This document shows, one piece after another, positions 1 to 61,664 of a stretch of DNA of 61,664 bases (position 1 is the first letter of the stretch; every line of letters begins with the position of its first letter). The notes beneath the pieces are model-generated. The model made no database searches and was not told where the DNA came from. It saw nothing but the letters and a program-made list of their open reading frames with translations. The DNA is taken from IMG/VR virus record IMGVR_UViG_3300046488_000260, positions 1 to 61,664 of that record. One strand, given 5' to 3'. This stretch comes from a virus. Taxonomy: Duplodnaviria; Caudoviricetes. The position numbers were made by a program, and so were the translations under genes.

Positions 1-1587
1 ATGGCAAGAAATAGTGCCCGGCGACTTGCAGGCCAGGCGGCGAACGGGACCGCGGCAACCCAACTCAAGATGATCCGCTGCGCGATCTACACGCGGAAGT
101 CCACCGAGGAGGGGCTGCAGCAGGAGTTCAACTCCCTGGATGCCCAGCGGGAGGCTGGCGAAGCGTTCATCGTCAGCCAGAAGCATGAGGGCTGGCAGGT
201 GATCACCGACCCCTTCGATGATGGCGGCTACACTGGCGCCAACATGGATCGCCCGGCACTGAAGCGGCTGCTCGCCGCAGTTGAGGCGCGGGCAGTGGAC
301 TGCATCGTGGTCTACAAAGTTGACCGGCTCAGTCGGTCCCTGATGGACTTCGCGCGGATTGTCGAAGTGCTCGACGAGAATGGCGTGAGCTTTGTGTCGG
401 TCACCCAGCAGTTCAATACGACGACTTCCATCGGCCGGCTGACGCTGAACATCCTCCTATCGTTTGCACAGTTCGAGCGCGAGATCATCTCCGAACGAAC
501 CCGCGACAAGATGTCGGCTGCGCGGCGGAAAGGCAAGTGGATCGGCGGCCATCCCGTCCTGGGATACGATATCGATCCGAAGGGCGGGAGGATCATCGTC
601 AATCCGGAGGAGGCGGAACAGGTTCGAACCCTTTTTGGCCTTTACCTGGAGCTCGGCTCCTTGCTTCCGGTGTTGCAGGAAGCGGACCGGCGCGGCCTGC
701 TGACCAAACGGTGGACCACAGAGGACGGCAAGGTCCGTGGAGGCCAGCGGATTTCCAAGGGCACGCTCCATGGCCTCCTCACCAACCCCATCTACACCGG
801 GATGGTCGACCATAAGGGCAGCCTGTATCCAGGCGAGCACGAGCGGATCATCGATCAGATCACGTGGGATCGAACTCATGAAACCCTTCGGCGAAACAAC
901 GGCGACAACGGCGCCAGCCTGAGAAACAAGTTCGGCGCCCTATTGCGCGGACTACTCTTCTGCGCACCGTGCGGGACCCCCATGGTGCACACCTACACGA
1001 TGCGGAAGTCCAAGCGCTACCGCTACTACGTCTGTTTTAACGCGCAGCAGAAGGGCTGGAAAAACTGCGAGACGAAGTCGGTTTCGGCCCAAGCGATCGA
1101 ATCTGCGGTCCTCGAAAGCATCCGCCGCATTGGGACCGACCCTAAACTGGCCGATGCAGTCGCCACCGAAGCCCTTGACCAAGTGGCTCGCCGGCGGCGG
1201 GAGATTGACCAGGAGTCGGAGACCCACCGGCGACGTATCCGGCAACTCAACCAGAACCTCGCGCGCGAGGCGGCGGACACGAGCGTGGACTCCGGCGCGC
1301 GGTTCGAGCGGATGGCCGCTCTTCAGCATGAGATCGAGACTGTGGAGCGCCGGGCGGCGGAACTGGCGGCCGAGCACAAAGACCTCGATACGGATCACAT
1401 CACCGCCGACGAGCTGCGGCGCACGCTGGCTGAGTTCGACGAGGTCTGGTCCTCCATCACCACCAAGGAGCAGGAGCAGATGATCCATCTACTGGTTGCC
1501 AAGGTCGGCTACGACGGGCGAACCGGCAAGGTCACCGTCAACTTCAGCAACACAGGAGCCAAGGAACTATGCCAAGGAAAGTGCTGA
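1..1587 (+). CDS. Large serine recombinase (integrase)
   Basis: CAIYTRKS catalytic Ser motif, VYKVDRLSRS and FAQFEREIISER resolvase motifs, recombinase domain, CAPCG...YYVC zinc ribbon, coiled coil; start may be ATG at 70. Confidence 0.95.
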   Translation: MARNSARRLAGQAANGTAATQLKMIRCAIYTRKSTEEGLQQEFNSLDAQREAGEAFIVSQKHEGWQVITDPFDDGGYTGANMDRPALKRLLAAVEARAVDCIVVYKVDRLSRSLMDFARIVEVLDENGVSFVSVTQQFNTTTSIGRLTLNILLSFAQFEREIISERTRDKMSAARRKGKWIGGHPVLGYDIDPKGGRIIVNPEEAEQVRTLFGLYLELGSLLPVLQEADRRGLLTKRWTTEDGKVRGGQRISKGTLHGLLTNPIYTGMVDHKGSLYPGEHERIIDQITWDRTHETLRRNNGDNGASLRNKFGALLRGLLFCAPCGTPMVHTYTMRKSKRYRYYVCFNAQQKGWKNCETKSVSAQAIESAVLESIRRIGTDPKLADAVATEALDQVARRRREIDQESETHRRRIRQLNQNLAREAADTSVDSGARFERMAALQHEIETVERRAAELAAEHKDLDTDHITADELRRTLAEFDEVWSSITTKEQEQMIHLLVAKVGYDGRTGKVTVNFSNTGAKELCQGKC

Positions 1588-2018
1588 CCACCATTGCGCC
1601 ACAACCCCGCGCGGGTTACGCGGCTCAAGTTGAGGTGACGATCTCGGTGCGCCAACACCGCTGCAAGTCTGACAAACCGGGGCGGCCCGATCAGGTCCCT
1701 GACCAAGGGCGGCGTCCCCGAGTGCCCAGGATTACGCGTCTGATGGCTCTCGCCATCAAGTTCCAGGAGATGGTCGATCAAGGAGAGATCCACGACTACG
1801 CCGAATTCGCGCGATTAGGTTACGTGACGCGGGCGCGGATCACTCAGATCATGAATCTGCTCCTCCTGGCACCGGCGATCCAGGAAGAGATCCTAGACTG
1901 GGCAGAGACTGCGCCTCAGCCCCTCGTATTGTCCGAACGGACCATGCGCCCGGTTGTACGGACCCTGCTTTGGTCACGCCAGTTGCATCTGTGGCAGAAG
2001 ATCAAATCCTCAAGTTGA
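1569..2018 (+). CDS. Hypothetical HTH-like protein coupled to the serine recombinase
   Basis: Overlaps the integrase end; LMALAIKF...YAEFARLGYVTRARITQIMNLLLLAPAIQEEIL resembles a helix-turn-helix and proteins that follow large serine recombinases. Confidence 0.65.
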   Translation: MPRKVLTTIAPQPRAGYAAQVEVTISVRQHRCKSDKPGRPDQVPDQGRRPRVPRITRLMALAIKFQEMVDQGEIHDYAEFARLGYVTRARITQIMNLLLLAPAIQEEILDWAETAPQPLVLSERTMRPVVRTLLWSRQLHLWQKIKSSS

Positions 2019-2338
2019 AAAATATCGCAGTCCGGAGGCGTGGGTTTTCCACAGACCAACAAACTGAGCAAGCCGAAGCGGGACGCCGACGTCCACCAGG
2101 CACTTGAGAGAAGGCTGCGGCCGCCGAGGACTGCGACTTCCCAGGCTTCTCGCCACACTCCCTCCGCCGCGCCAACATCACTTGGCGGCAGGAGGAACTT
2201 GCGCGCCAGACTCAGGGCTGGCACGCTAAGGCGGCGAAGCGCAGCAAGACTCAGACAGGTCAATGCCCCGCGCGAGATGACGCGACCTAAAGCCCTTTCA
2301 GTCACATGCGCCCCTGATTCCCGGAAGGCCCGGCACTT

Positions 2339-2368
2339 CTGACTACGGGGCATACAACTCGCTATAAT
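2339..2368 (+). promoter_or_regulatory. Putative sigma70 promoter of the GNAT-PIN/ASCH pair
   Basis: Perfect TATAAT at 2363-2368 with CTGACT 18 nt upstream, 45 nt before the GTG at 2413. Confidence 0.45.
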
Positions 2369-2412
2369 TCCGCTTCGGAGTAAAGTTTACGATACATAAG
2401 CAGCCTGCAGAA

Positions 2413-4551
2413 GTGAGCCGTTTCGTCGAACTTGTTCGCGAGCGTGGAGACTCCGAGCGAGATGCCCTCGGCTTTCTTCCTCGGTGCGTTTACAGCGAAG
2501 CTGCGGTACAAGGCAAGTTATACGTGGCTACTGTCAGTGTCGGGGGTGACGAATTCTATGCGGGCCACCTGTTGTTTGGCGGCAGATACCCGCATCTTAG
2601 AGTTTTCCAGATTTACGTAGTGCCCGAGTTCCGCCATCGGAACGTTGGTGGGGATCTCATCGAAGCATTGGCTGCCGATGCTGAGAGGCAGTACTACATC
2701 ACTATTTCGGCGCGTGTTGCCGCAGACCTCCCTGCGAACGACTTCTGGGAGCGGGTCGGCTTTCGCTGCGTTCGGACGGAACAAGGCGGTGCTTCGACTG
2801 GGAGGCGGATTAATGTGCGACGGCGGGAGTTGGACAGCCCAACTCTGTTCAGCGATGCCCGCTCGGACCAATCACCTGCGCGCCCGACAGTTGCCCAGGT
2901 TGAGCAGCCAATCTACGCGCTCGATCTCAATGTGTTGCTGGATGTGATAAAGGACCGTCCTCGGGCGGAGCATGCTCGCAGGTTGCTCACGGCTTCGATG
3001 AGTGGCATGTTGCGGCTTTTCGTTGCACGCGAGTTCGTACACGAGCTTTCCCGTGCCGCTATGGACCCAGCGGCCGATCCCGTTGTCAGGCTTGCGATCT
3101 CATTACCTCAGTTCACGGACGTACCCGACTTGTTGCTGGGCAACCTAAAGCGCGAGTTGGCAGACATAATCTTTGCGACCCGCGCCCAAGCTGGAGAGTT
3201 GCGGGCCCGCGATCACTCGGATCTGTCGCACCTTGCGACGATGATTTACCATTCGGCGTCGGGATTCGTCACCAGCGACGAAACGATTTTGCGTAAGCGA
3301 GAAGAGCTTCGCGCGAAGTACGGCATTGACGTAGTTGGTCCGGCCGAACTCGCTGAAATCTATATGCCTCGTCAGTGGACCGCGGCACAATTGAGCGCGC
3401 TGTCCCCAGACGGCACGCCAATTGAGATTTCCGAAATGAGCGAGGTGCGCCGCAAGGAGGTCGAGACGTTTCTTCTCGCCTGCGCGATGCCTCCGGATCA
3501 AATCACACGTGCGATCTCGCCCGGGCAGTCCGCCTGCCTGCGTCACAGGGTTATCGTGTTGTTTGGAGACACCGTCATCGGCTTTGCGTCCTGGGAGGCA
3601 CCTCGCGGGCCAAAGGCCTCGAGCGAAGCGTGGTTGACGGTCGAGCCAGTTCATACGATGGCAGAACTCGCGTGTAATGTCCTGTTCGACGCTATGTCGC
3701 GTGATGTGTGCGCGAACCGCCCGGCCTCAGTGATTCTGCGAGGTGATCTGTCGAACCGCGAGGTTCGGGGAAGCGCCGTCAGACACGGGTTTCGATCAGC
3801 AACCGCGGAAGCCGGTTTGGAAAGATACGAGAAGTTCTGTGTCGGGACGATCGTAACGCCGGGCAACTGGAACGGGTGCAGTGGGTTGATGAGCAAGATG
3901 TTCGGTTTTAGTTTGCCGGCCAGACCACCTGCATATTCAGGACTCAAGACCGTGATCAAAATCGACGGGCGGGACCGCATACCCGAGGAGATCAAGCTGC
4001 AGGACTTCGAAGCTCAATTCGGGCCCGTCATCCTAATGCTCTCCGACCGCCCTATAGCTGTCGTGCCAATCCAGCGAACCTACGCGGACCAACTACTGAG
4101 GTCGGCCAGCCAACAGTCTTTGTTTCCACCACCGGAAGCCTCTGTGTGGCATGAAAAACTGTACCTAAGCAGTCCGCGGACGCTCTCGGTACTCACACCC
4201 GGTACGATCATTCTTTTTTATGAGTCAATCGGAAACGACGGAGGTCGTGGAGCGATCATTGCCGCAGCACAGGTCATCCGCACGGCCGTTCGCGAGGCGA
4301 TTGACGTGCTCCCTGGTGAGACTCGCCGAGGGGTCTTGAGTTCGGAGGAAATTGGCGCCCTGAGCGTTAGCGGCAGAACGGCACTGACGTTCTTCAATCA
4401 CGTGATGCGGCTGGCCAAACCCGTCGGTCTCAGCCGACTGCGGACACTAGGTTGCGTGGATGGCACAAATTTCGTCACTGCTCGCCGTATCGAGGAATCT
4501 GCTGCATTTGCAATCATTCAAGAGGGAGAACCGAGTGTCAAATTGTCGTGA
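2413..4551 (+). CDS. GNAT acetyltransferase - PIN nuclease - GNAT-like - EVE/PUA-like multidomain protein
   Basis: QIYVVPEFRHRNVG...ANDFWERVGF (GNAT); YALDLNVLLD...D..HLA...FVTSD (PIN acidic motifs); C-terminal VVPIQ...PGTIILFYES (EVE/PUA-like). Confidence 0.75.
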   Translation: MSRFVELVRERGDSERDALGFLPRCVYSEAAVQGKLYVATVSVGGDEFYAGHLLFGGRYPHLRVFQIYVVPEFRHRNVGGDLIEALAADAERQYYITISARVAADLPANDFWERVGFRCVRTEQGGASTGRRINVRRRELDSPTLFSDARSDQSPARPTVAQVEQPIYALDLNVLLDVIKDRPRAEHARRLLTASMSGMLRLFVAREFVHELSRAAMDPAADPVVRLAISLPQFTDVPDLLLGNLKRELADIIFATRAQAGELRARDHSDLSHLATMIYHSASGFVTSDETILRKREELRAKYGIDVVGPAELAEIYMPRQWTAAQLSALSPDGTPIEISEMSEVRRKEVETFLLACAMPPDQITRAISPGQSACLRHRVIVLFGDTVIGFASWEAPRGPKASSEAWLTVEPVHTMAELACNVLFDAMSRDVCANRPASVILRGDLSNREVRGSAVRHGFRSATAEAGLERYEKFCVGTIVTPGNWNGCSGLMSKMFGFSLPARPPAYSGLKTVIKIDGRDRIPEEIKLQDFEAQFGPVILMLSDRPIAVVPIQRTYADQLLRSASQQSLFPPPEASVWHEKLYLSSPRTLSVLTPGTIILFYESIGNDGGRGAIIAAAQVIRTAVREAIDVLPGETRRGVLSSEEIGALSVSGRTALTFFNHVMRLAKPVGLSRLRTLGCVDGTNFVTARRIEESAAFAIIQEGEPSVKLS

Positions 4552-4963
4552 CATCCTAATTTCATTGAATCCTGCATACACGCAAGCCATACTAGACGGG
4601 CGAAAAACCGTGGAACTGCGGCGTCGCCGTTTGCATGTTGGGAACGGTACTCGGATCTGGATCTATTCGAAAACTCCCACTGCGCGAATCGAGGCAACAG
4701 CGTGCGTTCAACAGATTCACGAAGGCGATTTGGAAGGAATTTGGTCCGAGTTTGGGAACGCCGCGGGCATTTCCAAAGCTGAGTTCGACCGCTACTTTGC
4801 TGGATGCTCGACGGGATGTGCCGTAGTCCTTGACAGCGTTTGCGCTCTCGTCCCTGCCCTGGATTTGTCGACGATGAAGTCCGAAGTCGCAGGATTCCAC
4901 CCACCTCAGTTCTTCAAGCGCCTTCGAACAGAGGAACTTGAGACGCTATTGCAGATGCGCTAA
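4535..4963 (+). CDS. ASCH domain protein
   Basis: ILISLNPAYTQAILDGRKTVELRR contains the ASCH GxKxxExR motif; GTG at 4535 follows a GGGAG RBS and overlaps the upstream gene. Confidence 0.85.
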   Translation: MSNCRDILISLNPAYTQAILDGRKTVELRRRRLHVGNGTRIWIYSKTPTARIEATACVQQIHEGDLEGIWSEFGNAAGISKAEFDRYFAGCSTGCAVVLDSVCALVPALDLSTMKSEVAGFHPPQFFKRLRTEELETLLQMR

Positions 4964-5070
4964 TCCGCGTTCCTTCTCCGGATCACTGGCGCAGCGGCAC
5001 CTGACTGCCGGCAACCGGAAGTCCTGACGGCACCGAGAGAGTGGAGTGTCGGTCCAATGAATTTCGCGTG

Positions 5071-5403
5071 ATGCCTCTTTCTCCGCCTACCGCGACGAAC
5101 ACTTGCGCCCTGTGCCTGCGGACGGGATCCGCTGTGATGAGCCACGCTCCCTGCTGGCTTCTACCGGCTCCTGCGAAGCGTCACCGACAACAAAAACCCA
5201 AACCCGATCGCGATCGGCCAGGACATCTCGCTTCAGACCACAGGCCAAATCGAAGCCCCGCTGCTGTGCTCGGACTGCGAGCAACGATTCAACACGAGCA
5301 ACGATTCAACAACGGTGGCGAGCGATGGGTGCAGCAAAACTGCTTCCGTGGAACCAGCTTCAGGCTTCAGGACGCACTTAAGGCGGCGCGGCCATTCGAT
5401 CGG
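5071..5403 (+). pseudogene. Decayed HNH-like/zinc-finger gene remnant
   Basis: CALC...SH then, in a shifted frame, LPAGFYRLLR...LLCSDCEQRFNNGGERW; frameshift near 5146 and a 17-bp tandem duplication; runs into the convergent gene. Confidence 0.55.
5278..5311 (+). repeat. 17-bp perfect tandem duplication CGAGCAACGATTCAACA x2
   Basis: Copies at 5278-5294 and 5295-5311. Confidence 0.95.
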
Positions 5404-6168
5404 TCACGCCGCACGCTCGCGTTCGAAAAACTGCGGGCCGTTCTGCCGAAAGTCGTCAAGAGACGGAAACTGCTTGTCGCTGGCGCTGGTGATTCGGGTA
5501 CGATCCTTCTTCGTGATCCCGCTTTCGAAATCCTGGTGCACCATCACGCCCTTAAAGGGGATGCGCCGTCGCTGAAACTCCAGACATGAAATGGTGGCCA
5601 GCCGTGCCTTGTCGTTGTCCTTCACTCCGAACAGGAAAAGCGGACGCGAGTCGATGTCGAACTGGTAATCCACCTCGTACTCATCGTGGTCCGGAATCGG
5701 CAACGTGTTCCGGCGCGGGTTGTACTCGGCCAATTTTTCCTCGACAAACTCGGCCAGTTGTTCGTAGAAAAGGTTCTGGATGACCTCCCGCTTGTAGTAC
5801 TGCATGCTGGAGACTTTGGCGACCGTCTGCGCGAACTGAAGCAGCGCCGGGTACAGCCGTTCGGGCTCGGCCTCGATATACAACCGTCCGTCCTGTTCCT
5901 GAATCCGGTTTTCCGACAAGATGCGGTTGAAGATGCGCTGTTTGTTCTCGGTGTCCAGGTCGTAGGTGTACGTGAGACGCATCAGCGTCAGCCCATGGTC
6001 ACCGATCCGGACCTTACCGGAACCGTTCACGGGTTCATCGAGGAAGATGTCCACCATGTCGCCGTCTTCGTGAAACAACGGGGCCAGGACCTGGAGCACG
6101 CCCGGGCGGCGTTCTCGGAACGCCACATGGCCGTTGAACTGCTGTTTCAGTAAATCCAAGCCGGTCAT
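5404..6168 (-). CDS. DUF1828/DUF1829-like protein
   Basis: APLFHEDGDMVDIFL...VRIGDHGLTLMRL N-terminus typical of DUF1828; C-terminal restriction-fold-like YEVDYQF segment. Confidence 0.7.
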   Translation of the reverse strand: MTGLDLLKQQFNGHVAFRERRPGVLQVLAPLFHEDGDMVDIFLDEPVNGSGKVRIGDHGLTLMRLTYTYDLDTENKQRIFNRILSENRIQEQDGRLYIEAEPERLYPALLQFAQTVAKVSSMQYYKREVIQNLFYEQLAEFVEEKLAEYNPRRNTLPIPDHDEYEVDYQFDIDSRPLFLFGVKDNDKARLATISCLEFQRRRIPFKGVMVHQDFESGITKKDRTRITSASDKQFPSLDDFRQNGPQFFERERAA

Positions 6169-6686
6169 TGGGTTGGCTCCTCAGTGGGGAATGGCAGTAT
6201 CCCCTGGGCGAGATCCGCGAAATACGTCCGTGCGTCCGTGATGTTCGTCGCCCTCAGGAAATACTGTACCGCCTCTTCATAGGACGCAAAATCCCTGTTG
6301 ATCGTCGCGGCTCTTTCCGGCCGCAGTCCCGCGTCGATCATCTCCGCGCTGGCTCGGTGGACGTGGTAGTCCCAATGCGGATGGTCTGGATCGAACGATT
6401 CGTTGTAACCGCCGTGAGGCCCGTTGCAGCGGAGCAGGACCACTTCTCCGGACCCATCCTTCGCCAGGAACGCCAGGCCGACACTGAAATTCTCTGGCAG
6501 GTCCTCGCTGCGCCTCATGAACACGCGGAACTCCAGTTTTCCGTCGGTTGACTTCAGACGCATGTCGTTGCGGAGGTGCCCGCGATCCAGTTTCATATCT
6601 CGCTTCGGCGCTTCGGAAACCACCTTGGGGCAGGCAATCAGATCGTCGATCTCCTGCTGGGTGTACCGCCGTGGCGACGTGGCCAT
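6165..6686 (-). CDS. Hypothetical protein (DUF6978-like, His-rich), partner of the DUF1828-like gene
   Basis: FSVGL...LLRCNGPHG...HVH motif; ATGA-coupled to the next gene. Confidence 0.55.
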   Translation of the reverse strand: MATSPRRYTQQEIDDLIACPKVVSEAPKRDMKLDRGHLRNDMRLKSTDGKLEFRVFMRRSEDLPENFSVGLAFLAKDGSGEVVLLRCNGPHGGYNESFDPDHPHWDYHVHRASAEMIDAGLRPERAATINRDFASYEEAVQYFLRATNITDARTYFADLAQGILPFPTEEPTQ

Positions 6687-6687
6687 C

Positions 6688-9600
6688 TCAGAGTCCTCCT
6701 CGCAAGGCGTGGTCGCGGTCCAGTTCCGGCCGCACAGATTCTGCCCGCGCCAGGTACTCCATCTCCTTGTCGAGCAACTGAGGGTTCCGGCAGACGTGGA
6801 AGCCCCAGGCGCCCGACTGGCCCCAGTTGTTCACCGCCTCCACCCACCGGTTCGCCGCGGTGTGCTTGGCCTTCGTCTGGTCGTCTTCGAAACCCTTGAT
6901 TTCCAGCACCACGGTCACTCCGTTACTCAGCCGCACCAGAAAATCTGGTTCGTAAGCGTGGTCGATCCCCATGTACTCGTACGGGATCGTCAGCCCCATG
7001 TGGTCGTTGCGGGCATAAAACTGCACGGCATCGCTCGATTCCAACCGGAAGCCCGCGCTCGATTCCCACACCAGATTGTCCAGCACGACCTGGTCGATGT
7101 GGCTCTTCACCGTCGCGTGGCAGGCGCGCGTAGTTTTGAAATCAACCTCAGCAGTTGTGCCGATCGGCTTATAGCGATTGGTGATCGGCATCAGCGGCGC
7201 CTCACCTTCGGATTCATCCGGCACGATGGCATCCCGCAGCCGCTCCACCAGCCGCTGGACGTATTTCGCCAGGCCTAACTCGCAAGGATCACAGTTCTGG
7301 AAGTTCACCTTGCGGCGCACATAGTCGTCCACGTATCGGAAAACCTGCGGGAAAAGCTGATGTCGCGATTGCAGCGCCAGCACACGTCGCCGCCGATCCT
7401 TTACACCGGCGTCCGCCACCGTCAACTGATCCACGATGAGACGCGCGATTTCAAACTCGATGGTTTGTAGGTGCGTTTCGCGGTAGTATTCCTCGCGGTT
7501 CTGCTCGGCGAATGGGAACGGACTGCCGTGCGCCGACGCACTGCCTTCCGCGTACCCGACGGTGGGCCGCACAAACGTGGCGGTCGGTTCCCGGTTCGGC
7601 TCGATGTCCAGCACCGGCATCCCATCCACGTCGCACCGGATCAGGTTCTTCTGCAGCGCGAAGGCGTAGCCCTCCACCACCGGGAAGCGCATCTCCATGG
7701 CCTTCCGTTCCGGCAGGGCGCGCACATGATTCTTGGGCCGATCATCGGGCGCAGGCGCCTTCACCGGCCGCCCCTTGAACGGGATCACCGAGAACGGGAT
7801 GCCATAGACGTCCACGTACTCCTCGGTAAGCAGGCCGGTCTTCGGATCGGGCACGTAGTCCATGCGCCTTAGCCCGCGCCCCACTACCTGCTCGCATAGC
7901 AACTGGCTGCCGAAGGCCCGCACTCCCAGGATGTGAGTGACGTTGTTCGCGTCCCACCCCTCGGTCAGCATGGAGACCGACACCACGCAGCGCACGTGCT
8001 CGCCCGCCTGCCCCGGCTTGCCCACAGTAGCCACCACCTGCCGCAACTCCTCGGCGGCGTCCAGCCTCTTCTTCTTCGGATCGTCGCTCTCGGCCTCGGC
8101 CAGCAGCTTGGTATCGATCCGGATCGTCCGGTTCACATCGGGAGTGTTCGAGAAGTGCTCGGGGAAGATCGCTCCCTTTCCGTACACCGTGGTCGTCTTA
8201 CGCTTGCCGGATTTCGCCAGCTTCTGTTTCGCTGCTTCGGGCGCGCCGTCGCCATTCCCATCTTCATCCTCGCCAAGCACCTCGGCAACGTCGGCTTCGG
8301 TGACCGTCTCCGTCTCCGCTTCCCCGCTGATCTTCCGGTAGAAGACCTCGGCGATGTCGGTGTTGTCGCAAACCAGGATGAGCACGGGCGGTACGTGCTC
8401 CTGCCCCGGCGTTGCCGCCTCCATCTGTAGAAACCGCTCCTTCCACTGGGAGGCGATCTGCAGGAGGGCGCCTTCGGCTTCGCGGTAAACCACCTCCGGT
8501 TTGGGCCGTTTCGACTTGCCGGGCAGTCGCTCGCCGGGTTCCAGGCTTTCGTTGATCGCCTTCCACAGCTTGAAGTACTTCGGATCGGGCCTGCCCGTCG
8601 TGTCCAGTACCGGCAGGCGCGGAATCTTCACGATGCCACTCTCGATGGCGTCCACCAGGCCGAAGTCGCTCACAATCCACGGAAACGGCCTGCCCTCGGG
8701 GTAACCGCTCCCCTTCAGATAAAACGGCGTCGCGGAAAGGTCCAGGCAGATCGAGATACCTGGCTTGGTAGCGGGATCGGTGGTGCAGTTGTTGATCCGG
8801 TCCAGACCATCTAGCCAGACGCGCGCCTCTTCCACTTCATCCTTGTCCACCGTAGCGAAGTCTTCTTCGGTCGCCGCCGGGCGCCAGCAGTGGTGTCCCT
8901 CATCGTTCATCACCATGATGGGCAGCCGGTCGTACAGGTCTTCCAGCACCCGGCGCGCAAACGTATCCGGCGTCTCCGGACCTTTGTTCACCACCGCATA
9001 GCTCTTGCCGCCCTCCACGTGCTCCGATTCAGGCGCAAACCGGTGCCAGTTCGTCACCAGCACTTTTCCGGACTGCATGAGCGGACGGTATTTCACCGGA
9101 ACGATGTCGAACGCCTCGTAGTAGTTGTCCGGGCGCTCCGGGCGCAACACCTGCAAGCGCTCCTTCACCGTAAGGTTCGGGCAGCAGATCAAAACCCCGT
9201 TGGGGTAGAGGGTGGTCGCCGGATTCTGGCCGCGATTGCAGAACGCCCATGCCACTACCATGGACATGACCACGGTCTTGCCGCTGCCCGTCGCCATCTT
9301 ACACGCGATGCGGCGCAGCGCCGATAGCGTTGCATCCTGCCCCGGATCGATCAGTCGCGGAAAGAAGTCCTGGCCCAGCTTGCTGAATGACGGGCGTTCT
9401 CCGGCGAGCAGCCGCTTCAGGTCCTCTTTACTGAGCTTGGGATTTCCGCGAATCCCAACCTTTCCGGGGAACCGGATTTCCAGCAAATAGATGATCGTCT
9501 CGACAGCTTCGAGCTGACAGAAGAATAACCGCCGTGCGCGGTCTGTGCGCGCCCAGTGGCGCAGCAGATCGCGCGTAACGTTGGTTGCGCCCGGATACTC

Positions 9601-9882
9601 TGCATCGCGCCACTTCTGAACGTCCTCGCGCAGAGCGTTGACCAGCGGAAGGTCATCCCGCTCCTCCTCGGCAAGTAGACTCAGTTGGGCACTGCCGGTA
9701 CGCTCCGTCTTGAACCAATAGCTGGCATCGCGCCGTATTCCCGCACGGCTCGCCGCTCCGCTCTCCTTATCGTAGATCCAGTGGTCGCGCGGCGGTTCGT
9801 ATGGACTACAGAGGATAGGGCGATCCACTGGCTGCACGGGCATTTGCTCCTGCCCGGGCGTGACGGAGGCCTTCTTAGCCAC
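6688..9882 (-). CDS. res: Type III-like restriction endonuclease Res subunit (SF2 helicase plus PD-(D/E)XK nuclease)
   Basis: MATGSGKT Walker A, NDEGHH, LSATP, SMLTEGWD, QVVGRGLR and C-terminal YEPDFLV...LEIKG. Confidence 0.92.
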   Translation of the reverse strand: MAKKASVTPGQEQMPVQPVDRPILCSPYEPPRDHWIYDKESGAASRAGIRRDASYWFKTERTGSAQLSLLAEEERDDLPLVNALREDVQKWRDAEYPGATNVTRDLLRHWARTDRARRLFFCQLEAVETIIYLLEIRFPGKVGIRGNPKLSKEDLKRLLAGERPSFSKLGQDFFPRLIDPGQDATLSALRRIACKMATGSGKTVVMSMVVAWAFCNRGQNPATTLYPNGVLICCPNLTVKERLQVLRPERPDNYYEAFDIVPVKYRPLMQSGKVLVTNWHRFAPESEHVEGGKSYAVVNKGPETPDTFARRVLEDLYDRLPIMVMNDEGHHCWRPAATEEDFATVDKDEVEEARVWLDGLDRINNCTTDPATKPGISICLDLSATPFYLKGSGYPEGRPFPWIVSDFGLVDAIESGIVKIPRLPVLDTTGRPDPKYFKLWKAINESLEPGERLPGKSKRPKPEVVYREAEGALLQIASQWKERFLQMEAATPGQEHVPPVLILVCDNTDIAEVFYRKISGEAETETVTEADVAEVLGEDEDGNGDGAPEAAKQKLAKSGKRKTTTVYGKGAIFPEHFSNTPDVNRTIRIDTKLLAEAESDDPKKKRLDAAEELRQVVATVGKPGQAGEHVRCVVSVSMLTEGWDANNVTHILGVRAFGSQLLCEQVVGRGLRRMDYVPDPKTGLLTEEYVDVYGIPFSVIPFKGRPVKAPAPDDRPKNHVRALPERKAMEMRFPVVEGYAFALQKNLIRCDVDGMPVLDIEPNREPTATFVRPTVGYAEGSASAHGSPFPFAEQNREEYYRETHLQTIEFEIARLIVDQLTVADAGVKDRRRRVLALQSRHQLFPQVFRYVDDYVRRKVNFQNCDPCELGLAKYVQRLVERLRDAIVPDESEGEAPLMPITNRYKPIGTTAEVDFKTTRACHATVKSHIDQVVLDNLVWESSAGFRLESSDAVQFYARNDHMGLTIPYEYMGIDHAYEPDFLVRLSNGVTVVLEIKGFEDDQTKAKHTAANRWVEAVNNWGQSGAWGFHVCRNPQLLDKEMEYLARAESVRPELDRDHALRGGL

Positions 9883-12800
9883 GATTGGCCTCCAGCGGAT
9901 GGACTCGCATCACCTCGTTACCACGCGGGTCGATCACCTTCACCGCGACGGACTTGTGCTTGCCCGCGGGGAACGGCAAAGAGACGGTTCCCGAGAGCAG
10001 CTCGAACCGCTCCGGGTCCACGACACCCGCCAGCGCCTTGCTGAGCTTTTCCCAAGCGCTGCGGTCTGGAAAGAACGCCTGCGTGATGCAAAACGTCCGC
10101 CCGTCGTAATCGCCATCCACGAACCACGCCGCCACCTTCGCCGCGCCGGTGTCCACCACGGTGTTGTTCACCGGGTCGTAGACGTCCACACCTTCCATCT
10201 CGACGGTGTACATGCCGTCGCCGTCCGGACCATTCACGCTGGTGCGCGGACGGCCAAAGACGGTGAACAACTGGCTGCCGGGCTGTTCTTTCAAGAGGCC
10301 ATTCATGCCGGGGTTCACATCGGGGCGAATGTGCGCGATGTGCAGTCGCACACGCGGTACGCCCTCGTCGATGACGGCTTGGGCAGGTCCGTCGAAGCTG
10401 AACCCGGCGAATACGAGATCGTCGTATCGGCGCGCGGCCGGCTTGATGACCTCCTCGATCATCTTGGCCGTAATGGGGCCATACTGCGGACCGAAAACCA
10501 CGCCGACCGTGGCGTCACCCTCTGAGTCGTCGTCGGTTTCGCCAACGTTTACCCACCGACCTTCGGCATGGATGCCGGCGGAACTGCCGGTGGCGTAGAT
10601 CGCGTCCAGGCGCGTGAACTTCTTCTGCTTATTATCCGGGAATCGGACGCCGTCCATGCGGAGCAGGTCCACCATTTTGCTGAGATACGCTTCGAGATTC
10701 TGGGCCGACTCACCCAGCTGTACTTCACGGATGGCGAACGTTCCTTCCAATTCGTCCGGCTCGCCAGCGAAGCCGGTTTCGACGACGGTGGCGTCGCCCA
10801 GGGACATTTCCGGCGGCTGGACTGCCTCCACCGTGAAAGGTCCGCTGACGCGGGTGATCTTGCGATCAACCTCCGGCTGGTCTACCAGTTCTTCGGGATC
10901 AGCATTCGCTGCAATGCAGGTGTTGACCTCGTCCATCTTGACCCGCCACGCCGCGCGGTATTCCTCGACGGCTTTCTTCAAATCGGCGGGGTAATCCGGA
11001 TCGGTATCAGATGGGACTTTCCAGTGATGCCAGCCCTTGCCCTTGGCCGGGAGGTCCCACCGGCGACGGTCGGCTTCGGTGATGGACTTCTTGCCTTCCT
11101 GCTTCTGCTTCAATGCGAGCTTCGTACGCAGCTCGTTGCGGAGCCGGTCCGACACGGTCTGGAGCGATTTATTGGCGGCGGCAAGGCGCTCTTCGAGGAT
11201 AGGTTCATGCTTCGCGAAAATCGGATCGAGGTTGGAATTCTGCGCGACTGTCCGCAGCATTATGTGCGGAACCGTCTTGTTCCGGAACCCTTGTGCGACG
11301 CCCGCCGATTCGTCTCGAAGCCTGAAGTATTCGTACCGGGCCGTGAGTATACGCTGACGAGCCAGAGCAATGGCTACGCGGCTCGTGTCGATGGTGACCC
11401 ACCTTCGCCCCCAATCCTCAGCGATACTGGCGGTTGTACCGCTGCCGCATGTCGGGTCAAGCACGAGATCGCCGGGATCAGTTGTCATCAGCATGCAGCG
11501 CTCAATAACCTTGGTGTTTGTCTGAACAACGTATACCTTCAGATCAGTGAAGGCTCCAGTCTGGGTATCGTTCCAGACCTCCGTGAGAGGAGTTAGAGGG
11601 AAATCACCCAAGAATCGTACGTAAGTGAGAGAGTTCGGCGTGGGTGCAGCGAGGCGCTCGGCACTAATCAGGCGCGCCATTCCCTCCGGATTCGTTTTCC
11701 AGAAACCTCGCCCAGGTCGGAAGGTATTCTCCTGAAACTCTACAGGATAGTCGGAGTTGGTGCCGCCGCTTTGGGAGGTTAGATTGTCGTGCCTGTATAT
11801 CTGAGCTCCCTTGGGCAGCTTGCCTGGGTCATCCCGTTCCTCTGTCGTCAAGACATGCCTTGCCCCACCTGGCAGTAACGCCCTAGTGAAACGTCCTCCG
11901 ATATCGTCTTCGAAACCCCGCGACCTGAACAGACTCCGGAACTTTAGGTTCGACTTGTCGCGAGCGTACCAGAGTAGGTAGTTTGCACTGGGGCCGAGAT
12001 GCTGCCCGCCAAGGCTCGAAGTAGTCCGAAACGTGATCTGCGCCCCAAAGTTGCTGGCCCCAAATACCTCATCGAGTAGGCATCGGACGCGGTGGATATT
12101 CTCGTCGCTGATCTGGACGAACACGCTTCCCGAATCAGCAAGGAGATCGCGAGCGACAACAAGCCGGTCTCGCAGATATGCGAGGTACGAGTGGACCCCG
12201 AGCGTCCACGTGTCTCGGTACGCTTTCACCATCTCCGGTTCACGCGTGAGGTCGGCCTCTTTGTCTTTCACCTCGCGCTTTCCAATCTCCGGCTGGAAAT
12301 TGCTGGAGAACTTGATCCCATACGGTGGGTCCATGTAGATCATCTGGACCTTGCCCGCAAGATCTTCTCGCCGGGCCAGTGATGACATGACCTGTAGGCT
12401 GTCGCCCAGGATCAGGCGATTCGACCAGTCCACGTCGTGCTTGTAGAACTGGACCGCCTCGTTGTACTCCTGCTCCGGGTCGGCGAACAGCGAGCGGTTC
12501 ACGTCCTCGCGCGCTGCCACCTTCAGGATGGCCTGAGCGCTGGCCCGCTCGTGGATATGCAGAGCGACCGGGTCAACGGCGAACGACTTGGTCTCTCGCT
12601 TTCCGGCCCACTCCAGCCACGGCTCGTGGTGGCGCAGCGCCTCCGCTAGCACCCCCACCTCGGCATCCGTCAACTTGCGTTGCCTGGCGGTCGCGAGCAA
12701 TTCGGGCGTCTGGTCGGTTCGGCCCGTCGGATCGAACCGGAGTTCTGGCGGGCGCCGCGGACTGTACAAGTACTCGGCCTTGGGGATCAGCGGAACGTAG

Positions 12801-12922
12801 CCTTCGGCTGCGATCTTGGCGGGCGGATTATTCTTCCGTGTCGCCTTGGGAAAACGGTAGTCGCTGACGTTCTTCAGAACGTCATCTGCGGGCGCAGTCC
12901 TCGGCTTCTGCTTTTTGGCCAT
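9875..12922 (-). CDS. mod: Type III-like N6-adenine DNA methyltransferase (Mod)
   Basis: DPPY motif IV and LDPTCGSGTT motif I in beta-class order; stop overlaps the Res start. Confidence 0.92.
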   Translation of the reverse strand: MAKKQKPRTAPADDVLKNVSDYRFPKATRKNNPPAKIAAEGYVPLIPKAEYLYSPRRPPELRFDPTGRTDQTPELLATARQRKLTDAEVGVLAEALRHHEPWLEWAGKRETKSFAVDPVALHIHERASAQAILKVAAREDVNRSLFADPEQEYNEAVQFYKHDVDWSNRLILGDSLQVMSSLARREDLAGKVQMIYMDPPYGIKFSSNFQPEIGKREVKDKEADLTREPEMVKAYRDTWTLGVHSYLAYLRDRLVVARDLLADSGSVFVQISDENIHRVRCLLDEVFGASNFGAQITFRTTSSLGGQHLGPSANYLLWYARDKSNLKFRSLFRSRGFEDDIGGRFTRALLPGGARHVLTTEERDDPGKLPKGAQIYRHDNLTSQSGGTNSDYPVEFQENTFRPGRGFWKTNPEGMARLISAERLAAPTPNSLTYVRFLGDFPLTPLTEVWNDTQTGAFTDLKVYVVQTNTKVIERCMLMTTDPGDLVLDPTCGSGTTASIAEDWGRRWVTIDTSRVAIALARQRILTARYEYFRLRDESAGVAQGFRNKTVPHIMLRTVAQNSNLDPIFAKHEPILEERLAAANKSLQTVSDRLRNELRTKLALKQKQEGKKSITEADRRRWDLPAKGKGWHHWKVPSDTDPDYPADLKKAVEEYRAAWRVKMDEVNTCIAANADPEELVDQPEVDRKITRVSGPFTVEAVQPPEMSLGDATVVETGFAGEPDELEGTFAIREVQLGESAQNLEAYLSKMVDLLRMDGVRFPDNKQKKFTRLDAIYATGSSAGIHAEGRWVNVGETDDDSEGDATVGVVFGPQYGPITAKMIEEVIKPAARRYDDLVFAGFSFDGPAQAVIDEGVPRVRLHIAHIRPDVNPGMNGLLKEQPGSQLFTVFGRPRTSVNGPDGDGMYTVEMEGVDVYDPVNNTVVDTGAAKVAAWFVDGDYDGRTFCITQAFFPDRSAWEKLSKALAGVVDPERFELLSGTVSLPFPAGKHKSVAVKVIDPRGNEVMRVHPLEANRG

Positions 12923-13216
12923 AGTCGTGATCGGTCTCTACGATTGTATGTGGTTGCGTCCGCGTTGTCCGCTGACCGGGTGCGCGTGTCGGCCACGTCG
13001 CCGACGCACCGCCTGGAGGCGGTGCCACATGCCCCCCGGCAGCCTCCGCGGGAAAAACCCCTTTATGTAAGGGAACCCAAAAATGTCTCCCCAACGGACG
13101 CGTTTCAAAAAGGGGGGGTACCACCCGTGCGTGCTCGCGAAAAGCACGCCAGTGGCCAGTGTGGAAAGCTAGATCCAACCGTTGCGAAAAACGACGCCTG
13201 GGGAAGGTCCAGAAAA

Positions 13217-13255
13217 GCATGGAAGAGGTCACGAGTTCGAATCTCACCAGATCCA
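13217..13255 (+). other. Degenerate 3' half of a tRNA (tRNA-Ala(GGC)-like), probable att-site relic
   Basis: GCATGGAAGAGGTCACGAGTTCGAATCTCACCAGATCCA: anticodon 3' arm, variable loop, GTTCGAATC T-loop, partial T-stem and acceptor 3' strand; no 5' half upstream. Confidence 0.65.
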
Positions 13256-13514
13256 TGTCACGCTGCGCTGCTCGGGCGTCCCCAAGTACCGGGATTTTGC
13301 ACTGAGATCCACAGCAATTCGCGGTCAAGAATTTGATTCTATTCGATTTCAACGACATGGGCTGTGCACAACCTGTGAATTGATTTTTGCCTTCTGTTCG
13401 CCATGATACGATAGAGGCGTTGTACTTCAGGCCCCCCGCGCGGCGTTGAATCGACGGGGCACACCTGCCGCGACAGACCACTTCCTTATTCATAACTCAC
13501 TGAGGTGTCTGAAG

Positions 13515-14711
13515 ATGGCCCGATTCAACCTGAAGAGCTTTGCGCAGCCAGACCTCCTGAAAAGAATTCAGCCGGGGAACTTGATTCCGCTGCTCGAACC
13601 CTTCCGGATGTTCCTGGAAACGAAGGGATACTCCATTCCATCCGGCGGAGATCCGGAAATCGACGTCCCGGCGCTCGGAGGCATCCTCGCTCAGCCCGAC
13701 GAGGAGATGCCGGGAGATTTGGTTGAGGCGCTGCACTTGATCGGCACCCTTGGCGCGGACGAGCGCTTTGATGAATTGCTGGAGATGGCGGCGGCCAACC
13801 AGATTGAAACAGACGGTGAAGTCACGGCGATGGATCTGGCCACCCAGATTTGGCTCAAGAACCCCGAAGCGTTGGAGAGGAAGGAGCACGAAGAGCACTT
13901 TCAGAATCGAAAGTCTTTTGAGAGCTTTCGCGCAGCCAACCCAGAAGTCGTTGTCGCCATCGACGACCTGCCGAGAGACCTGACTGCCTTGCAGGAGGCG
14001 CTCGAGGCCTATTTCCAGGCGAAGAAGCGCGGCGTTGGGTGCCGCGTTACCCGGAAGGACTCTCCTGATGAGGTCCGGTTCCTCGTCGAGCATGGCCAAC
14101 CCTGCAAACGTGAACCGTGCCGGAAGGGGCCAAAATCGACATCAACGTTTTTCCGCCCCGAGAAGACGGACGTGGTGATCTACGACGTCGTTCACAACGA
14201 ACTCCGCATCAACGCTTCCACCGCCGCCGACGTGCGCAAATACCGAGCGTTTTTTGGGCACCACGTTTTCGGCGACGAAGACCGGTTCGTGTTCCGCGAG
14301 AAGTACACCCTCGATCCGCTCAAGAAGGATGGCCGCGCGGCCCTCAATTGCGGCGACATTCCCGGAATTGACAAGGTGGATCTCCGGGAAATCGAGTATT
14401 CCTGGGGCGGCGCCTTTGAACACATGGAGATTCATCGCGCCGAAGGCCTGTTTCATGCGCTGGCGTTGATCCGGAGAGACGTCGAAACGGAACCTCATAT
14501 CCGTAAGGCCGTATTCAAAATCAAGTTGGCTGGCGAGAAGCGGCCTCGCAGCGTGACAGTCAAGGCCGGCAACAAGTCCGGCTATAACCGCGGCGAAGAG
14601 GCGATGGTGATTGAGGATTGGCTGCGTGCTCGCGGGTTCGTCCTTACCGCGGAACCAGTAGAGGAGACAGCCCAGGATGCGGACGCTGAGATGGCTTTGG
14701 CGGGGGCTTGA
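13515..14711 (+). CDS. Hypothetical protein (398 aa), first gene of the phage core
   Basis: Long ORF with typical codon usage, GAGGTG RBS before ATG 13515; no family recognised. Confidence 0.8.
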   Translation: MARFNLKSFAQPDLLKRIQPGNLIPLLEPFRMFLETKGYSIPSGGDPEIDVPALGGILAQPDEEMPGDLVEALHLIGTLGADERFDELLEMAAANQIETDGEVTAMDLATQIWLKNPEALERKEHEEHFQNRKSFESFRAANPEVVVAIDDLPRDLTALQEALEAYFQAKKRGVGCRVTRKDSPDEVRFLVEHGQPCKREPCRKGPKSTSTFFRPEKTDVVIYDVVHNELRINASTAADVRKYRAFFGHHVFGDEDRFVFREKYTLDPLKKDGRAALNCGDIPGIDKVDLREIEYSWGGAFEHMEIHRAEGLFHALALIRRDVETEPHIRKAVFKIKLAGEKRPRSVTVKAGNKSGYNRGEEAMVIEDWLRARGFVLTAEPVEETAQDADAEMALAGA

Positions 14712-15537
14712 GAGCGTTTCCGGCCTGGCTGCGATTCCGGCCTACTGGAAGCATTCCTGCGGCACTGAATTCCCGCTGATCCGTCCCCATCTGCGGCCGA
14801 CGGATGATATCGGCGCGACGTACCCTTGCCACCATCCTCGCGATCATGACTGCCCTCGAGGAATCGTCCAATACGGAGATGGGACCTTTGCGGCTGTCTG
14901 CAGGCACCCTCACAAGCTTTGTGATGACTTGCCTCTGGTGCCCAGGGACGCACTCGTCCACACGTTGGACATCGGAGCTTTGGTGCTGCCGATGGCGAAG
15001 GTGCTTTGTGTCCGGATCCTGAATCTGCAAGGTACTTCGCACGGCGTTTGGGCGCTCGGGCTTTCGACGAGCCGTCCCACGCGGAATTATCCGGTGTATT
15101 TGCTGGTTTTCGCTCGGCACGCCGACTTCCGCGCTGCACTCAGCGCGTTAGCGCTTTCGTGCCCTACATCGTTCGTGGCCGTCGCGCCGACAAGCAATCA
15201 CCTGACGGTCGAGTTGCGCGAGCACCTGGCCCGGCGCCAGAGTAGTTTCATCGCAATGGATGAGCGCGTGGGGCTGTCGGAAGACGGGCTCTTTGTTGGA
15301 CTTGAGATGACCCACGCAGACGAAGTAACTCCGACTCCGATCGAGCAGCGGCACGAGGTGGTTGAGAAGTACAAGATCGATTTCAACTGCACCGACCAAG
15401 TCATTTTCGAAGACGCCGACGTCCACAAGGCGGATTTCTACAAGTGGCTGAAGGGGACGCTCAGCGACAAGTCCAGCAAATCAAATCGCATAGAAGAAAT
15501 TCTTCACACAAACCCCAAACTGCGCACCCGGCGATAG
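14677..15537 (+). CDS. Hypothetical protein with an N-terminal Cys/His cluster and a possible C-terminal HTH
   Basis: YPCHHPRDHDCPR...AVCRHPHKLC; C-terminal DQVIFEDADVHKADFYKWLKG is HTH-like; overlaps the upstream gene. Confidence 0.7.
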   Translation: MRTLRWLWRGLESVSGLAAIPAYWKHSCGTEFPLIRPHLRPTDDIGATYPCHHPRDHDCPRGIVQYGDGTFAAVCRHPHKLCDDLPLVPRDALVHTLDIGALVLPMAKVLCVRILNLQGTSHGVWALGLSTSRPTRNYPVYLLVFARHADFRAALSALALSCPTSFVAVAPTSNHLTVELREHLARRQSSFIAMDERVGLSEDGLFVGLEMTHADEVTPTPIEQRHEVVEKYKIDFNCTDQVIFEDADVHKADFYKWLKGTLSDKSSKSNRIEEILHTNPKLRTRR

Positions 15538-15585
15538 GCGCGCCGCCTACTTTTTCGCCTACCCCGCCTACCTTGATTCGCCTAC
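15534..15585. repeat. CGCCTAC heptamer array, putative operator
   Basis: CGCCTAC at 15544, 15556, 15565 and 15579, plus inverted ATAGGCG at 15534. Confidence 0.75.
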
Positions 15586-15645
15586 GCGGTTGCGTCGGAT
15601 CATCGTCCTGTACCAAACACGCACAAAGCGTGGGGAACAGGCGAT

Positions 15646-15858
15646 ATGAGCGACAAACCCCTCGAAACACTACTTGAAGAGAAGGAACTGGCCGAAACAC
15701 TCCAGGTCTCCATCGGAACGTTACGAACCTGGCGGACTGACGGCACGGGCCCCCGCTTTCATCGGATCGGACAGATGATCCGATATGCGCCATCCGACGT
15801 GAAGAATTGGCTCCTGAGCCGTCAGGCGGGCGGAGACCTCGCGGAGGTGGCGCGATGA
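15646..15858 (+). CDS. Excisionase/AlpA-like HTH DNA-binding protein
   Basis: LLEEKELAETLQVSIGTLRTWR..G.GPRFHRIG..IRY (HTH_17-like). Confidence 0.85.
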   Translation: MSDKPLETLLEEKELAETLQVSIGTLRTWRTDGTGPRFHRIGQMIRYAPSDVKNWLLSRQAGGDLAEVAR

Positions 15859-16214
15859 TCCAGCCCGTCACAATCCAGGACTTGCTACCGTCCGAAGCCG
15901 CGTTTGTCGCCACCATGCAACAACTTGGCTTCGGCCGCTTTGAATACGTCCAGATCCGCGGTGGCGAACTAGTCCTGAACCCTGGGCCAATCACGGTGCG
16001 CGACGTCAAATTCGGGTCGCCCGTGACGACAGGTAAACCCTCGGCCGCCACGTCGGCCCTCCGGCCGCAGCTTGTGGAGTTCTTTGCCTACGTGCGTGAC
16101 GTCGAAGCCGGCGAAATTCGCGAGGTAGAAGTGCGCCACGGGTTGCCTTTCTCGATGGAAGTTGAACTGGCTGGCGCGAAGAGCGTCGCTCCTCAAGGAG
16201 GCCACCGTGGCTGA
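15855..16214 (+). CDS. Hypothetical protein
   Basis: ATGA-coupled, GGAGG RBS, EVEVRHGLPF C-terminal motif. Confidence 0.7.
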   Translation: MIQPVTIQDLLPSEAAFVATMQQLGFGRFEYVQIRGGELVLNPGPITVRDVKFGSPVTTGKPSAATSALRPQLVEFFAYVRDVEAGEIREVEVRHGLPFSMEVELAGAKSVAPQGGHRG

Positions 16215-16725
16215 CCTCACCCTCGACCAGGCGCTTCCGCTCGTCCAGAACCTTGCGGGGCGGAAGGCCAATGCGTTCGTTCGCCGGTGCGGGTTAGCCG
16301 TCGATGAACGCGAAGACGTAGAAAGCCGCCTCGTCCTGACGTTCCTCACTCGCTGGCCGAAGTTCGACAGCCAGCGAGCGTCCGTCCGCACGTTCGCATC
16401 GCGGGTTATGGACAAGGAACTCACCTCCATCCTGCGGTACCACCTGGCGCCCAGCCGGAAGGCGCAGGACATCCCGATCGACGATTCCGCTCCAAGTTCG
16501 GCAGCTCGCGGACGGTTCCGGATTGACCTCGAACGAGCGCTCGCCCCACTGCCCGGTGCCGTCCATGAGACCGCACTGGCGCTCTTTTGGTACTCCACGG
16601 TTGAAACCGCCGAAGCGCTGGGATGCTCCCGCCAGATCATCCAAGTCAGGAAACGGCAGATTCGCGAAGCGCTCAACGCTGCCGGCATTGGACCCTGCTA
16701 TTTCACCACTGGAGTTGCCCATTGA
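16207..16725 (+). CDS. ECF/sigma70-like transcription factor
   Basis: EREDVES...RWPKFDSQRASVRTFASRV (sigma2-like) and DLERALAPLP...STVETAEALGCSR (sigma4 HTH); AAGGAGG RBS before GTG. Confidence 0.7.
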   Translation: MADLTLDQALPLVQNLAGRKANAFVRRCGLAVDEREDVESRLVLTFLTRWPKFDSQRASVRTFASRVMDKELTSILRYHLAPSRKAQDIPIDDSAPSSAARGRFRIDLERALAPLPGAVHETALALFWYSTVETAEALGCSRQIIQVRKRQIREALNAAGIGPCYFTTGVAH

Positions 16726-17741
16726 TCGCTCCTCCCACCATCTCCACCTACAGTATGTGGTCGCTCTTCCGAAATTGCCGGAAGGCGGTGGACTGGCGTC
16801 ACCTCCAGCAACTCGCTCCGCTCGAACGAGACCGGAACCTGCACTTCGGATCGCTTGTCCACGAATGCCTCCAGGCATGGCATCAGCGGCGGGACCTGGG
16901 GGAAGTGTTGGCGCTCATCAGCACTCTCTGCCCTAACCGGCTGTATGACGAGGGCCAGCGAAGGGACTGGCATAACGCTACTGCGTTGATGAAAGCCTAC
17001 TCCGCGCGGTATGCGGTGGAAGAGTTCGAAGCGGTGGCTCTGGAAAAGACCTTCCAGGGTCCGATCATCAATCCGGCCACCGGCGCCGCATCCCGGAGCT
17101 TTGTCCTCGCCGGCAAGGTCGACGGCATCGTGCGCACCGGGGCCGAGTACTTCCTCTTGGAACATAAGACCGCCGCGCAACTCGATGCCGATTATCTGGA
17201 GCGGCTGTGGACGGACTTCCAGATCACCCTTTACGCCTATTACGTGGAACAGACGATGGGCATCACCATCACCGGCATCCTTTATAACATCCTCGTCAAA
17301 GCCAAGCTCCAACAGAGTAAGGGCGAAACCCAGGATGAGTACGAGGCCCGCCGCGCGGAGCTGCTGGCAAAGTCGAAGACTGGCAAGACGACCGCAAAGC
17401 GGAAGCTGCCGGAGACAGATGAGGAATTCCAGGAGCGCCTGGCCGAAAAGTATACTGATCCGGCCATGCTTCACCGGGAAATGCTCTACCTCTCCCGTGA
17501 CCGCTTCGACATCCTGCGCAGCGAACTCTGGGAACTCACCCAGGCATTTCTCGACGCCCGCCGCCGTGGCGTCTTTTATCAAAATACAGGCTTTTGCTTC
17601 AACTTTCACAGGCCCTGTGCGTACTTTGCGCTGTGCCGCTCGAACGGTAATCCCAACGTCATCGAGAACTTCTACCAACGCATCGCGCCCAACGAAGAGT
17701 TGCGGGTGCTGTCCAACGATGCCACCGAGCTCGCTTTCTAA
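16722..17741 (+). CDS. PD-(D/E)XK nuclease (RecB/Cas4-like phage exonuclease)
   Basis: FGSLVHECL, LAGKVDGIV...LLEHKT, Q...Y and C-terminal C...CAYFALC. Confidence 0.85.
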   Translation: MIAPPTISTYSMWSLFRNCRKAVDWRHLQQLAPLERDRNLHFGSLVHECLQAWHQRRDLGEVLALISTLCPNRLYDEGQRRDWHNATALMKAYSARYAVEEFEAVALEKTFQGPIINPATGAASRSFVLAGKVDGIVRTGAEYFLLEHKTAAQLDADYLERLWTDFQITLYAYYVEQTMGITITGILYNILVKAKLQQSKGETQDEYEARRAELLAKSKTGKTTAKRKLPETDEEFQERLAEKYTDPAMLHREMLYLSRDRFDILRSELWELTQAFLDARRRGVFYQNTGFCFNFHRPCAYFALCRSNGNPNVIENFYQRIAPNEELRVLSNDATELAF

Positions 17742-17760
17742 AAGGAGAAGACCAATCATC

Positions 17761-18540
17761 ATGTCGATACTTCCCACTGCCAAGACACCGCCCAAACCGG
17801 ACCTCGCGGATCTCACCGTGTTGTGGTACGGGCAAACCAAAATTGGAAAATCCAGCACCTGCGCGCAAACCGAGGGCGCGCTGTTCCTGGCCACGGAACC
17901 GGGGCTGAACGCGCTGGATGTCTACCAGGCGCCCATCCTCTGCTGGGAGGACCTGCTGAACGCCTGCGCCGAGATCGTCGAAGGCAAGCACCCCTTCAAG
18001 ACGGTGATCATCGACACGATCGACAACGCCTACAAGTTTTGCGTTGAATTCATCCTCCGCAAGTTCAAGGTCGAGCATGAATCGGATCTCGGCTACGGCA
18101 AGGGTTATGCGCTCGTCAACAACGAGTTCCAGCGAGTGCTCACCAAGCTCGCCTTCCTACCATACGGATTGTTCCTCATCTCGCACGCGAAAGAGATGGA
18201 GATGGACTCCCGCACCGGCAAGTACACGCGCGTGGTGCCGACGCTGCCGGACAAGGCTCGCAAGATCGTGCTCGGGATGGCGGACATGGTGCTGTTCTGC
18301 GACCTCGATGTCCAGGCCGGCACTGACGGTGAACCGTGCGTGCGCCGCGTGATCCGCACCAAGCCGAGCATCTATTACGAAGCCGGGGATCGCACCGGAC
18401 GTCTGCCCGAGACGCTCGACCTCGATTTCAGCAGTTTCCTCGAAGCCTTCAACGCGGCGACCGCCGCAAAGTCGGCAGCGAAGTCCGCCGCCAAGCCGGT
18501 CCAGGCAGGCAAGCCCGGTCCAGCGGCGGCCAGCAAATAG
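17761..18540 (+). CDS. AAA_24 ATPase (Sak4-like recombinase)
   Basis: YGQTKIGKS Walker A, TVIIDTID Walker B, GYGKGY, LISH; AAAGGAG RBS. Confidence 0.85.
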   Translation: MSILPTAKTPPKPDLADLTVLWYGQTKIGKSSTCAQTEGALFLATEPGLNALDVYQAPILCWEDLLNACAEIVEGKHPFKTVIIDTIDNAYKFCVEFILRKFKVEHESDLGYGKGYALVNNEFQRVLTKLAFLPYGLFLISHAKEMEMDSRTGKYTRVVPTLPDKARKIVLGMADMVLFCDLDVQAGTDGEPCVRRVIRTKPSIYYEAGDRTGRLPETLDLDFSSFLEAFNAATAAKSAAKSAAKPVQAGKPGPAAASK

Positions 18541-18563
18541 TGAGTCTGAACAAGGAGAAACCC

Positions 18564-19019
18564 ATGGCTAACAAGTCGATTGATTTAGCGCAGTTTGACG
18601 ATGATTTCCAGAGCGAGAAAACCGAGGAGAAGGCCGATTTTGAAAGCGTGCCTGACGGCAAGTATCAGGTGGCGGTCGAAAAGGTGGAATTGGCCCAGTC
18701 CTCGACCGGCAACCCGATGCTCAAGTGGACGCTGCGAATCCTGGCGCCCCGCTTCGTAAACCGGTTCCTATGGCGCAACAGCGTCTTCACCGCGAACACG
18801 CTGAAATACGTCAAGACCGACCTGCACATGTGCGGGCTCGATCTCGAAAAGCTGTCGGAGCTTCCGAAGCACCTCGGAAAACTGCTCGAAGTGAAGCTCG
18901 AAGTCACCAAGAAGATGAAGGGCGACAACGAGAACATCTACTTCAACCGGCGGATCGAAACCTCCGCCAGTACCAACCGGTATCAGCGCGAAGCCGGAGA
19001 CGCCCTTGTCCCGTTCTAA
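18564..19019 (+). CDS. DUF669 family protein (phage SSB-like)
   Basis: VPDGKYQVAVEKVE...GNPMLKW and C-terminal VPF; follows the Sak4-like gene. Confidence 0.8.
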   Translation: MANKSIDLAQFDDDFQSEKTEEKADFESVPDGKYQVAVEKVELAQSSTGNPMLKWTLRILAPRFVNRFLWRNSVFTANTLKYVKTDLHMCGLDLEKLSELPKHLGKLLEVKLEVTKKMKGDNENIYFNRRIETSASTNRYQREAGDALVPF

Positions 19020-19470
19020 TGGGGCGCTGGTTACGGTCATCATCGACTCGAGGGAGCAGGAGCCGCTCGGATTTGATCCTCGGCTGGTGATCGCGGTTCG
19101 CCGCGCATTGCCGGCTGGGGATTACTCCGTGGCCGGCCTCGAACACCTGATCGCGGTGGAGCGGAAGACCCTCGATGACTTCGTTGGCACCGTCATTCGC
19201 GCGCGCGGCCGCTTCTACGGCGAACTCCGCCGTCTGGAGCGCTACGCCCGGGCCTGCGTGGTAGTGGAAGCCGATTTGGGCGACGTACTCGCCGGCCGCT
19301 TCCGGGGCGACGCCCACCCCCAGACCATCCTCGGGAGCGCGCTGGCCATCGCCGTGGATTTCGGCATCCCGGTGTTCTTCTGTTCCAACCGGCAGATCGC
19401 CTGCCGGTTCGTCGAAGGCTACTTGTTGCGCGCGGCGGACAGGAGGGCTCAATGGTTCGAACAAAAGTAG
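19006..19470 (+). CDS. ERCC4-domain endonuclease
   Basis: IIDSREQ...LPAGDYS...VERKTLDD...VVVE. Confidence 0.85.
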   Translation: MSRSNGALVTVIIDSREQEPLGFDPRLVIAVRRALPAGDYSVAGLEHLIAVERKTLDDFVGTVIRARGRFYGELRRLERYARACVVVEADLGDVLAGRFRGDAHPQTILGSALAIAVDFGIPVFFCSNRQIACRFVEGYLLRAADRRAQWFEQK

Positions 19471-21656
19471 ATTCGGCGGCGGCCAGCATTCGTGGCGTAG
19501 TGCAGGCGGTGTACCACGCCGGGGCCAACTTCTGCGCAGGGCGAATTCGGACGGACGAAGGGAAGTTCGTCCGCTTCGCCGGGAAGGTCTTCGTGACGCC
19601 GAACGACCCGGTGTCCCTGCGTGGGCGCTGGGAGGAGCATCCGAAGTACGGCTGGCAGTTCGCGGTGGACTGGTTGGACGCGCAGGTCGATCTCGACCCT
19701 GCGGGCCTTGCCAACTACCTCGCGAATCATCCGGACATCCGCGGGATCGGCCCAGCGAAAGCGAAATTGATCGCGGAAACCTTCGGCGCGGATTTCGACC
19801 GCGTGATCCGCGAGACACCGGCCACCGTGGCGGCGGCAGCCAGGGTATCCCTGGAGCAGATTGACGAACTCCAGCGGATTTGGGTCCAGTCCGGCGATCT
19901 CAACGCGGCCATGACCTACTTGGCCGCCTTTGGCCTCACACACTTTCAAGTGACGACGCTGGTGGGGAACTTCGGCAACCATGTCGTGCCGATGCTGCGG
20001 GAAAACCCTTACATCCTCATCAGCGAAGTGCCGGGCTTCGGCTTCAAGCGCGTGGACAAAATCGCCAGACGCTTGGGCACGCCAAAGGAACTCCCGTCCC
20101 GGCTGCGGGCGGGGATCCTCTACACGGTCCAGGCCGCGCTCGACGACGGGGACTGCTGGGTCGAATACGAAGACCTGCTCGATCGCGCCAACACCCTGCT
20201 GGTACTGGACAACCTGGACAGCCGCGAGTTGATCGAGGGCCAACTCGAAGGGCTCCTGGGCGAGAAACGCCTGGTCTGTTGCCCCTATGAGCGGCTGGTG
20301 GTGGCGGACCCCGAGATTCACGAAATGGAAGAATACCTCGCCGGCGTTTTTCGCCATGCATCAGCGCGGAACCCACATTGGGAGGATCACATTCCCTCGG
20401 TAGCTTTCTTTGAACTGTTGAACGCGGAGCAGCGGACCGCGGTGGAGAATGCATTCGAGTTTTCCATCTCCCTGATGACCGGCGGCGCGGGCAGCGGCAA
20501 GACGTTCACGGTGAAGTCACTGATTGGCGGCTGCGAGGATCTGGGCCTCAGTTATGAACTGGCGGCGCCCACCGGTAAGGCGGCGAAGCGCTTGGAGCAG
20601 TCCGTGAAACGCCCGGCACGCACCCTTCACCGGCTACTCGGTTTCAACGGAAAGACGTTTTCGAAGGGCCCTGACGAGAAGATCGAGGTCGATTTTCTGG
20701 TGGTGGATGAGGTCTCGATGGTCGATGTGCCGCTGATGTACCGGTTGTTTCAGGCAATCGACCTCGGCCGCACAGCAGTGCTGCTGGTGGGTGATCACAA
20801 TCAGTTGCCGCCTGTGGGGCCGGGCAACGTCCTGCGCGATCTGGTTCAATCGCGCGCTATCCCGACCACGGTCCTGACCAAGATCATCCGCCAGGCCGGC
20901 GTGCTCAAGGAGAACTCCACCGCAATCCTGGACGGCATCGTTCGGCCAACCTGTGATGAGAAAGTTGACGGGTACAGGCCCTGGTACGTCGTCAACAACT
21001 TCACCGACCGGGAGCATGTCCGGTATTTTCTGGAGAAGTTGTTCGATGGGGTGCTTGCCGAACGCCTTGGCTTTGATCTGCTCCAGGATGTGCAGGTATT
21101 GACACCCATCCACAAAGGACCTCTGGGCACCGTCGAGTTGAACATCATCCTGCAGCGACTCATCCAGAAGAAGCTCTTCGGTGTGGTCGTGCCTGCTGTG
21201 GAGCCTGGGCACCGGCCTGAGTTCTTGCCGCGGGACAAAGTCATCCAGACCAAGAACGACTATGACCTCGGCGTGATGAACGGCGCGGTGGGGTTCATTG
21301 TCGACAACGACCCGAAGGACGGGCTTGCCGTCGATTTTGAGGGGCGCATAGTCGAAATCCCCAAGGACAGCGCCAAGGAATACAACCTGCAACTCGCTTA
21401 CGCGACCTCGATTCACAAGATGCAGGGCTCCGAGTTTCCGTGCGCCATAGTGATCACCCACAAGTCGCACTCGTTTATGCACCACCGAAATCTGCTGTAC
21501 ACGGCGGTGACGCGGGCGCAGAAGGCGGTCATTCTCCTCGGCGATCACTGGGGGATCGAGAATTGCGCGCTCAAACAGCAGGTGGACCGGCGGAACACGT
21601 TTCTGTCGTTCCTATTGCCCGAATCTGTTCCGCTGAAATCCGGGAGGCGGGAATGA
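19452..21656 (+). CDS. recD2: RecD2-like SF1B helicase
   Basis: HhH GIGPAKA, GGAGSGKT, APTGKAAKRL, VVDEVSM, GDHNQLPPVG, YATSIHKMQGSE, LLYTAVTRA. Confidence 0.9.
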   Translation: MVRTKVDSAAASIRGVVQAVYHAGANFCAGRIRTDEGKFVRFAGKVFVTPNDPVSLRGRWEEHPKYGWQFAVDWLDAQVDLDPAGLANYLANHPDIRGIGPAKAKLIAETFGADFDRVIRETPATVAAAARVSLEQIDELQRIWVQSGDLNAAMTYLAAFGLTHFQVTTLVGNFGNHVVPMLRENPYILISEVPGFGFKRVDKIARRLGTPKELPSRLRAGILYTVQAALDDGDCWVEYEDLLDRANTLLVLDNLDSRELIEGQLEGLLGEKRLVCCPYERLVVADPEIHEMEEYLAGVFRHASARNPHWEDHIPSVAFFELLNAEQRTAVENAFEFSISLMTGGAGSGKTFTVKSLIGGCEDLGLSYELAAPTGKAAKRLEQSVKRPARTLHRLLGFNGKTFSKGPDEKIEVDFLVVDEVSMVDVPLMYRLFQAIDLGRTAVLLVGDHNQLPPVGPGNVLRDLVQSRAIPTTVLTKIIRQAGVLKENSTAILDGIVRPTCDEKVDGYRPWYVVNNFTDREHVRYFLEKLFDGVLAERLGFDLLQDVQVLTPIHKGPLGTVELNIILQRLIQKKLFGVVVPAVEPGHRPEFLPRDKVIQTKNDYDLGVMNGAVGFIVDNDPKDGLAVDFEGRIVEIPKDSAKEYNLQLAYATSIHKMQGSEFPCAIVITHKSHSFMHHRNLLYTAVTRAQKAVILLGDHWGIENCALKQQVDRRNTFLSFLLPESVPLKSGRRE

Positions 21657-24100
21657 AGACCCTCGATTTCAACCCCTCGGAGGTCGCGAGCTACTACAAG
21701 GCGCGCTTCCCCGACTTGAAACAGGGTGGTCCGGAGTGGCGTGGTGCCTGCCCGGTTCACCAGGGCGACGATGCCAACTTCGCCGTGAACCCCGAGAACG
21801 GACTTGCCTACTGCCACTCGCAATGCGGCCGCGGGTGGAACATCCTGCAGCTGGAGCAGGAGCTCAGTGGGCGGGCGTGGAAGGAGTGCCGGCAGGAAGT
21901 CCACTCGCTGGTCGGACGGCCGAAGGCACTCTCGCGCCTGCAGGAAGTTGCCACCTACGATTACACGGATTCAAAAGGCGAGTTCCTGTTCCAGGTGGTA
22001 CGCTACGAGCCGAAAACATTCCGCCAGCGCCGGAAGGTCGTCAAGCTGGATGGCACGAGCGCAGGGATCGCTTGGGAGTACAACATCAAGGGCATCAGCC
22101 GAGTGCTTTACCGGCTCCCGCGGGTCGTCGCCGGGGACCAGGTTCTGCTGGTGGAAGGCGAGAAGGACGTCGGGAACCTCGAAAAACTCGGGTTTGTGGC
22201 AACGTGCAACCCGGGCGGCGCCTGCGCGCACGCCGGCAAATGGCTCAAGAATTATACGGAGAGTCTCGACGGGAAGCGAGTGGTTATTCTCCCGGACAAC
22301 GACACGCCGGGCCAGAAGCACGCCGAAATCGTCGTCCAGGCAATTCGGCACCGAGTCGCGGAACTCAGGATTGCGGTCATACCGGTGGGCAAGGATGCCT
22401 CTGACTGGATCGCGGCGGGCGCGACACGCGAAACAATCCAGCAGGCGATCGATGCGGCGCCCGTCATCGCGACGCGAACAGTGGCGGGAGATGGCTCGTC
22501 GGACGGGCCGGCGCCGCCCAATTCCTCCACCGCGCGCAGCGCACCGGGACTTCCTCAGATCCAGATCAACGATCGCCCGTTTCGAACCATCTGCCAGGAC
22601 TCCTTCGACGCGTTGATCTCATCCAACTCCCCACCCCATTGTTTTGTCCGGACCTGCCGCATCGCATGCATTGAAGCCACCGAGTTGGGGCGTCCTTTCA
22701 TTGCGGACTTTGACGAGGCGAAGCTACGCCACTACCTGGCGCAGGCAGCCGATTTCTACGAACTTTCCGCGCGCGGTGCTCGGAAAGAGGCTCCTCCGCC
22801 CCTGGATGTGGCCAAGAATATCCAGGCGCGCGACCCCTCCAGTTGGGGATTCCCGGTACTCGAGGCCGTTGTTGAGGCCCCCACGCTCCGGCCCGACGGC
22901 ACAGTGCTCGTGCAGCCCGGGTACGACGCCGCCAGCCGCCTGTATCTCGTGCCTTCCCCCGGCCTGGAGAATGTCGAAGTGCCCGAGCAGCCATGCCGCG
23001 ACCACATCGGAGCTGCCCTCGATGTCATCAGGGACGCGATCAGCGACTTCCCGTTCGTCGATCAGTCGAGCTACGCCAATGCGGTGGGCGCGATGGTGAC
23101 GTCGGTGTGCCGCCATATCATCAGGGGGCCCGTACCGCTGGCGCTGTTTGATGCCACCACCCAGGGGACCGGCAAAACGCTACTGGCCGAAGTGATCGCA
23201 ATCATTCTCACGGGGCGCCCTGCGGAGTTGATGTCGGCGCCCACCGAGGCCGAAGAATGGCGTAAGCAGCTGACGAGCATTCTGATCGAAGCGCCCTCGC
23301 TGGTCATCATTGACAACGTCACAACGCCGTTGGACTCCGGAGATCTCTCCAAAGTCATCACGGGAGACATGCACCGGGATCGCGTGCTCGGCAAGTCGAA
23401 GACCGTCTCGGTTCCGGTTCGGTGCTCCTGGATCGCCACTGGCAACAACCTGCAGCTCGGCGGGGACATGGCGCGGCGATGTTATTGGATTCGCATGGAT
23501 GCCGGCTGCGCGGATCCCTTCCGGCGCACCGGCTTCAAACATGAGCGGTTGAAGGAATACCTTCTCGAACACCGCCGGGAATTGCTGATCGCCCTGTTGA
23601 CGTTGGCACGGGCGTGGTTTGCGGCCGGCCAGCCCAGATCCTCGGTTCCGCCCGTGGGCAGCTTCGAACGCTGGACGGAGGTTGTTTCCGGGATCCTGGA
23701 ATACGCTCGCCTGGAAGGCTTCCTGGGCAACAGCGAGAAGCTGTTTGAGCAGTCCGATATGGAACGCACCGACTGGGAGAGCTTCCTGGAGGCGATCGAG
23801 GATGCGTTTCAGGGGGCGGCCTTTACCGTCGCCGAACTTTGGGAACGGCTCAATGAGAAGACTTACGAGGATCTGGTGCGGCAGTCCGTTCTCACCGATC
23901 GCGCGGAGGAACTGCGCAATGCGCTTCCGATTGATCTCACCCGCTGGATGGACCGGGAGGGGCAGTTCAAGCAGCGGCTCGGCATAGCATTCAATTCGCG
24001 TCGCGGCCAGCGGTTCGGCAAACGCCAGATGCGGGTCGAGCGCGCCGCGGGCGATACCCACGTCAAGGTCGCACGTTGGAGGGTAGTGGCCAATGCGTAG
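21653..24100 (+). CDS. Primase-helicase (CHC2 zinc finger, TOPRIM, P-loop domain)
   Basis: CPVH...YCHSQC; LVEGEKD...PDND TOPRIM; TTQGTGKT Walker A and IIDNV; GGGAGG RBS. Confidence 0.85.
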   Translation: MKTLDFNPSEVASYYKARFPDLKQGGPEWRGACPVHQGDDANFAVNPENGLAYCHSQCGRGWNILQLEQELSGRAWKECRQEVHSLVGRPKALSRLQEVATYDYTDSKGEFLFQVVRYEPKTFRQRRKVVKLDGTSAGIAWEYNIKGISRVLYRLPRVVAGDQVLLVEGEKDVGNLEKLGFVATCNPGGACAHAGKWLKNYTESLDGKRVVILPDNDTPGQKHAEIVVQAIRHRVAELRIAVIPVGKDASDWIAAGATRETIQQAIDAAPVIATRTVAGDGSSDGPAPPNSSTARSAPGLPQIQINDRPFRTICQDSFDALISSNSPPHCFVRTCRIACIEATELGRPFIADFDEAKLRHYLAQAADFYELSARGARKEAPPPLDVAKNIQARDPSSWGFPVLEAVVEAPTLRPDGTVLVQPGYDAASRLYLVPSPGLENVEVPEQPCRDHIGAALDVIRDAISDFPFVDQSSYANAVGAMVTSVCRHIIRGPVPLALFDATTQGTGKTLLAEVIAIILTGRPAELMSAPTEAEEWRKQLTSILIEAPSLVIIDNVTTPLDSGDLSKVITGDMHRDRVLGKSKTVSVPVRCSWIATGNNLQLGGDMARRCYWIRMDAGCADPFRRTGFKHERLKEYLLEHRRELLIALLTLARAWFAAGQPRSSVPPVGSFERWTEVVSGILEYARLEGFLGNSEKLFEQSDMERTDWESFLEAIEDAFQGAAFTVAELWERLNEKTYEDLVRQSVLTDRAEELRNALPIDLTRWMDREGQFKQRLGIAFNSRRGQRFGKRQMRVERAAGDTHVKVARWRVVANA

Positions 24101-25106
24101 CCTGAGTCCCCGCGGAGCCCCGCGCTTTTGCGGGAGGTCAAAACACGAGCCCCCGCGTGTTAAGTATCTATCCATCAAATGCTTACCGGGAATCGCGGGG
24201 ACTCGCGGGAATTTCCAAAGGTGGGCTGCGCCTATATGCGCGCGCGTAACGCGTGATGCGCGTAATGCGTGTAAGTGTGTAACTCACACATGCAAGAGTA
24301 TAAAAAAGTCCCCGCAGGTCCCCTCAAATCTCTTTATGCCTACGACAAACAAACAGTTAATGTGCGGGGATTCGCCAAACTCATCCCCCGCAGAGTCCCG
24401 GCAGGTCCCCGCCGTTTGTAACAGTTCTGCGGCCATTTGGGTGTCCACGGACCTAAAATCGTGGTGCCCACGGGATCCGGGCTTCATCGCGCGGGACTGC
24501 CAAATCGATGATCGGTGCTTTCGGCGGCTCGATCCCGAGTACTTCGCCTGGCTCAAAGGTCGAATGCACGCCGTCAAGGCAGCCGCGGATGCCGGGCGGG
24601 TGCCGGCGGAGGAATTTGACGAGCTTCGCCGGCGGTTCAACGGGGTTCAAACCCGGGCAATCGAGGCCTTCGGCGACGCCGTGCTTTTGGACGCCATACG
24701 CGCGTTCGACGCGGAGCGCTACCGCCCACCCCTGCCGGAGCCTGTCGAGCCCGTGAAGGCGCTGGAAACCGCGGCGCGGCCGAGCCCAGAGTCCGAACGC
24801 ATGACGCGCGCACGGAAACTGGTTGATGAAATTCGTGACCAGGCGCTGGCGGTTGGCTGGACCATGGACAGCCTGTATTTCGCGGACGGATACGAGCGAC
24901 GCCCGATCGGCCCCCGGTACGGACTGGTCTGCTATGTCGGCGCCCAGGACCGGATTGGCGAAGTCACGCGCCAGGCCATCGAGTTGCTTGGGATGCCGCC
25001 GGTGGAAACGAGACTGCGATTCTACAATCCGGATGTGGAGCAGCCGTGGGTGATCCGGAGTGCAGGACGGCAACCGAGAACGCCCTCGCCCAAACTAACT
25101 GATTAG
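24093..25106 (+). CDS. Hypothetical protein (true start probably downstream of the repeat region)
   Basis: The first ~100 codons overlap the repeats; the later part (RRLDPEYFAWLK...FYNPDVEQPW) has normal coding bias. Confidence 0.6.
   Translation: MRSLSPRGAPRFCGRSKHEPPRVKYLSIKCLPGIAGTRGNFQRWAAPICARVTRDARNACKCVTHTCKSIKKSPQVPSNLFMPTTNKQLMCGDSPNSSPAESRQVPAVCNSSAAIWVSTDLKSWCPRDPGFIARDCQIDDRCFRRLDPEYFAWLKGRMHAVKAAADAGRVPAEEFDELRRRFNGVQTRAIEAFGDAVLLDAIRAFDAERYRPPLPEPVEPVKALETAARPSPESERMTRARKLVDEIRDQALAVGWTMDSLYFADGYERRPIGPRYGLVCYVGAQDRIGEVTRQAIELLGMPPVETRLRFYNPDVEQPWVIRSAGRQPRTPSPKLTD
24106..24412. repeat. GTCCCCGC direct and inverted repeats, putative replication origin
   Basis: GTCCCCGC at 24106, 24308 and 24405, inverted at 24195, plus near-matches, interleaved with AT-rich stretches right after the primase gene. 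Confidence 0.55.
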
Positions 25107-26621
25107 AATCACGTCATCGGCGCTCGACGATCTTGGCTCTCCCCTTTCAAAAGTGCCAAAAACAATGGTCTTTCTTTTCATGCTGACGCCAACGCCATAA
25201 CCGTGCGGTATCCACATGGGACCATGGTCCCCTTTGAACTCCCCCATATCACCGAAATAGTACTCATATGGTCGGTACGTGTCGAGCGACAGGTAATAGC
25301 CGCTGCCTGGCCTTGCATCATCCCAACGGCCGGCGAACGTCCTAAGGTCCGGGAAATCCATGACGCCATAAGGCCCAAACTTTCCACCAGACAGCTGTCC
25401 GCTGTAACGGGAGATCTGATTCGGAGTGAACCGTTTTGAGATCAGATAGATCTTGTACTGTCCGAGGCCATCCTCGGTGCGCTGGCTTACTTGACCAGCG
25501 TATTCGTCGCCAGAGTTCCACAGTACTATCCCGAGCCTCCCCAAGCCTTCATGACGGCTCTCCGCGGTTAAGACGCGACGTTCTCCCTCGGGAATCTCAA
25601 GTGCCGCCAATCTTTTCGCCAGGATCGTTCGGGCGCGCTGGGCGACCACAGCCGCTTGATCTGCGCACTCAAACGCCTTCTGCGCTGTTGTCCGAGCATC
25701 ACTGAAAACGCGCGCATACTGCGGGGCCTTAGCCTCAAGAGCGTCCGAAATTCTCTGCAAGAGCCGTTCGTCTCCGTTTAGTATCCCTCGCCCTGGGCTT
25801 TGATCGAACGTTGTACCGCCGTGGTTGGTCGGCAATTCCAAGCCCTCGATGAAAGCTCTGGTAAATGCTGCCGCGGCATTAGCGGCGTAGGCTCTCCACG
25901 CAGAGCGCTGACCGCTGCCAGCCGCGGCTTTATTCCCAGGTTCGTCAGAGATCCCTCGGATCATTAGGAACCCAGCTTGGCCCTCGATCTGGGCTAACCT
26001 GGCGCTCGCGCCAGCCCCCAGGCCTTCCATTTCCACAGCGTGGATTTCTGGAAAGGCGGCTTCTACAGCAGAATAGAACGGGTGGCCCGGATCATCGACG
26101 ACCTTGTCAGATGACGCTACGTAACAGTCGACGTGTGCCGTGGACGCCTTTCGGCCCTTTCGGTCAGGACGTTTCTCTTCGATATAACTCCGCCATCCCT
26201 GTTCTTTGCTGGATGCGGTGACTTCCGCGTACGCCAGCAGGCCTCGGTCGCAAACGATATCAAGTTCCGGCCTGCGAACGAACGCCCCGCCCATCAGCTT
26301 GCCGTAGTCGAAACTGTGGATCACATTAGCCACGATGACGTCGCCTCGATGGACTTTCCGCTTCGGGAAGCCGCCCGCGATTCCAACCAAGAGTAGGCAT
26401 CTCGGCCTTGATCGTTCTAGGACTAAAGTCGCGCACGATGCGGTCTTCTCTTGCCCTTTTCCAGATGCACAACACAGTACGGAGTATTTCCCAACCGTCC
26501 CAACTTTGGTCGGCAGCGGGGCGCCCTTGACAGGGGTGGCCTTCGCGATGTGGTTCAACATCGCGTCCCGCTCGCCGGCGGTGGGGGTTAGGATGGCGAT
26601 ATCCACTTGGGGCAGCTTCAC
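25095..26621 (-). CDS. PNP_UDP_1 (MTA/SAH nucleosidase-like) domain fused to MORN-like repeats
   Basis: LLLVGIAGG, GDVIVA, AVEMEG, IRGISD; C-terminal YAGQ...GLG / YSGQ...YG / FAGRW / YFGD...HGYG repeats. Confidence 0.8.
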   Translation of the reverse strand: MKLPQVDIAILTPTAGERDAMLNHIAKATPVKGAPLPTKVGTVGKYSVLCCASGKGQEKTASCATLVLERSRPRCLLLVGIAGGFPKRKVHRGDVIVANVIHSFDYGKLMGGAFVRRPELDIVCDRGLLAYAEVTASSKEQGWRSYIEEKRPDRKGRKASTAHVDCYVASSDKVVDDPGHPFYSAVEAAFPEIHAVEMEGLGAGASARLAQIEGQAGFLMIRGISDEPGNKAAAGSGQRSAWRAYAANAAAAFTRAFIEGLELPTNHGGTTFDQSPGRGILNGDERLLQRISDALEAKAPQYARVFSDARTTAQKAFECADQAAVVAQRARTILAKRLAALEIPEGERRVLTAESRHEGLGRLGIVLWNSGDEYAGQVSQRTEDGLGQYKIYLISKRFTPNQISRYSGQLSGGKFGPYGVMDFPDLRTFAGRWDDARPGSGYYLSLDTYRPYEYYFGDMGEFKGDHGPMWIPHGYGVGVSMKRKTIVFGTFERGEPRSSSADDVILIS

Positions 26622-26779
26622 TTAAACCTCGCTTTGAAACTTGCAGTTGTGGTCGATCCTGATTTTGCCTCGACACATGATTGTACCGAAGCACTTGTCC
26701 TCGTTGCGGCTTGCGATGGCGCAGGTTCGATCAAGTTTTGCGCGAGGGACTCTGGCAAAAGAACCTGATTTGGTTATTG

Positions 26780-26809
26780 TTTACACTTTTCCGGCGCCTT
26801 GCGTATATT
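26780..26809 (+). promoter_or_regulatory. Putative sigma70 promoter for the downstream (late) region
   Basis: TTTACA-18 nt-TATATT in an AT-rich intergenic patch. Confidence 0.5.
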
Positions 26810-26962
26810 TATAGTGAAGTTCGTTGTTCGATAGGCAAGCGCAAAGCGCCCCCCTCCGAAATCTCCATCCCCATTCGCTCTCAGAGCGACGTACCGGCGG
26901 GCCGGGCGCAAAAATAGTCCGACATCCCCGCAGCGCAACCATTGTGCCCAAGTGTCCAAGCC

Positions 26963-27322
26963 ATGAGAATTCCTGTATTTGCAGGCCCCCGGATCATCGA
27001 GATGTGTGATCACATCAGCGTGCGCCGGTATATCGGAGCGCCGAATGCCGAACTTGTGCGCAAGCGCAAGACCGGTCAAATCGTCCAGGTCAATCTGGAG
27101 CCGCACGGCGATGATTCGCTCCTTCCATCTCGGCATGATGATGCCGGCCCTACGTATCGCGAACAGCTCGGGCCGCACCCACTGGTGGTAGTCAAGCGGC
27201 TGAATCCAGCAACGGGCCAGCTGGTCCGATGGTCGGATCGCGACAAATTCAATCCGCGCCGGTTCAATCCAGATGCAATTCCGGCCCCAGTTATCCCCAC
27301 GCGCAGGGTGAACTTTCGATGA
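26963..27322 (+). CDS. Hypothetical protein
   Basis: ORF MRIPVFAGPRII... just downstream of the promoter. Confidence 0.55.
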   Translation: MRIPVFAGPRIIEMCDHISVRRYIGAPNAELVRKRKTGQIVQVNLEPHGDDSLLPSRHDDAGPTYREQLGPHPLVVVKRLNPATGQLVRWSDRDKFNPRRFNPDAIPAPVIPTRRVNFR

Positions 27323-27491
27323 CGCGCAAAGGCAGCACCGGTGGCAGGCACATCACGATGGAACGCGGGCTGAGACCTGGATGGTGCGGCTGGCCTTTTC
27401 GTCGGGAGCTTCGTGAATTGGCCGCCAGGTGCTTGGCTGGGCAGCGCCGGACGTCGGCACCAGCCATCCCATCCCCGAGTGAGGCCAAGCC

Positions 27492-27764
27492 ATGCCAGGC
27501 GTAATCACACCGGAGATCCTGGCGGAACGCGTCTGCCGGACGCTTGATATCTCGGTGAAGGACAACGCCGAGAATCTGACGGAGATCCTGCGAACCGCTC
27601 TCAGTGAGACGCGTGAGATGGCAATCGGAGCGGCAAAGGCTGTCTGCCTGGAGATCGCCGAGGATGAAGCCGAGCGATGCCGCAGCGTTGGGGCGACTGT
27701 CGCGCAGCAGACGGCACTCACCATCGCTGCACGTATCCGAAAGCGGCACATCGACGTGGGGTGA
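27492..27764 (+). CDS. Hypothetical protein
   Basis: GAGG RBS; helical 90-aa ORF (CLEIAEDEAERC...IAARIR). Confidence 0.65.
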   Translation: MPGVITPEILAERVCRTLDISVKDNAENLTEILRTALSETREMAIGAAKAVCLEIAEDEAERCRSVGATVAQQTALTIAARIRKRHIDVG

Positions 27765-27940
27765 TAGCGGGCAGGGGGCGGCTGGGCACGCCCGAGGCGG
27801 CGGGTGGGTCACACAGGCAACCGGGAGCCGCAGGACGCAACACGGGCGCCGGGGGCGCGAACGGGTGGCTAAACACTGCCGCGCCGGCACTGCCCCAGGA
27901 TCGCAGGACCGCGCTCTGAAATCGCAGGATCACCAAGCGC

Positions 27941-28858
27941 ATGCCTACCTGTAGACACTGTAAATCAACGGGATCCTCCGTCACGTGGGGCCGGTATGCA
28001 CCGACCAAACAAAATCCAGCCGGGAGACTCCACATGTTGTGTCCTGCCTGTGACGAGGTGGAACTCCGACGTCAATCCGCGATCGCGCAAGCCCATGCCA
28101 GAGGCTACGCGAGCGTTGCGAACACACCCGAATACAAACGGATGCAGCACGAACGCGATGCCACCCAGCAGGGACGAACATTGCGCGCCTACGTCTCGAA
28201 GGCTGAACGGGAACGCCACGCATTGTTCTTGCGGGCCGATCGCGAAGCACACCGAGTTCGGCGGCGCTACTTCCGCGCGGTGCTACTGGGATGGAATCGG
28301 ATGGTCTTGACGAGCACTAACGTTGTGGAGGAGAACCGCAAGAGAGACGCGGCGAAGAGCCGGGAATACTACCATCAGAACCTTCAGCAATCGCGCCGTA
28401 AGACAGCGATGTACAAGGCGGCCCACCCGGAATGGGCCATTCAACACCAGGAGATGCGGACGGACCGCATCAAAGCGATGGACGATGGCACGCTGACGGT
28501 GCCAGTAATTAGACAGTTGAAGGCGCTGGCGCAACGCTGTGCTTACTGCGACGGTACATTTGTCGGTGCTGGAGACAAGCAGACGGACCACATGGTCGCG
28601 CTTTGTCACGGTGGTGAGCACAGCAGGCGAAACGTCGTGATCGTTTGCCGAAGATGCAACGGCCGGAAGGCCCGCTTGACCTACGCCCAGTGGCTAGACC
28701 GTGTTGATCCGCAGCACTTGGAGCGGGCGGTAGCGCTGTTCCAAGAGCGTTACGGGCTTGGCGTCCCGGCACCCCAGGGCGACGCGGTTGACTCATTTGT
28801 CGGACTGGTAGCAGCCAACGCGACGCGGGCGCCCCTCTTGCCAATGTGGGGCGTGTGA
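27941..28858 (+). CDS. HNH endonuclease
   Basis: CAYC...TDHMVALCHGGEHSRRNVVIVCRRCNGRK; N-terminal CxxC pairs. Confidence 0.85.
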   Translation: MPTCRHCKSTGSSVTWGRYAPTKQNPAGRLHMLCPACDEVELRRQSAIAQAHARGYASVANTPEYKRMQHERDATQQGRTLRAYVSKAERERHALFLRADREAHRVRRRYFRAVLLGWNRMVLTSTNVVEENRKRDAAKSREYYHQNLQQSRRKTAMYKAAHPEWAIQHQEMRTDRIKAMDDGTLTVPVIRQLKALAQRCAYCDGTFVGAGDKQTDHMVALCHGGEHSRRNVVIVCRRCNGRKARLTYAQWLDRVDPQHLERAVALFQERYGLGVPAPQGDAVDSFVGLVAANATRAPLLPMWGV

Positions 28859-29218
28859 CGGCAACCAGGCACCGTGGCACCAAATCGCAGGTACTGGGAA
28901 TCGACTTTTTCTTTGGCGGTGGATTGGCGGCAAACCCACTTCAGTATGACCGACTTTATCAGGTGCGCAGGGTCGGTACGCGATCCGGTACGCACTGCTG
29001 TATCTCATTGACAGCACAGATGAAAGCCGATTCGAGCAAGGTGGTGGAGACCGGCGCTCGTTTGGGTGGATGCCACCCGCCCCACGGCACCGTGGTCGGG
29101 CGAGATGATCCTCGACCGTGACGTTCGCCGCCGGCGGCATGAGACGTTCTTCGCGGTGAGCGGGGCTGAATCGGCTCCGGACGGGCACAGCCGGATCGCG
29201 GAAAGGGCGCGGATGTAG

Positions 29219-29449
29219 ATGATCGAGTTCCGGCTGTTATGGAAAGAGAAGATCCCGGGCCTGCTGACGATGCAGACGTTCGCCGGTGTGGTCACCACCG
29301 ACTTCGCGGCGGTCCATGGGGAACTTGTCGCGCGCCACGCCGCGCCAGGATATGGCAGCCTCTTCATTGAGGCGCGTGAGGCGACGGCAGATCTGTGGCC
29401 CGCACCCGGCGAGAGCAGCATTCCTCCCCTCGGCCGCAGTGTTCGCTGA
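29219..29449 (+). CDS. Small hypothetical protein
   Basis: 76-aa ORF with coding-like composition. Confidence 0.4.
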   Translation: MIEFRLLWKEKIPGLLTMQTFAGVVTTDFAAVHGELVARHAAPGYGSLFIEAREATADLWPAPGESSIPPLGRSVR

Positions 29450-29496
29450 AGCTTTCAACGACTCCAGCAGTTTCAGCGCTTGCTGAAAACCTCAGC

Positions 29497-30985
29497 ATGA
29501 TCGACCTCTCCTACCTCCAAATCGAACTCCGGCAGGTGGCCGGCCTGCTGCCGTACGCCCGCAACTCCAGGACGCACTCCGACGAGCAGGTGGCACAGGT
29601 CGCGGCCAGCATTGTGGAGTTCGGGTGGACGAACCCGATTCTCGTAGACGGCGACGGCGGTGTGATCGCGGGCCATGCGCGCCTCCTGGCCGCCCGCAAG
29701 TTGGGGATGGAGGAAGTCCCCGTCATTGCCCTGGCGCACCTGACGCCGACCCAACGGCGCGCATTGGTGATTGCGGACAACAAGTTGGCGCTCAATGCGG
29801 GGTGGGATGAGCAGACGCTGCGCGGGGAAATGGTGTCTCTCCAGGAAAATGGCTTCCACCTGGACGTAGTTGGTTTCTCCGACGCGGAATTGGCCACATT
29901 GCTGGAGGGCCCAGCGGCGACACAACCAGAAGGCAGCGTCGAAGAAGAGGAAGTGCCCGAGGCGCCCGCCGAGCCCGTCACCCGTGCCGGCGATATTTGG
30001 GTGATCGGGAAGCACCGGTTGATCTGCGGGGATTGCCGGGACCAGGCTACCGTCCGGACACTGATGGCCGGCGCCATGGCGAACATGGCGATCACGTCGC
30101 CGCCGTACGCCACGCAGCGCGAGTACGATCCATCCAGCGGGTTCAAGCCCGTGCCGCCCGAGGAGTACGTGGAGTGGTTCCGTGCGGTGGCCGCCGGCGT
30201 CGAGGCGGTGCTGGCGCCGGACGCTTCCTACTTTCTGAATATCAAAGCTCACGCCGACGAGGGCGAGCGGAATTTGTACGTGATGGATTTGGTAATCGCC
30301 CACCGGCGCCAGTGGGGCTGGCGGTTCGTGGATGAGTTTTGCTGGCGGAAGACCGACAACGGCGTGCCGGGGGGGATGGGGCAACAGGTTTAAGAATGCG
30401 TTCGAACCGGTCTTCCACCTAAGCCGCCAACAGCAGATCAAATTCCGCCCGCAGGCGGTCTCGCACGAGTCGAAGGACTGTTTCGATTACTCCCCGAACA
30501 ATCCGAAATCGAATTCCGGCAGCGGACTGCTGGGGACCGGCGCGCGCGGCGCGGCCGCGGACGGCGGGAAGAATCAGGATGGGTGGCAACGCAGCAGGAA
30601 CAGCCTCTCCGACGATTCGGAGGGCCGTCACGCCGGCCTCGCGCGGCCGTCAAACGTTATCGAACTGAAGTCGGAGAGCAGCCAGGGATCGCACTCCGCA
30701 CCATTTCCGCGGGCGCTGGTAGAGTTTTTCGTCAAGGCATTCTCCGATGCAGGCGACGTGGTCTTCGATCCCTTCATGGGAAGCGGGACGACGATGGCCG
30801 CCGCGCATGTGCTGGGTCGGAGCGGTTACGGCTGCGAGATCTCGCCGGCGTACTGCGACGTGATTGTGCGCCGCATGGCGAACCTCGGCATCGACGTGGT
30901 GCTGGAGTCAGGCGGCGATTCGTTCGCGGACGTGGCCGCGCAGCGCGGCGTCGATCCGGATCCGGCATCGAGCCCGAGCAGATAA
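29497..30985 (+). pseudogene. ParB-N / N4-cytosine DNA methyltransferase, frameshifted at a G7 tract (30369-30375)
   Basis: PYARNSRTH ParB domain and TSPPY in one frame; GNRFKNAFEP...HSAPFP...FDPFMGSGTT in the next frame; deleting one G fuses them. Confidence 0.85.
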
Positions 30986-31027
30986 GCTTCCCCACCAGAT
31001 TTTCATTTCACAGCAAGGAGATAAACA

Positions 31028-31588
31028 ATGTCAGACGTAGCCACTCCGAACCAGGGCGAACGCGAGTTCGAAACCGGGACGGACGAGTCTTTCAAGAACG
31101 CCAACGCCACCGGCGGCGCCACCCACAACGAGAATCAGCGGGTGACGTACGCCAACATCAAGCGGACCTACGACGTGTACCAGGATCTGGACATCCAGGC
31201 CGCGCGCCAGGCGGAGATCGAGCAGACCCGACTGAACCAGATCGCGTCGCAGGCACTGCAGAACGCGGTCGAGACCGCCAACATGGTTGGCAAGCAGGCC
31301 ATCCGGCACGCCGATGTCGCCGACGCTCTGTGGACCGACGAGCTCAATCCGGTGACTCGCGGTGCCGGATCCAACATCACCGCCGGCGCCGTTCCGGCCA
31401 ACCGAGCGATCGACGTGGCCGCCGCTGGCGCGGGCGTGTCGGCGGAAGCGGTGGCTGCCGCCGTTGCCAAACAGGTGGATGCGTCAGTCACGCCGGTGAT
31501 TGCCGCCCTCCAGCAGATCGTCCAGGCGCTTGCCACAGCGACCACGGCGATCGGCAACGTCGTCAACCAGGCGCAGCCGAAAGCGTAA
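31028..31588 (+). CDS. Ala/Gln/Asn-rich helical hypothetical protein
   Basis: Strong AAGGAG RBS, strongly GC3-biased codons, hairpin after the stop. Confidence 0.8.
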   Translation: MSDVATPNQGEREFETGTDESFKNANATGGATHNENQRVTYANIKRTYDVYQDLDIQAARQAEIEQTRLNQIASQALQNAVETANMVGKQAIRHADVADALWTDELNPVTRGAGSNITAGAVPANRAIDVAAAGAGVSAEAVAAAVAKQVDASVTPVIAALQQIVQALATATTAIGNVVNQAQPKA

Positions 31589-31598
31589 ACCTCAAACC

Positions 31599-31622
31599 GG
31601 GGCGGCGGCTGGCCACCGCTCC
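31599..31622 (+). terminator. GC-rich hairpin after the 31028 gene (no U tract)
   Basis: GGGGCGGCGGC-TG-GCCACCGCTCC imperfect stem. Confidence 0.4.
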
Positions 31623-31646
31623 ACTACCAGAGAAAGGATCATCAAC

Positions 31647-31904
31647 ATGAAGTGGCTCTCGTTGTTACTCGCGTATTTGCCCGTGGTGCTACAGACCGTC
31701 ACCTCCGTGGAGGCGTCGATCGCCAATGTTCCTGGCACTTCCAAGAAGCAAGTGGCGATGGACATCATCACTACCGTTGCAGGCGCCGGAGAGAAACTCC
31801 CCGAGGCGCACGTCCAGCAGATCAGCGGTCTGGTCGACGTCGTGGTTGGGACGCTCAACAAGTCGGGGGTTTTCGCCACATCCCCCGCGAAGGCGACCGC
31901 ATAA
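31647..31904 (+). CDS. Small membrane-anchored protein, holin-like
   Basis: Hydrophobic N-terminus MKWLSLLLAYLPVVL followed by VE...GTSKKQVA, a pattern reminiscent of LL-H-type holins. Confidence 0.45.
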   Translation: MKWLSLLLAYLPVVLQTVTSVEASIANVPGTSKKQVAMDIITTVAGAGEKLPEAHVQQISGLVDVVVGTLNKSGVFATSPAKATA

Positions 31905-31910
31905 GGCCCC

Positions 31911-33170
31911 ATGACAAACCTGCAGGTGGTGATGTGGTCGGTCGAGAAGCTGATTCCATACGCCAGGAATTCGCGCACGCACTCCGACGAGCAGGTGGCG
32001 CAAGTCGCCGCCAGCATCGTGGAATTCGGCTGGACGAATCCGATCCTCATCGGCGCCGACGGTGTGATCATCGCCGGCCACGCCCGCCTGCTGGCCGCCC
32101 GCAAGTTGAAGATGATCGAGGTGCCGGTCATTGTTCTCAGCGATCTGAGCGAAGCGAAACGGCGCGCCCTGGTAATTGCCGACAACCAGATTGCGCTCAA
32201 CGCAGGCTGGAACGCGGAGATGCTGCGAGTTGAGTTGCAGGACCTGGAGGTCAACGGTTTCAACCTCGAGCTGATCGGGTTCTCGGCAGAGGAACTGGAT
32301 ACGATCTTGGCGGGCGGTGAAGAGACCTGCGAGGGTCTGACCGACGAAGATGCGGTGCCGGAGGCGCCGGAGGCCGCGGTCACCGTTCCCGGCGATGTGT
32401 GGATCATGGGTGAGCACAGGCTCATCTGTGGCGATTCGACGCAGTTGGATGTGGTTGAGAAGGTTCTGGCCGGCGGCCTGGCCGACATGGTCTGGTCAGA
32501 CTTGCCGTATAACGTGAACTACGGCCAAACCATGAAGGACAAACTCCGCGGCACAACGCATCGGAAGATTCTCAACGACAATCTCGGCGAGGGTTTCGAG
32601 CAATTCCTGCGCGATGCCTGCGTCAATATTCTCGCCGTCAACAAAGGGGCGATCTACATCTGCATGTCCTCCTCGGAACTTCATACGCTGGAGAGGGCGT
32701 TCCGGGAGGCGGGAGGCCACTGGTCGACTTTCATCATCTGGGCGAAGAACACTTTCACCATGGGACGGGCCGACTACCAACGGCAATATGAACCCATGCT
32801 CTACGGCTGGAAAGAAGGCACGGCTCACTTCTGGTGCGGCGCACGAGACCAGGGTGACGTATGGTTTATCAAAAAGCCACACGTCAACGACCTCCATCCC
32901 ACGACCAAGCCGGTGGAGTTGATTGAGCGAGCGCTGCACAACTCGTCTAAGACGCGCGATACGGTGCTCGATCCGTTCGCCGGCTCAGGCTCGACCTTGA
33001 TCGCTTGCGAGAAGACGGGCCGTCAAGCGCGGCTGCTTGAGTTGGAGCCGCACTACTGCGATGTCATTATCCAACGCTATCTGGAGTACAGCGGCCGGCA
33101 GGCGACTCTGGAAGGCGACGGCCGGACATTCCACGAAATCACGGAGAGCAGAAAAGGTGCTGCCGCGTGA
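31911..33170 (+). CDS. ParB-N / DNA methyltransferase (N6/N4 beta class)
   Basis: PYARNSRTH ParB domain, SDLPYNV motif IV variant, HPTTKPVEL, LDPFAGSGST. Confidence 0.9.
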   Translation: MTNLQVVMWSVEKLIPYARNSRTHSDEQVAQVAASIVEFGWTNPILIGADGVIIAGHARLLAARKLKMIEVPVIVLSDLSEAKRRALVIADNQIALNAGWNAEMLRVELQDLEVNGFNLELIGFSAEELDTILAGGEETCEGLTDEDAVPEAPEAAVTVPGDVWIMGEHRLICGDSTQLDVVEKVLAGGLADMVWSDLPYNVNYGQTMKDKLRGTTHRKILNDNLGEGFEQFLRDACVNILAVNKGAIYICMSSSELHTLERAFREAGGHWSTFIIWAKNTFTMGRADYQRQYEPMLYGWKEGTAHFWCGARDQGDVWFIKKPHVNDLHPTTKPVELIERALHNSSKTRDTVLDPFAGSGSTLIACEKTGRQARLLELEPHYCDVIIQRYLEYSGRQATLEGDGRTFHEITESRKGAAA

Positions 33171-33703
33171 ACATGGACCGTCTGTCCGATCTTGAACTCG
33201 GCAAAGCTGCCGAGCACTTGGTCGTGTCCGATCTGATTCTGTCGGGGTATCGGGCGTATCTGACCGAGCAAGGACTTCCCTATGACGTCGTAGTTGATGA
33301 TGGGGAAACGTTGTACCGGGTTCAGGTGAAGGCGAGCCGTTGTGCAAAGAGAATGCCACAACGAGCATGTAATACCCCAGGCTATTTGTACAACGTACGG
33401 CGAGCAGGCAAGGGCGGCAGACGTCTCTATGCGGACGATGAATTCGACATCGTTGCACTGGTTGCCATGGACTTGCGCATCGTTGCATATCTGCCGTTCA
33501 AAGGGCGGGTACTTCAAACGATCTACTTGCGTCCTCCGGGACACCAGGGCTCCGCACGTACGGAGCGAACACGCACCATAGACCAGTTCCCGATTGAAAC
33601 AACGTTGGCCGTTCTTACTGGTAAGCGCCCAACATTGTCTCCCAAACCCGAGGACCTTCATGTAGTGCCCCTTGATCAAGGCCGGCTTTTCGAGATCGCA
33701 TGA
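33167..33703 (+). CDS. PD-(D/E)XK endonuclease (PDDEXK_5 / group I intron-like)
   Basis: GKAAE...PYDVVVD...RVQVK...Y...EFDIVALV; GTGA-coupled to the methyltransferase. Confidence 0.8.
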   Translation: MNMDRLSDLELGKAAEHLVVSDLILSGYRAYLTEQGLPYDVVVDDGETLYRVQVKASRCAKRMPQRACNTPGYLYNVRRAGKGGRRLYADDEFDIVALVAMDLRIVAYLPFKGRVLQTIYLRPPGHQGSARTERTRTIDQFPIETTLAVLTGKRPTLSPKPEDLHVVPLDQGRLFEIA

Positions 33704-33785
33704 TTCGCTCTGCCCCGGTGCGATTCCGGTGACCGGGGCAATCCCTGGTTCGTGAAATGACCCTGGCGAGGATCAACCCGGCTGG

Positions 33786-34022
33786 GTGGCCAGGAGATCC
33801 CGCTTGACAGCGACGGCGGAATCTTCCGTGAAATCGCCGGGGACCACCAATCAACGGCACCTTCAGATCGAACGTTGCCGCCGGGAAATCGCGGCGGTGG
33901 AAAGCGAGTTGCGGGCCGGGAATCCCGACATTCACGGGCTGTGCCTGGCGCTGGTGGACTGGTCCGCCGAACTACGCGCGCTTGAGTTACTTCCATGGAA
34001 AAAGAAATCCTTCAATTCCTGA
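33786..34022 (+). CDS. Small hypothetical protein (start uncertain)
   Basis: QIERCRREIAAVE..LRAGNPD..GLCLALVDWSAELR. Confidence 0.5.
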   Translation: MARRSRLTATAESSVKSPGTTNQRHLQIERCRREIAAVESELRAGNPDIHGLCLALVDWSAELRALELLPWKKKSFNS

Positions 34023-34255
34023 TCCCCAGCATTGGACTGATCTCCGGCCTGATCGCCACCTATGTTAGTCTGCAGAACCGCGCGCTGCTGGCCGAGGTGC
34101 GGCGAGAACTGGCAGAGCTCGAAAATCGCGTAATCGGGAAAATCAATGGCACGTACATAAGGCGGGGAGAATGTGAGCTACGTGAAGAGCTGGTTCACGA
34201 AAGGCTCACGGCAATCACCGATGAGCTGAGGAACAGAAACGCCGCCGGTCATTGA
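33995..34255 (+). CDS. Small protein with one TM helix plus coiled coil (possible holin or lysis accessory)
   Basis: ILQFLIPSIGLISGLIATYV followed by a heptad-rich region. Confidence 0.55.
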   Translation: MEKEILQFLIPSIGLISGLIATYVSLQNRALLAEVRRELAELENRVIGKINGTYIRRGECELREELVHERLTAITDELRNRNAAGH

Positions 34256-34270
34256 GGGCCGGCGGCGGTT
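34238..34270. terminator. Bidirectional hairpin between convergent genes
   Basis: AACGCCGCCGGTC...GGCCGGCGGCGGTT inverted repeat. Confidence 0.55.
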
Positions 34271-34284
34271 GAGCGCGGGAGATG

Positions 34285-34839
34285 CTACGCGGTGGTGCGA
34301 TACGCTCGGGCGCCATCGGGGCGCTTAAAGGACTCGACGGTGAGCCCCATCTTCTTGCCCAGGGAACCGGAGATGAAGCCGCGGACGCTGTGCGCCTGCC
34401 AGCCAGTGGCCTCTTGAATGTCCTTCAGTGTCGCGCCGTCTGGGCGGCGGATCAGTTCCAAAACGATGGCCTTCTTGCTGCCCTCGCGGGTGGTGGGCGC
34501 CGCGTCCTTGGCGGTGGCACCCTTCGTCGCCTTGGCTTTCTTCTTCGCGACAGCGGGCCGTTCCGGCGCCGCGGTGGGCGTCAGTGCCTGGATGGCCTTC
34601 CAGATTCGGGTGACCGCCGTCTTGCGGTCCGTAAACTTCTTGACCGGCTTCAGGTCGCCAAAGGGCGGCACGCCGGCGAAGGTATTCCAGACCTCGGGGA
34701 AGCGGATGAGGGGCCAGTCGGCGGAGAGCTTGGCGAACTCCTTCTCGGTGGCGAAACGATCTTGGCCTTCAGAAATCTGCTCGGCGGCGGTGAAGGCGGT
34801 GATGTTGTTGTCGGGGGCGATGGCAAAAACAGTGTTCAT
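34285..34839 (-). CDS. DUF3489 domain protein
   Basis: REGSKKAIVLELIRRPDGATL..I..ATGWQAHSVRGFISG...KKMGL. Confidence 0.9.
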   Translation of the reverse strand: MNTVFAIAPDNNITAFTAAEQISEGQDRFATEKEFAKLSADWPLIRFPEVWNTFAGVPPFGDLKPVKKFTDRKTAVTRIWKAIQALTPTAAPERPAVAKKKAKATKGATAKDAAPTTREGSKKAIVLELIRRPDGATLKDIQEATGWQAHSVRGFISGSLGKKMGLTVESFKRPDGARAYRTTA

Positions 34840-34854
34840 CGTTGGTCTCCTGAT

Positions 34855-35064
34855 TCAAAACTCGATCCTGTCGACGATCCGGCGTGCCTCGTCGGGGCTG
34901 ATTGGCTGCGTGTCGGCGGGCGCCATTCCTGTGGCTTGCTTCATGCGGGCGACGAGCAGGTCAAACGCCCTGGGCCAGCTGCCGCCCGCAGTGCAGACTT
35001 CGCGGGCTAGGCGCATCGGAATCGCGTAGTGCTTGGCGAAGCGTTGGATCTCGTTCCTTGTCAT
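34855..35064 (-). CDS. Small hypothetical protein
   Basis: MTRNEIQRFAKHYAIP..., coupled between neighbouring minus-strand genes. Confidence 0.5.
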   Translation of the reverse strand: MTRNEIQRFAKHYAIPMRLAREVCTAGGSWPRAFDLLVARMKQATGMAPADTQPISPDEARRIVDRIEF

Positions 35065-35069
35065 GGCGG

Positions 35070-35315
35070 TTAGTACTCCAGTCCCTTCTGGTCCACCGCG
35101 CGGCGGTCGCCCAGGCTGGCGAGGACGTAGGCCAGTTCCTCGGTGATGCGGCCCAGGTCGCCGGGGTAGCCCCAGTTGGCGGGTTCCTGCGCCTGGCCCT
35201 TCTGGTGCTGTTCCAGGCGGCTGGTGATGCGCTTCAGCAGGTCCTGGCACTCGGCGTGGCGCTCCGCGTAGCAGGCGGCGGCTGTTTGCTTGGTGGTCTT
35301 GGTAGTGCGCGGCAT
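35070..35315 (-). CDS. Small hypothetical protein
   Basis: TAAACYAERH...NWGYPGDL motif of small phage ORFs found next to DUF3489. Confidence 0.65.
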   Translation of the reverse strand: MPRTTKTTKQTAAACYAERHAECQDLLKRITSRLEQHQKGQAQEPANWGYPGDLGRITEELAYVLASLGDRRAVDQKGLEY

Positions 35316-35426
35316 CGAACACATAGATCCCTTCTATTCGGGCGGAAGGCAAGCGGAATCTGCCAGTGAACCGCGAGAACGCTCAATGACTTTGTGGAAA
35401 CGGCGAAACTGGGCGAGGGTAGCCGC

Positions 35427-35972
35427 ATGATGGGTGTCTCTATTCGCGGCTACGCCCGCATGCGCGGTTGCACGGAAGGCGCCGTCCGGAAGGCGATCGC
35501 TGCCAAGCGGATCACGCCGAATGCGGACGGCAGCATCGATCCGGAGCGCGCCAACCAGGAGTGGGCGAGGAACACCTTCGCTGGCAAAACGCTGCACGAG
35601 GCTACGCGCCCGGCGATGCCACAAGCGCGGCCGGCCGCACATCCGCCGGCCATTCCGCAGTCGGCCGAGGTGACGAACGATCCGGTCGCGGCGTATCTCC
35701 GGGCGCGCGCGGTCAGCGAGACGTTCAAGGCGAAGATCGCGCAGATGGAGTATGAAGAGCGCACTGGTAAGTTGATGCAGGCGACCAAGGCCGGCGAGTA
35801 TGCCATGCAGTTTTCGGCGATCATCAGTGACGCGCTCTCTGCGTGGCCGGACAGGTTGACGCCCTTGGTCGCTGCCACCACGGAGGAAAGCGTGGTGCAC
35901 AGGATCCTCAGCAACGAGGCGGCAGCGTTGCGGCGCCGGGTCGCCAAGGCAATCGCGGACGCGGGCTTCTGA
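35427..35972 (+). CDS. Terminase small subunit (Nu1-like)
   Basis: N-terminal wHTH SIRGYARMRGCTEGAVRKAI, coiled coil, coupled to the large subunit. Confidence 0.8.
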   Translation: MMGVSIRGYARMRGCTEGAVRKAIAAKRITPNADGSIDPERANQEWARNTFAGKTLHEATRPAMPQARPAAHPPAIPQSAEVTNDPVAAYLRARAVSETFKAKIAQMEYEERTGKLMQATKAGEYAMQFSAIISDALSAWPDRLTPLVAATTEESVVHRILSNEAAALRRRVAKAIADAGF

Positions 35973-37909
35973 TGCCGGCTCCTTTCTCCATGCATCAAGT
36001 CGGTTCGGAGGCAATGCTACCCCCGCGCGAGATTACGGTCTCGGAGTGGGCCGATGAGAACGTCGTCCTGTCCGGCGCCGGCGCGGCAGAGCGGGGCCAG
36101 TGGCATACCCGTCCGTACCAGCGCGAGCCGATGGATGTTCTGAGCCCGTCGCACCCATGTAAGCAGGTGGTGCTCATGGCCGCGGCCCAAACCCTCAAGA
36201 CCAGCGTGCTGGTGAACTTCCTGGGGTACATTGCCGACGTCGATCCGGGCCCGGTGCTGGTAGTGGAGCCGCGGTCGGAAGATGCCAAGGCCCTGTCCAA
36301 GGATCGCGTGGCACCGCTCTTCCGGCAGACACCTTGCCTGCGTGGTAAGATCGCAGCCGTCAAGTCGCGGGACTCCAATAACACCGCAATGCACAAGGTG
36401 TTCACGAACGGTTCCGGCCACATCACGTTCACGGGCGCCATCTCGCCGTCCGGCCTGGCCATGCGCCCGATCCGGTATCTGCTGCTGGATGAGGTGGACC
36501 GCTACCCGGCAAGTGCGGGATCGGAGGGTGACCCGGTGTCGCTGGCTGTCCGGCGTACTGGGGAGTTCGAACACAATAAAAAGGTCGTCCTGTGTTCGAC
36601 ACCGACCATTGAAGGCGAGAGCCGGATCCAACAGGCGTGGAACGAGAGCGACCAGCGCGAGTACTTCGTGCCGTGCCCGCTGTGCAATCACTACCAGGTG
36701 CTGGTGCTGGGGGACGGTTCCGGCGGCGGGTTGGTGTGGCCCGAAGGTGATCCGGAGAAGGCTGCCTATTGTTGTCAGAACTGCCGGCAACTCATCCCGC
36801 ATCACCACAAGGGCGGGATGGTGGAACGCGGCGAGTACCGCGCGCAGAACCCTGGGTCACCGATTCCGGGATTTCGTGTGTCGCAGTTGATCTCGCCGAA
36901 GCGCGCCTGGGGAACCATCGCGAGCGAGTTCGTGGCGGCCAAGAAGGCACCCGAGACGTTAAAGGCGTTCATGAACACGGTGCTTGCCGAACTGTGGGCG
37001 GAGCGCGGGATGGCGCCGGACTGGGAGAAGGTTTACCTGCGCCGCGAGCAGTATGAGCTCGGCATCGTACCGGTGGGCGGCCTGTTCCTGGTAGCGGGCG
37101 TCGACGTCCAGGATGACCGCCTCGAGGTGGAGATCAAGGCGTATGGCCGCGGCAAGGAATCCTGGTCCGTGAACTATTACGTGATCCAACTCCCGGATCA
37201 CGCCGGCCAGCCGCTGAAAACGTCCAGCCCCGAGGTATGGCAGGAACTGGAGGCGCTACTGGCGAAGGACTGGCCGCATGCGGCCGGTGGGACGCTGCCG
37301 ATCATGGCGATGGCGATCGATACCGGCTTCCGGCCGCAGATGGTTTACGACTTCGCCGCGCGGCACCCGCAACCGGCGCACGGGCCGGCGGGCGACCAGA
37401 TCGTGGCGGCGCGGACGGTGATCCCGACGAAGGGCACCGATCATGCCTTCAAATTGATCGCGACGGTTTCGGGGACCGACGCCGCGCGCAAGCGCCAGGG
37501 CATTCGAATCTGGAGCATTGGGACCCACTGTGCCAAGCAGGAATTCTACGATTGGTTGCGCCTGGAACTGCCGACCGATCCCGACGAAGTGTTCCCGGCC
37601 GGCTACCAGCATTATGCCTATGGCGATCCGGACTTCTATAAGGGTCTGTGTTCGGAAGCGCGTGTGGTCCGTGCGCTGACGGGAAAGGTGGAGTGGGTGA
37701 AGGATCCCGCCGTGCGGAACGAACCGCTGGACCTGGCGGTGCTCTGCCGCGCAAGCGCGGCGGTCTGTGGGATCGACCGGTTTACGGAAGACGAGTGGGC
37801 TGTGCTTGAGGGAAAGCTGCAGACCGATCCGCCACGGGCGCCCCGCCACGATGAGTATTGGGGCGAGCGCGACACCAACTGGCTGGGCGGGAAGAACTGG
37901 TTCAAATGA
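35972..37909 (+). CDS. Terminase large subunit, lambda GpA family
   Basis: TVSEWADE, PYQREPMD, LLDEVDRY, STPT, YFVPCP.C, AGVDVQDDR, IDTG, RNEPLD. Confidence 0.95.
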   Translation: MPAPFSMHQVGSEAMLPPREITVSEWADENVVLSGAGAAERGQWHTRPYQREPMDVLSPSHPCKQVVLMAAAQTLKTSVLVNFLGYIADVDPGPVLVVEPRSEDAKALSKDRVAPLFRQTPCLRGKIAAVKSRDSNNTAMHKVFTNGSGHITFTGAISPSGLAMRPIRYLLLDEVDRYPASAGSEGDPVSLAVRRTGEFEHNKKVVLCSTPTIEGESRIQQAWNESDQREYFVPCPLCNHYQVLVLGDGSGGGLVWPEGDPEKAAYCCQNCRQLIPHHHKGGMVERGEYRAQNPGSPIPGFRVSQLISPKRAWGTIASEFVAAKKAPETLKAFMNTVLAELWAERGMAPDWEKVYLRREQYELGIVPVGGLFLVAGVDVQDDRLEVEIKAYGRGKESWSVNYYVIQLPDHAGQPLKTSSPEVWQELEALLAKDWPHAAGGTLPIMAMAIDTGFRPQMVYDFAARHPQPAHGPAGDQIVAARTVIPTKGTDHAFKLIATVSGTDAARKRQGIRIWSIGTHCAKQEFYDWLRLELPTDPDEVFPAGYQHYAYGDPDFYKGLCSEARVVRALTGKVEWVKDPAVRNEPLDLAVLCRASAAVCGIDRFTEDEWAVLEGKLQTDPPRAPRHDEYWGERDTNWLGGKNWFK

Positions 37910-38118
37910 TTCAACTGACGGAACTGCAAGCCATGCGCGACATGCTGCAGCGAGCGATCTTCAGCGGTACGCTCCGTGTGCAGTTCACCGACCGCGCAGT
38001 TGAATACACCAGCGTCGACAACATGCGGAAGGCGCTCGCCGACCTCGACGCAGCGATCGCCAAGGCTTCGGGGGCGACACCGTCTTCCTTCAGCCTGGCC
38101 ACGCACAGCAGAGACTAA
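37906..38118 (+). CDS. Head-tail joining protein (gpW-like)
   Basis: 70 aa between terminase and portal; AIFSGTLRVQF.DR.VEY.S. Confidence 0.8.
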   Translation: MIQLTELQAMRDMLQRAIFSGTLRVQFTDRAVEYTSVDNMRKALADLDAAIAKASGATPSSFSLATHSRD

Positions 38119-39681
38119 ATGAACGCCCTCGACAAAGTGATCGGTTACTTCTCCCCCGAGCGGGCATATCGGCGCGCGCGGTTCCGGTCCGCGGCCGAGA
38201 TGTTCGCGTATGACGGGGCGAAGTCGGGGCGACGGACCGATGGGTGGTATGCCGCCGGCGGCGATGCGAACACTGAGGTTGGCGCCTCCCTGATCAACCT
38301 GCGCAACCGGTCGCGCGATCTGCTGAGGAACAACCCGTACGCCACCAAGGCGATCGCCGAACTGGTCGGGAACACTGTGGGCACCGGCATCGTGCCGCAG
38401 GCGAAGACGGGGACGCCGGCGCTCGACAAGATCATCGATGCCGAGTGGTGCTACTTTGCTGAGAACTGCGACCCGGGCGGGCAGTTGGACTTCTATGGCA
38501 TGCAGGCGCTCATCGTGCGCACCACGGCCGAGAGCGGTGACGGGATCGTCCGGTTCCGGCCGCGGTTGCCGCAGGACAATTTCCGCGTGCCACTGCAGTT
38601 GCAGGTGCTGGAAGGGGACTTCCTGGATAGCTCCCGAACGATGGGGATTGCGAGCGGCCACATCGTCCAGGGCGTTCAATTCAACCTCTTCGGGCAGCGG
38701 GAGTCTTACTGGCTTTACAACTATCACCCGGGTGGCGTCTTCATGCTAAATCCGCGCGGCGGGATTCTCAGCCAGCCTGTGCCAGCAGCCCAGGTGATGC
38801 ACACCTACTGCATCTTGCGGCCCGGCCAGGTACGCGGCGTGCCCTGGCTGGCGCCCGTCATGCTTGCGATGCGAGATCTCGACGACTACCGGGATGCCGA
38901 GCGCATGCGGAAAAAGACCGAGGCGTGCCTGGCGGGCATCGTGACGCGGCCCGAGGGCTCGGGTGGCCTGCCGCTCGGTGCCAAGTCCACCGACCCTAAA
39001 ACCGGCAACACGCTGGAGAGGATGTATCCCGGCATGATCGAGTATTTGAAGCCGGGGGAAGACATCAAGTTCAACGCGCCGTCGCCGGCCGGCGGGTACC
39101 GCGACTACCTGATGACCGAGCTCCAGGGGATTGGCGCCGGCATCGACGTTCCCTATGAGTTGCTGTCCGGGGATTTGTCGAACGTCAACTATTCCTCCTA
39201 TCGCGCAGGCATGCTGGGGTTCCGTAACGCCATCGAGGCGTTCCGGTGGTTAACCCTGATCCCGATGTACTGCCGGCCGACGTGGCGGAGGTTCATTGAC
39301 ACCCTGGTGTTCATCGGAAAGATCCCCGAGGCGAATTACGGCGTGCAATGGACGGCGCCCAAGTTTGAATCCTTGGACCCGTTGAAGGATGCCATGGCCG
39401 AGTTGAAGCGCATCCGCACCGGCACGTTGACGTTGTCCGAGGCGATCGCCCAGAACGGCTACGACCCGGAGAAGCAGTTGCAGGAAATCCAGCGGATGAA
39501 TGAGCTGCTCGACGACTTGCAGATCATCCTGGACTGCGATCCGCGCAGAGTGAACGACAAGGGCGTCGAGCAGCCGACCGTCGGCGGTGACACGTCGCCG
39601 GCGCCAGCCGCGAAGCAGCCCGGCACGGTGAAGCATTCTGCCCGGCAGTGGGATTCGCCCACCAGAAGCTACACCTCGTAA
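38119..39681 (+). CDS. Portal protein, lambda family
   Basis: LRNRSRDL.RNNPYA, RPGQVRGVP.LAP, PYELLSGDLSNVNYSS.RAG, DPLKD. Confidence 0.95.
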   Translation: MNALDKVIGYFSPERAYRRARFRSAAEMFAYDGAKSGRRTDGWYAAGGDANTEVGASLINLRNRSRDLLRNNPYATKAIAELVGNTVGTGIVPQAKTGTPALDKIIDAEWCYFAENCDPGGQLDFYGMQALIVRTTAESGDGIVRFRPRLPQDNFRVPLQLQVLEGDFLDSSRTMGIASGHIVQGVQFNLFGQRESYWLYNYHPGGVFMLNPRGGILSQPVPAAQVMHTYCILRPGQVRGVPWLAPVMLAMRDLDDYRDAERMRKKTEACLAGIVTRPEGSGGLPLGAKSTDPKTGNTLERMYPGMIEYLKPGEDIKFNAPSPAGGYRDYLMTELQGIGAGIDVPYELLSGDLSNVNYSSYRAGMLGFRNAIEAFRWLTLIPMYCRPTWRRFIDTLVFIGKIPEANYGVQWTAPKFESLDPLKDAMAELKRIRTGTLTLSEAIAQNGYDPEKQLQEIQRMNELLDDLQIILDCDPRRVNDKGVEQPTVGGDTSPAPAAKQPGTVKHSARQWDSPTRSYTS

Positions 39682-39710
39682 ATCAACAGCAACAGGAAGG
39701 AGTCCTTTCT

Positions 39711-41789
39711 ATGCCCGAAGAAATTGCGGGGACAGCGTCGGAGACTGCTCCGGAGGCCTCTCCGGTGGAGATCATCGCAGCAGCGGCGGCGCCCGAGATC
39801 CCCCAGGAACTCCCGGAGTTCGAACTCGAGCGATTCACCGTGGCGGCGACCTTCGCCCCACCGTCGGCCAACGACGATGCCCGCACTATTGATGCGGTCT
39901 GGTACACGGGCGCGAAGGTGCCCCGGTTCGATTGGCGCACTGGAGAGGAATACGATCTCATCCTCGACATGAAAGGCTGCCGCATGGATCGCCTGAACAA
40001 CGGTGGTCCCTTGCTGGACTCCCATTCCGCCTGCGGGGTGGAGAGCCAACTCGGCGTGGTGCGCAAGGCGTGGTCTAAGAGAGGTACCGGCCTGGCCACG
40101 CTTCAGTTCAGCAAACGTGATGCCGTCACGCCGATCTGGAATGACGTCAAGGGCGGCATCATTCAGAACCTCAGCCCCGGCATGTGGATCTACAAGAAGG
40201 TCGACACCACGCCGAAGGGCCAGGAGCGTAAGGAGTTCACCGCGACGGATTGGGAACCGTTCGAGATCTCTCTCGTGCCGGTTCCGGCTGACGCGGCCAC
40301 AACGTTCATGTCGGCGGCGGGCATGCCGCCGGCAGAACCGACTGTAGGGGAAGTGCAACGGGCAACTGCCCAAGAGGAGAAACCTGAGATGGAAACGACA
40401 GTGCAGGCTTCGGGCGAAGAAGCCCGTCAGAACGAAGATTCCCTCGCCGCGGCGCGCGACGAGGCAGTGCGGGCGGAGCGGCTGCGCGCAAGTACGATTC
40501 GCGCCATCGCGACCGGCCCCTTCCAGGTGGAGGAGAGCTTCCTCTCCGCGCTGATTGACGAGGGTGTGTCGGTCGACGTCGCCCGGAAGCGCATCATGGA
40601 GAAGCTCGATGCGGAGTACCGGGCCCGTCCCACCGTGCCGATTAATCCGCCCGCCAGCCATGTCCTCAGCGACGAGACCGACAAGCGGCGCGAAGGCATG
40701 GAGGCTGCGTTGCTCCTGCGGGGCAATCCGCGTGCGTCCGGCGAGATGGTCGACAAGGGCCGGGAATTTGCCGGGCTCACTTTGGTTGACATGGCGCGCG
40801 AATGCCTGGATGCCGCCGGCGTCAAAACGCGCGGCATGTCCCGCAACGAGATCGCGCGGGTCGCGCTGCAGGGGCGCAATGGGGCCGCCGAGTATTTCGA
40901 CGGCGCCATGACCACCAGCGACTTTCCCAACATCCTGGCCAACGTCGCCAACAAGACCCTGCGCCAGGCGTATGACGCGGCGCCCCGCACCTTCGTACCC
41001 TTCTGCCGCCAGGTCACGGCGTTCGACTTCAAGCCGGTGAATCGCATTCAGTTGAGCGACATCGCCGCGTTGCAGAAGACCAACGAAAACGGGGAGTTCG
41101 TTCGTATCTATGTGGGCGACTCCAAGGAGTCCTACGCGCTGACGACCTGGGGCGGCATCGTACCGATCACCCGCAAGGTGGTCCTCAACGACGATCTCCA
41201 GGCGTTGACGCGGGTTCCCGCTGGTTTGGGCATCGCGGCCGCCACGCTGGAGAGCGACACCGTGTGGGCTGTGATCACGGCGAACGCGAACATGTCCGAC
41301 GGCTTGCCCCTGTTCCACGCCACGCACAAGAACCTGACGGCCACCAACGGCCTGGCGGCGGTGGCCAACATCACCGCGGCGCGCAAGGTGATGCGCAAGC
41401 AGACCGCGCCCAAGGGCACGATCCTGAACCTGATTCCCAAGTTCCTGATCATCCCGGCGGCGCTCGAAGGCATTGCGGTCCAGCTCACCAACCCGATCAA
41501 CCTGGCGGCCACCGCGTCGTCGGCCGACGTGCCCGCCTTCGTGCGCGCGATGGTGCCGATCGTGGAGCCGCGCCTCGATGCGGTCGCCAGCGTCGGCGAC
41601 ACCAACTGGTACACGGCGGCGGACCCGAGTTCGATCGACACGATCGAGTACTGCTACCTCGAGGGGCAGCAGGGTGTCTACCTCGAGACCCGGCAGGGCT
41701 TCGAGGTGGATGGCGTCGAGATCAAGGCTCGCCTGGATTTCGCGGCCGCGGCGATCGACTTCCGCGGCTTGCAGAAGAACACGGCGTAG
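39711..41789 (+). CDS. Prohead protease - major capsid protein fusion
   Basis: PLLDSH...WEPFEISLVPVPAD protease; TTSDFP.IL...IKARLDF capsid domain (Mu gpT-like). Confidence 0.9.
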   Translation: MPEEIAGTASETAPEASPVEIIAAAAAPEIPQELPEFELERFTVAATFAPPSANDDARTIDAVWYTGAKVPRFDWRTGEEYDLILDMKGCRMDRLNNGGPLLDSHSACGVESQLGVVRKAWSKRGTGLATLQFSKRDAVTPIWNDVKGGIIQNLSPGMWIYKKVDTTPKGQERKEFTATDWEPFEISLVPVPADAATTFMSAAGMPPAEPTVGEVQRATAQEEKPEMETTVQASGEEARQNEDSLAAARDEAVRAERLRASTIRAIATGPFQVEESFLSALIDEGVSVDVARKRIMEKLDAEYRARPTVPINPPASHVLSDETDKRREGMEAALLLRGNPRASGEMVDKGREFAGLTLVDMARECLDAAGVKTRGMSRNEIARVALQGRNGAAEYFDGAMTTSDFPNILANVANKTLRQAYDAAPRTFVPFCRQVTAFDFKPVNRIQLSDIAALQKTNENGEFVRIYVGDSKESYALTTWGGIVPITRKVVLNDDLQALTRVPAGLGIAAATLESDTVWAVITANANMSDGLPLFHATHKNLTATNGLAAVANITAARKVMRKQTAPKGTILNLIPKFLIIPAALEGIAVQLTNPINLAATASSADVPAFVRAMVPIVEPRLDAVASVGDTNWYTAADPSSIDTIEYCYLEGQQGVYLETRQGFEVDGVEIKARLDFAAAAIDFRGLQKNTA

Positions 41790-41805
41790 GACGGCGATGA
41801 CAAGC

Positions 41806-41827
41806 GGGGCGGTGGCGATGCCGCCCC
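41806..41827 (+). terminator. GC-rich hairpin after the capsid gene
   Basis: GGGGCGG...CCGCCCC inverted repeat. Confidence 0.5.
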
Positions 41828-41858
41828 TTCAACTCACAACAAAAGGAGAACAAACACC

Positions 41859-42572
41859 ATGATCAATTTCGTAAAAAGCGGTGATACTCTCACCCTCGCG
41901 GCGCCCTACGACGTGCTGTCCGGCGGCGGCCTCAAGGTGGGCAACGTCTTCGGTGTGGCCGCCAACGACACGCCCTCGGGCTCCGACGTCACGTGCGAGG
42001 TCGAGGGTGTGTACGATCTCGCCAAGGACGCCAGCGTTTTCGCCCAGGGCGATTTGGCCTACTGGGACGACACGGCGAAGAAGGTGACGTCCACGGTAGG
42101 CAGCAATCTGTTGATCGGCGCGGTGGAGGTGGCTGCCGCGACGGGCGTCACCGTGGTGCGAGTCAACCTGTTTGGCGTGCCCGGCTTCTCGGGGCAGGCG
42201 CACGGCCTCAAGGTCGCGTATGCCAAATACGATTTCAGCGTGGATGGCGGCGCCACTTGTACGCCGGCCGTCAGCGACACCATTCCCGACAACGCGGTGG
42301 TGCTCGGCGGTGGAGTGAACTCGACCACGGCGGTTGCCGCCGCGGGGAGTGCCACGGTGTCGATCGGGACCGCCGCCGGGTCCGGCGCCGCCTCGATTCT
42401 GACCGCCACCGCAAAGGCGTCGCTCAGTGCCGATGCGGTAGTCGTGCCGACGTGCGTGGCCACCCCGTTCAAGATGACGGCGGCCGGCAAGATCAACGTC
42501 ACGATCGCCACTGGCCCGCTGACCGCAGGCGTCATCGAAGTGTGGGTGCTCTACACCACCGCCTCGGCGTAG
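41859..42572 (+). CDS. DUF2190 family capsid cement/decoration protein with an extra C-terminal beta domain
   Basis: MINFVKSGDTLTL.AP...FGVA...GVYDLAK...YWD; about 125 extra residues. Confidence 0.8.
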   Translation: MINFVKSGDTLTLAAPYDVLSGGGLKVGNVFGVAANDTPSGSDVTCEVEGVYDLAKDASVFAQGDLAYWDDTAKKVTSTVGSNLLIGAVEVAAATGVTVVRVNLFGVPGFSGQAHGLKVAYAKYDFSVDGGATCTPAVSDTIPDNAVVLGGGVNSTTAVAAAGSATVSIGTAAGSGAASILTATAKASLSADAVVVPTCVATPFKMTAAGKINVTIATGPLTAGVIEVWVLYTTASA

Positions 42573-42576
42573 CCCC

Positions 42577-42897
42577 ATGGCGGCATGGGCGCAACAATCC
42601 GGTTTGGCGAACGCGGCTCTCCTGGCCGCGTTCGGCGAACCGATTACGTACATCCCCAACAAGGGGTCGGGCGAGCCGATCACGACGGTGGCGATCCTGG
42701 ATAAGCCGCAGATTGACCAATCTGCCTCGCCGGGATACTTCGCGGACGTTCACATCGACCCCCTCCAGGTAACCAACCCAGCACGCGGTGATCAGGTTGT
42801 CTGGGCGGATGGCGTCACCTACACCGTGGCGAAGGTGGTTCGGCCGGATCCCTACGGTCTTTTTGTCGCCGCGCTCCACCGGACATTTGACCCATGA
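42577..42897 (+). CDS. Head closure / head-tail joining protein
   Basis: AFGEPITY.P...PARGDQV...GVTYTV; position after the decoration gene. Confidence 0.7.
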   Translation: MAAWAQQSGLANAALLAAFGEPITYIPNKGSGEPITTVAILDKPQIDQSASPGYFADVHIDPLQVTNPARGDQVVWADGVTYTVAKVVRPDPYGLFVAALHRTFDP

Positions 42898-43436
42898 GCA
42901 GCATACAGGTTTCCAGACTTCTCCGGCTGGCACTGGAGACTTCTTTCGGCGCCGATTTCACCACGTATCTTTCGGCGGCGTGTGTCGATTTCGGCATCCC
43001 TGACCTGGGGTATGCCATAAATTTCCAGGAGCTTGCCAACGCTCCGCAGAATTTCTACCGGGGCGACTGGACGCTCGATGGGTTGATGGCTACGCGCGAG
43101 CCGGAACTTCCAGCGTTGGCGATGTGGACTGGCGAGGGCGGCCAGTATGGCGCGGGCCAGCGAGAAATGCCGCGCGCCTTCAGCGGCTTCGTGTTCGCGC
43201 ACTGGCGTTTCTTTCTATCCATCCCCGGCAGCCGGCGCACGGAATTGACGGATCTCCGCGAGGCCACAGAATCCGCGATGGTGGCCGTGCTCGCGACGGT
43301 AGTTTCCGACGTGACATATCGCGGGGATCTGGCGTGGCACGCGCTCCCGGAGCAGGTCTGGCTGGACCAGGATCAACACGCCGTTGGTTTCGTGCAGGAA
43401 GTGGAATACCAGGCATCTTTTGAGGTGAACGTATGA
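42894..43436 (+). CDS. Putative tail terminator/completion protein
   Basis: Size, position and ATGA coupling only. Confidence 0.5.
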   Translation: MSSIQVSRLLRLALETSFGADFTTYLSAACVDFGIPDLGYAINFQELANAPQNFYRGDWTLDGLMATREPELPALAMWTGEGGQYGAGQREMPRAFSGFVFAHWRFFLSIPGSRRTELTDLREATESAMVAVLATVVSDVTYRGDLAWHALPEQVWLDQDQHAVGFVQEVEYQASFEVNV

Positions 43437-43720
43437 CGACTTTTGTGTTTCTCGGCGCCTATAGCGAGGTGCTGGGCGCCGGCATCAAACTCACGCGCTT
43501 CGGGCAGCGGGTGGATCTGCCGCCCGACATCGCAGATGAAACCAGGCTGGCGGGCGGTCTGCCCTGCATCCCCGCAGAGCAGTTCGATGCCATCGGTTTC
43601 ACGGCCGAGGAACTGCGCAAATATGGCCCGGCGGCCGCGCACGAAAATGCAACGCCCGAGTTCCTGGCCAAGAAGGTACAGGCACTGGAAATCCTGCACA
43701 CGATCCGAGAGGGTGAATAG
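43433..43720 (+). CDS. Hypothetical virion-module protein
   Basis: ATGA-coupled 95-aa ORF. Confidence 0.65.
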   Translation: MTTFVFLGAYSEVLGAGIKLTRFGQRVDLPPDIADETRLAGGLPCIPAEQFDAIGFTAEELRKYGPAAAHENATPEFLAKKVQALEILHTIREGE

Positions 43721-43722
43721 CC

Positions 43723-44727
43723 ATGTCGAATCCCGCATTTACGCGCAATCAGATGTGCTTTCCGGTCCTGGAGAGCACGTTCGGTACGGCAGTTACCCCA
43801 GTGGGCGCGAATGCGTGCCTCATCACCAGCCTCGCAACTCAGGCGTCGCAGCCGGAGATCCCCCGCCCCGACAAGACGGGTTCGCTGGGCGAGATCATTG
43901 GCATCCCGGGGCGCAAGACCGCGACCTGGAACGCCGCGATGTCGATGGCGGGAAACGGCGCCGCGGGCATTGCCCCGGACTGCGACAAGCTGCTGCAGCT
44001 CATCTTCGGCAAGGCGGTCACCATCGTGGCATCCACCTCCGCCACGTATGGCCTGGATGACAACAACTACTCGGCCTCGATCTGGCACTACAACGACCCG
44101 AGCACCGTGGCGCAGTACGTAGCCATCGGCGCGGTCTGCCATCAGTTGAAGATCAGCTTCGGCGGCGACATCCCGACCCTGGAATTCTCGGGATCCGCGC
44201 TCTGGGTGCTCGATAGCGACCAGCTCGCCGACGGCACGATGGACAGCATCGGCAAGGGCGGAATCTCGGCCTGGACGGCGCGGCCGACTCCGACCGTGAA
44301 CGGCAAGCCGCCGGCGGGGTTCACTGGCGCCATCACCCTCGATGGGCAGGCATACACCACCCTCCGCCAGGGCAGTATCACGCTCGCTGTGGCCCGCAAC
44401 CTCCCCGGTGACACCTTTAACAGCTACTACAGCGCAGCGCCCGTCCCCGGGTTGCGCGCGGTATCGGTTGATTTCGGCATTTATGATGACGACTCCGCCA
44501 ACCTGAAGGCGTTGAAACAAAAGGCATTCAACAAGACCGTGGTGGATCTCGGGTTCCAGATTGGGACCGCGGCGGGCAACAAGTGGACGTTTACGACCAA
44601 GAACGTGATGCTGCCGGCGCCCGTGCTGGATCAGGGCGCGGACCGGCGCGCGCTATCGTTCAGCGGCGCGAAGGCCCACGACACCAGCCTTGGCAGCAAG
44701 GACGCCATGAATTTGGCCATCACGTAA
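43723..44727 (+). CDS. Major tail tube protein
   Basis: LESTFGTA N-terminus, beta-rich 334 aa, GTAAGNK; precedes the chaperone and tape measure genes. Confidence 0.75.
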   Translation: MSNPAFTRNQMCFPVLESTFGTAVTPVGANACLITSLATQASQPEIPRPDKTGSLGEIIGIPGRKTATWNAAMSMAGNGAAGIAPDCDKLLQLIFGKAVTIVASTSATYGLDDNNYSASIWHYNDPSTVAQYVAIGAVCHQLKISFGGDIPTLEFSGSALWVLDSDQLADGTMDSIGKGGISAWTARPTPTVNGKPPAGFTGAITLDGQAYTTLRQGSITLAVARNLPGDTFNSYYSAAPVPGLRAVSVDFGIYDDDSANLKALKQKAFNKTVVDLGFQIGTAAGNKWTFTTKNVMLPAPVLDQGADRRALSFSGAKAHDTSLGSKDAMNLAIT

Positions 44728-45101
44728 GTTTTGCCTCGTCGGAGGAATCGGTGGATTACTCATATGTTCGAATGGCGGGCCGGAAGCTCGGCTAGCGCAG
44801 CCGGCGAACCCGATGCCGGGTTTCATAGCCGTGGCCAGTTGCCTTTCGAACCAATTTGCCCGCCCGGTAAACGCTACCGCGTCAGCGAAGATCTATCGTC
44901 AGTTGGGCACACCTCAGCATCGCGCGTGATACGTCCAAGTGCCAGGTAAGTCATTCTACGGTAACGCCACATATCATTCCTGATTCCCGGTAGGAGGGTT
45001 GCGGCCCCCGCCACTCTACGATAGTGCCGTGGCGTTAAGGTGATCTGACGGATCTCGGAGGATTGAGTATCGGGCTTACAATAGTTTTGGAGCGGTACTG
45101 C

Positions 45102-45377
45102 ATGCTCGTGCCTGAGGAATTGATTAAGCGAGCCTCGGATGGCGATCAACAAGCATTCAACGAGGTCGCGCTTGCCTATAGCAAACGTGTTCGTGCGACC
45201 ATTGACCGAATTGCTGCCGGTTCGGAACAAACGGCGAATATTTCGGAGACTGTGTTCCTCCGCCTTTACTCTTCCCTGCATGAATTGAATTCGGTGCAGT
45301 CATTTGAACCTTGGCTATACCGCTTGACGGTCAATGCTGCGTATGACTTTCTGCGAAACGAGAGACGCAACCGATAA
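45102..45377 (+). CDS. Truncated ECF sigma factor (region 2 only)
   Basis: ELIKRASDGDQQAFNEV...ETVFLRLY..L.....SFEPWLYRLTVNAAYDFLR, then a stop; no region 4. Confidence 0.7.
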   Translation: MLVPEELIKRASDGDQQAFNEVALAYSKRVRATIDRIAAGSEQTANISETVFLRLYSSLHELNSVQSFEPWLYRLTVNAAYDFLRNERRNR

Positions 45378-45644
45378 AGAATTCGAGCGACACAGAACAC
45401 TGCGCTGGTCTGTAGCCATGTCGGACACCTGTTCCAAAGGAAATCGGCGTTCTTTCCGATAACGGCAGAAAAACGGCGTTACCGTAGAATGGCGGGGCAT
45501 CCGGACGTAACGTCGCCATGTCGGACTTTGATCGGCCAGATGGTCACGGACTCGGCGTTCTGAGCCATAGATCCTCTCTGGTCGCGCAGCGTTTAGGAAC
45601 CTACTTCGAGCGGAATGCGCCTTAGCAAAAATAGCCAGCCCTGC

Positions 45645-46130
45645 TCACTGGAATCCCCAGTTACGTTCTAGAACACGGACACAGGCATTCCACCGAAGCA
45701 CCGACTCATCGTTGTCGCGGGGCCGAATCGCCTGGGCTTTGCGATACCATTCCATGGCATTCTGAAATAAGGTGTACGCCGCCCGACGAGAGCGGTAGTC
45801 GGCGCGTCGACTAATCATAGCGGTTGCCTCTCGCTCTTGCACGATGCCCGAATAGTAGGCCCGGTGGTACTCGTTTGGCAACCCTTCCGCAATAGCTAGC
45901 GCCTCTTTGGATGTGGCACCTCGCTCGAACTGGTCTGTCAAAGATAAGACCAAAATGATGAGGGCCGCTTGGTTCGCTGGATCGACGGCGAGCACATCCC
46001 GACATATACTCTCAGCTTGCCAAGGCTGATTCAGGAGACGATACCGTTCCGCTCTTGAAAGCGCTCCAGGTATCGCCTCGCGGGATATCAGCATCAGTTT
46101 GGGTGGTCCATCCGGCTCTTGCGTTTCCAT
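45645..46130 (-). CDS. TPR-like helical hypothetical protein (bacterial-type moron)
   Basis: AERYRLLN.P.QAESIC.DVLAVDP.NQ...YYSGIV.ER...AMEWY.KA...LRWNAC; antisense to the tail operon, lower GC. Confidence 0.7.
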   Translation of the reverse strand: METQEPDGPPKLMLISREAIPGALSRAERYRLLNQPWQAESICRDVLAVDPANQAALIILVLSLTDQFERGATSKEALAIAEGLPNEYHRAYYSGIVQEREATAMISRRADYRSRRAAYTLFQNAMEWYRKAQAIRPRDNDESVLRWNACVRVLERNWGFQ

Positions 46131-46261
46131 CCATGAGCAGCTTACGCTTGTTGCCGGTTGAGTGCAAGCTCAGAGCGGCCTTCAAGGGCTTCGAATGGCG
46201 CTTTGAGTTCATTCCCCTCTGGGAAAGAGCAGCTGCTTAGCGTCTCCCAAAACTAAGACCT

Positions 46262-46819
46262 ATGACCACCCACATTTCCACCAAGACCATCGAAAGCAAG
46301 TCATTTCCCGGCGTTCGTTTCGTCATCAAGCGCATGACAAAGCGGCGCGCCGATGCCCTTGATGACGCGCAGGCGCCATTCCGGGAACGTCTGCGCCCTC
46401 TGTACGAAGAGTTCACACCCCTCGACAAGGAGCGGGTGGAACTCAAGGGCGCGTTCCCCGCGGATAAGGCGCAGCGGTGGTCGGAACTGCTGCGCGAAAT
46501 TGGCAAGATCGACAGCAACGAGATGACGCCCGTCGCGGCGCGGTTTTGCCTGGTGCGGATCGAGGACCTGGAGATCACCTATCCAGGCGCGGACGGTGCG
46601 GATGTAACGGAGCCCGCGACGCTCGATCTCGTCATGGCGAATGGGCCGGACGCACTCTACCAGGAGATCGTGCACGAGATCAAACGAGAGTGCGGTCTGC
46701 TGCCGGAAGAAGTGGAAAATTTAAACTTGCCCTCCACTTCGGCCGCAGCGGTGGATGGGAAACCCGAGAGTGCGGACCCTGTCGAGAAGCCGGAAACGAT
46801 TACAGTCTCGGCTGTTTGA
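46262..46819 (+). CDS. Tail assembly chaperone (lambda gpG-like)
   Basis: Position between tube and tape measure genes; contains a slippery sequence. Confidence 0.7.
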   Translation: MTTHISTKTIESKSFPGVRFVIKRMTKRRADALDDAQAPFRERLRPLYEEFTPLDKERVELKGAFPADKAQRWSELLREIGKIDSNEMTPVAARFCLVRIEDLEITYPGADGADVTEPATLDLVMANGPDALYQEIVHEIKRECGLLPEEVENLNLPSTSAAAVDGKPESADPVEKPETITVSAV

Positions 46820-47166
46820 AGTATCACGGGCCGGGCAAGTGCGAGTGCCCGAACCACCAAAAGACAGCGGTCACAGAGAACCCGTCCTGGCGTGCCGTGT
46901 ACTACACCGCAGACGGCAAGACGACCTGGGACGTGGACGTGGAATCCATGGCGTGCCCGGTGGCGGTTATTGCGCAGGACTCGATTGCTGCGGCCCGGCA
47001 ATTCAGCGAAGCCAATCGAACGCACAAGATCGGCGGCGTGCTCTACGGTCCCGACTCGTCACGATGGCCGGCCAGGTGGCACGACATTGTGACCATCTTG
47101 CAGTACGAAGTTGAGCGCGAGCAAGCGGCCGCCAACAGGGCTATCAACGCACGCAGGCCAACCTGA
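46720..47166 (+). CDS. Tail chaperone -1 frameshift extension (gpGT-like)
   Basis: Open -1 frame after A AAT TTA AAC with no obvious RBS/start of its own; stop overlaps the next ATG. Confidence 0.7.
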   Translation, partial: FKLALHFGRSGGWETRECGPCREAGNDYSLGCLKYHGPGKCECPNHQKTAVTENPSWRAVYYTADGKTTWDVDVESMACPVAVIAQDSIAAARQFSEANRTHKIGGVLYGPDSSRWPARWHDIVTILQYEVEREQAAANRAINARRPT

Positions 47167-47789
47167 TGCCTCTCCCCAAGATCACCATCAAGACGCGGAA
47201 GGACGGGCGCCAGGTGGCCCGGTTCCGTGACAACCAGGGACTGGTACGAACGGCGCCTTCGATGCAGGGGAACGCGGGTTCGTGGGTGCGCGCGGAGCAG
47301 GTCAAGCAGCTCGCAGACTACGGCATCGTCCTCCAGGTGGCGCAGGCGCGCGCAGGCATCGCGTCGGACGGCCAGGCCATGCCGCCTCTCAAGGGCGGCA
47401 GCCGCGCGGTGTTCGTTGCGGCGGTCAACGGACGCGCCCGGTTCACGCGCAAGACGTACGGCGATTGGAAAGCGGCGCATGGCCTGCAGCCCATTCGCGA
47501 CCTCTACGGCGCCGGCAAGGGCGGCCACATGCTCGACGATATCCGCATCAACTATCTGGACGACCGGCAGTCCACCATCGCCATCACGAGCAAGGTAAGT
47601 AGGGACAAGGCGCGCGCCAACGAGCAGAGGGCGCCCTGGTGGGGCTGGTCCACGGACTCCGTTCGTAAGTTGACGGCGGCCGCGGCGGAGATCTTCCAGA
47701 CCGGCGTGGCGGAGCATCTGTTTGCCATGGGGTTGATCGGCGCGAGCGCGCTTTCTGAAGCAAAACGCATGTGGCGCAAGGTGGCCTGA
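47166..47789 (+). CDS. Basic tail-associated hypothetical protein (neck/tail completion-like)
   Basis: TGATG-coupled on both sides; Arg/Lys-rich. Confidence 0.6.
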   Translation: MPLPKITIKTRKDGRQVARFRDNQGLVRTAPSMQGNAGSWVRAEQVKQLADYGIVLQVAQARAGIASDGQAMPPLKGGSRAVFVAAVNGRARFTRKTYGDWKAAHGLQPIRDLYGAGKGGHMLDDIRINYLDDRQSTIAITSKVSRDKARANEQRAPWWGWSTDSVRKLTAAAAEIFQTGVAEHLFAMGLIGASALSEAKRMWRKVA

Positions 47790-50740
47790 TGCCAATCACC
47801 AACTTCCAGTCCGTCATCTCGACCCAGACCCTCGGCACCGCCGACGTCGATAAGCTCGCTGCGTCGTTCGACAAGATGAGCGGGGCGATTGACGAGGCGA
47901 CCAAGAAGGCGAACAAGGTTAACGATCACCCTGGGTTCGCGGCGTTTGCGGAGAAGGTCAAGCAGGGCATCGAGAACCCACTGCAGGCCATCGGTGGTGC
48001 TGCGGAAGAAGGGCTGAAGGCGTTCGGGCCGTTCGGCGCCGGCGTGGCGGCAAGCGCCGGCATCTTCGTGGCGGCTGGCGCGGCGGCGTTCGAAGCGGCT
48101 AAGGCGCTGGGCGAGTACGGCGTCCAGATCCGCGACGTGGAGCTGCGCACGGGCCTGGCGGCAAAGGAAGTCGCGCAGTACAGTTTCGCCGCAAAAGCAG
48201 TAGGCCAGGAGGTGACCATCCTGGACCGAATGATGCGCGGCCTGACTGTGGCGGTAGAAGACAACACGGAGAAGGGCGCCAAGGCGCGCGGCTGGCTCCG
48301 ACAGTGGGGCGTCGACATCGCGGGTTTGAAGGACGGCACCGCGTCCACGTCCGAGGCTCTTTCGAAGGTGGGCGAGGGACTGGAGAAGCTGCCTGCAGGA
48401 ATTGTTCGCACCTCCGCCGCCATCGACATCTTCAAACGCGCAGGCATCGAGGCCATTCCGTTCCTGGTGGAACTGAACCAGAACCTCGCACTCTTCGACA
48501 AGAGCGGGATCCGGGCGCCCTCCGAATCGGACGTCGCGGCGTACAACGACCTGCTGAAGGAAGTTACCGCGCTGGAGACAAAGTGGGCGGCAATCAAACG
48601 GGACTTCCAAATGGGGCTCGTGATGGAGGTCAAGGTCGTCGGGGAGACCTTCGAGTGGTTGTACACTCACTTGGGCGGTCCTGCCGCGGCACCCAGCGAC
48701 GCCCAGGCCAGCAGCCAGAATCGCCTGTTCGGTGATATCGACAACGCCAACCGTGCGAAGGGCAGGTGGGGAAACGTCCCGCTGACCGGCGTTGCGGATC
48801 TGAACCGCAAGCGAATGGAATCGCTGGAGGATCTGAACCCAGCGGTCGCGTGGACCGGCCCCATGAACTTGCGCGATGCTGCGCGGCTCACCCAGGCGAA
48901 GCAGTACCAGGATCAGATCGACAAGATTCACCAGGCTGAGGTCGCGCAGAAAGAGAAGGCTGCGGCCGATGCGAAGCGGGCGGACGCCGAACTGGATGCG
49001 GCGATTCACGGGCACGTGCGCGCGCTCAACGACGCACTGAAACTCGGGCGCGAGGCGGACAAGTACGCCCTTGGCCTGGGCAAGACCACCCAGGAAGGAT
49101 TTGCCTCCGCCTACTTTGGCGACCTGGGGCCGGCTGGCAAACTCTACGCCGCATACGGAAAACTCAACGCGGACGAAGCAGACCAGCGCACGAAGTACGG
49201 GGGCACGGCTGCGTGGAGCAAGATCGCCAAGGACTTCGACGATCAGCGGGCATCAGCGTTCATCAAGTACGTCACCGAGTCGGCGGACGCCCTCAAGAAA
49301 CTGACCAAGACGCTCGACGACTTTGACCTCGAGCACAACTCGCCGGAACGGGAGCGGGAAAATCGCAAGAAGCTTGTTGAGAAAAACACGGAGGCGTTGC
49401 GCGAACTCGGGCTGGCGGACGATCACGGCAACCTGACTCTGGGCCGGCTGTCTGGCCCAGCCGGCACGTCGCCAGAGCAGGCACTCCGCGATGCGCGGGA
49501 CAACGAACGGCGGGGGTTGGCGCTCTACGGTGTGAGCGCGTCGCTCTCCGGAGTCTCCGATGTAGGCCAGATCACCGGCATGGAGACGCTGCGGAAGCAA
49601 TACGCCGACAAGGAGTACGACGCGCTGAAGCGCATGGCGGACCTCAAGAACGATGAGCAGATGAAGCAGGACGCCATTGACCAGCAACACCAGAAGTATC
49701 TGGACGCGGAAATCGAACGCCAGCAGGCGTTGCTGCAGTTGGCCCTCCGCCAGAAGGAAGAGTTCCAGAACCTCGCCACAGGGCTGTTTGAGTCGATCCT
49801 GCATGGCGGCGCCTCCGGCTTCTTGAAGCAGCAGGGCACCGGCATCCTGGACAAGCTCGTGGGAAACGCAGCAGGCATGGCATGGGGCGATGTTTCGAAA
49901 GTGATTCCCCACGCCTCCGGCACCATGGGAAAGCTGCTGCAGGGAACCATGTTTGGGCCGGACCCTTTGAAGGCGGCAACGGATCTCAACACGCAGGCGA
50001 CCATCGAGAACACCATCGCGCTGCGCGCCCGGGCTATGTCCCCGTCCGGTGGCGGCGGATCGGCGGGCGGGTTCTCTTCGGCGGCCAGCACATGGGCGCG
50101 GCTTTCCGGGGGTGGCACCGACGTGCCCGGTTACGACCCTTCGAATCCGGACGCGATCACGCCGGAGGGCGCTGCATGGGGAGAGGATTGGTGGGCGGCG
50201 CACCCAGGCGGTGGCATGTCCGGCCTGGCCAAAGGCGCAGGCGTTGGCGCGGCGGCACTCGCGGGCGGCTTCGGGATCTACTCAGGCGTAAAGGCCGGCG
50301 GCGCGCAGGGCGCACTGACCGCAGCCGGGAGTGCGGCCGGAATGGCGGGCGGGATCGTCTCCATGCTGGTGCCGAAGTTGGCGTCGGCGCTCGGGCCCAT
50401 CGGCATGGCGCTCGGCATGGGCCTGGGTCTGGTGAGCACGCTGCTCGGGGACCCGAAACAGAAGCGTGCCGACGATCTGTCCACCCAGGCGCAGGCGCGC
50501 GCATTCACCATGCCCAGCGGCGCCGACTATGACATGGCATCCAGTGGCCAGTACGACGACTACAACTATCGCGGCCAGGTTCGTGCGACGGTCGTCAACA
50601 ACGTTTACGCGATGGACGCCGTCACCTTCCGCGACTTCCTCATCGCCAACCCCGACGCTCTGAGTGCCGGGATCACCTCGGCCATCGCCGGCGGGAACGC
50701 AGACGATGTGGTTGGCTCGCTGGCTGCCAGGTCGAACTGA
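47789..50740 (+). CDS. Tail tape measure protein
   Basis: ~980 aa, Ala/Gly-rich and helical with hydrophobic Gly-rich segments; canonical position. Confidence 0.9.
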   Translation: MPITNFQSVISTQTLGTADVDKLAASFDKMSGAIDEATKKANKVNDHPGFAAFAEKVKQGIENPLQAIGGAAEEGLKAFGPFGAGVAASAGIFVAAGAAAFEAAKALGEYGVQIRDVELRTGLAAKEVAQYSFAAKAVGQEVTILDRMMRGLTVAVEDNTEKGAKARGWLRQWGVDIAGLKDGTASTSEALSKVGEGLEKLPAGIVRTSAAIDIFKRAGIEAIPFLVELNQNLALFDKSGIRAPSESDVAAYNDLLKEVTALETKWAAIKRDFQMGLVMEVKVVGETFEWLYTHLGGPAAAPSDAQASSQNRLFGDIDNANRAKGRWGNVPLTGVADLNRKRMESLEDLNPAVAWTGPMNLRDAARLTQAKQYQDQIDKIHQAEVAQKEKAAADAKRADAELDAAIHGHVRALNDALKLGREADKYALGLGKTTQEGFASAYFGDLGPAGKLYAAYGKLNADEADQRTKYGGTAAWSKIAKDFDDQRASAFIKYVTESADALKKLTKTLDDFDLEHNSPERERENRKKLVEKNTEALRELGLADDHGNLTLGRLSGPAGTSPEQALRDARDNERRGLALYGVSASLSGVSDVGQITGMETLRKQYADKEYDALKRMADLKNDEQMKQDAIDQQHQKYLDAEIERQQALLQLALRQKEEFQNLATGLFESILHGGASGFLKQQGTGILDKLVGNAAGMAWGDVSKVIPHASGTMGKLLQGTMFGPDPLKAATDLNTQATIENTIALRARAMSPSGGGGSAGGFSSAASTWARLSGGGTDVPGYDPSNPDAITPEGAAWGEDWWAAHPGGGMSGLAKGAGVGAAALAGGFGIYSGVKAGGAQGALTAAGSAAGMAGGIVSMLVPKLASALGPIGMALGMGLGLVSTLLGDPKQKRADDLSTQAQARAFTMPSGADYDMASSGQYDDYNYRGQVRATVVNNVYAMDAVTFRDFLIANPDALSAGITSAIAGGNADDVVGSLAARSN

Positions 50741-51459
50741 TGTCCGTCTACCCGACATCCAATCCGGCATGGTCGGCGCCGGTGGTGCGCTCGCTGAAGT
50801 TCCAGACGGGCGTCGGGCAAGGCGTGAACGGGACGGAGCAGCGGTGGATGTTGAGCACCGGTGTGGAGTCGTGGAGCTTGCCGTATCCCCACCTTTCCGT
50901 TGCTCAGCGGGACACGTTGCTCTCGCTGTTCGAGTCCAGCAGGGGCGCATACGACCAGACCATCAGCCTCACCTTCGCCGGCACGGTGTACGCCGGCCTG
51001 TTTTTCGACGGCGACTCGCTCGAGTTCACGGAGACGGATGCGAACGTGGTTGCCGGGACAGTGAAACTCTCGACGGCGGTGCGCGCCGCGGACACCGGCG
51101 CACTCCCGGCTGACTTCCCTGTGCTGGGCACTGGCGCCAGGATGCAGCGGCCTTACACACACGGGAAGACGTTCGATACGTCGGCGGTGCGGACGGAGGG
51201 CGGCAGATATGCGTATCCGCGGCGGGCAGCTTCGTTGCGGACGTGGACCGCCGGCGGCGGCGCGCTTACGGACGCGGAGGCGGCGGCCATCTGGAGCATG
51301 TTCAAGTTGGCGTGCGGCCAGTGGCGGTCCTTCGGTTTCACCGATCCGGATAGCAGCACCCGGTATGCAAGCTGCCGGTTCGCCGCCGATTCAATCGACT
51401 GGCGCATTCTTGGGCCGAACCAGAACGCGGTTGTGGTGACGATCCAGCAGTTGGCGTGA
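50740..51459 (+). CDS. Distal tail protein (tandem DUF2460-like halves)
   Basis: NGTEQRW...W.L.Y..L...LFE...G and W......LTDAE..AI..MF....GQW.SFGFTDP. Confidence 0.65.
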   Translation: MSVYPTSNPAWSAPVVRSLKFQTGVGQGVNGTEQRWMLSTGVESWSLPYPHLSVAQRDTLLSLFESSRGAYDQTISLTFAGTVYAGLFFDGDSLEFTETDANVVAGTVKLSTAVRAADTGALPADFPVLGTGARMQRPYTHGKTFDTSAVRTEGGRYAYPRRAASLRTWTAGGGALTDAEAAAIWSMFKLACGQWRSFGFTDPDSSTRYASCRFAADSIDWRILGPNQNAVVVTIQQLA

Positions 51460-54260
51460 ACATGGCGATTTCCGATATCAACACGGGCAAGGAACTGGCG
51501 GCTGCATACCGGCCTGTCGTCTTTGTAGACTTCGTTTTTCCGGACGGCGCCAGCCTCTTCGTTGCCTCTATCGCTGCCACCTTCAACGGCCACACCTACG
51601 ACGCGCGGATCGACGACCAGCAGATCGACAGGATTGCGTCCCTCAGCGAACAGGGCATCGACCGGGTTCCATCAGTAACCATCGTCATGGCGGACCCCTC
51701 GGGCAGCCTGTTCGCCACATACGAACGCGGCCACGGCTTCAAGGGCGCCTCCATGACGCTCAGGTTCGCGCTCTACGATCCGCCCTCCGGCAATTTCACT
51801 TCGGACAACTTCGTTCCGTTCGTGGGCGTCTGTGACCAGCCCTCAATCGACGAGAAGAACCTGACAGTGTCCGCGCAGAGCAAACTGAACCTCTCGCAGT
51901 TCATGCTGCCGACCGCGCCTATCCAGGTTCGCTGCATCTGGGTCAACCCGACCACGACCGCGCAGCGCGCGACGGCGGACAACGCCTCGTCCCTCTACTA
52001 CCCGTGCGGTGAGACGCGCGACGTCGCCACGGCGCCCCCCTGCGCGTACACCAAGCAGACCTGCACCCGCCCCAACCGATACAGTGGATCCACCTTCGCG
52101 CCCGGCCAAACGGACACCGGTGAGAACTACATCTCGGGCAAATGGGATTCCTGGCGCAACGCGGACACGAGCGGAAAGTACAAGGAGTTCTGGCCGGTCT
52201 GGTTGGGCGGCAAGGCATGGGTGCAGTGCGTCCCGCTGAACCAGTTTGGCGACGGCAACTACACCCGTGGCGAGGTGGCGGTCGGCATCGGTGAGGTGGC
52301 GGTGTCGCGCGTCATTGCCAACGGCATCGAACTCTCGCAGGGCGGCAAGGACTACTTCTGGGGCTACACCAACCTGGGATATCGCGACGGCACGCCCAAC
52401 GCGGATGCCGGCTACAACGGTCAGGGCGACCCCTATGGCGGCTTGACGGTGATCGAGTACCGGGCTCCGAAGACGATCATTTCGCCGGAGTCCCCCGCCA
52501 CCGTCATGGTCTTAGGCGAGAAGGCGGTGGCCGGACACATGACCGCGCAGTCGTCCATTGCCATCACGTCGGCCCAGGCTGGCATCGACGGCAACCCCAG
52601 CCCCATCGTGATTCACTTCGGTCGGGGACTGGCGGGCCTCGCGGACCCGGGCGACCAGTCGGCCATTACCATCACGGGCTGCTCGTGGGCGGCGGCCAAC
52701 GGGTCTTGGACCATGGAATTGCTCGAACTGCCGTACGACCACGCCACACTGCGCGGTTCGATGGCGTACGGCTCCGGCGGCGCGTGCACCGCGTACTACA
52801 ACCAGTCCACGCAGAGCGGGGGCGGCCCGACGCCCGGCATCATCCAGGAGACGCTGCGCCAGTGCGGGATAGGCGCCGCGGAGATCAGCGCCCCCATGAC
52901 CGCGGTGGCGAACGCGATTTGTAACGCCAATATCACCACCACGGACGGGGGTGGCAACGCATACACGCAGCCTCGGTTTTCGAGCGCGGTGGCGGTACGC
53001 CAACGCCGGTCGGCTGCCGATATCGTGCGCGGCCTGCGCCAGTCCATCGGCGCGCTGCTGACGGTTGATCAGTCGGGCCTGATCGGGATGCGTGTCGAAG
53101 GTCCACTCGCGGAACAGCAGGGCGCGGGCCCTGTTGATGGCAGTAATGTCGCGATACCCATCAGGAGCACTCTGCGCGACGGCAGCACCGCCAACGGCTA
53201 CACCGCGTACCGCTTCGACGACTCCAACTGCTGGAACCTGAAACGGGGCCCGCAGCAGTCGGCACAGATGCCAAACCGGGTCAACTTCTCCTTCCAGGAC
53301 CCCGTCCAGCAGTACGCAGTCTCGTCCTTCTCGCTGGTGGATTCTGACGATGTAGCGCGCGTGGGGCGGGAGATTCCTGGTGGCCTGCAGGTCAACCCGG
53401 AAGGCATCGCCAGCTATAACCACGCGCTGCGCTGCGGGCGCCTGGGCCTGAACAAGATCCACCGGGGCAACCCGTCCGGCGACACCCGGGGAACCGACTG
53501 GTGGGAGTGGACGACGTCGTTCCGCGCCTGCAAACTGCGCATCGGGGACATCGTCACACTGAACAGCACCGTCTACAACCTGACGGAGCAGATGGTTCGG
53601 CTCACCGAGATCAAGCCCTCAAAGAACTTCGAAACGGTCGCGCTGAAGGGCCACTACCACGACGACACCTGGTACCTGGACTCGCATGGCAACGCGGCAG
53701 ACCCCGCGCGCGGCGCCGCGCCTTGGGCCGGTCTGGGCGCCTGCGTTCCGCCATCGTTCGCTGTTGAGGTTTCCGCGCTCGATCCGACCGTGGCCGAAGT
53801 GACCGGCCTGGCGTTCACCAATCCGCTCAATACTTACTCGATTCAGTCGGGAACCTTTACGTTCTGCTACGTCATCGAGTCGGAGATTCTCTCGACGCTG
53901 GCTGCGGCCATCACTGATCCGGCCGCAACGAGCATCAGCCTGGTGGACGCATCGCAAGTCTCTGCCGGCGACCACCTCCAGATCGGGCGCGAGGTGGTGC
54001 TGTGTGGCACCCCAGCCGGCGGCACGGTGCCGGTGACGCGCGGCCAGTTGGCCACCACTCCCGCTACCGCTCTCAACAATGCGTCGATCTGGAAGGTCCA
54101 GCAGAAGGCCACAACGGTGAGCTTCCCATTGGACTTTGTGAACTCCGCAGCGATTGCGGACTGGGCATTGATGCAGCCGTTGCCGGGTCGGTCACGAACG
54201 CCTATGGATCGTCGGAGGTGTCCTGGGCCGCGCTCGCCAACAACAGCGACCAAGGAATGA
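51456..54260 (+). CDS. Tail tip/hub protein (gpL/gpJ-like, Phage-tail_3-like domain); C-terminus possibly frameshifted
   Basis: N-terminal FNGHTY...Cys cluster; PNRVNFSFQDP...LRIGDIVTL. Confidence 0.75.
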   Translation: MNMAISDINTGKELAAAYRPVVFVDFVFPDGASLFVASIAATFNGHTYDARIDDQQIDRIASLSEQGIDRVPSVTIVMADPSGSLFATYERGHGFKGASMTLRFALYDPPSGNFTSDNFVPFVGVCDQPSIDEKNLTVSAQSKLNLSQFMLPTAPIQVRCIWVNPTTTAQRATADNASSLYYPCGETRDVATAPPCAYTKQTCTRPNRYSGSTFAPGQTDTGENYISGKWDSWRNADTSGKYKEFWPVWLGGKAWVQCVPLNQFGDGNYTRGEVAVGIGEVAVSRVIANGIELSQGGKDYFWGYTNLGYRDGTPNADAGYNGQGDPYGGLTVIEYRAPKTIISPESPATVMVLGEKAVAGHMTAQSSIAITSAQAGIDGNPSPIVIHFGRGLAGLADPGDQSAITITGCSWAAANGSWTMELLELPYDHATLRGSMAYGSGGACTAYYNQSTQSGGGPTPGIIQETLRQCGIGAAEISAPMTAVANAICNANITTTDGGGNAYTQPRFSSAVAVRQRRSAADIVRGLRQSIGALLTVDQSGLIGMRVEGPLAEQQGAGPVDGSNVAIPIRSTLRDGSTANGYTAYRFDDSNCWNLKRGPQQSAQMPNRVNFSFQDPVQQYAVSSFSLVDSDDVARVGREIPGGLQVNPEGIASYNHALRCGRLGLNKIHRGNPSGDTRGTDWWEWTTSFRACKLRIGDIVTLNSTVYNLTEQMVRLTEIKPSKNFETVALKGHYHDDTWYLDSHGNAADPARGAAPWAGLGACVPPSFAVEVSALDPTVAEVTGLAFTNPLNTYSIQSGTFTFCYVIESEILSTLAAAITDPAATSISLVDASQVSAGDHLQIGREVVLCGTPAGGTVPVTRGQLATTPATALNNASIWKVQQKATTVSFPLDFVNSAAIADWALMQPLPGRSRTPMDRRRCPGPRSPTTATKE

Positions 54261-54562
54261 AACTGTACGCCCCCCCCGGCGCCGGGACCACCATGGAGGT
54301 GATCAACCCCACCGCGAACACGGATTATTCGATTCTGGCGGGCGACACGACGGTCAACGTGGTGGCGACGACACGCGTGGTCACGATCACGCTGCCGCCG
54401 GAAGCTCCCAACCGGGGCGGCATCGTTGTGGTCAACCGGGCGGTGGGCAGCACGTTCGATGTGCGCGTCGTCCCGGCATCGCTGGACGACATTGACGGGT
54501 CCCCGACTGCGGTGGAGATCCTGACGGCGACCAGCCCGACCTGGGCGGGGGTGGCTGCGTAG
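54190..54562 (+). CDS. C-terminal continuation of the tail tip protein, or a separate small gene from ATG 54257
   Basis: Open frame VTNAYGSS...TITLPPEA...IDG with fibre-like composition. Confidence 0.55.
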
Positions 54563-57189
54563 TGGGCAACTGGATCACCATCTCGACAGCCGGCGCGCCT
54601 GGCGGCACGGTCGGCGTCACCCTGCCATACACCATCGATTCGGCGGTGGGCTACTACGACGTCGACGCCGGCGTGCTCACGGTCGAAGTTTCGGTGACGC
54701 CGGGCGCAGGAACCAACGACGCCAAGGGCGGCCACGTCTATCTCGAGGTGCCGGACGCGTCGGCGTCGGCGGGTGGCGTCGCGTCCTACAGCCTTGCAGC
54801 ATCGGCGCTGGGGCACACAGGGACACGCCCGCTGCGCGGTGCGTGGAAGCCGATCGATGCCGGCGTCTACACCTACGAGGCGGACCAGCAGCCGTGGATT
54901 GTCAAGATTTCGGTCAAAACCGCCACCCTGCATTCCGGAGGGAGTGCGACGAACGTGCGGGTCTACGTGTCGGCTTTCTCCCTGACGCAGAACTTGCCGT
55001 TGGTGCGCGTGGGTGAAACCGGTGAAACGCCCAGCGCGGTCTGCACCGTGATTCCCGGCGTCGCCAAGCCGGGTGCCGGCAACGCCAACGCGCCGAACGT
55101 GGGTTCCGTTGTCGCTACCGTCCTGGCGAACGACAACCACACCGGGAAGCTTCTAACCCCAATCGCCGTAGTTGTGTCGGGGCTTCCGGATCCACTTCCT
55201 CCTGGGTGGGGATACGAGGTCTGTCTGACGTGGGACGAGAACGTGCCGGACTACACGGATCCGAATCTCGGGCAGGTGGCGACGGGCATCTTCAGCAACG
55301 CCGGCCTGGTGCCCGCAGGGCCGGACGGCGTGGAGGTTGGGCACACGCTGGCGCTCGATACGCCGACGACGGTCAAGCCGGGGGCGGTGTGGATTCGGGC
55401 GCTCATCAAGGATGCGCAAGGAAACATTCGCCGCAACGCGCTAGTCCCTGGAGTGACGCCGTGCGCGCCGATTGTCGTAGGCATCACGGACAACTCCGGC
55501 ACGATGGACCCGCGCCAGTTCAAGAACCAAGGCAGCGAGTTCCATTGGGACGCGGCGCGCGGCAAGTGGGCTCTCAACGCGAGTAACGAGTTCAAGGTGG
55601 ACCCCGATACCGGCAAGTGGGTCATGGACAAGATCGACCTGCTGAAGGCGATCAACGCCAGCGCCGAGTTCCATGTGGACCCCGACACGGGCAAGTGGTC
55701 CGTCAACAAGGTCGCGCTGTTCACGCCGACGATGGGCGGCGAGTTCAACGTCGATGGCACGACGGGGGCCATCTCTATTAAGACCGTAGACATGAGCAAG
55801 GCGTCCAATCTGAGCACCCAGTTCACCAAAGTCGGCAGCACGCAGACGATCACCAGCCTCGCGGCGGATCTCCTGCTGACCGGACGACTCCAGGTTGGCG
55901 GCGGCAAGGTGTCGCTGGCAAAGTTCTTCGATACGCAGTCCACGCCTGGTTTGATCGGGTTTGTCGGTGACGACACAACAACAGCCAGCAACCCGAACGG
56001 CACGGGCTACGTGGGGGCCTGGTGGAAGCGTATGGGCATCGGCGGGTCCGGTCCCACGACACCGAATTTCTTTGCAGACAGCAACGGCTATGTCATCTGC
56101 AAGAGCGTCCAGATTGCGGACGCCAGCGGCACGGCGGGCTACATCAACGACAGTGGATCCTGGTTCAAGCGCGTCGGGATCGGCGGGACGTCGGGCAGTC
56201 CGAATTTCTTTGCCGACAGCAACGGCTACGTGGCATTGGCGAGCGTCTACATTGGAGACACGGGCGGCAGCTATGGTGTCATCAGCGCGACGGGCTCCTG
56301 GTTTAAGAGCCTTGCGGTGGGCGGAACGAGCTGGAGCAGCCCGAAGCTGCGCGCCGACTCAACCGGGAAGCTGGACATCCTCGACGCGACATTCAGCTTG
56401 CAGCGTTCCGAAACCGGAGGCGAGAGCTACCTTGTGCAGATCAGGGACGCCTGGACGATTCCTGGCCTGTCCAGCGTATCGTTCACCGGCCTTCAGATTG
56501 CCCGCGTGTCCAACACGAACCACAAGGCCATGCTCATCAACAGGGGATTGCTCTGCCTGAACCCCGACAACAAGGTGGTCGCTGCGTTCACCAGTTATAA
56601 CAACGAACCCTCAGGCGGCAACGGTGGCTCGTTCTACGGAAGCTGCTGGTTGGCGAATGCCAGCGGGAATCAGACCATCATCTTAGACGGCGGTTTATCT
56701 GGCTACGGGAAGTTGAGCGTGGGCGACAGCAGCGGCAACGCGACGGTGTTGCTCGACGGCTCGACTGGTTCCGTCTACCTGACTTCCGGGTCCGGATCGG
56801 TGGGCTTTTATGTCAACGGAACAAAGCTCACGACTGGTGGCGGAGTCGCTGTCTGCTACTCGTTTTCCACTCCCACGCTGGCGGCAAGTATAGGCGTCAA
56901 CAATCTCACGTATGCGGGCGGAACGCCGCCAGCGGGCCTGTACCGCGTCAACATGGCGCTGACCACCGCCGGCACGGGTACGGGAAACGCGACCCTGATC
57001 GTGAATTGGAATGACGGCGCCGGTGCGAAGACGGGCAATATCATTTGCCTCTTCGCTCAGATTGGCGGAACGCCATCCGTGTTTAATTCGCTCCTGCTTT
57101 ACACCAGCGGCGGGACGATGACGTGGCAGGTGAACTATACGTCCACGGGGTCGTATGGCGTGGCGATCACAATGGAAAAACAAAGTTAG
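54562..57189 (+). CDS. Tail fibre / receptor-binding protein with internal repeats
   Basis: EFxxDxxxGKW repeats and G.W.KR.GIGG...PNFFADSNGYV repeats; Gly/Ser/Thr-rich. Confidence 0.75.
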   Translation: MGNWITISTAGAPGGTVGVTLPYTIDSAVGYYDVDAGVLTVEVSVTPGAGTNDAKGGHVYLEVPDASASAGGVASYSLAASALGHTGTRPLRGAWKPIDAGVYTYEADQQPWIVKISVKTATLHSGGSATNVRVYVSAFSLTQNLPLVRVGETGETPSAVCTVIPGVAKPGAGNANAPNVGSVVATVLANDNHTGKLLTPIAVVVSGLPDPLPPGWGYEVCLTWDENVPDYTDPNLGQVATGIFSNAGLVPAGPDGVEVGHTLALDTPTTVKPGAVWIRALIKDAQGNIRRNALVPGVTPCAPIVVGITDNSGTMDPRQFKNQGSEFHWDAARGKWALNASNEFKVDPDTGKWVMDKIDLLKAINASAEFHVDPDTGKWSVNKVALFTPTMGGEFNVDGTTGAISIKTVDMSKASNLSTQFTKVGSTQTITSLAADLLLTGRLQVGGGKVSLAKFFDTQSTPGLIGFVGDDTTTASNPNGTGYVGAWWKRMGIGGSGPTTPNFFADSNGYVICKSVQIADASGTAGYINDSGSWFKRVGIGGTSGSPNFFADSNGYVALASVYIGDTGGSYGVISATGSWFKSLAVGGTSWSSPKLRADSTGKLDILDATFSLQRSETGGESYLVQIRDAWTIPGLSSVSFTGLQIARVSNTNHKAMLINRGLLCLNPDNKVVAAFTSYNNEPSGGNGGSFYGSCWLANASGNQTIILDGGLSGYGKLSVGDSSGNATVLLDGSTGSVYLTSGSGSVGFYVNGTKLTTGGGVAVCYSFSTPTLAASIGVNNLTYAGGTPPAGLYRVNMALTTAGTGTGNATLIVNWNDGAGAKTGNIICLFAQIGGTPSVFNSLLLYTSGGTMTWQVNYTSTGSYGVAITMEKQS

Positions 57190-57198
57190 GGAGGCCCA

Positions 57199-57582
57199 AT
57201 GAAGCAACCACAACGAACGGAAACACCACAAACACCTGCGCCGCTAGTCAACGGCGCACCAACACCAGGAGTGGCACCAGCGCCAGCAAATCCGGCCGAA
57301 GCGATGCCGGACAAGACGACGATGATCCACGTAAGCAAGCGCACCGCGAACGCGCTCCGTATGGGGATCGAGCAGGCGAATGCGGCGGCAGCGGCAGTGC
57401 GCGTCGCGGAGGAGCGGCTTCAGCAATCGCGGCAGGCGCTCCAGTCCATTGCCGGAACCAACCAGGGCTATTTCCTTGCGTTGATCGAAGACGCGGGAAA
57501 GAAGCCCGAGGATTTCGCCAACTTCGGGATTTGGGAGCAGGACGGCGAGTTCTACATTCGCGCGACACCGCAGGGTCAGTAG
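57199..57582 (+). CDS. Hypothetical coiled-coil protein (possible fibre chaperone)
   Basis: GGGAGG RBS; helical segment after a Pro-rich N-terminus. Confidence 0.6.
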   Translation: MKQPQRTETPQTPAPLVNGAPTPGVAPAPANPAEAMPDKTTMIHVSKRTANALRMGIEQANAAAAAVRVAEERLQQSRQALQSIAGTNQGYFLALIEDAGKKPEDFANFGIWEQDGEFYIRATPQGQ

Positions 57583-57591
57583 GAGGCAGTT

Positions 57592-59508
57592 ATGGCAGGT
57601 TGGCTCACAAGAACGAATTGGGCGGACGGCGATATGCCGAACGGCCAGGACTTCAGCAACATCGGTCTGGACATTCGCACATGGGGCGGGGCGGTGGACG
57701 CGGCCAACAATCCGCTCAACAACCTGTCCCTCGTGCGTCTAAACCCCGCCGCGTTGCCATCCGTGCCCTCCGCGGGCTCGTTTGTGTACGACTCCGCCGA
57801 TGCCAACCTTAAGTTCTACAACGGATCGGGCTGGTTTGTCGTTGGCGGCGCGAACCAGCCTCCGCACTGGTATGTCGGTTCGGGTCCGCCCGCAGGCGGC
57901 TCCGGTTTGACGGGCGACATGTACCTCAACAGCGCGAACGGCGATGTCTACGGCCCGAAGACCACGGTATGGGGCGGTCCTGCTCTCAACATTCGCGGGC
58001 CGCAGGGCATCCAGGGAGTTCAGGGGAACACGGGTCCGCAGGGTTCGCAGGGCGTCAAGGGTGACACCGGAAACACGGGCGCGCAAGGTCCGCAGGGGAA
58101 TCAGGGCATCCAGGGAATCCAGGGCGTTCAGGGGAACACGGGCTATGCGCCGCAGTACCTGCTTGGTTCCGGCGCGCCAAGCAACGGCCTGGGCAACAAC
58201 GGAGACATGTACATCAACTCGGCAACGAGCGACGTGTACGGGCCGAAGGCGGCTAGTGTCTGGACCGGGATCGTCTGCAACATCAAAGGCGCGCCGGGTA
58301 TTCAGGGTGTCAAGGGCGACACCGGCAACACGGGCGCGCAGGGCATTCAGGGCGTCAAAGGCGACATCGGCAACACAGGCGCGCAAGGCGTCCAAGGAAT
58401 CCAGGGCAACACTGGTACGACGGGAAATCCCGGCTACTCGCCGCTCTACATCGTCGCCGCTGGCGCGCCGGCTGGCGGCACGGGCAATAACGGGGACATG
58501 TATCTCAACTCCACGACCTCCGATGTTTACGGGCCGAAGGCGGGGGGTGCGTGGGGAGCCATTGTTGCGAACATCAAAGGCGCGACGGGGAACACGGGCG
58601 CGACGGGAACGACCGCCGTCTGGTTGAGCGGCGCCGGCGTCCCGTCGAGTGGCCTGGGCAACAACGGGGACATGTACCTCAACTCCACGACCGGAGATGT
58701 GTACGGGCCGAAGGCGGCCGGTGCGTGGGGCGCCATCGTCAAGAACCTTGTCGGACCTCCCGGAACTGGTATGAGCGATCCGGGATCGAACGGCATCATG
58801 TACCGCTCGGCGCTCAACACGTCGGCGGTTGCGACTGCCGCGCAGATCGAAGCCGCGCTCGGCTTCACGGATATCGCCACGGGCAACGTCTCCACGTCGG
58901 CGCATGGGTTGATGCCCAAGCTGGCAAACGACGCGACGAAGTTCCTGAATGGCGTCGGCTCCTGGGTGACGTTATTCTCGAACGGTCTTCTTGAGTTGCC
59001 GATGGTTGGAACGGGCAACGTCACGGCGGGCGCATACTACAGCGGCGGCTGGAAATATCGCGCCGCTTCCGCAGCGGCTCAGATCACCTTCAGTGGCGGC
59101 GATATTCAGTTCAACACCGCCGTTGCGGGTGCTCAGGATGCCACCGCTTCGTTCAGTACGCGGGCCACAATCCAAAATGGCGGCGGCAGCGCGATCACCA
59201 CCGGGATCAAGGGCGACCTGAAGGTGGACTTCAACTGCACGGTCACGGCCTGGACGCTGTTGGCCGATCAAAGCGGCAGCGTCGTGGTGAACGTCTGGAA
59301 AGTGGCGCAAGCCAGCTATCCGGCCACCAGCGGCAACAAGATCACGGCCAGCGCGCCGCCAACGGTTTCATCGGCTACTTATGCAACCAGCAGCACCTTG
59401 ACCGGCTGGACAACTTCTATCGCGGCGGGTGACTGCTTGCGGTTCAATGTGGATTCGATCACGACTTGCACGCGGGCCGTCTTAATCCTCAAGGTGACGA
59501 AGACTTAG
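57592..59508 (+). CDS. Collagen-like tail fibre protein
   Basis: Gly-X-Y runs separated by four GDMY(L/I)NS...DVYGPK repeats. Confidence 0.85.
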   Translation: MAGWLTRTNWADGDMPNGQDFSNIGLDIRTWGGAVDAANNPLNNLSLVRLNPAALPSVPSAGSFVYDSADANLKFYNGSGWFVVGGANQPPHWYVGSGPPAGGSGLTGDMYLNSANGDVYGPKTTVWGGPALNIRGPQGIQGVQGNTGPQGSQGVKGDTGNTGAQGPQGNQGIQGIQGVQGNTGYAPQYLLGSGAPSNGLGNNGDMYINSATSDVYGPKAASVWTGIVCNIKGAPGIQGVKGDTGNTGAQGIQGVKGDIGNTGAQGVQGIQGNTGTTGNPGYSPLYIVAAGAPAGGTGNNGDMYLNSTTSDVYGPKAGGAWGAIVANIKGATGNTGATGTTAVWLSGAGVPSSGLGNNGDMYLNSTTGDVYGPKAAGAWGAIVKNLVGPPGTGMSDPGSNGIMYRSALNTSAVATAAQIEAALGFTDIATGNVSTSAHGLMPKLANDATKFLNGVGSWVTLFSNGLLELPMVGTGNVTAGAYYSGGWKYRAASAAAQITFSGGDIQFNTAVAGAQDATASFSTRATIQNGGGSAITTGIKGDLKVDFNCTVTAWTLLADQSGSVVVNVWKVAQASYPATSGNKITASAPPTVSSATYATSSTLTGWTTSIAAGDCLRFNVDSITTCTRAVLILKVTKT

Positions 59509-59509
59509 T

Positions 59510-60676
59510 ATGGCTACCGTCGAAACATACGCCGGCCCAACCGATTTCTGGTGGACGTGCCCCGCTGGCGTCCACAGCGTCCAGGTGGAGTGTTGGGGCG
59601 CGGGTGCTGGTGGGCAAGGCTGTTATAACTACGGGGGCGATCCAGACAATGTAAATTGGCAGGCCGGGTACGGTGGTCCCGGTGGGTCGTATGCAAGGAA
59701 AAACGCGTTCCCGGTCACCCCTGGCTCAACGTATCGAGTAACTGTTGGCACGGGCGGTACGTCGAATCCTGGGACTGCAACTTCGGGTTCCAACTATGGC
59801 GGATGCGGCACAAATTCCACATTCACCAATAACTCTTATACCAGTTCTGTCGTTGGTGCAGGCCAAGTAAATCCCTACATGCCGGGGGATTCAGGGGCAA
59901 CGGGTTCGGGCAGTCCGCTGGACGGTAATACTCAAGGGGCTTCGGGTGCGGCGAATTCCGGTTTCTATGGCGGGACCGGAGGAACCGGTGGAGGCCCCGG
60001 TGGTGGTGGCGGCGGGGCTGGTGCCGGTGGCGGGGCCGCTGGCGTTGGTTCTGCCCCCGGTGGTGGCGGCGGAGGCGGGAGTAACCCCGTTTATGCTCAC
60101 ACTGCGAGTGCCGCAGGGGCTTGGGGCAAGATCGTTCTCACTTACACGCCAGATCCGGTCGCCGCAACGCCAACGTTCGCTCCCGGCGCGGGCAGTTCCG
60201 CCGACACGATCACGGTAACGATCTCCAGCACGACGCCGGGGATGACGTTCCGGTACACGACGGACGGCTCGACGCCGACCAATTCTTACGGAACCGTGGG
60301 TACGTCAGTATCGGTCAGCCAGAACTGCACCGTCAAGGCAATCTGCTACGGCAGCGGCTACCAGGACAGCGGCGTTGGTTCGGCGGCGTACACCATCAAC
60401 GTCGCAACGCCGACGTTCGCGCCGGGGGCGGGCACTTACGCGGGGAACCAGACCGTCAACATTTCCTGCGCGACCAGCGGCGTGACGATCCGTTACACGA
60501 CGGACGGCTCGACGCCGACCAGCGGCGGCAACGGCACGGTGGGCACATCGGCGTCCATCACGTCATCCTGCACGCTCAAAGCAATTGCTTACCGGGCGGG
60601 CTGCACGGACAGCGGTGCGCAGTCGGCGGCTTACATAATCAGCAAGGGCGGCAACCAGGCTGCCGTCATGGGATAA
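59510..60676 (+). CDS. Glycine-rich protein with two chitobiase/Fn3-like (CHB_HEX_C-type) domains
   Basis: WTCPAGV.SV.VECWGAG Gly-rich domain; ATPTFAPGAG...RYTTDGSTPT...KAI x2. Confidence 0.8.
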   Translation: MATVETYAGPTDFWWTCPAGVHSVQVECWGAGAGGQGCYNYGGDPDNVNWQAGYGGPGGSYARKNAFPVTPGSTYRVTVGTGGTSNPGTATSGSNYGGCGTNSTFTNNSYTSSVVGAGQVNPYMPGDSGATGSGSPLDGNTQGASGAANSGFYGGTGGTGGGPGGGGGGAGAGGGAAGVGSAPGGGGGGGSNPVYAHTASAAGAWGKIVLTYTPDPVAATPTFAPGAGSSADTITVTISSTTPGMTFRYTTDGSTPTNSYGTVGTSVSVSQNCTVKAICYGSGYQDSGVGSAAYTINVATPTFAPGAGTYAGNQTVNISCATSGVTIRYTTDGSTPTSGGNGTVGTSASITSSCTLKAIAYRAGCTDSGAQSAAYIISKGGNQAAVMG

Positions 60677-60687
60677 GGAGACAAAAC

Positions 60688-61275
60688 ATGGCAACATACC
60701 TCGCACTCGCAAACCTCGCGACCGATGGCGCTTTTCTCGCGCGCATCGGGTACGCAATCGGCAAATATGCCGCTTACATCTTCAACGAAGCACCGGACGC
60801 GACGGACCATGCAAAGCGCCTCAACTGGGCGCTGAAGGCCACCGCGAACCCGCCGGCGATGGCGGCGGCCCTGGTGGGTTCGATCACCCGCGACGCCAAC
60901 GTGGTAGCGAACCTGGCGGCGGTGGCCGACACCGACCTCCAGACGGCCACGGAGACGGCCGCTAACACCATGATCGGCGTACCGATCAGCTACTCCGATC
61001 TCAACGCCCTGGCGAACGACAACACGTTCCTGCGGCGCGTGCAGATCGCCATCGCTCACTTCGCCAACTACATCCTGAACGAGTCGCCGGCCACCCCGAA
61101 CCACGCGGCGCGGTACCAGTGGGCGCGCACCTCCATTCTCAACACGCAGGGCATAGCGAACGCTCTGGCGCCGGCTGTGGTCATGGCCGACACGGTGGCG
61201 GCGAAGCTCCTGGGCACGAGCGACGCGGAGCTGCAGTCGGCGGTGGAGTTCGAGGCGAACCAGCTTCTCCTGTGA
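60688..61275 (+). CDS. Hypothetical protein made of two homologous halves
   Basis: LA.D..FL.R...AI...A.YI.NE.P....HA.R..WA...D..LQ.A.E occurs twice; AAGGAG RBS. Confidence 0.75.
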   Translation: MATYLALANLATDGAFLARIGYAIGKYAAYIFNEAPDATDHAKRLNWALKATANPPAMAAALVGSITRDANVVANLAAVADTDLQTATETAANTMIGVPISYSDLNALANDNTFLRRVQIAIAHFANYILNESPATPNHAARYQWARTSILNTQGIANALAPAVVMADTVAAKLLGTSDAELQSAVEFEANQLLL

Positions 61276-61541
61276 GGTTGCATGTCGTTCCCCGCTCTGA
61301 TCGTCTCGCCCACCAGGTCTGCCCAACCATGGGGCCGAGGGGTCGCGAGCGGCCTGCACCGAGCATTATCACAGCAGCCCGCGGCGTCGTCTAACGGAGT
61401 GAAATGTCGAATCAACCTGAACTGACCCCTGTCGATGACCAAACCCTCCAAGCAGTGTGGAACAGGGCGGTGAGGCTTACCGTTGGGCGGTCATCCGACG
61501 CCTGATCGAGCAGCGAATGTTGGTGGCATATCGAGACTCAA

Positions 61542-61664
61542 CTACCCAACCTCCGGTTGGCGGTTGCGGCAGTGGTAGCGCAGCAACGCGAGACCGTTGT
61601 TGTAAAGGCGGAGCGCGCGGGAATTCTGGAAGCTGGTGGCGCCCTTCGTGCAGCCGTTGGTCAT
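61542..61664 (-). CDS. Short ORF or 3' end of a gene continuing beyond the window
   Basis: MTNGCTKGATSFQNSRALRLYNNGLALLRYHCRNRQPEVG*; open to the window edge. Confidence 0.3.
   Translation of the reverse strand: MTNGCTKGATSFQNSRALRLYNNGLALLRYHCRNRQPEVG

Follow-up and report, generated by a model that had tools for sequence, protein, structure and literature searches.

What does a gene pair that joins acetyltransferase, nuclease and PUA-like folds do in a provirus, and whom does it serve? The window, that is, the whole 61,664-nt stretch analysed here, is a provirus with terminase, portal and capsid genes, and it carries such a pair, genes A and B (Table 1). The original prediction gave A a GNAT–PIN–GNAT–PUA-like architecture. 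An AlphaFold2 model built from 134 sequences (mean pLDDT 91.8, pTM 0.79) contained four domains, and because VIA-align assigned these folds to the four modelled domains, the predicted order is borne out. Pfam placed a GNAT at residues 49–124 and a PIN at 169–295, and a phmmer search of PDB sequences with A yielded only marginal GNAT matches. A profile of the A family matched 1541 proteins at E ≤ 1e-3. Of these, 380 passed E ≤ 1e-30, the matches at this stricter threshold representing 380 or more clusters when grouped at 50% identity; 141 of 150 relatives among the matches listed were 701–766 aa long. Since relatives are many and, among the matches listed, mostly of like length, the architecture does not appear to be a chance fusion. 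Using residues 490–712 as a query for shorter homologues returned 18 proteins, mostly on short contigs and apparently fragments, and no stand-alone or differently fused forms.

Table 1 Features of the A–B locus and its surroundings in the window
Feature	Position	Strand	Details
Large serine recombinase	1–1587	+	Pfam Resolvase, Recombinase, Zn_ribbon_recom
orf149, conserved companion of recombinase	1569–2018	+	Homologue follows the recombinase in 14/16 related proviruses
Candidate sigma-70-like promoter, CTGACT-18-TATAAT	2339–2368	+	45 nt upstream of A; TATAAT at 2363–2368
Gene A	2413–4551	+	712 aa, GTG start; GNAT1–PIN–GNAT2–PUA-like multidomain protein
GNAT1, extra N-terminal acetyltransferase domain	2413–2853	+	Residues 1–147; Pfam GNAT families, VIA-align
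PIN domain, VapC-like	2899–3345	+	Residues 163–311; Pfam PIN, E 7e-7
GNAT2 (core GNAT)	3379–3909	+	Residues 323–499; GNAT fold without acetyl-CoA motif A
C-terminal PUA-like beta-barrel, ZmASCH-like	4039–4539	+	Residues 543–709; PADLOC, VIA-align, hhalign
Gene B	4535–4963	+	142-aa ASCH protein, GKER subgroup; overlaps A by 17 nt
DUF1828 gene	5404–6168	-	Cargo; paired with the DUF6978-like gene
DUF6978-like gene	6165–6686	-	Cargo; paired with the DUF1828 gene
Type III RM res	6688–9882	-	PADLOC REase_III, weak, E 1.2e-10
Type III RM mod	9875–12922	-	PADLOC MTase_III, E 1.5e-177

The two acetyltransferase domains differ in their motifs. GNAT1 matched 9f1c_DC best in VIA-align (Z 11.9, rmsd 3.0, 141 aligned), with Naa, RimI and Ard1 at Z 10–12, and both VIA-align and PDB profile matches indicated a resemblance to N-alpha-acetyltransferases. 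The family carries the acetyl-CoA motif A (R/Q-x-x-G-x-G/A) as R74-x-x-G77-x-G/A79, with these residues found in 123/134, 96/134 and 130/134 sequences, respectively; the window copy has R74, N77 and G79. Position 112, which would correspond to the general-acid Tyr position of RimI, is Trp in 109/134 relatives and Tyr in 25/134. Because Asn77 replaces Gly and position 112 holds Trp or Tyr, it is uncertain whether GNAT1 of this copy would be active. GNAT2 superposed on AAC(2′)-Ia (Z 13.2, rmsd 3.0, 143 aligned), had no Pfam GNAT match across residues 323–499, and contained no R/Q-x-x-G-x-G/A after strand 4 in the 134-sequence columns, where the consensus is V-D-E-x-H-P-x-A-E. The PIN domain between them aligned with VapC11 (Z 10.8, rmsd 2.7, 131 aligned). 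Its residues D171, E207, E211, D270, H273 and T287 are invariant (134/134) and position 289 is Asp or Glu in all 134, so that conserved acidic active-site residues are present on a PIN fold, the four positions being assigned by reference to the PIN consensus.

The C-terminal domain had been labelled EVE/PUA, and for the EVE part of that label the evidence was mixed. Pfam EVE (PF01878) gave no match in the window's gene A protein, with matches in 6/23 A relatives (best E 1.2e-6), and ZmASCH was the best structural match, ahead of the EVE structures. Residues 543–709 taken from the whole-protein model aligned with ZmASCH 5GUS at Z 13.1 (rmsd 2.6, 143 aligned), and a model of the domain alone aligned with ZmASCH 5GUQ at Z 15.6 (rmsd 2.6, 142 aligned), compared with Z 11.1 for PH1033 (rmsd 2.9, 127 aligned), Z 10.6 for Rpa0253 (rmsd 4.4, 129 aligned) and Z 9.8 for THYN1 (rmsd 3.4, 135 aligned). 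The barrel also matched the gene B profile (hhalign 94%, E 1.3e-7). Tyr603 is retained in the barrel; the G-x-K-x-x-E-x-R motif is absent.

Gene B had been described as an ASCH gene overlapping the 712-aa gene, and the overlap proved real with the GTG start at 4535. This start is likely to be used rather than ATG 4460 because a Shine-Dalgarno-like GAGGGAG lies just upstream, the PADLOC and PDB alignments begin there, and relatives start there. The product had a Pfam ASCH match; it exceeds typical proteic antitoxins in size and has no HTH. Among PDB entries it matched ZmASCH in sequence (Zymomonas mobilis ZMO0922; PDB 5GUQ, 5GUS, 5Y6B and 5Y6C; E 2.7e-20 to 5GUS/5GUQ over residues 5–140), with which it shares the GKER motif and Tyr47, although ZmASCH Ser128 is Phe in B. 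ZmASCH is also the nearest structure to the barrel of A, which lacks the GKER motif. G22, K24, E27, R29 and Y44, comprising the G-x-K-x-x-E-x-R octapeptide and the Tyr47 equivalent, are invariant in 33/33 B sequences, and the catalysis-type residues of the PIN of A and of the ASCH motif of B appear, from these columns, to have been kept under selection. ZmASCH cleaves ssRNA in a Mg-dependent manner, and its Y47F variant is reduced in both nucleic-acid binding and RNA hydrolysis (PMC5615036). Removal of tRNA ac4C has also been reported for ASCH proteins: TthASCH, EOLA1 and TRIP4 require the Lys and Glu of the GKER-type motif for it, and ZmASCH removed tRNA ac4C in vitro, whereas it did not lower ac4C in vivo or hydrolyse free ac4C (bioRxiv 10.64898/2026.02.27.708502).

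We then compared the pair with known systems. Gene B matched PADLOC PDC-M11B almost end to end (E 5.1e-27; profile positions 5–139 of 142, residues 27–165 of the long ORF). Residues 169–705 of the A family profile were co-linear with a canonical 492-aa PIN-GNAT-EVE (PDC-M11A-type) protein (hhalign 96.8%, E 2e-10), GNAT2 aligning with the GNAT of that protein, and the two genes are likewise adjacent on one strand. Judged from these alignments, A–B very probably belongs to the (PIN)-GNAT-EVE + ASCH class to which PDC-M11 corresponds. Relative to the canonical examples used for comparison (L051–L055), however, A begins with an additional GNAT of 147 residues that has no counterpart, only its last ~190 residues match the PDC-M11A HMMs (residues 496–685, E 4.3e-15), motif A is lost from its core GNAT, and the pair lacks both an AAA_17 kinase-like gene or fusion and an HTH in B. 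These differences suggest that A represents a subfamily of the class that has gained the N-terminal GNAT.

The class itself is not new, having been catalogued since 2013–2020. Operons of (PIN)-GNAT-EVE with ASCH have been described computationally by Bell, Wolf and Koonin (2020; PMC7641849) and by Matelska et al. (2017; PMC5499597), whose families PIN_15 and PIN_17 cover them; both credit Iyer et al. (2013) for the operon and class it as a predicted TA. Like those operons, the window pair combines a PIN-GNAT-PUA-like order with the second PUA-like ASCH protein that every such operon includes, lies near an RM system, and is a predicted TA or defence module that is uncharacterised; Bell et al. 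report PIN-GNAT-EVE in the vicinity of type I RM and of further defence systems, tie the PIN form to host defence, and state that no module of the class had been characterised (PMC7641849). PDC-M11 is among 145 untested candidates and goes unnamed in the main text of its source (Payne et al. 2024, bioRxiv 10.1101/2024.01.29.577857). What is particular here is the extra GNAT at the N terminus and the location in a prophage. PMC7641849 nowhere uses “GNAT-PIN”, “two GNAT” or “second GNAT”, whereas A has two GNATs, and GNAT is always preceded by PIN in the account of PMC5499597, whereas GNAT1 precedes PIN in A. Literature searches turned up no experiment that tests this operon type, in line with the original remark that no functional characterisation was known, and the original proposal of a candidate defence or TA system agrees with the published predictions and the PADLOC candidate.

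The partnership of A and B was strict. Gene B lies directly 3′ of A at 35/35 genome loci with full-length A, the A stop and B start overlap by 1–17 nt at 34/35 (by 8 nt at 20 loci), and no third gene is conserved across the loci. Conversely, the B profile matched in 10/401 Pseudomonadota genomes, and nine of these ten matches adjoin an A-type or canonical A gene while the tenth lies at the end of its contig (9/9 assessable). Thus, B is a dedicated partner of A. Such tight coupling is consistent with a plain addiction TA, in which A (through PIN and/or GNAT) is the toxin and B the antidote, stabilising the prophage or islet with no anti-phage effect. The TA predictions in PMC5499597 and PMC7641849 point the same way, as do the many genomes where the pair has inserted on its own between housekeeping genes, and its decayed copies, namely a truncated copy at L004, a lone GNAT1 remnant at L038, and frame breaks in A at 3/35 loci (L019, L022 and L032). 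Nonetheless, B bears an invariant catalytic-type motif, unlike a simple binder, the subfamily has no DNA-binding domain for autoregulation, and the place in a prophage defence hotspot (see below) suits a defence function no less well, the two roles being compatible. Overall, we consider plain addiction unlikely.

A shares with VapC-type toxins a VapC11-like PIN fold with an intact acidic site. The GNAT toxins of type II TA systems, TacT and AtaT, acetylate aminoacyl-tRNA, and the N-alpha-acetyltransferases that GNAT1 resembles use the chemistry that such toxins apply to aminoacyl-tRNA; TacT and AtaT chains were absent from the best 60 PDB profile matches of A, and GNAT1 may still belong with them. 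VapC, TacT and AtaT, however, are small single-domain toxins with small DNA-binding antitoxins, whereas A fuses PIN and GNAT with a reader domain and its partner is an enzyme-like ASCH protein.

We also considered a non-conflict role in RNA modification and turnover for stress control of translation, with one GNAT domain writing an acetyl mark on RNA (ac4C, for example), the ASCH protein removing it and PIN trimming RNA. The A family profile weakly matched the GNAT of E. coli YpfI (PDB 2ZPA; E 0.0023), which we take to be TmcA, the ac4C writer, but this match was no better than those to dozens of other GNATs. The in vitro removal of tRNA ac4C by ASCH proteins including ZmASCH, and housekeeping genes beside many loci, would also suit such a role. 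In contrast, the distribution is sporadic, with 9 adjacent pairs in 401 Pseudomonadota genomes; the pair is spread across phyla with different neighbours at nearly every locus; and its carriers include a prophage and a plasmid. A housekeeping modification pair is accordingly a quite improbable explanation.

Next, we examined the chromosomal neighbourhoods for the enrichment in defence islands that a defence function would predict, and the outcome was mixed. Convincing defence neighbours occurred at 7/35 chromosomal A–B loci, a raw count, while at 28/35 none lay within 4 ORFs; several loci had housekeeping neighbours, namely dnaK/dnaJ, dnaE, secA/accA or rpoD/dnaG. Pfam vetting covered the two nearest ORFs on each side (134/255 neighbour ORFs). 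In this vetting, PADLOC “MzaA” matches in L031, L033 and L041 were rejected as RpoD and an “RT_UG29/DnaG-like” match in L031 as DnaG, and ambiguous PADLOC matches to a protein kinase (L014), an RtcR-type regulator (L025) and an AAA ATPase (L026) were set aside.

Nearly all A relatives are chromosomal. A had no match in 50,697 phage records and matches in 2 of 72,556 plasmids, and a scan of other IMG/VR contigs gave 71 pattern matches and no relative of A, so prophage carriage is unusual for the family; the viral-contig result weighs little since that scan used two peptide patterns only. A comparable pattern scan of genome contigs from a single A protein gave 36 pattern matches and no relative. 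In the window, the recombinase and orf149 mark the prophage end and the start of a cargo slot, which is variable in 16 related proviruses. PADLOC defence genes (E ≤ 1e-15) were found in 9/13 of the related-provirus slots scanned, whose contents include type I, II and III RM, Septu, a HamB-like helicase, dCTPase, type IV/HEC-06, SoFic and HerA. The slot is therefore a defence hotspot in related proviruses, and the predicted placement of the pair in a cargo slot beside a restriction system held, PADLOC identifying a type III RM 1.7 kb away. The proposal that A has its own TATAAT promoter fared less clearly: the site exists, is well placed and matches the consensus at 10/12 positions, but positions 1500–6800 held 2 such sites against 1.4 ± 1.4 in shuffles, so the candidate is consistent with a promoter only, with no statistical support. 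Separately, Rfam gave no match in positions 1–14000 of the window.

The proviral location raises the idea that the pair serves the phage while it infects, in anti-restriction or host take-over. Bell et al. place GNAT-EVE proteins without PIN in prophages and suggest that they may shield phages from host RM, whereas the form linked there to host defence is the one with PIN, which in the window sits in a prophage beside a type III RM (PMC7641849). The pair also lies beside the integrase, in a slot occupied in related proviruses by systems such as RM and Septu, and nearly all relatives of the pair are chromosomal. Its distance from the modules for replication and structure, together with a promoter-like site of its own, follows the pattern of lysogen-expressed cargo, and a phage-serving role seems very unlikely. 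A helper role for the neighbouring RM would have B strip a protective base modification from the invader before a nuclease, either the PIN of A or the type III RM, acts. There is a precedent in BapA, a ZmASCH-like protein that assists the glycosylase Brig3 by removing glucose from glc-5hmC and so widens defence (bioRxiv 10.64898/2026.02.25.707755), and B is ZmASCH-like with an intact motif and an RM system close by. However, most chromosomal A–B loci have no RM nearby, and the related provirus L074 carries a type III RM without A–B, so the link to RM is not obligatory; moreover, the obligate partner of B is A rather than RM. This leaves the helper role highly improbable.

Taken together, a conflict or defence role for A–B is probable, while the original ideas of modified-base sensing, an acetyl writer/eraser, abortive infection and a backup to the RM are conjectures. 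Our preferred reading, to which we assign a probability of roughly 0.55, is that A–B is a self-contained, horizontally mobile two-gene operon, defence or TA-like, that targets RNA and protects the lysogen. The conserved stop/start overlap suggests that A and B are translationally coupled, and they may be co-transcribed from the promoter candidate, itself a consensus match only. The ZmASCH-like barrel of A, which lacks the Lys/Glu dyad, would bind single-stranded nucleic acid, as its fold suggests; the ligand would probably be RNA or tRNA, with a modified base a further possibility. The VapC-like PIN, the most conserved part of A, would cleave the RNA so bound. GNAT1 could acetylate an amine on the same target, either the alpha-amine of aminoacyl-tRNA or N4 of cytidine, with the degenerate GNAT2 serving as a scaffold. 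B, a predicted ASCH hydrolase with its catalytic motif, might serve as an enzymatic antitoxin that undoes or limits the action of A in the absence of infection, or might be a second effector, and infection might shift the balance between the two toward translation arrest.

Within this reading, a specific acetyl write/erase step is doubtful. Its fullest form, a writer–reader–eraser immunity in which GNAT1 marks RNA, aminoacyl-tRNA or invading nucleic acid, the barrel reads the mark and steers PIN, and B erases it on self, is unlikely; it would imply that catalysis shifted from the degenerate core GNAT to the acquired N-terminal one. Such a system would work like DarT-DarG, with acetyl groups. 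DarT-DarG is a TA and defence pair whose writer modifies nucleic acid and whose hydrolase partner erases the mark, and the likeness lies in a transferase effector with an adjacent de-modifying enzyme, as proposed for A–B; DarT-DarG, however, uses ADP-ribosylation of DNA and folds unrelated to those of A and B. We know of no acetyl transfer to nucleic acid demonstrated for the PIN-GNAT-EVE + ASCH class.

The locus bears on a class that is widespread and has had a predicted conflict role for more than ten years, with no demonstrated function that we found, at a time when new reports describe ASCH proteins that erase tRNA ac4C and one that helps defence by de-modifying a base. Acetyl writing and erasing, if true, would introduce a chemistry new to bacterial immunity; if wrong, A–B would be one more uncharacterised TA-like cassette. 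The ZmASCH-type protein, known from a crystal structure and in vitro activities, appears to belong to a family that is the obligate partner of PIN-GNAT-EVE-type proteins, and the four-domain subfamily separates a probably active acetyltransferase, GNAT1, from a degenerate one, GNAT2. Furthermore, the recombinase-adjacent hotspot of this phage family offers natural comparisons between proviruses with and without the pair.

The A–B pair, a 712-aa protein (gene A) and the ASCH protein encoded directly after it (gene B), adds a new domain architecture to a known class described computationally. Its strongest new points are an obligate pairing of the two genes, the combination of an intact GNAT with a degenerate one, and a prophage hotspot. 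Both reading frames are present as first described, and the original prediction of a GNAT, PIN, GNAT and PUA-like order in A was borne out by structure comparison. Pfam recognized GNAT (residues 49–124) and PIN (residues 169–295) domains in A, and an ASCH domain in B. An AlphaFold2 model of A built with 134 relatives reached a mean pLDDT of 91.8 and a pTM of 0.79, with disorder solely in the linker at residues 147–161, and VIA-align on Foldseek matches resolved four domains (see table). GNAT1 additionally matched Naa, RimI and Ard1 structures with Z of 10–12. When the last domain was folded alone (pLDDT 81.8) and compared with 48,161 representative chains, the Zymomonas mobilis ASCH protein (ZmASCH) ranked first (Z 15.6, rmsd 2.6, 142 aligned), in agreement with Foldseek, followed by EVE, YTH and McrB-N structures at Z 9–11.

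Features of the window, defence genes in the corresponding slots of related proviruses, and defence genes near chromosomal A–B loci
Feature	Position	Strand	Remarks
Large serine recombinase	1–1587		left end of window
Promoter-like CTGACT-18-TATAAT	2339–2368		upstream of A
Gene A	2413–4551	+	GTG start, 712 aa
GNAT1	residues 1–147 of A		nearest N-alpha-acetyltransferases; best 9f1c_DC, Z 11.9, rmsd 3.0, 141 aligned
PIN	residues 163–311 of A		VapC11, Z 10.8, rmsd 2.7, 131 aligned
GNAT2, second GNAT fold	residues 323–499 of A		AAC(2')-Ia, Z 13.2, rmsd 3.0, 143 aligned
PUA-like barrel	residues 543–709 of A		ZmASCH, Z 13.1, rmsd 2.6, 143 aligned
Gene B	4535 (likely GTG start)–4963	+	142 aa; 17-nt overlap with A
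DUF1828 protein	5404–6168	-	PADLOC PDC-M24B, E 7e-15; phrog_5059
DUF6978-like protein, weak match	6165–6686	-	phrog_27326
Slot, related provirus	L069		type III RM with DrmD-like helicase
Slot, related provirus	L070		dCTPase, type IV/HEC-06-like enzyme, type I M and S subunits
Slot, related proviruses	L071, L080		type II REases
Slot, related provirus	L074		type III RM related to that in the window (40% identity in mod, 35% in res), PDC-M41B, SoFic
Slot, related provirus	L075		Vsr, HerA
Slot, related provirus	L079		type I RM with Septu PtuAB
Slot, related provirus	L081		CapP-like
Slot, related provirus	L082		HamB-like helicase
Near chromosomal A–B	L005		type I RM
Near chromosomal A–B	L006		PDC-S68
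Near chromosomal A–B	L007		M78/CapP-like
Near chromosomal A–B	L008		AbiEi, integrase
Near chromosomal A–B	L021		SNF2, Eco57I-like, DUF1016 nuclease
Near chromosomal A–B	L023		TmtA
Near chromosomal A–B	L036		SNF2, type IIG, NERD, AAA_15

The known class comprises (PIN)-GNAT-EVE plus ASCH operons and corresponds to the PADLOC candidate PDC-M11. PDC-M11 profiles matched B over almost its full length (E 5e-27) and A in residues 496–685 only (E 4e-15). Canonical PDC-M11A genes, which encode PIN-GNAT-EVE proteins without the extra N-terminal GNAT, were matched at E≤1e-8 in 8 of 401 Pseudomonadota genomes. The two such proteins inspected were PIN-GNAT-PUA, about 490–530 aa long; one has an ASCH-AAA_17 fusion downstream, and the other is flanked by HTH-ASCH and AAA_17 genes, so that these loci fit exactly the operon description in Bell 2020 (PMC7641849). 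Alignment of the window family with one canonical protein by hhalign paired residues 169–705 with positions 4–490 (96.8%, E 2e-10), and because of this span the window protein represents a complete PIN-GNAT-EVE core with an added N-terminal GNAT. Matelska 2017 (PIN_15/PIN_17, PMC5499597) and Bell 2020 describe this operon type, both crediting Iyer 2013. PADLOC's 145 untested candidates are explained by Payne 2024 (bioRxiv 10.1101/2024.01.29.577857), the main text of which does not name PDC-M11. Full-text literature searches yielded no experimental study of the PIN-GNAT-EVE plus ASCH class; "PDC-M11" turned up in passing in three papers, and "GNAT-EVE" was confined to Bell 2020 and the corresponding preprint.

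Among 1.84 billion representatives, profile-free HMMER matched A to 1541 proteins at E≤1e-3, a number that falls to 380 at E≤1e-30, and 141 of the 150 matches listed were 701–766 aa long; four-domain A is thus a large family. Acidobacteriota and Burkholderia were among the names of relatives in a word-index search. A full-length relative (32% identity, 99% coverage) lies on the 231-kb Caulobacter rhizosphaerae plasmid NZ_CP048816.1 at 24091–26187, where it is annotated merely as "GNAT family N-acetyltransferase". Across an alignment of 134 sequences, only G20, R131, D171, E207, E211, D270, H273 and T287 were invariant, and position 289 was always D or E, a pattern that marks the PIN site as the most constrained part of A. 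The acetyl-CoA motif of GNAT1 was retained across the family (R74 in 123/134, G77 in 96/134 and G/A79 in 130/134), the window copy carrying Asn77, whereas no such motif was found in GNAT2 in the same alignment. The latter agrees with Matelska 2017, which calls the PIN-associated GNAT degenerate.

For B, GTG 4535 is the likely start because GAGGGAG lies upstream and the PADLOC, PDB and relatives' alignments all begin there. Residues 5–140 matched crystallised ZmASCH (E 2.7e-20), and the G-x-K-x-x-E-x-R residues G22, K24, E27 and R29, together with Y44, were invariant in 33/33 B sequences. According to a recent preprint (bioRxiv 10.64898/2026.02.27.708502), removal of ac4C from tRNA by related ASCH proteins needs the motif Lys and Glu, and ZmASCH removes tRNA ac4C in vitro but neither does so in vivo nor acts on the free nucleoside. 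ZmASCH is also described, in Kim 2017 (PMC5615036), as cleaving ssRNA, less so as a Y47F mutant. The B profile matched the C-terminal domain of A as well (94%, E 1.3e-7); this domain retains the Tyr equivalent to ZmASCH Tyr47 but has no G-x-K-x-x-E-x-R motif. A role of A–B as a candidate defence or toxin–antitoxin system is a reasonable but unproven reading, and we infer the proposed mechanism from folds, conserved residues and context.

A genome scan yielded 43 loci, of which the 35 with full-length A were counted and eight with partial matches excluded. B lay directly downstream of A in all 35, the A stop and B start overlapping by 1–17 nt in 34 (8 nt in 20) and being separated by a 114-nt gap in the remaining one. 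At E≤1e-6, the B profile had matches in 10 of the 401 Pseudomonadota genomes: three matches adjoin window-type A, six adjoin canonical A, and the tenth sits 319 nt from a contig start, so that its neighbourhood is not assessable. No third gene common to A–B loci was found. The partial-match loci inspected were L004, a truncated copy ending after about residue 275, and L038, a lone 161-aa GNAT1-like remnant; nearby in L038 are a 619-aa ORF, by eye a putative relaxase, and a 425-aa ORF with a small ORF upstream, by eye a putative HipA/HTH pair. In L019, L022 and L032, the final 230 codons of A are interrupted by stops or frame breaks. These five copies look decayed, or may reflect MAG assembly errors.

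Up to four heuristic ORFs per side of the 35 chromosomal loci (255 ORFs) were compared with PADLOC at E≤1e-12, and the nearest two per side (134 ORFs) were checked with Pfam. Of 13 loci with a PADLOC match, three (L031, L033 and L041) were rejected, Pfam identifying RpoD and DnaG, and L014, L025 and L026 remained ambiguous. Counts of defence context should allow for two sources of false positives: the PADLOC MzaA model PDLC02203 picks up housekeeping RpoD (E 1e-30 to 1e-76), and DRT models pick up the primase DnaG. The result for placement in defence islands was mixed: defence neighbours were convincing at 7/35 loci, a raw count rather than an enrichment, and housekeeping genes surround A–B at many loci. 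Further neighbours were an IS110 transposase (L012), a CopG antitoxin (L015) and an HNH_5 gene (L023, L024 and L026).

The prophage slot is more telling than these chromosomal neighbours as context for A–B. The provirus, a single IMG/VR record of 61,664 bases with a CheckV completeness of 93%, carries terminase, portal and capsid/protease genes, and its cargo slot holds A–B, a DUF1828/DUF6978 pair and type III RM. Its serine recombinase is common to 16 viral contigs (25–87% identity), none of which had A or B by tblastn at E≤1e-5. A 149-aa ORF (orf149), with no Pfam or NCBIfam match, immediately follows the recombinase in 14/16 and overlaps the recombinase gene end in the window (1–2018). The DNA following orf149 was scanned in 13 contigs; the three excluded were L073, which ends before any downstream DNA, L083, in which orf149 had no match, and L084, at 25% identity. 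With a threshold of E≤1e-15, PADLOC defence genes were present in 9/13 slots and absent from those of L072, L076, L077 and L078; because of this frequency, the slot after the recombinase and orf149 is a variable defence hotspot.

Within the window's slot, the DUF1828 and DUF6978-like genes overlap and lie, convergent, between A–B and the type III RM; the two may be another candidate defence pair, with no PADLOC match to the DUF6978-like gene. Promoter-like sites, including the one upstream of A, were not above shuffles (2 counted against 1.4 ± 1.4). An antisense promoter-like TTGACA-17-AATGAT with 10/12 matches (4541–4513, minus strand) inside the A/B overlap may well be chance. At 2380–2415, the 11 codons 5′ of GTG 2413 specify VKFTIHKQPAE, similar to MKLTIFKQPAD in the relatives' N-terminal extension. 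Certain relatives start where 2413 falls, and because the window reads GTA, a non-start, at the relatives' start-codon position, the start of A seems to have shifted downstream in the window copy. Farther along (31911–33170, plus strand) lies a gene that joins a ParB-like nuclease domain with a DNA methyltransferase (phrog_498, E 9e-154); genes of this anti-restriction type are common in phages.
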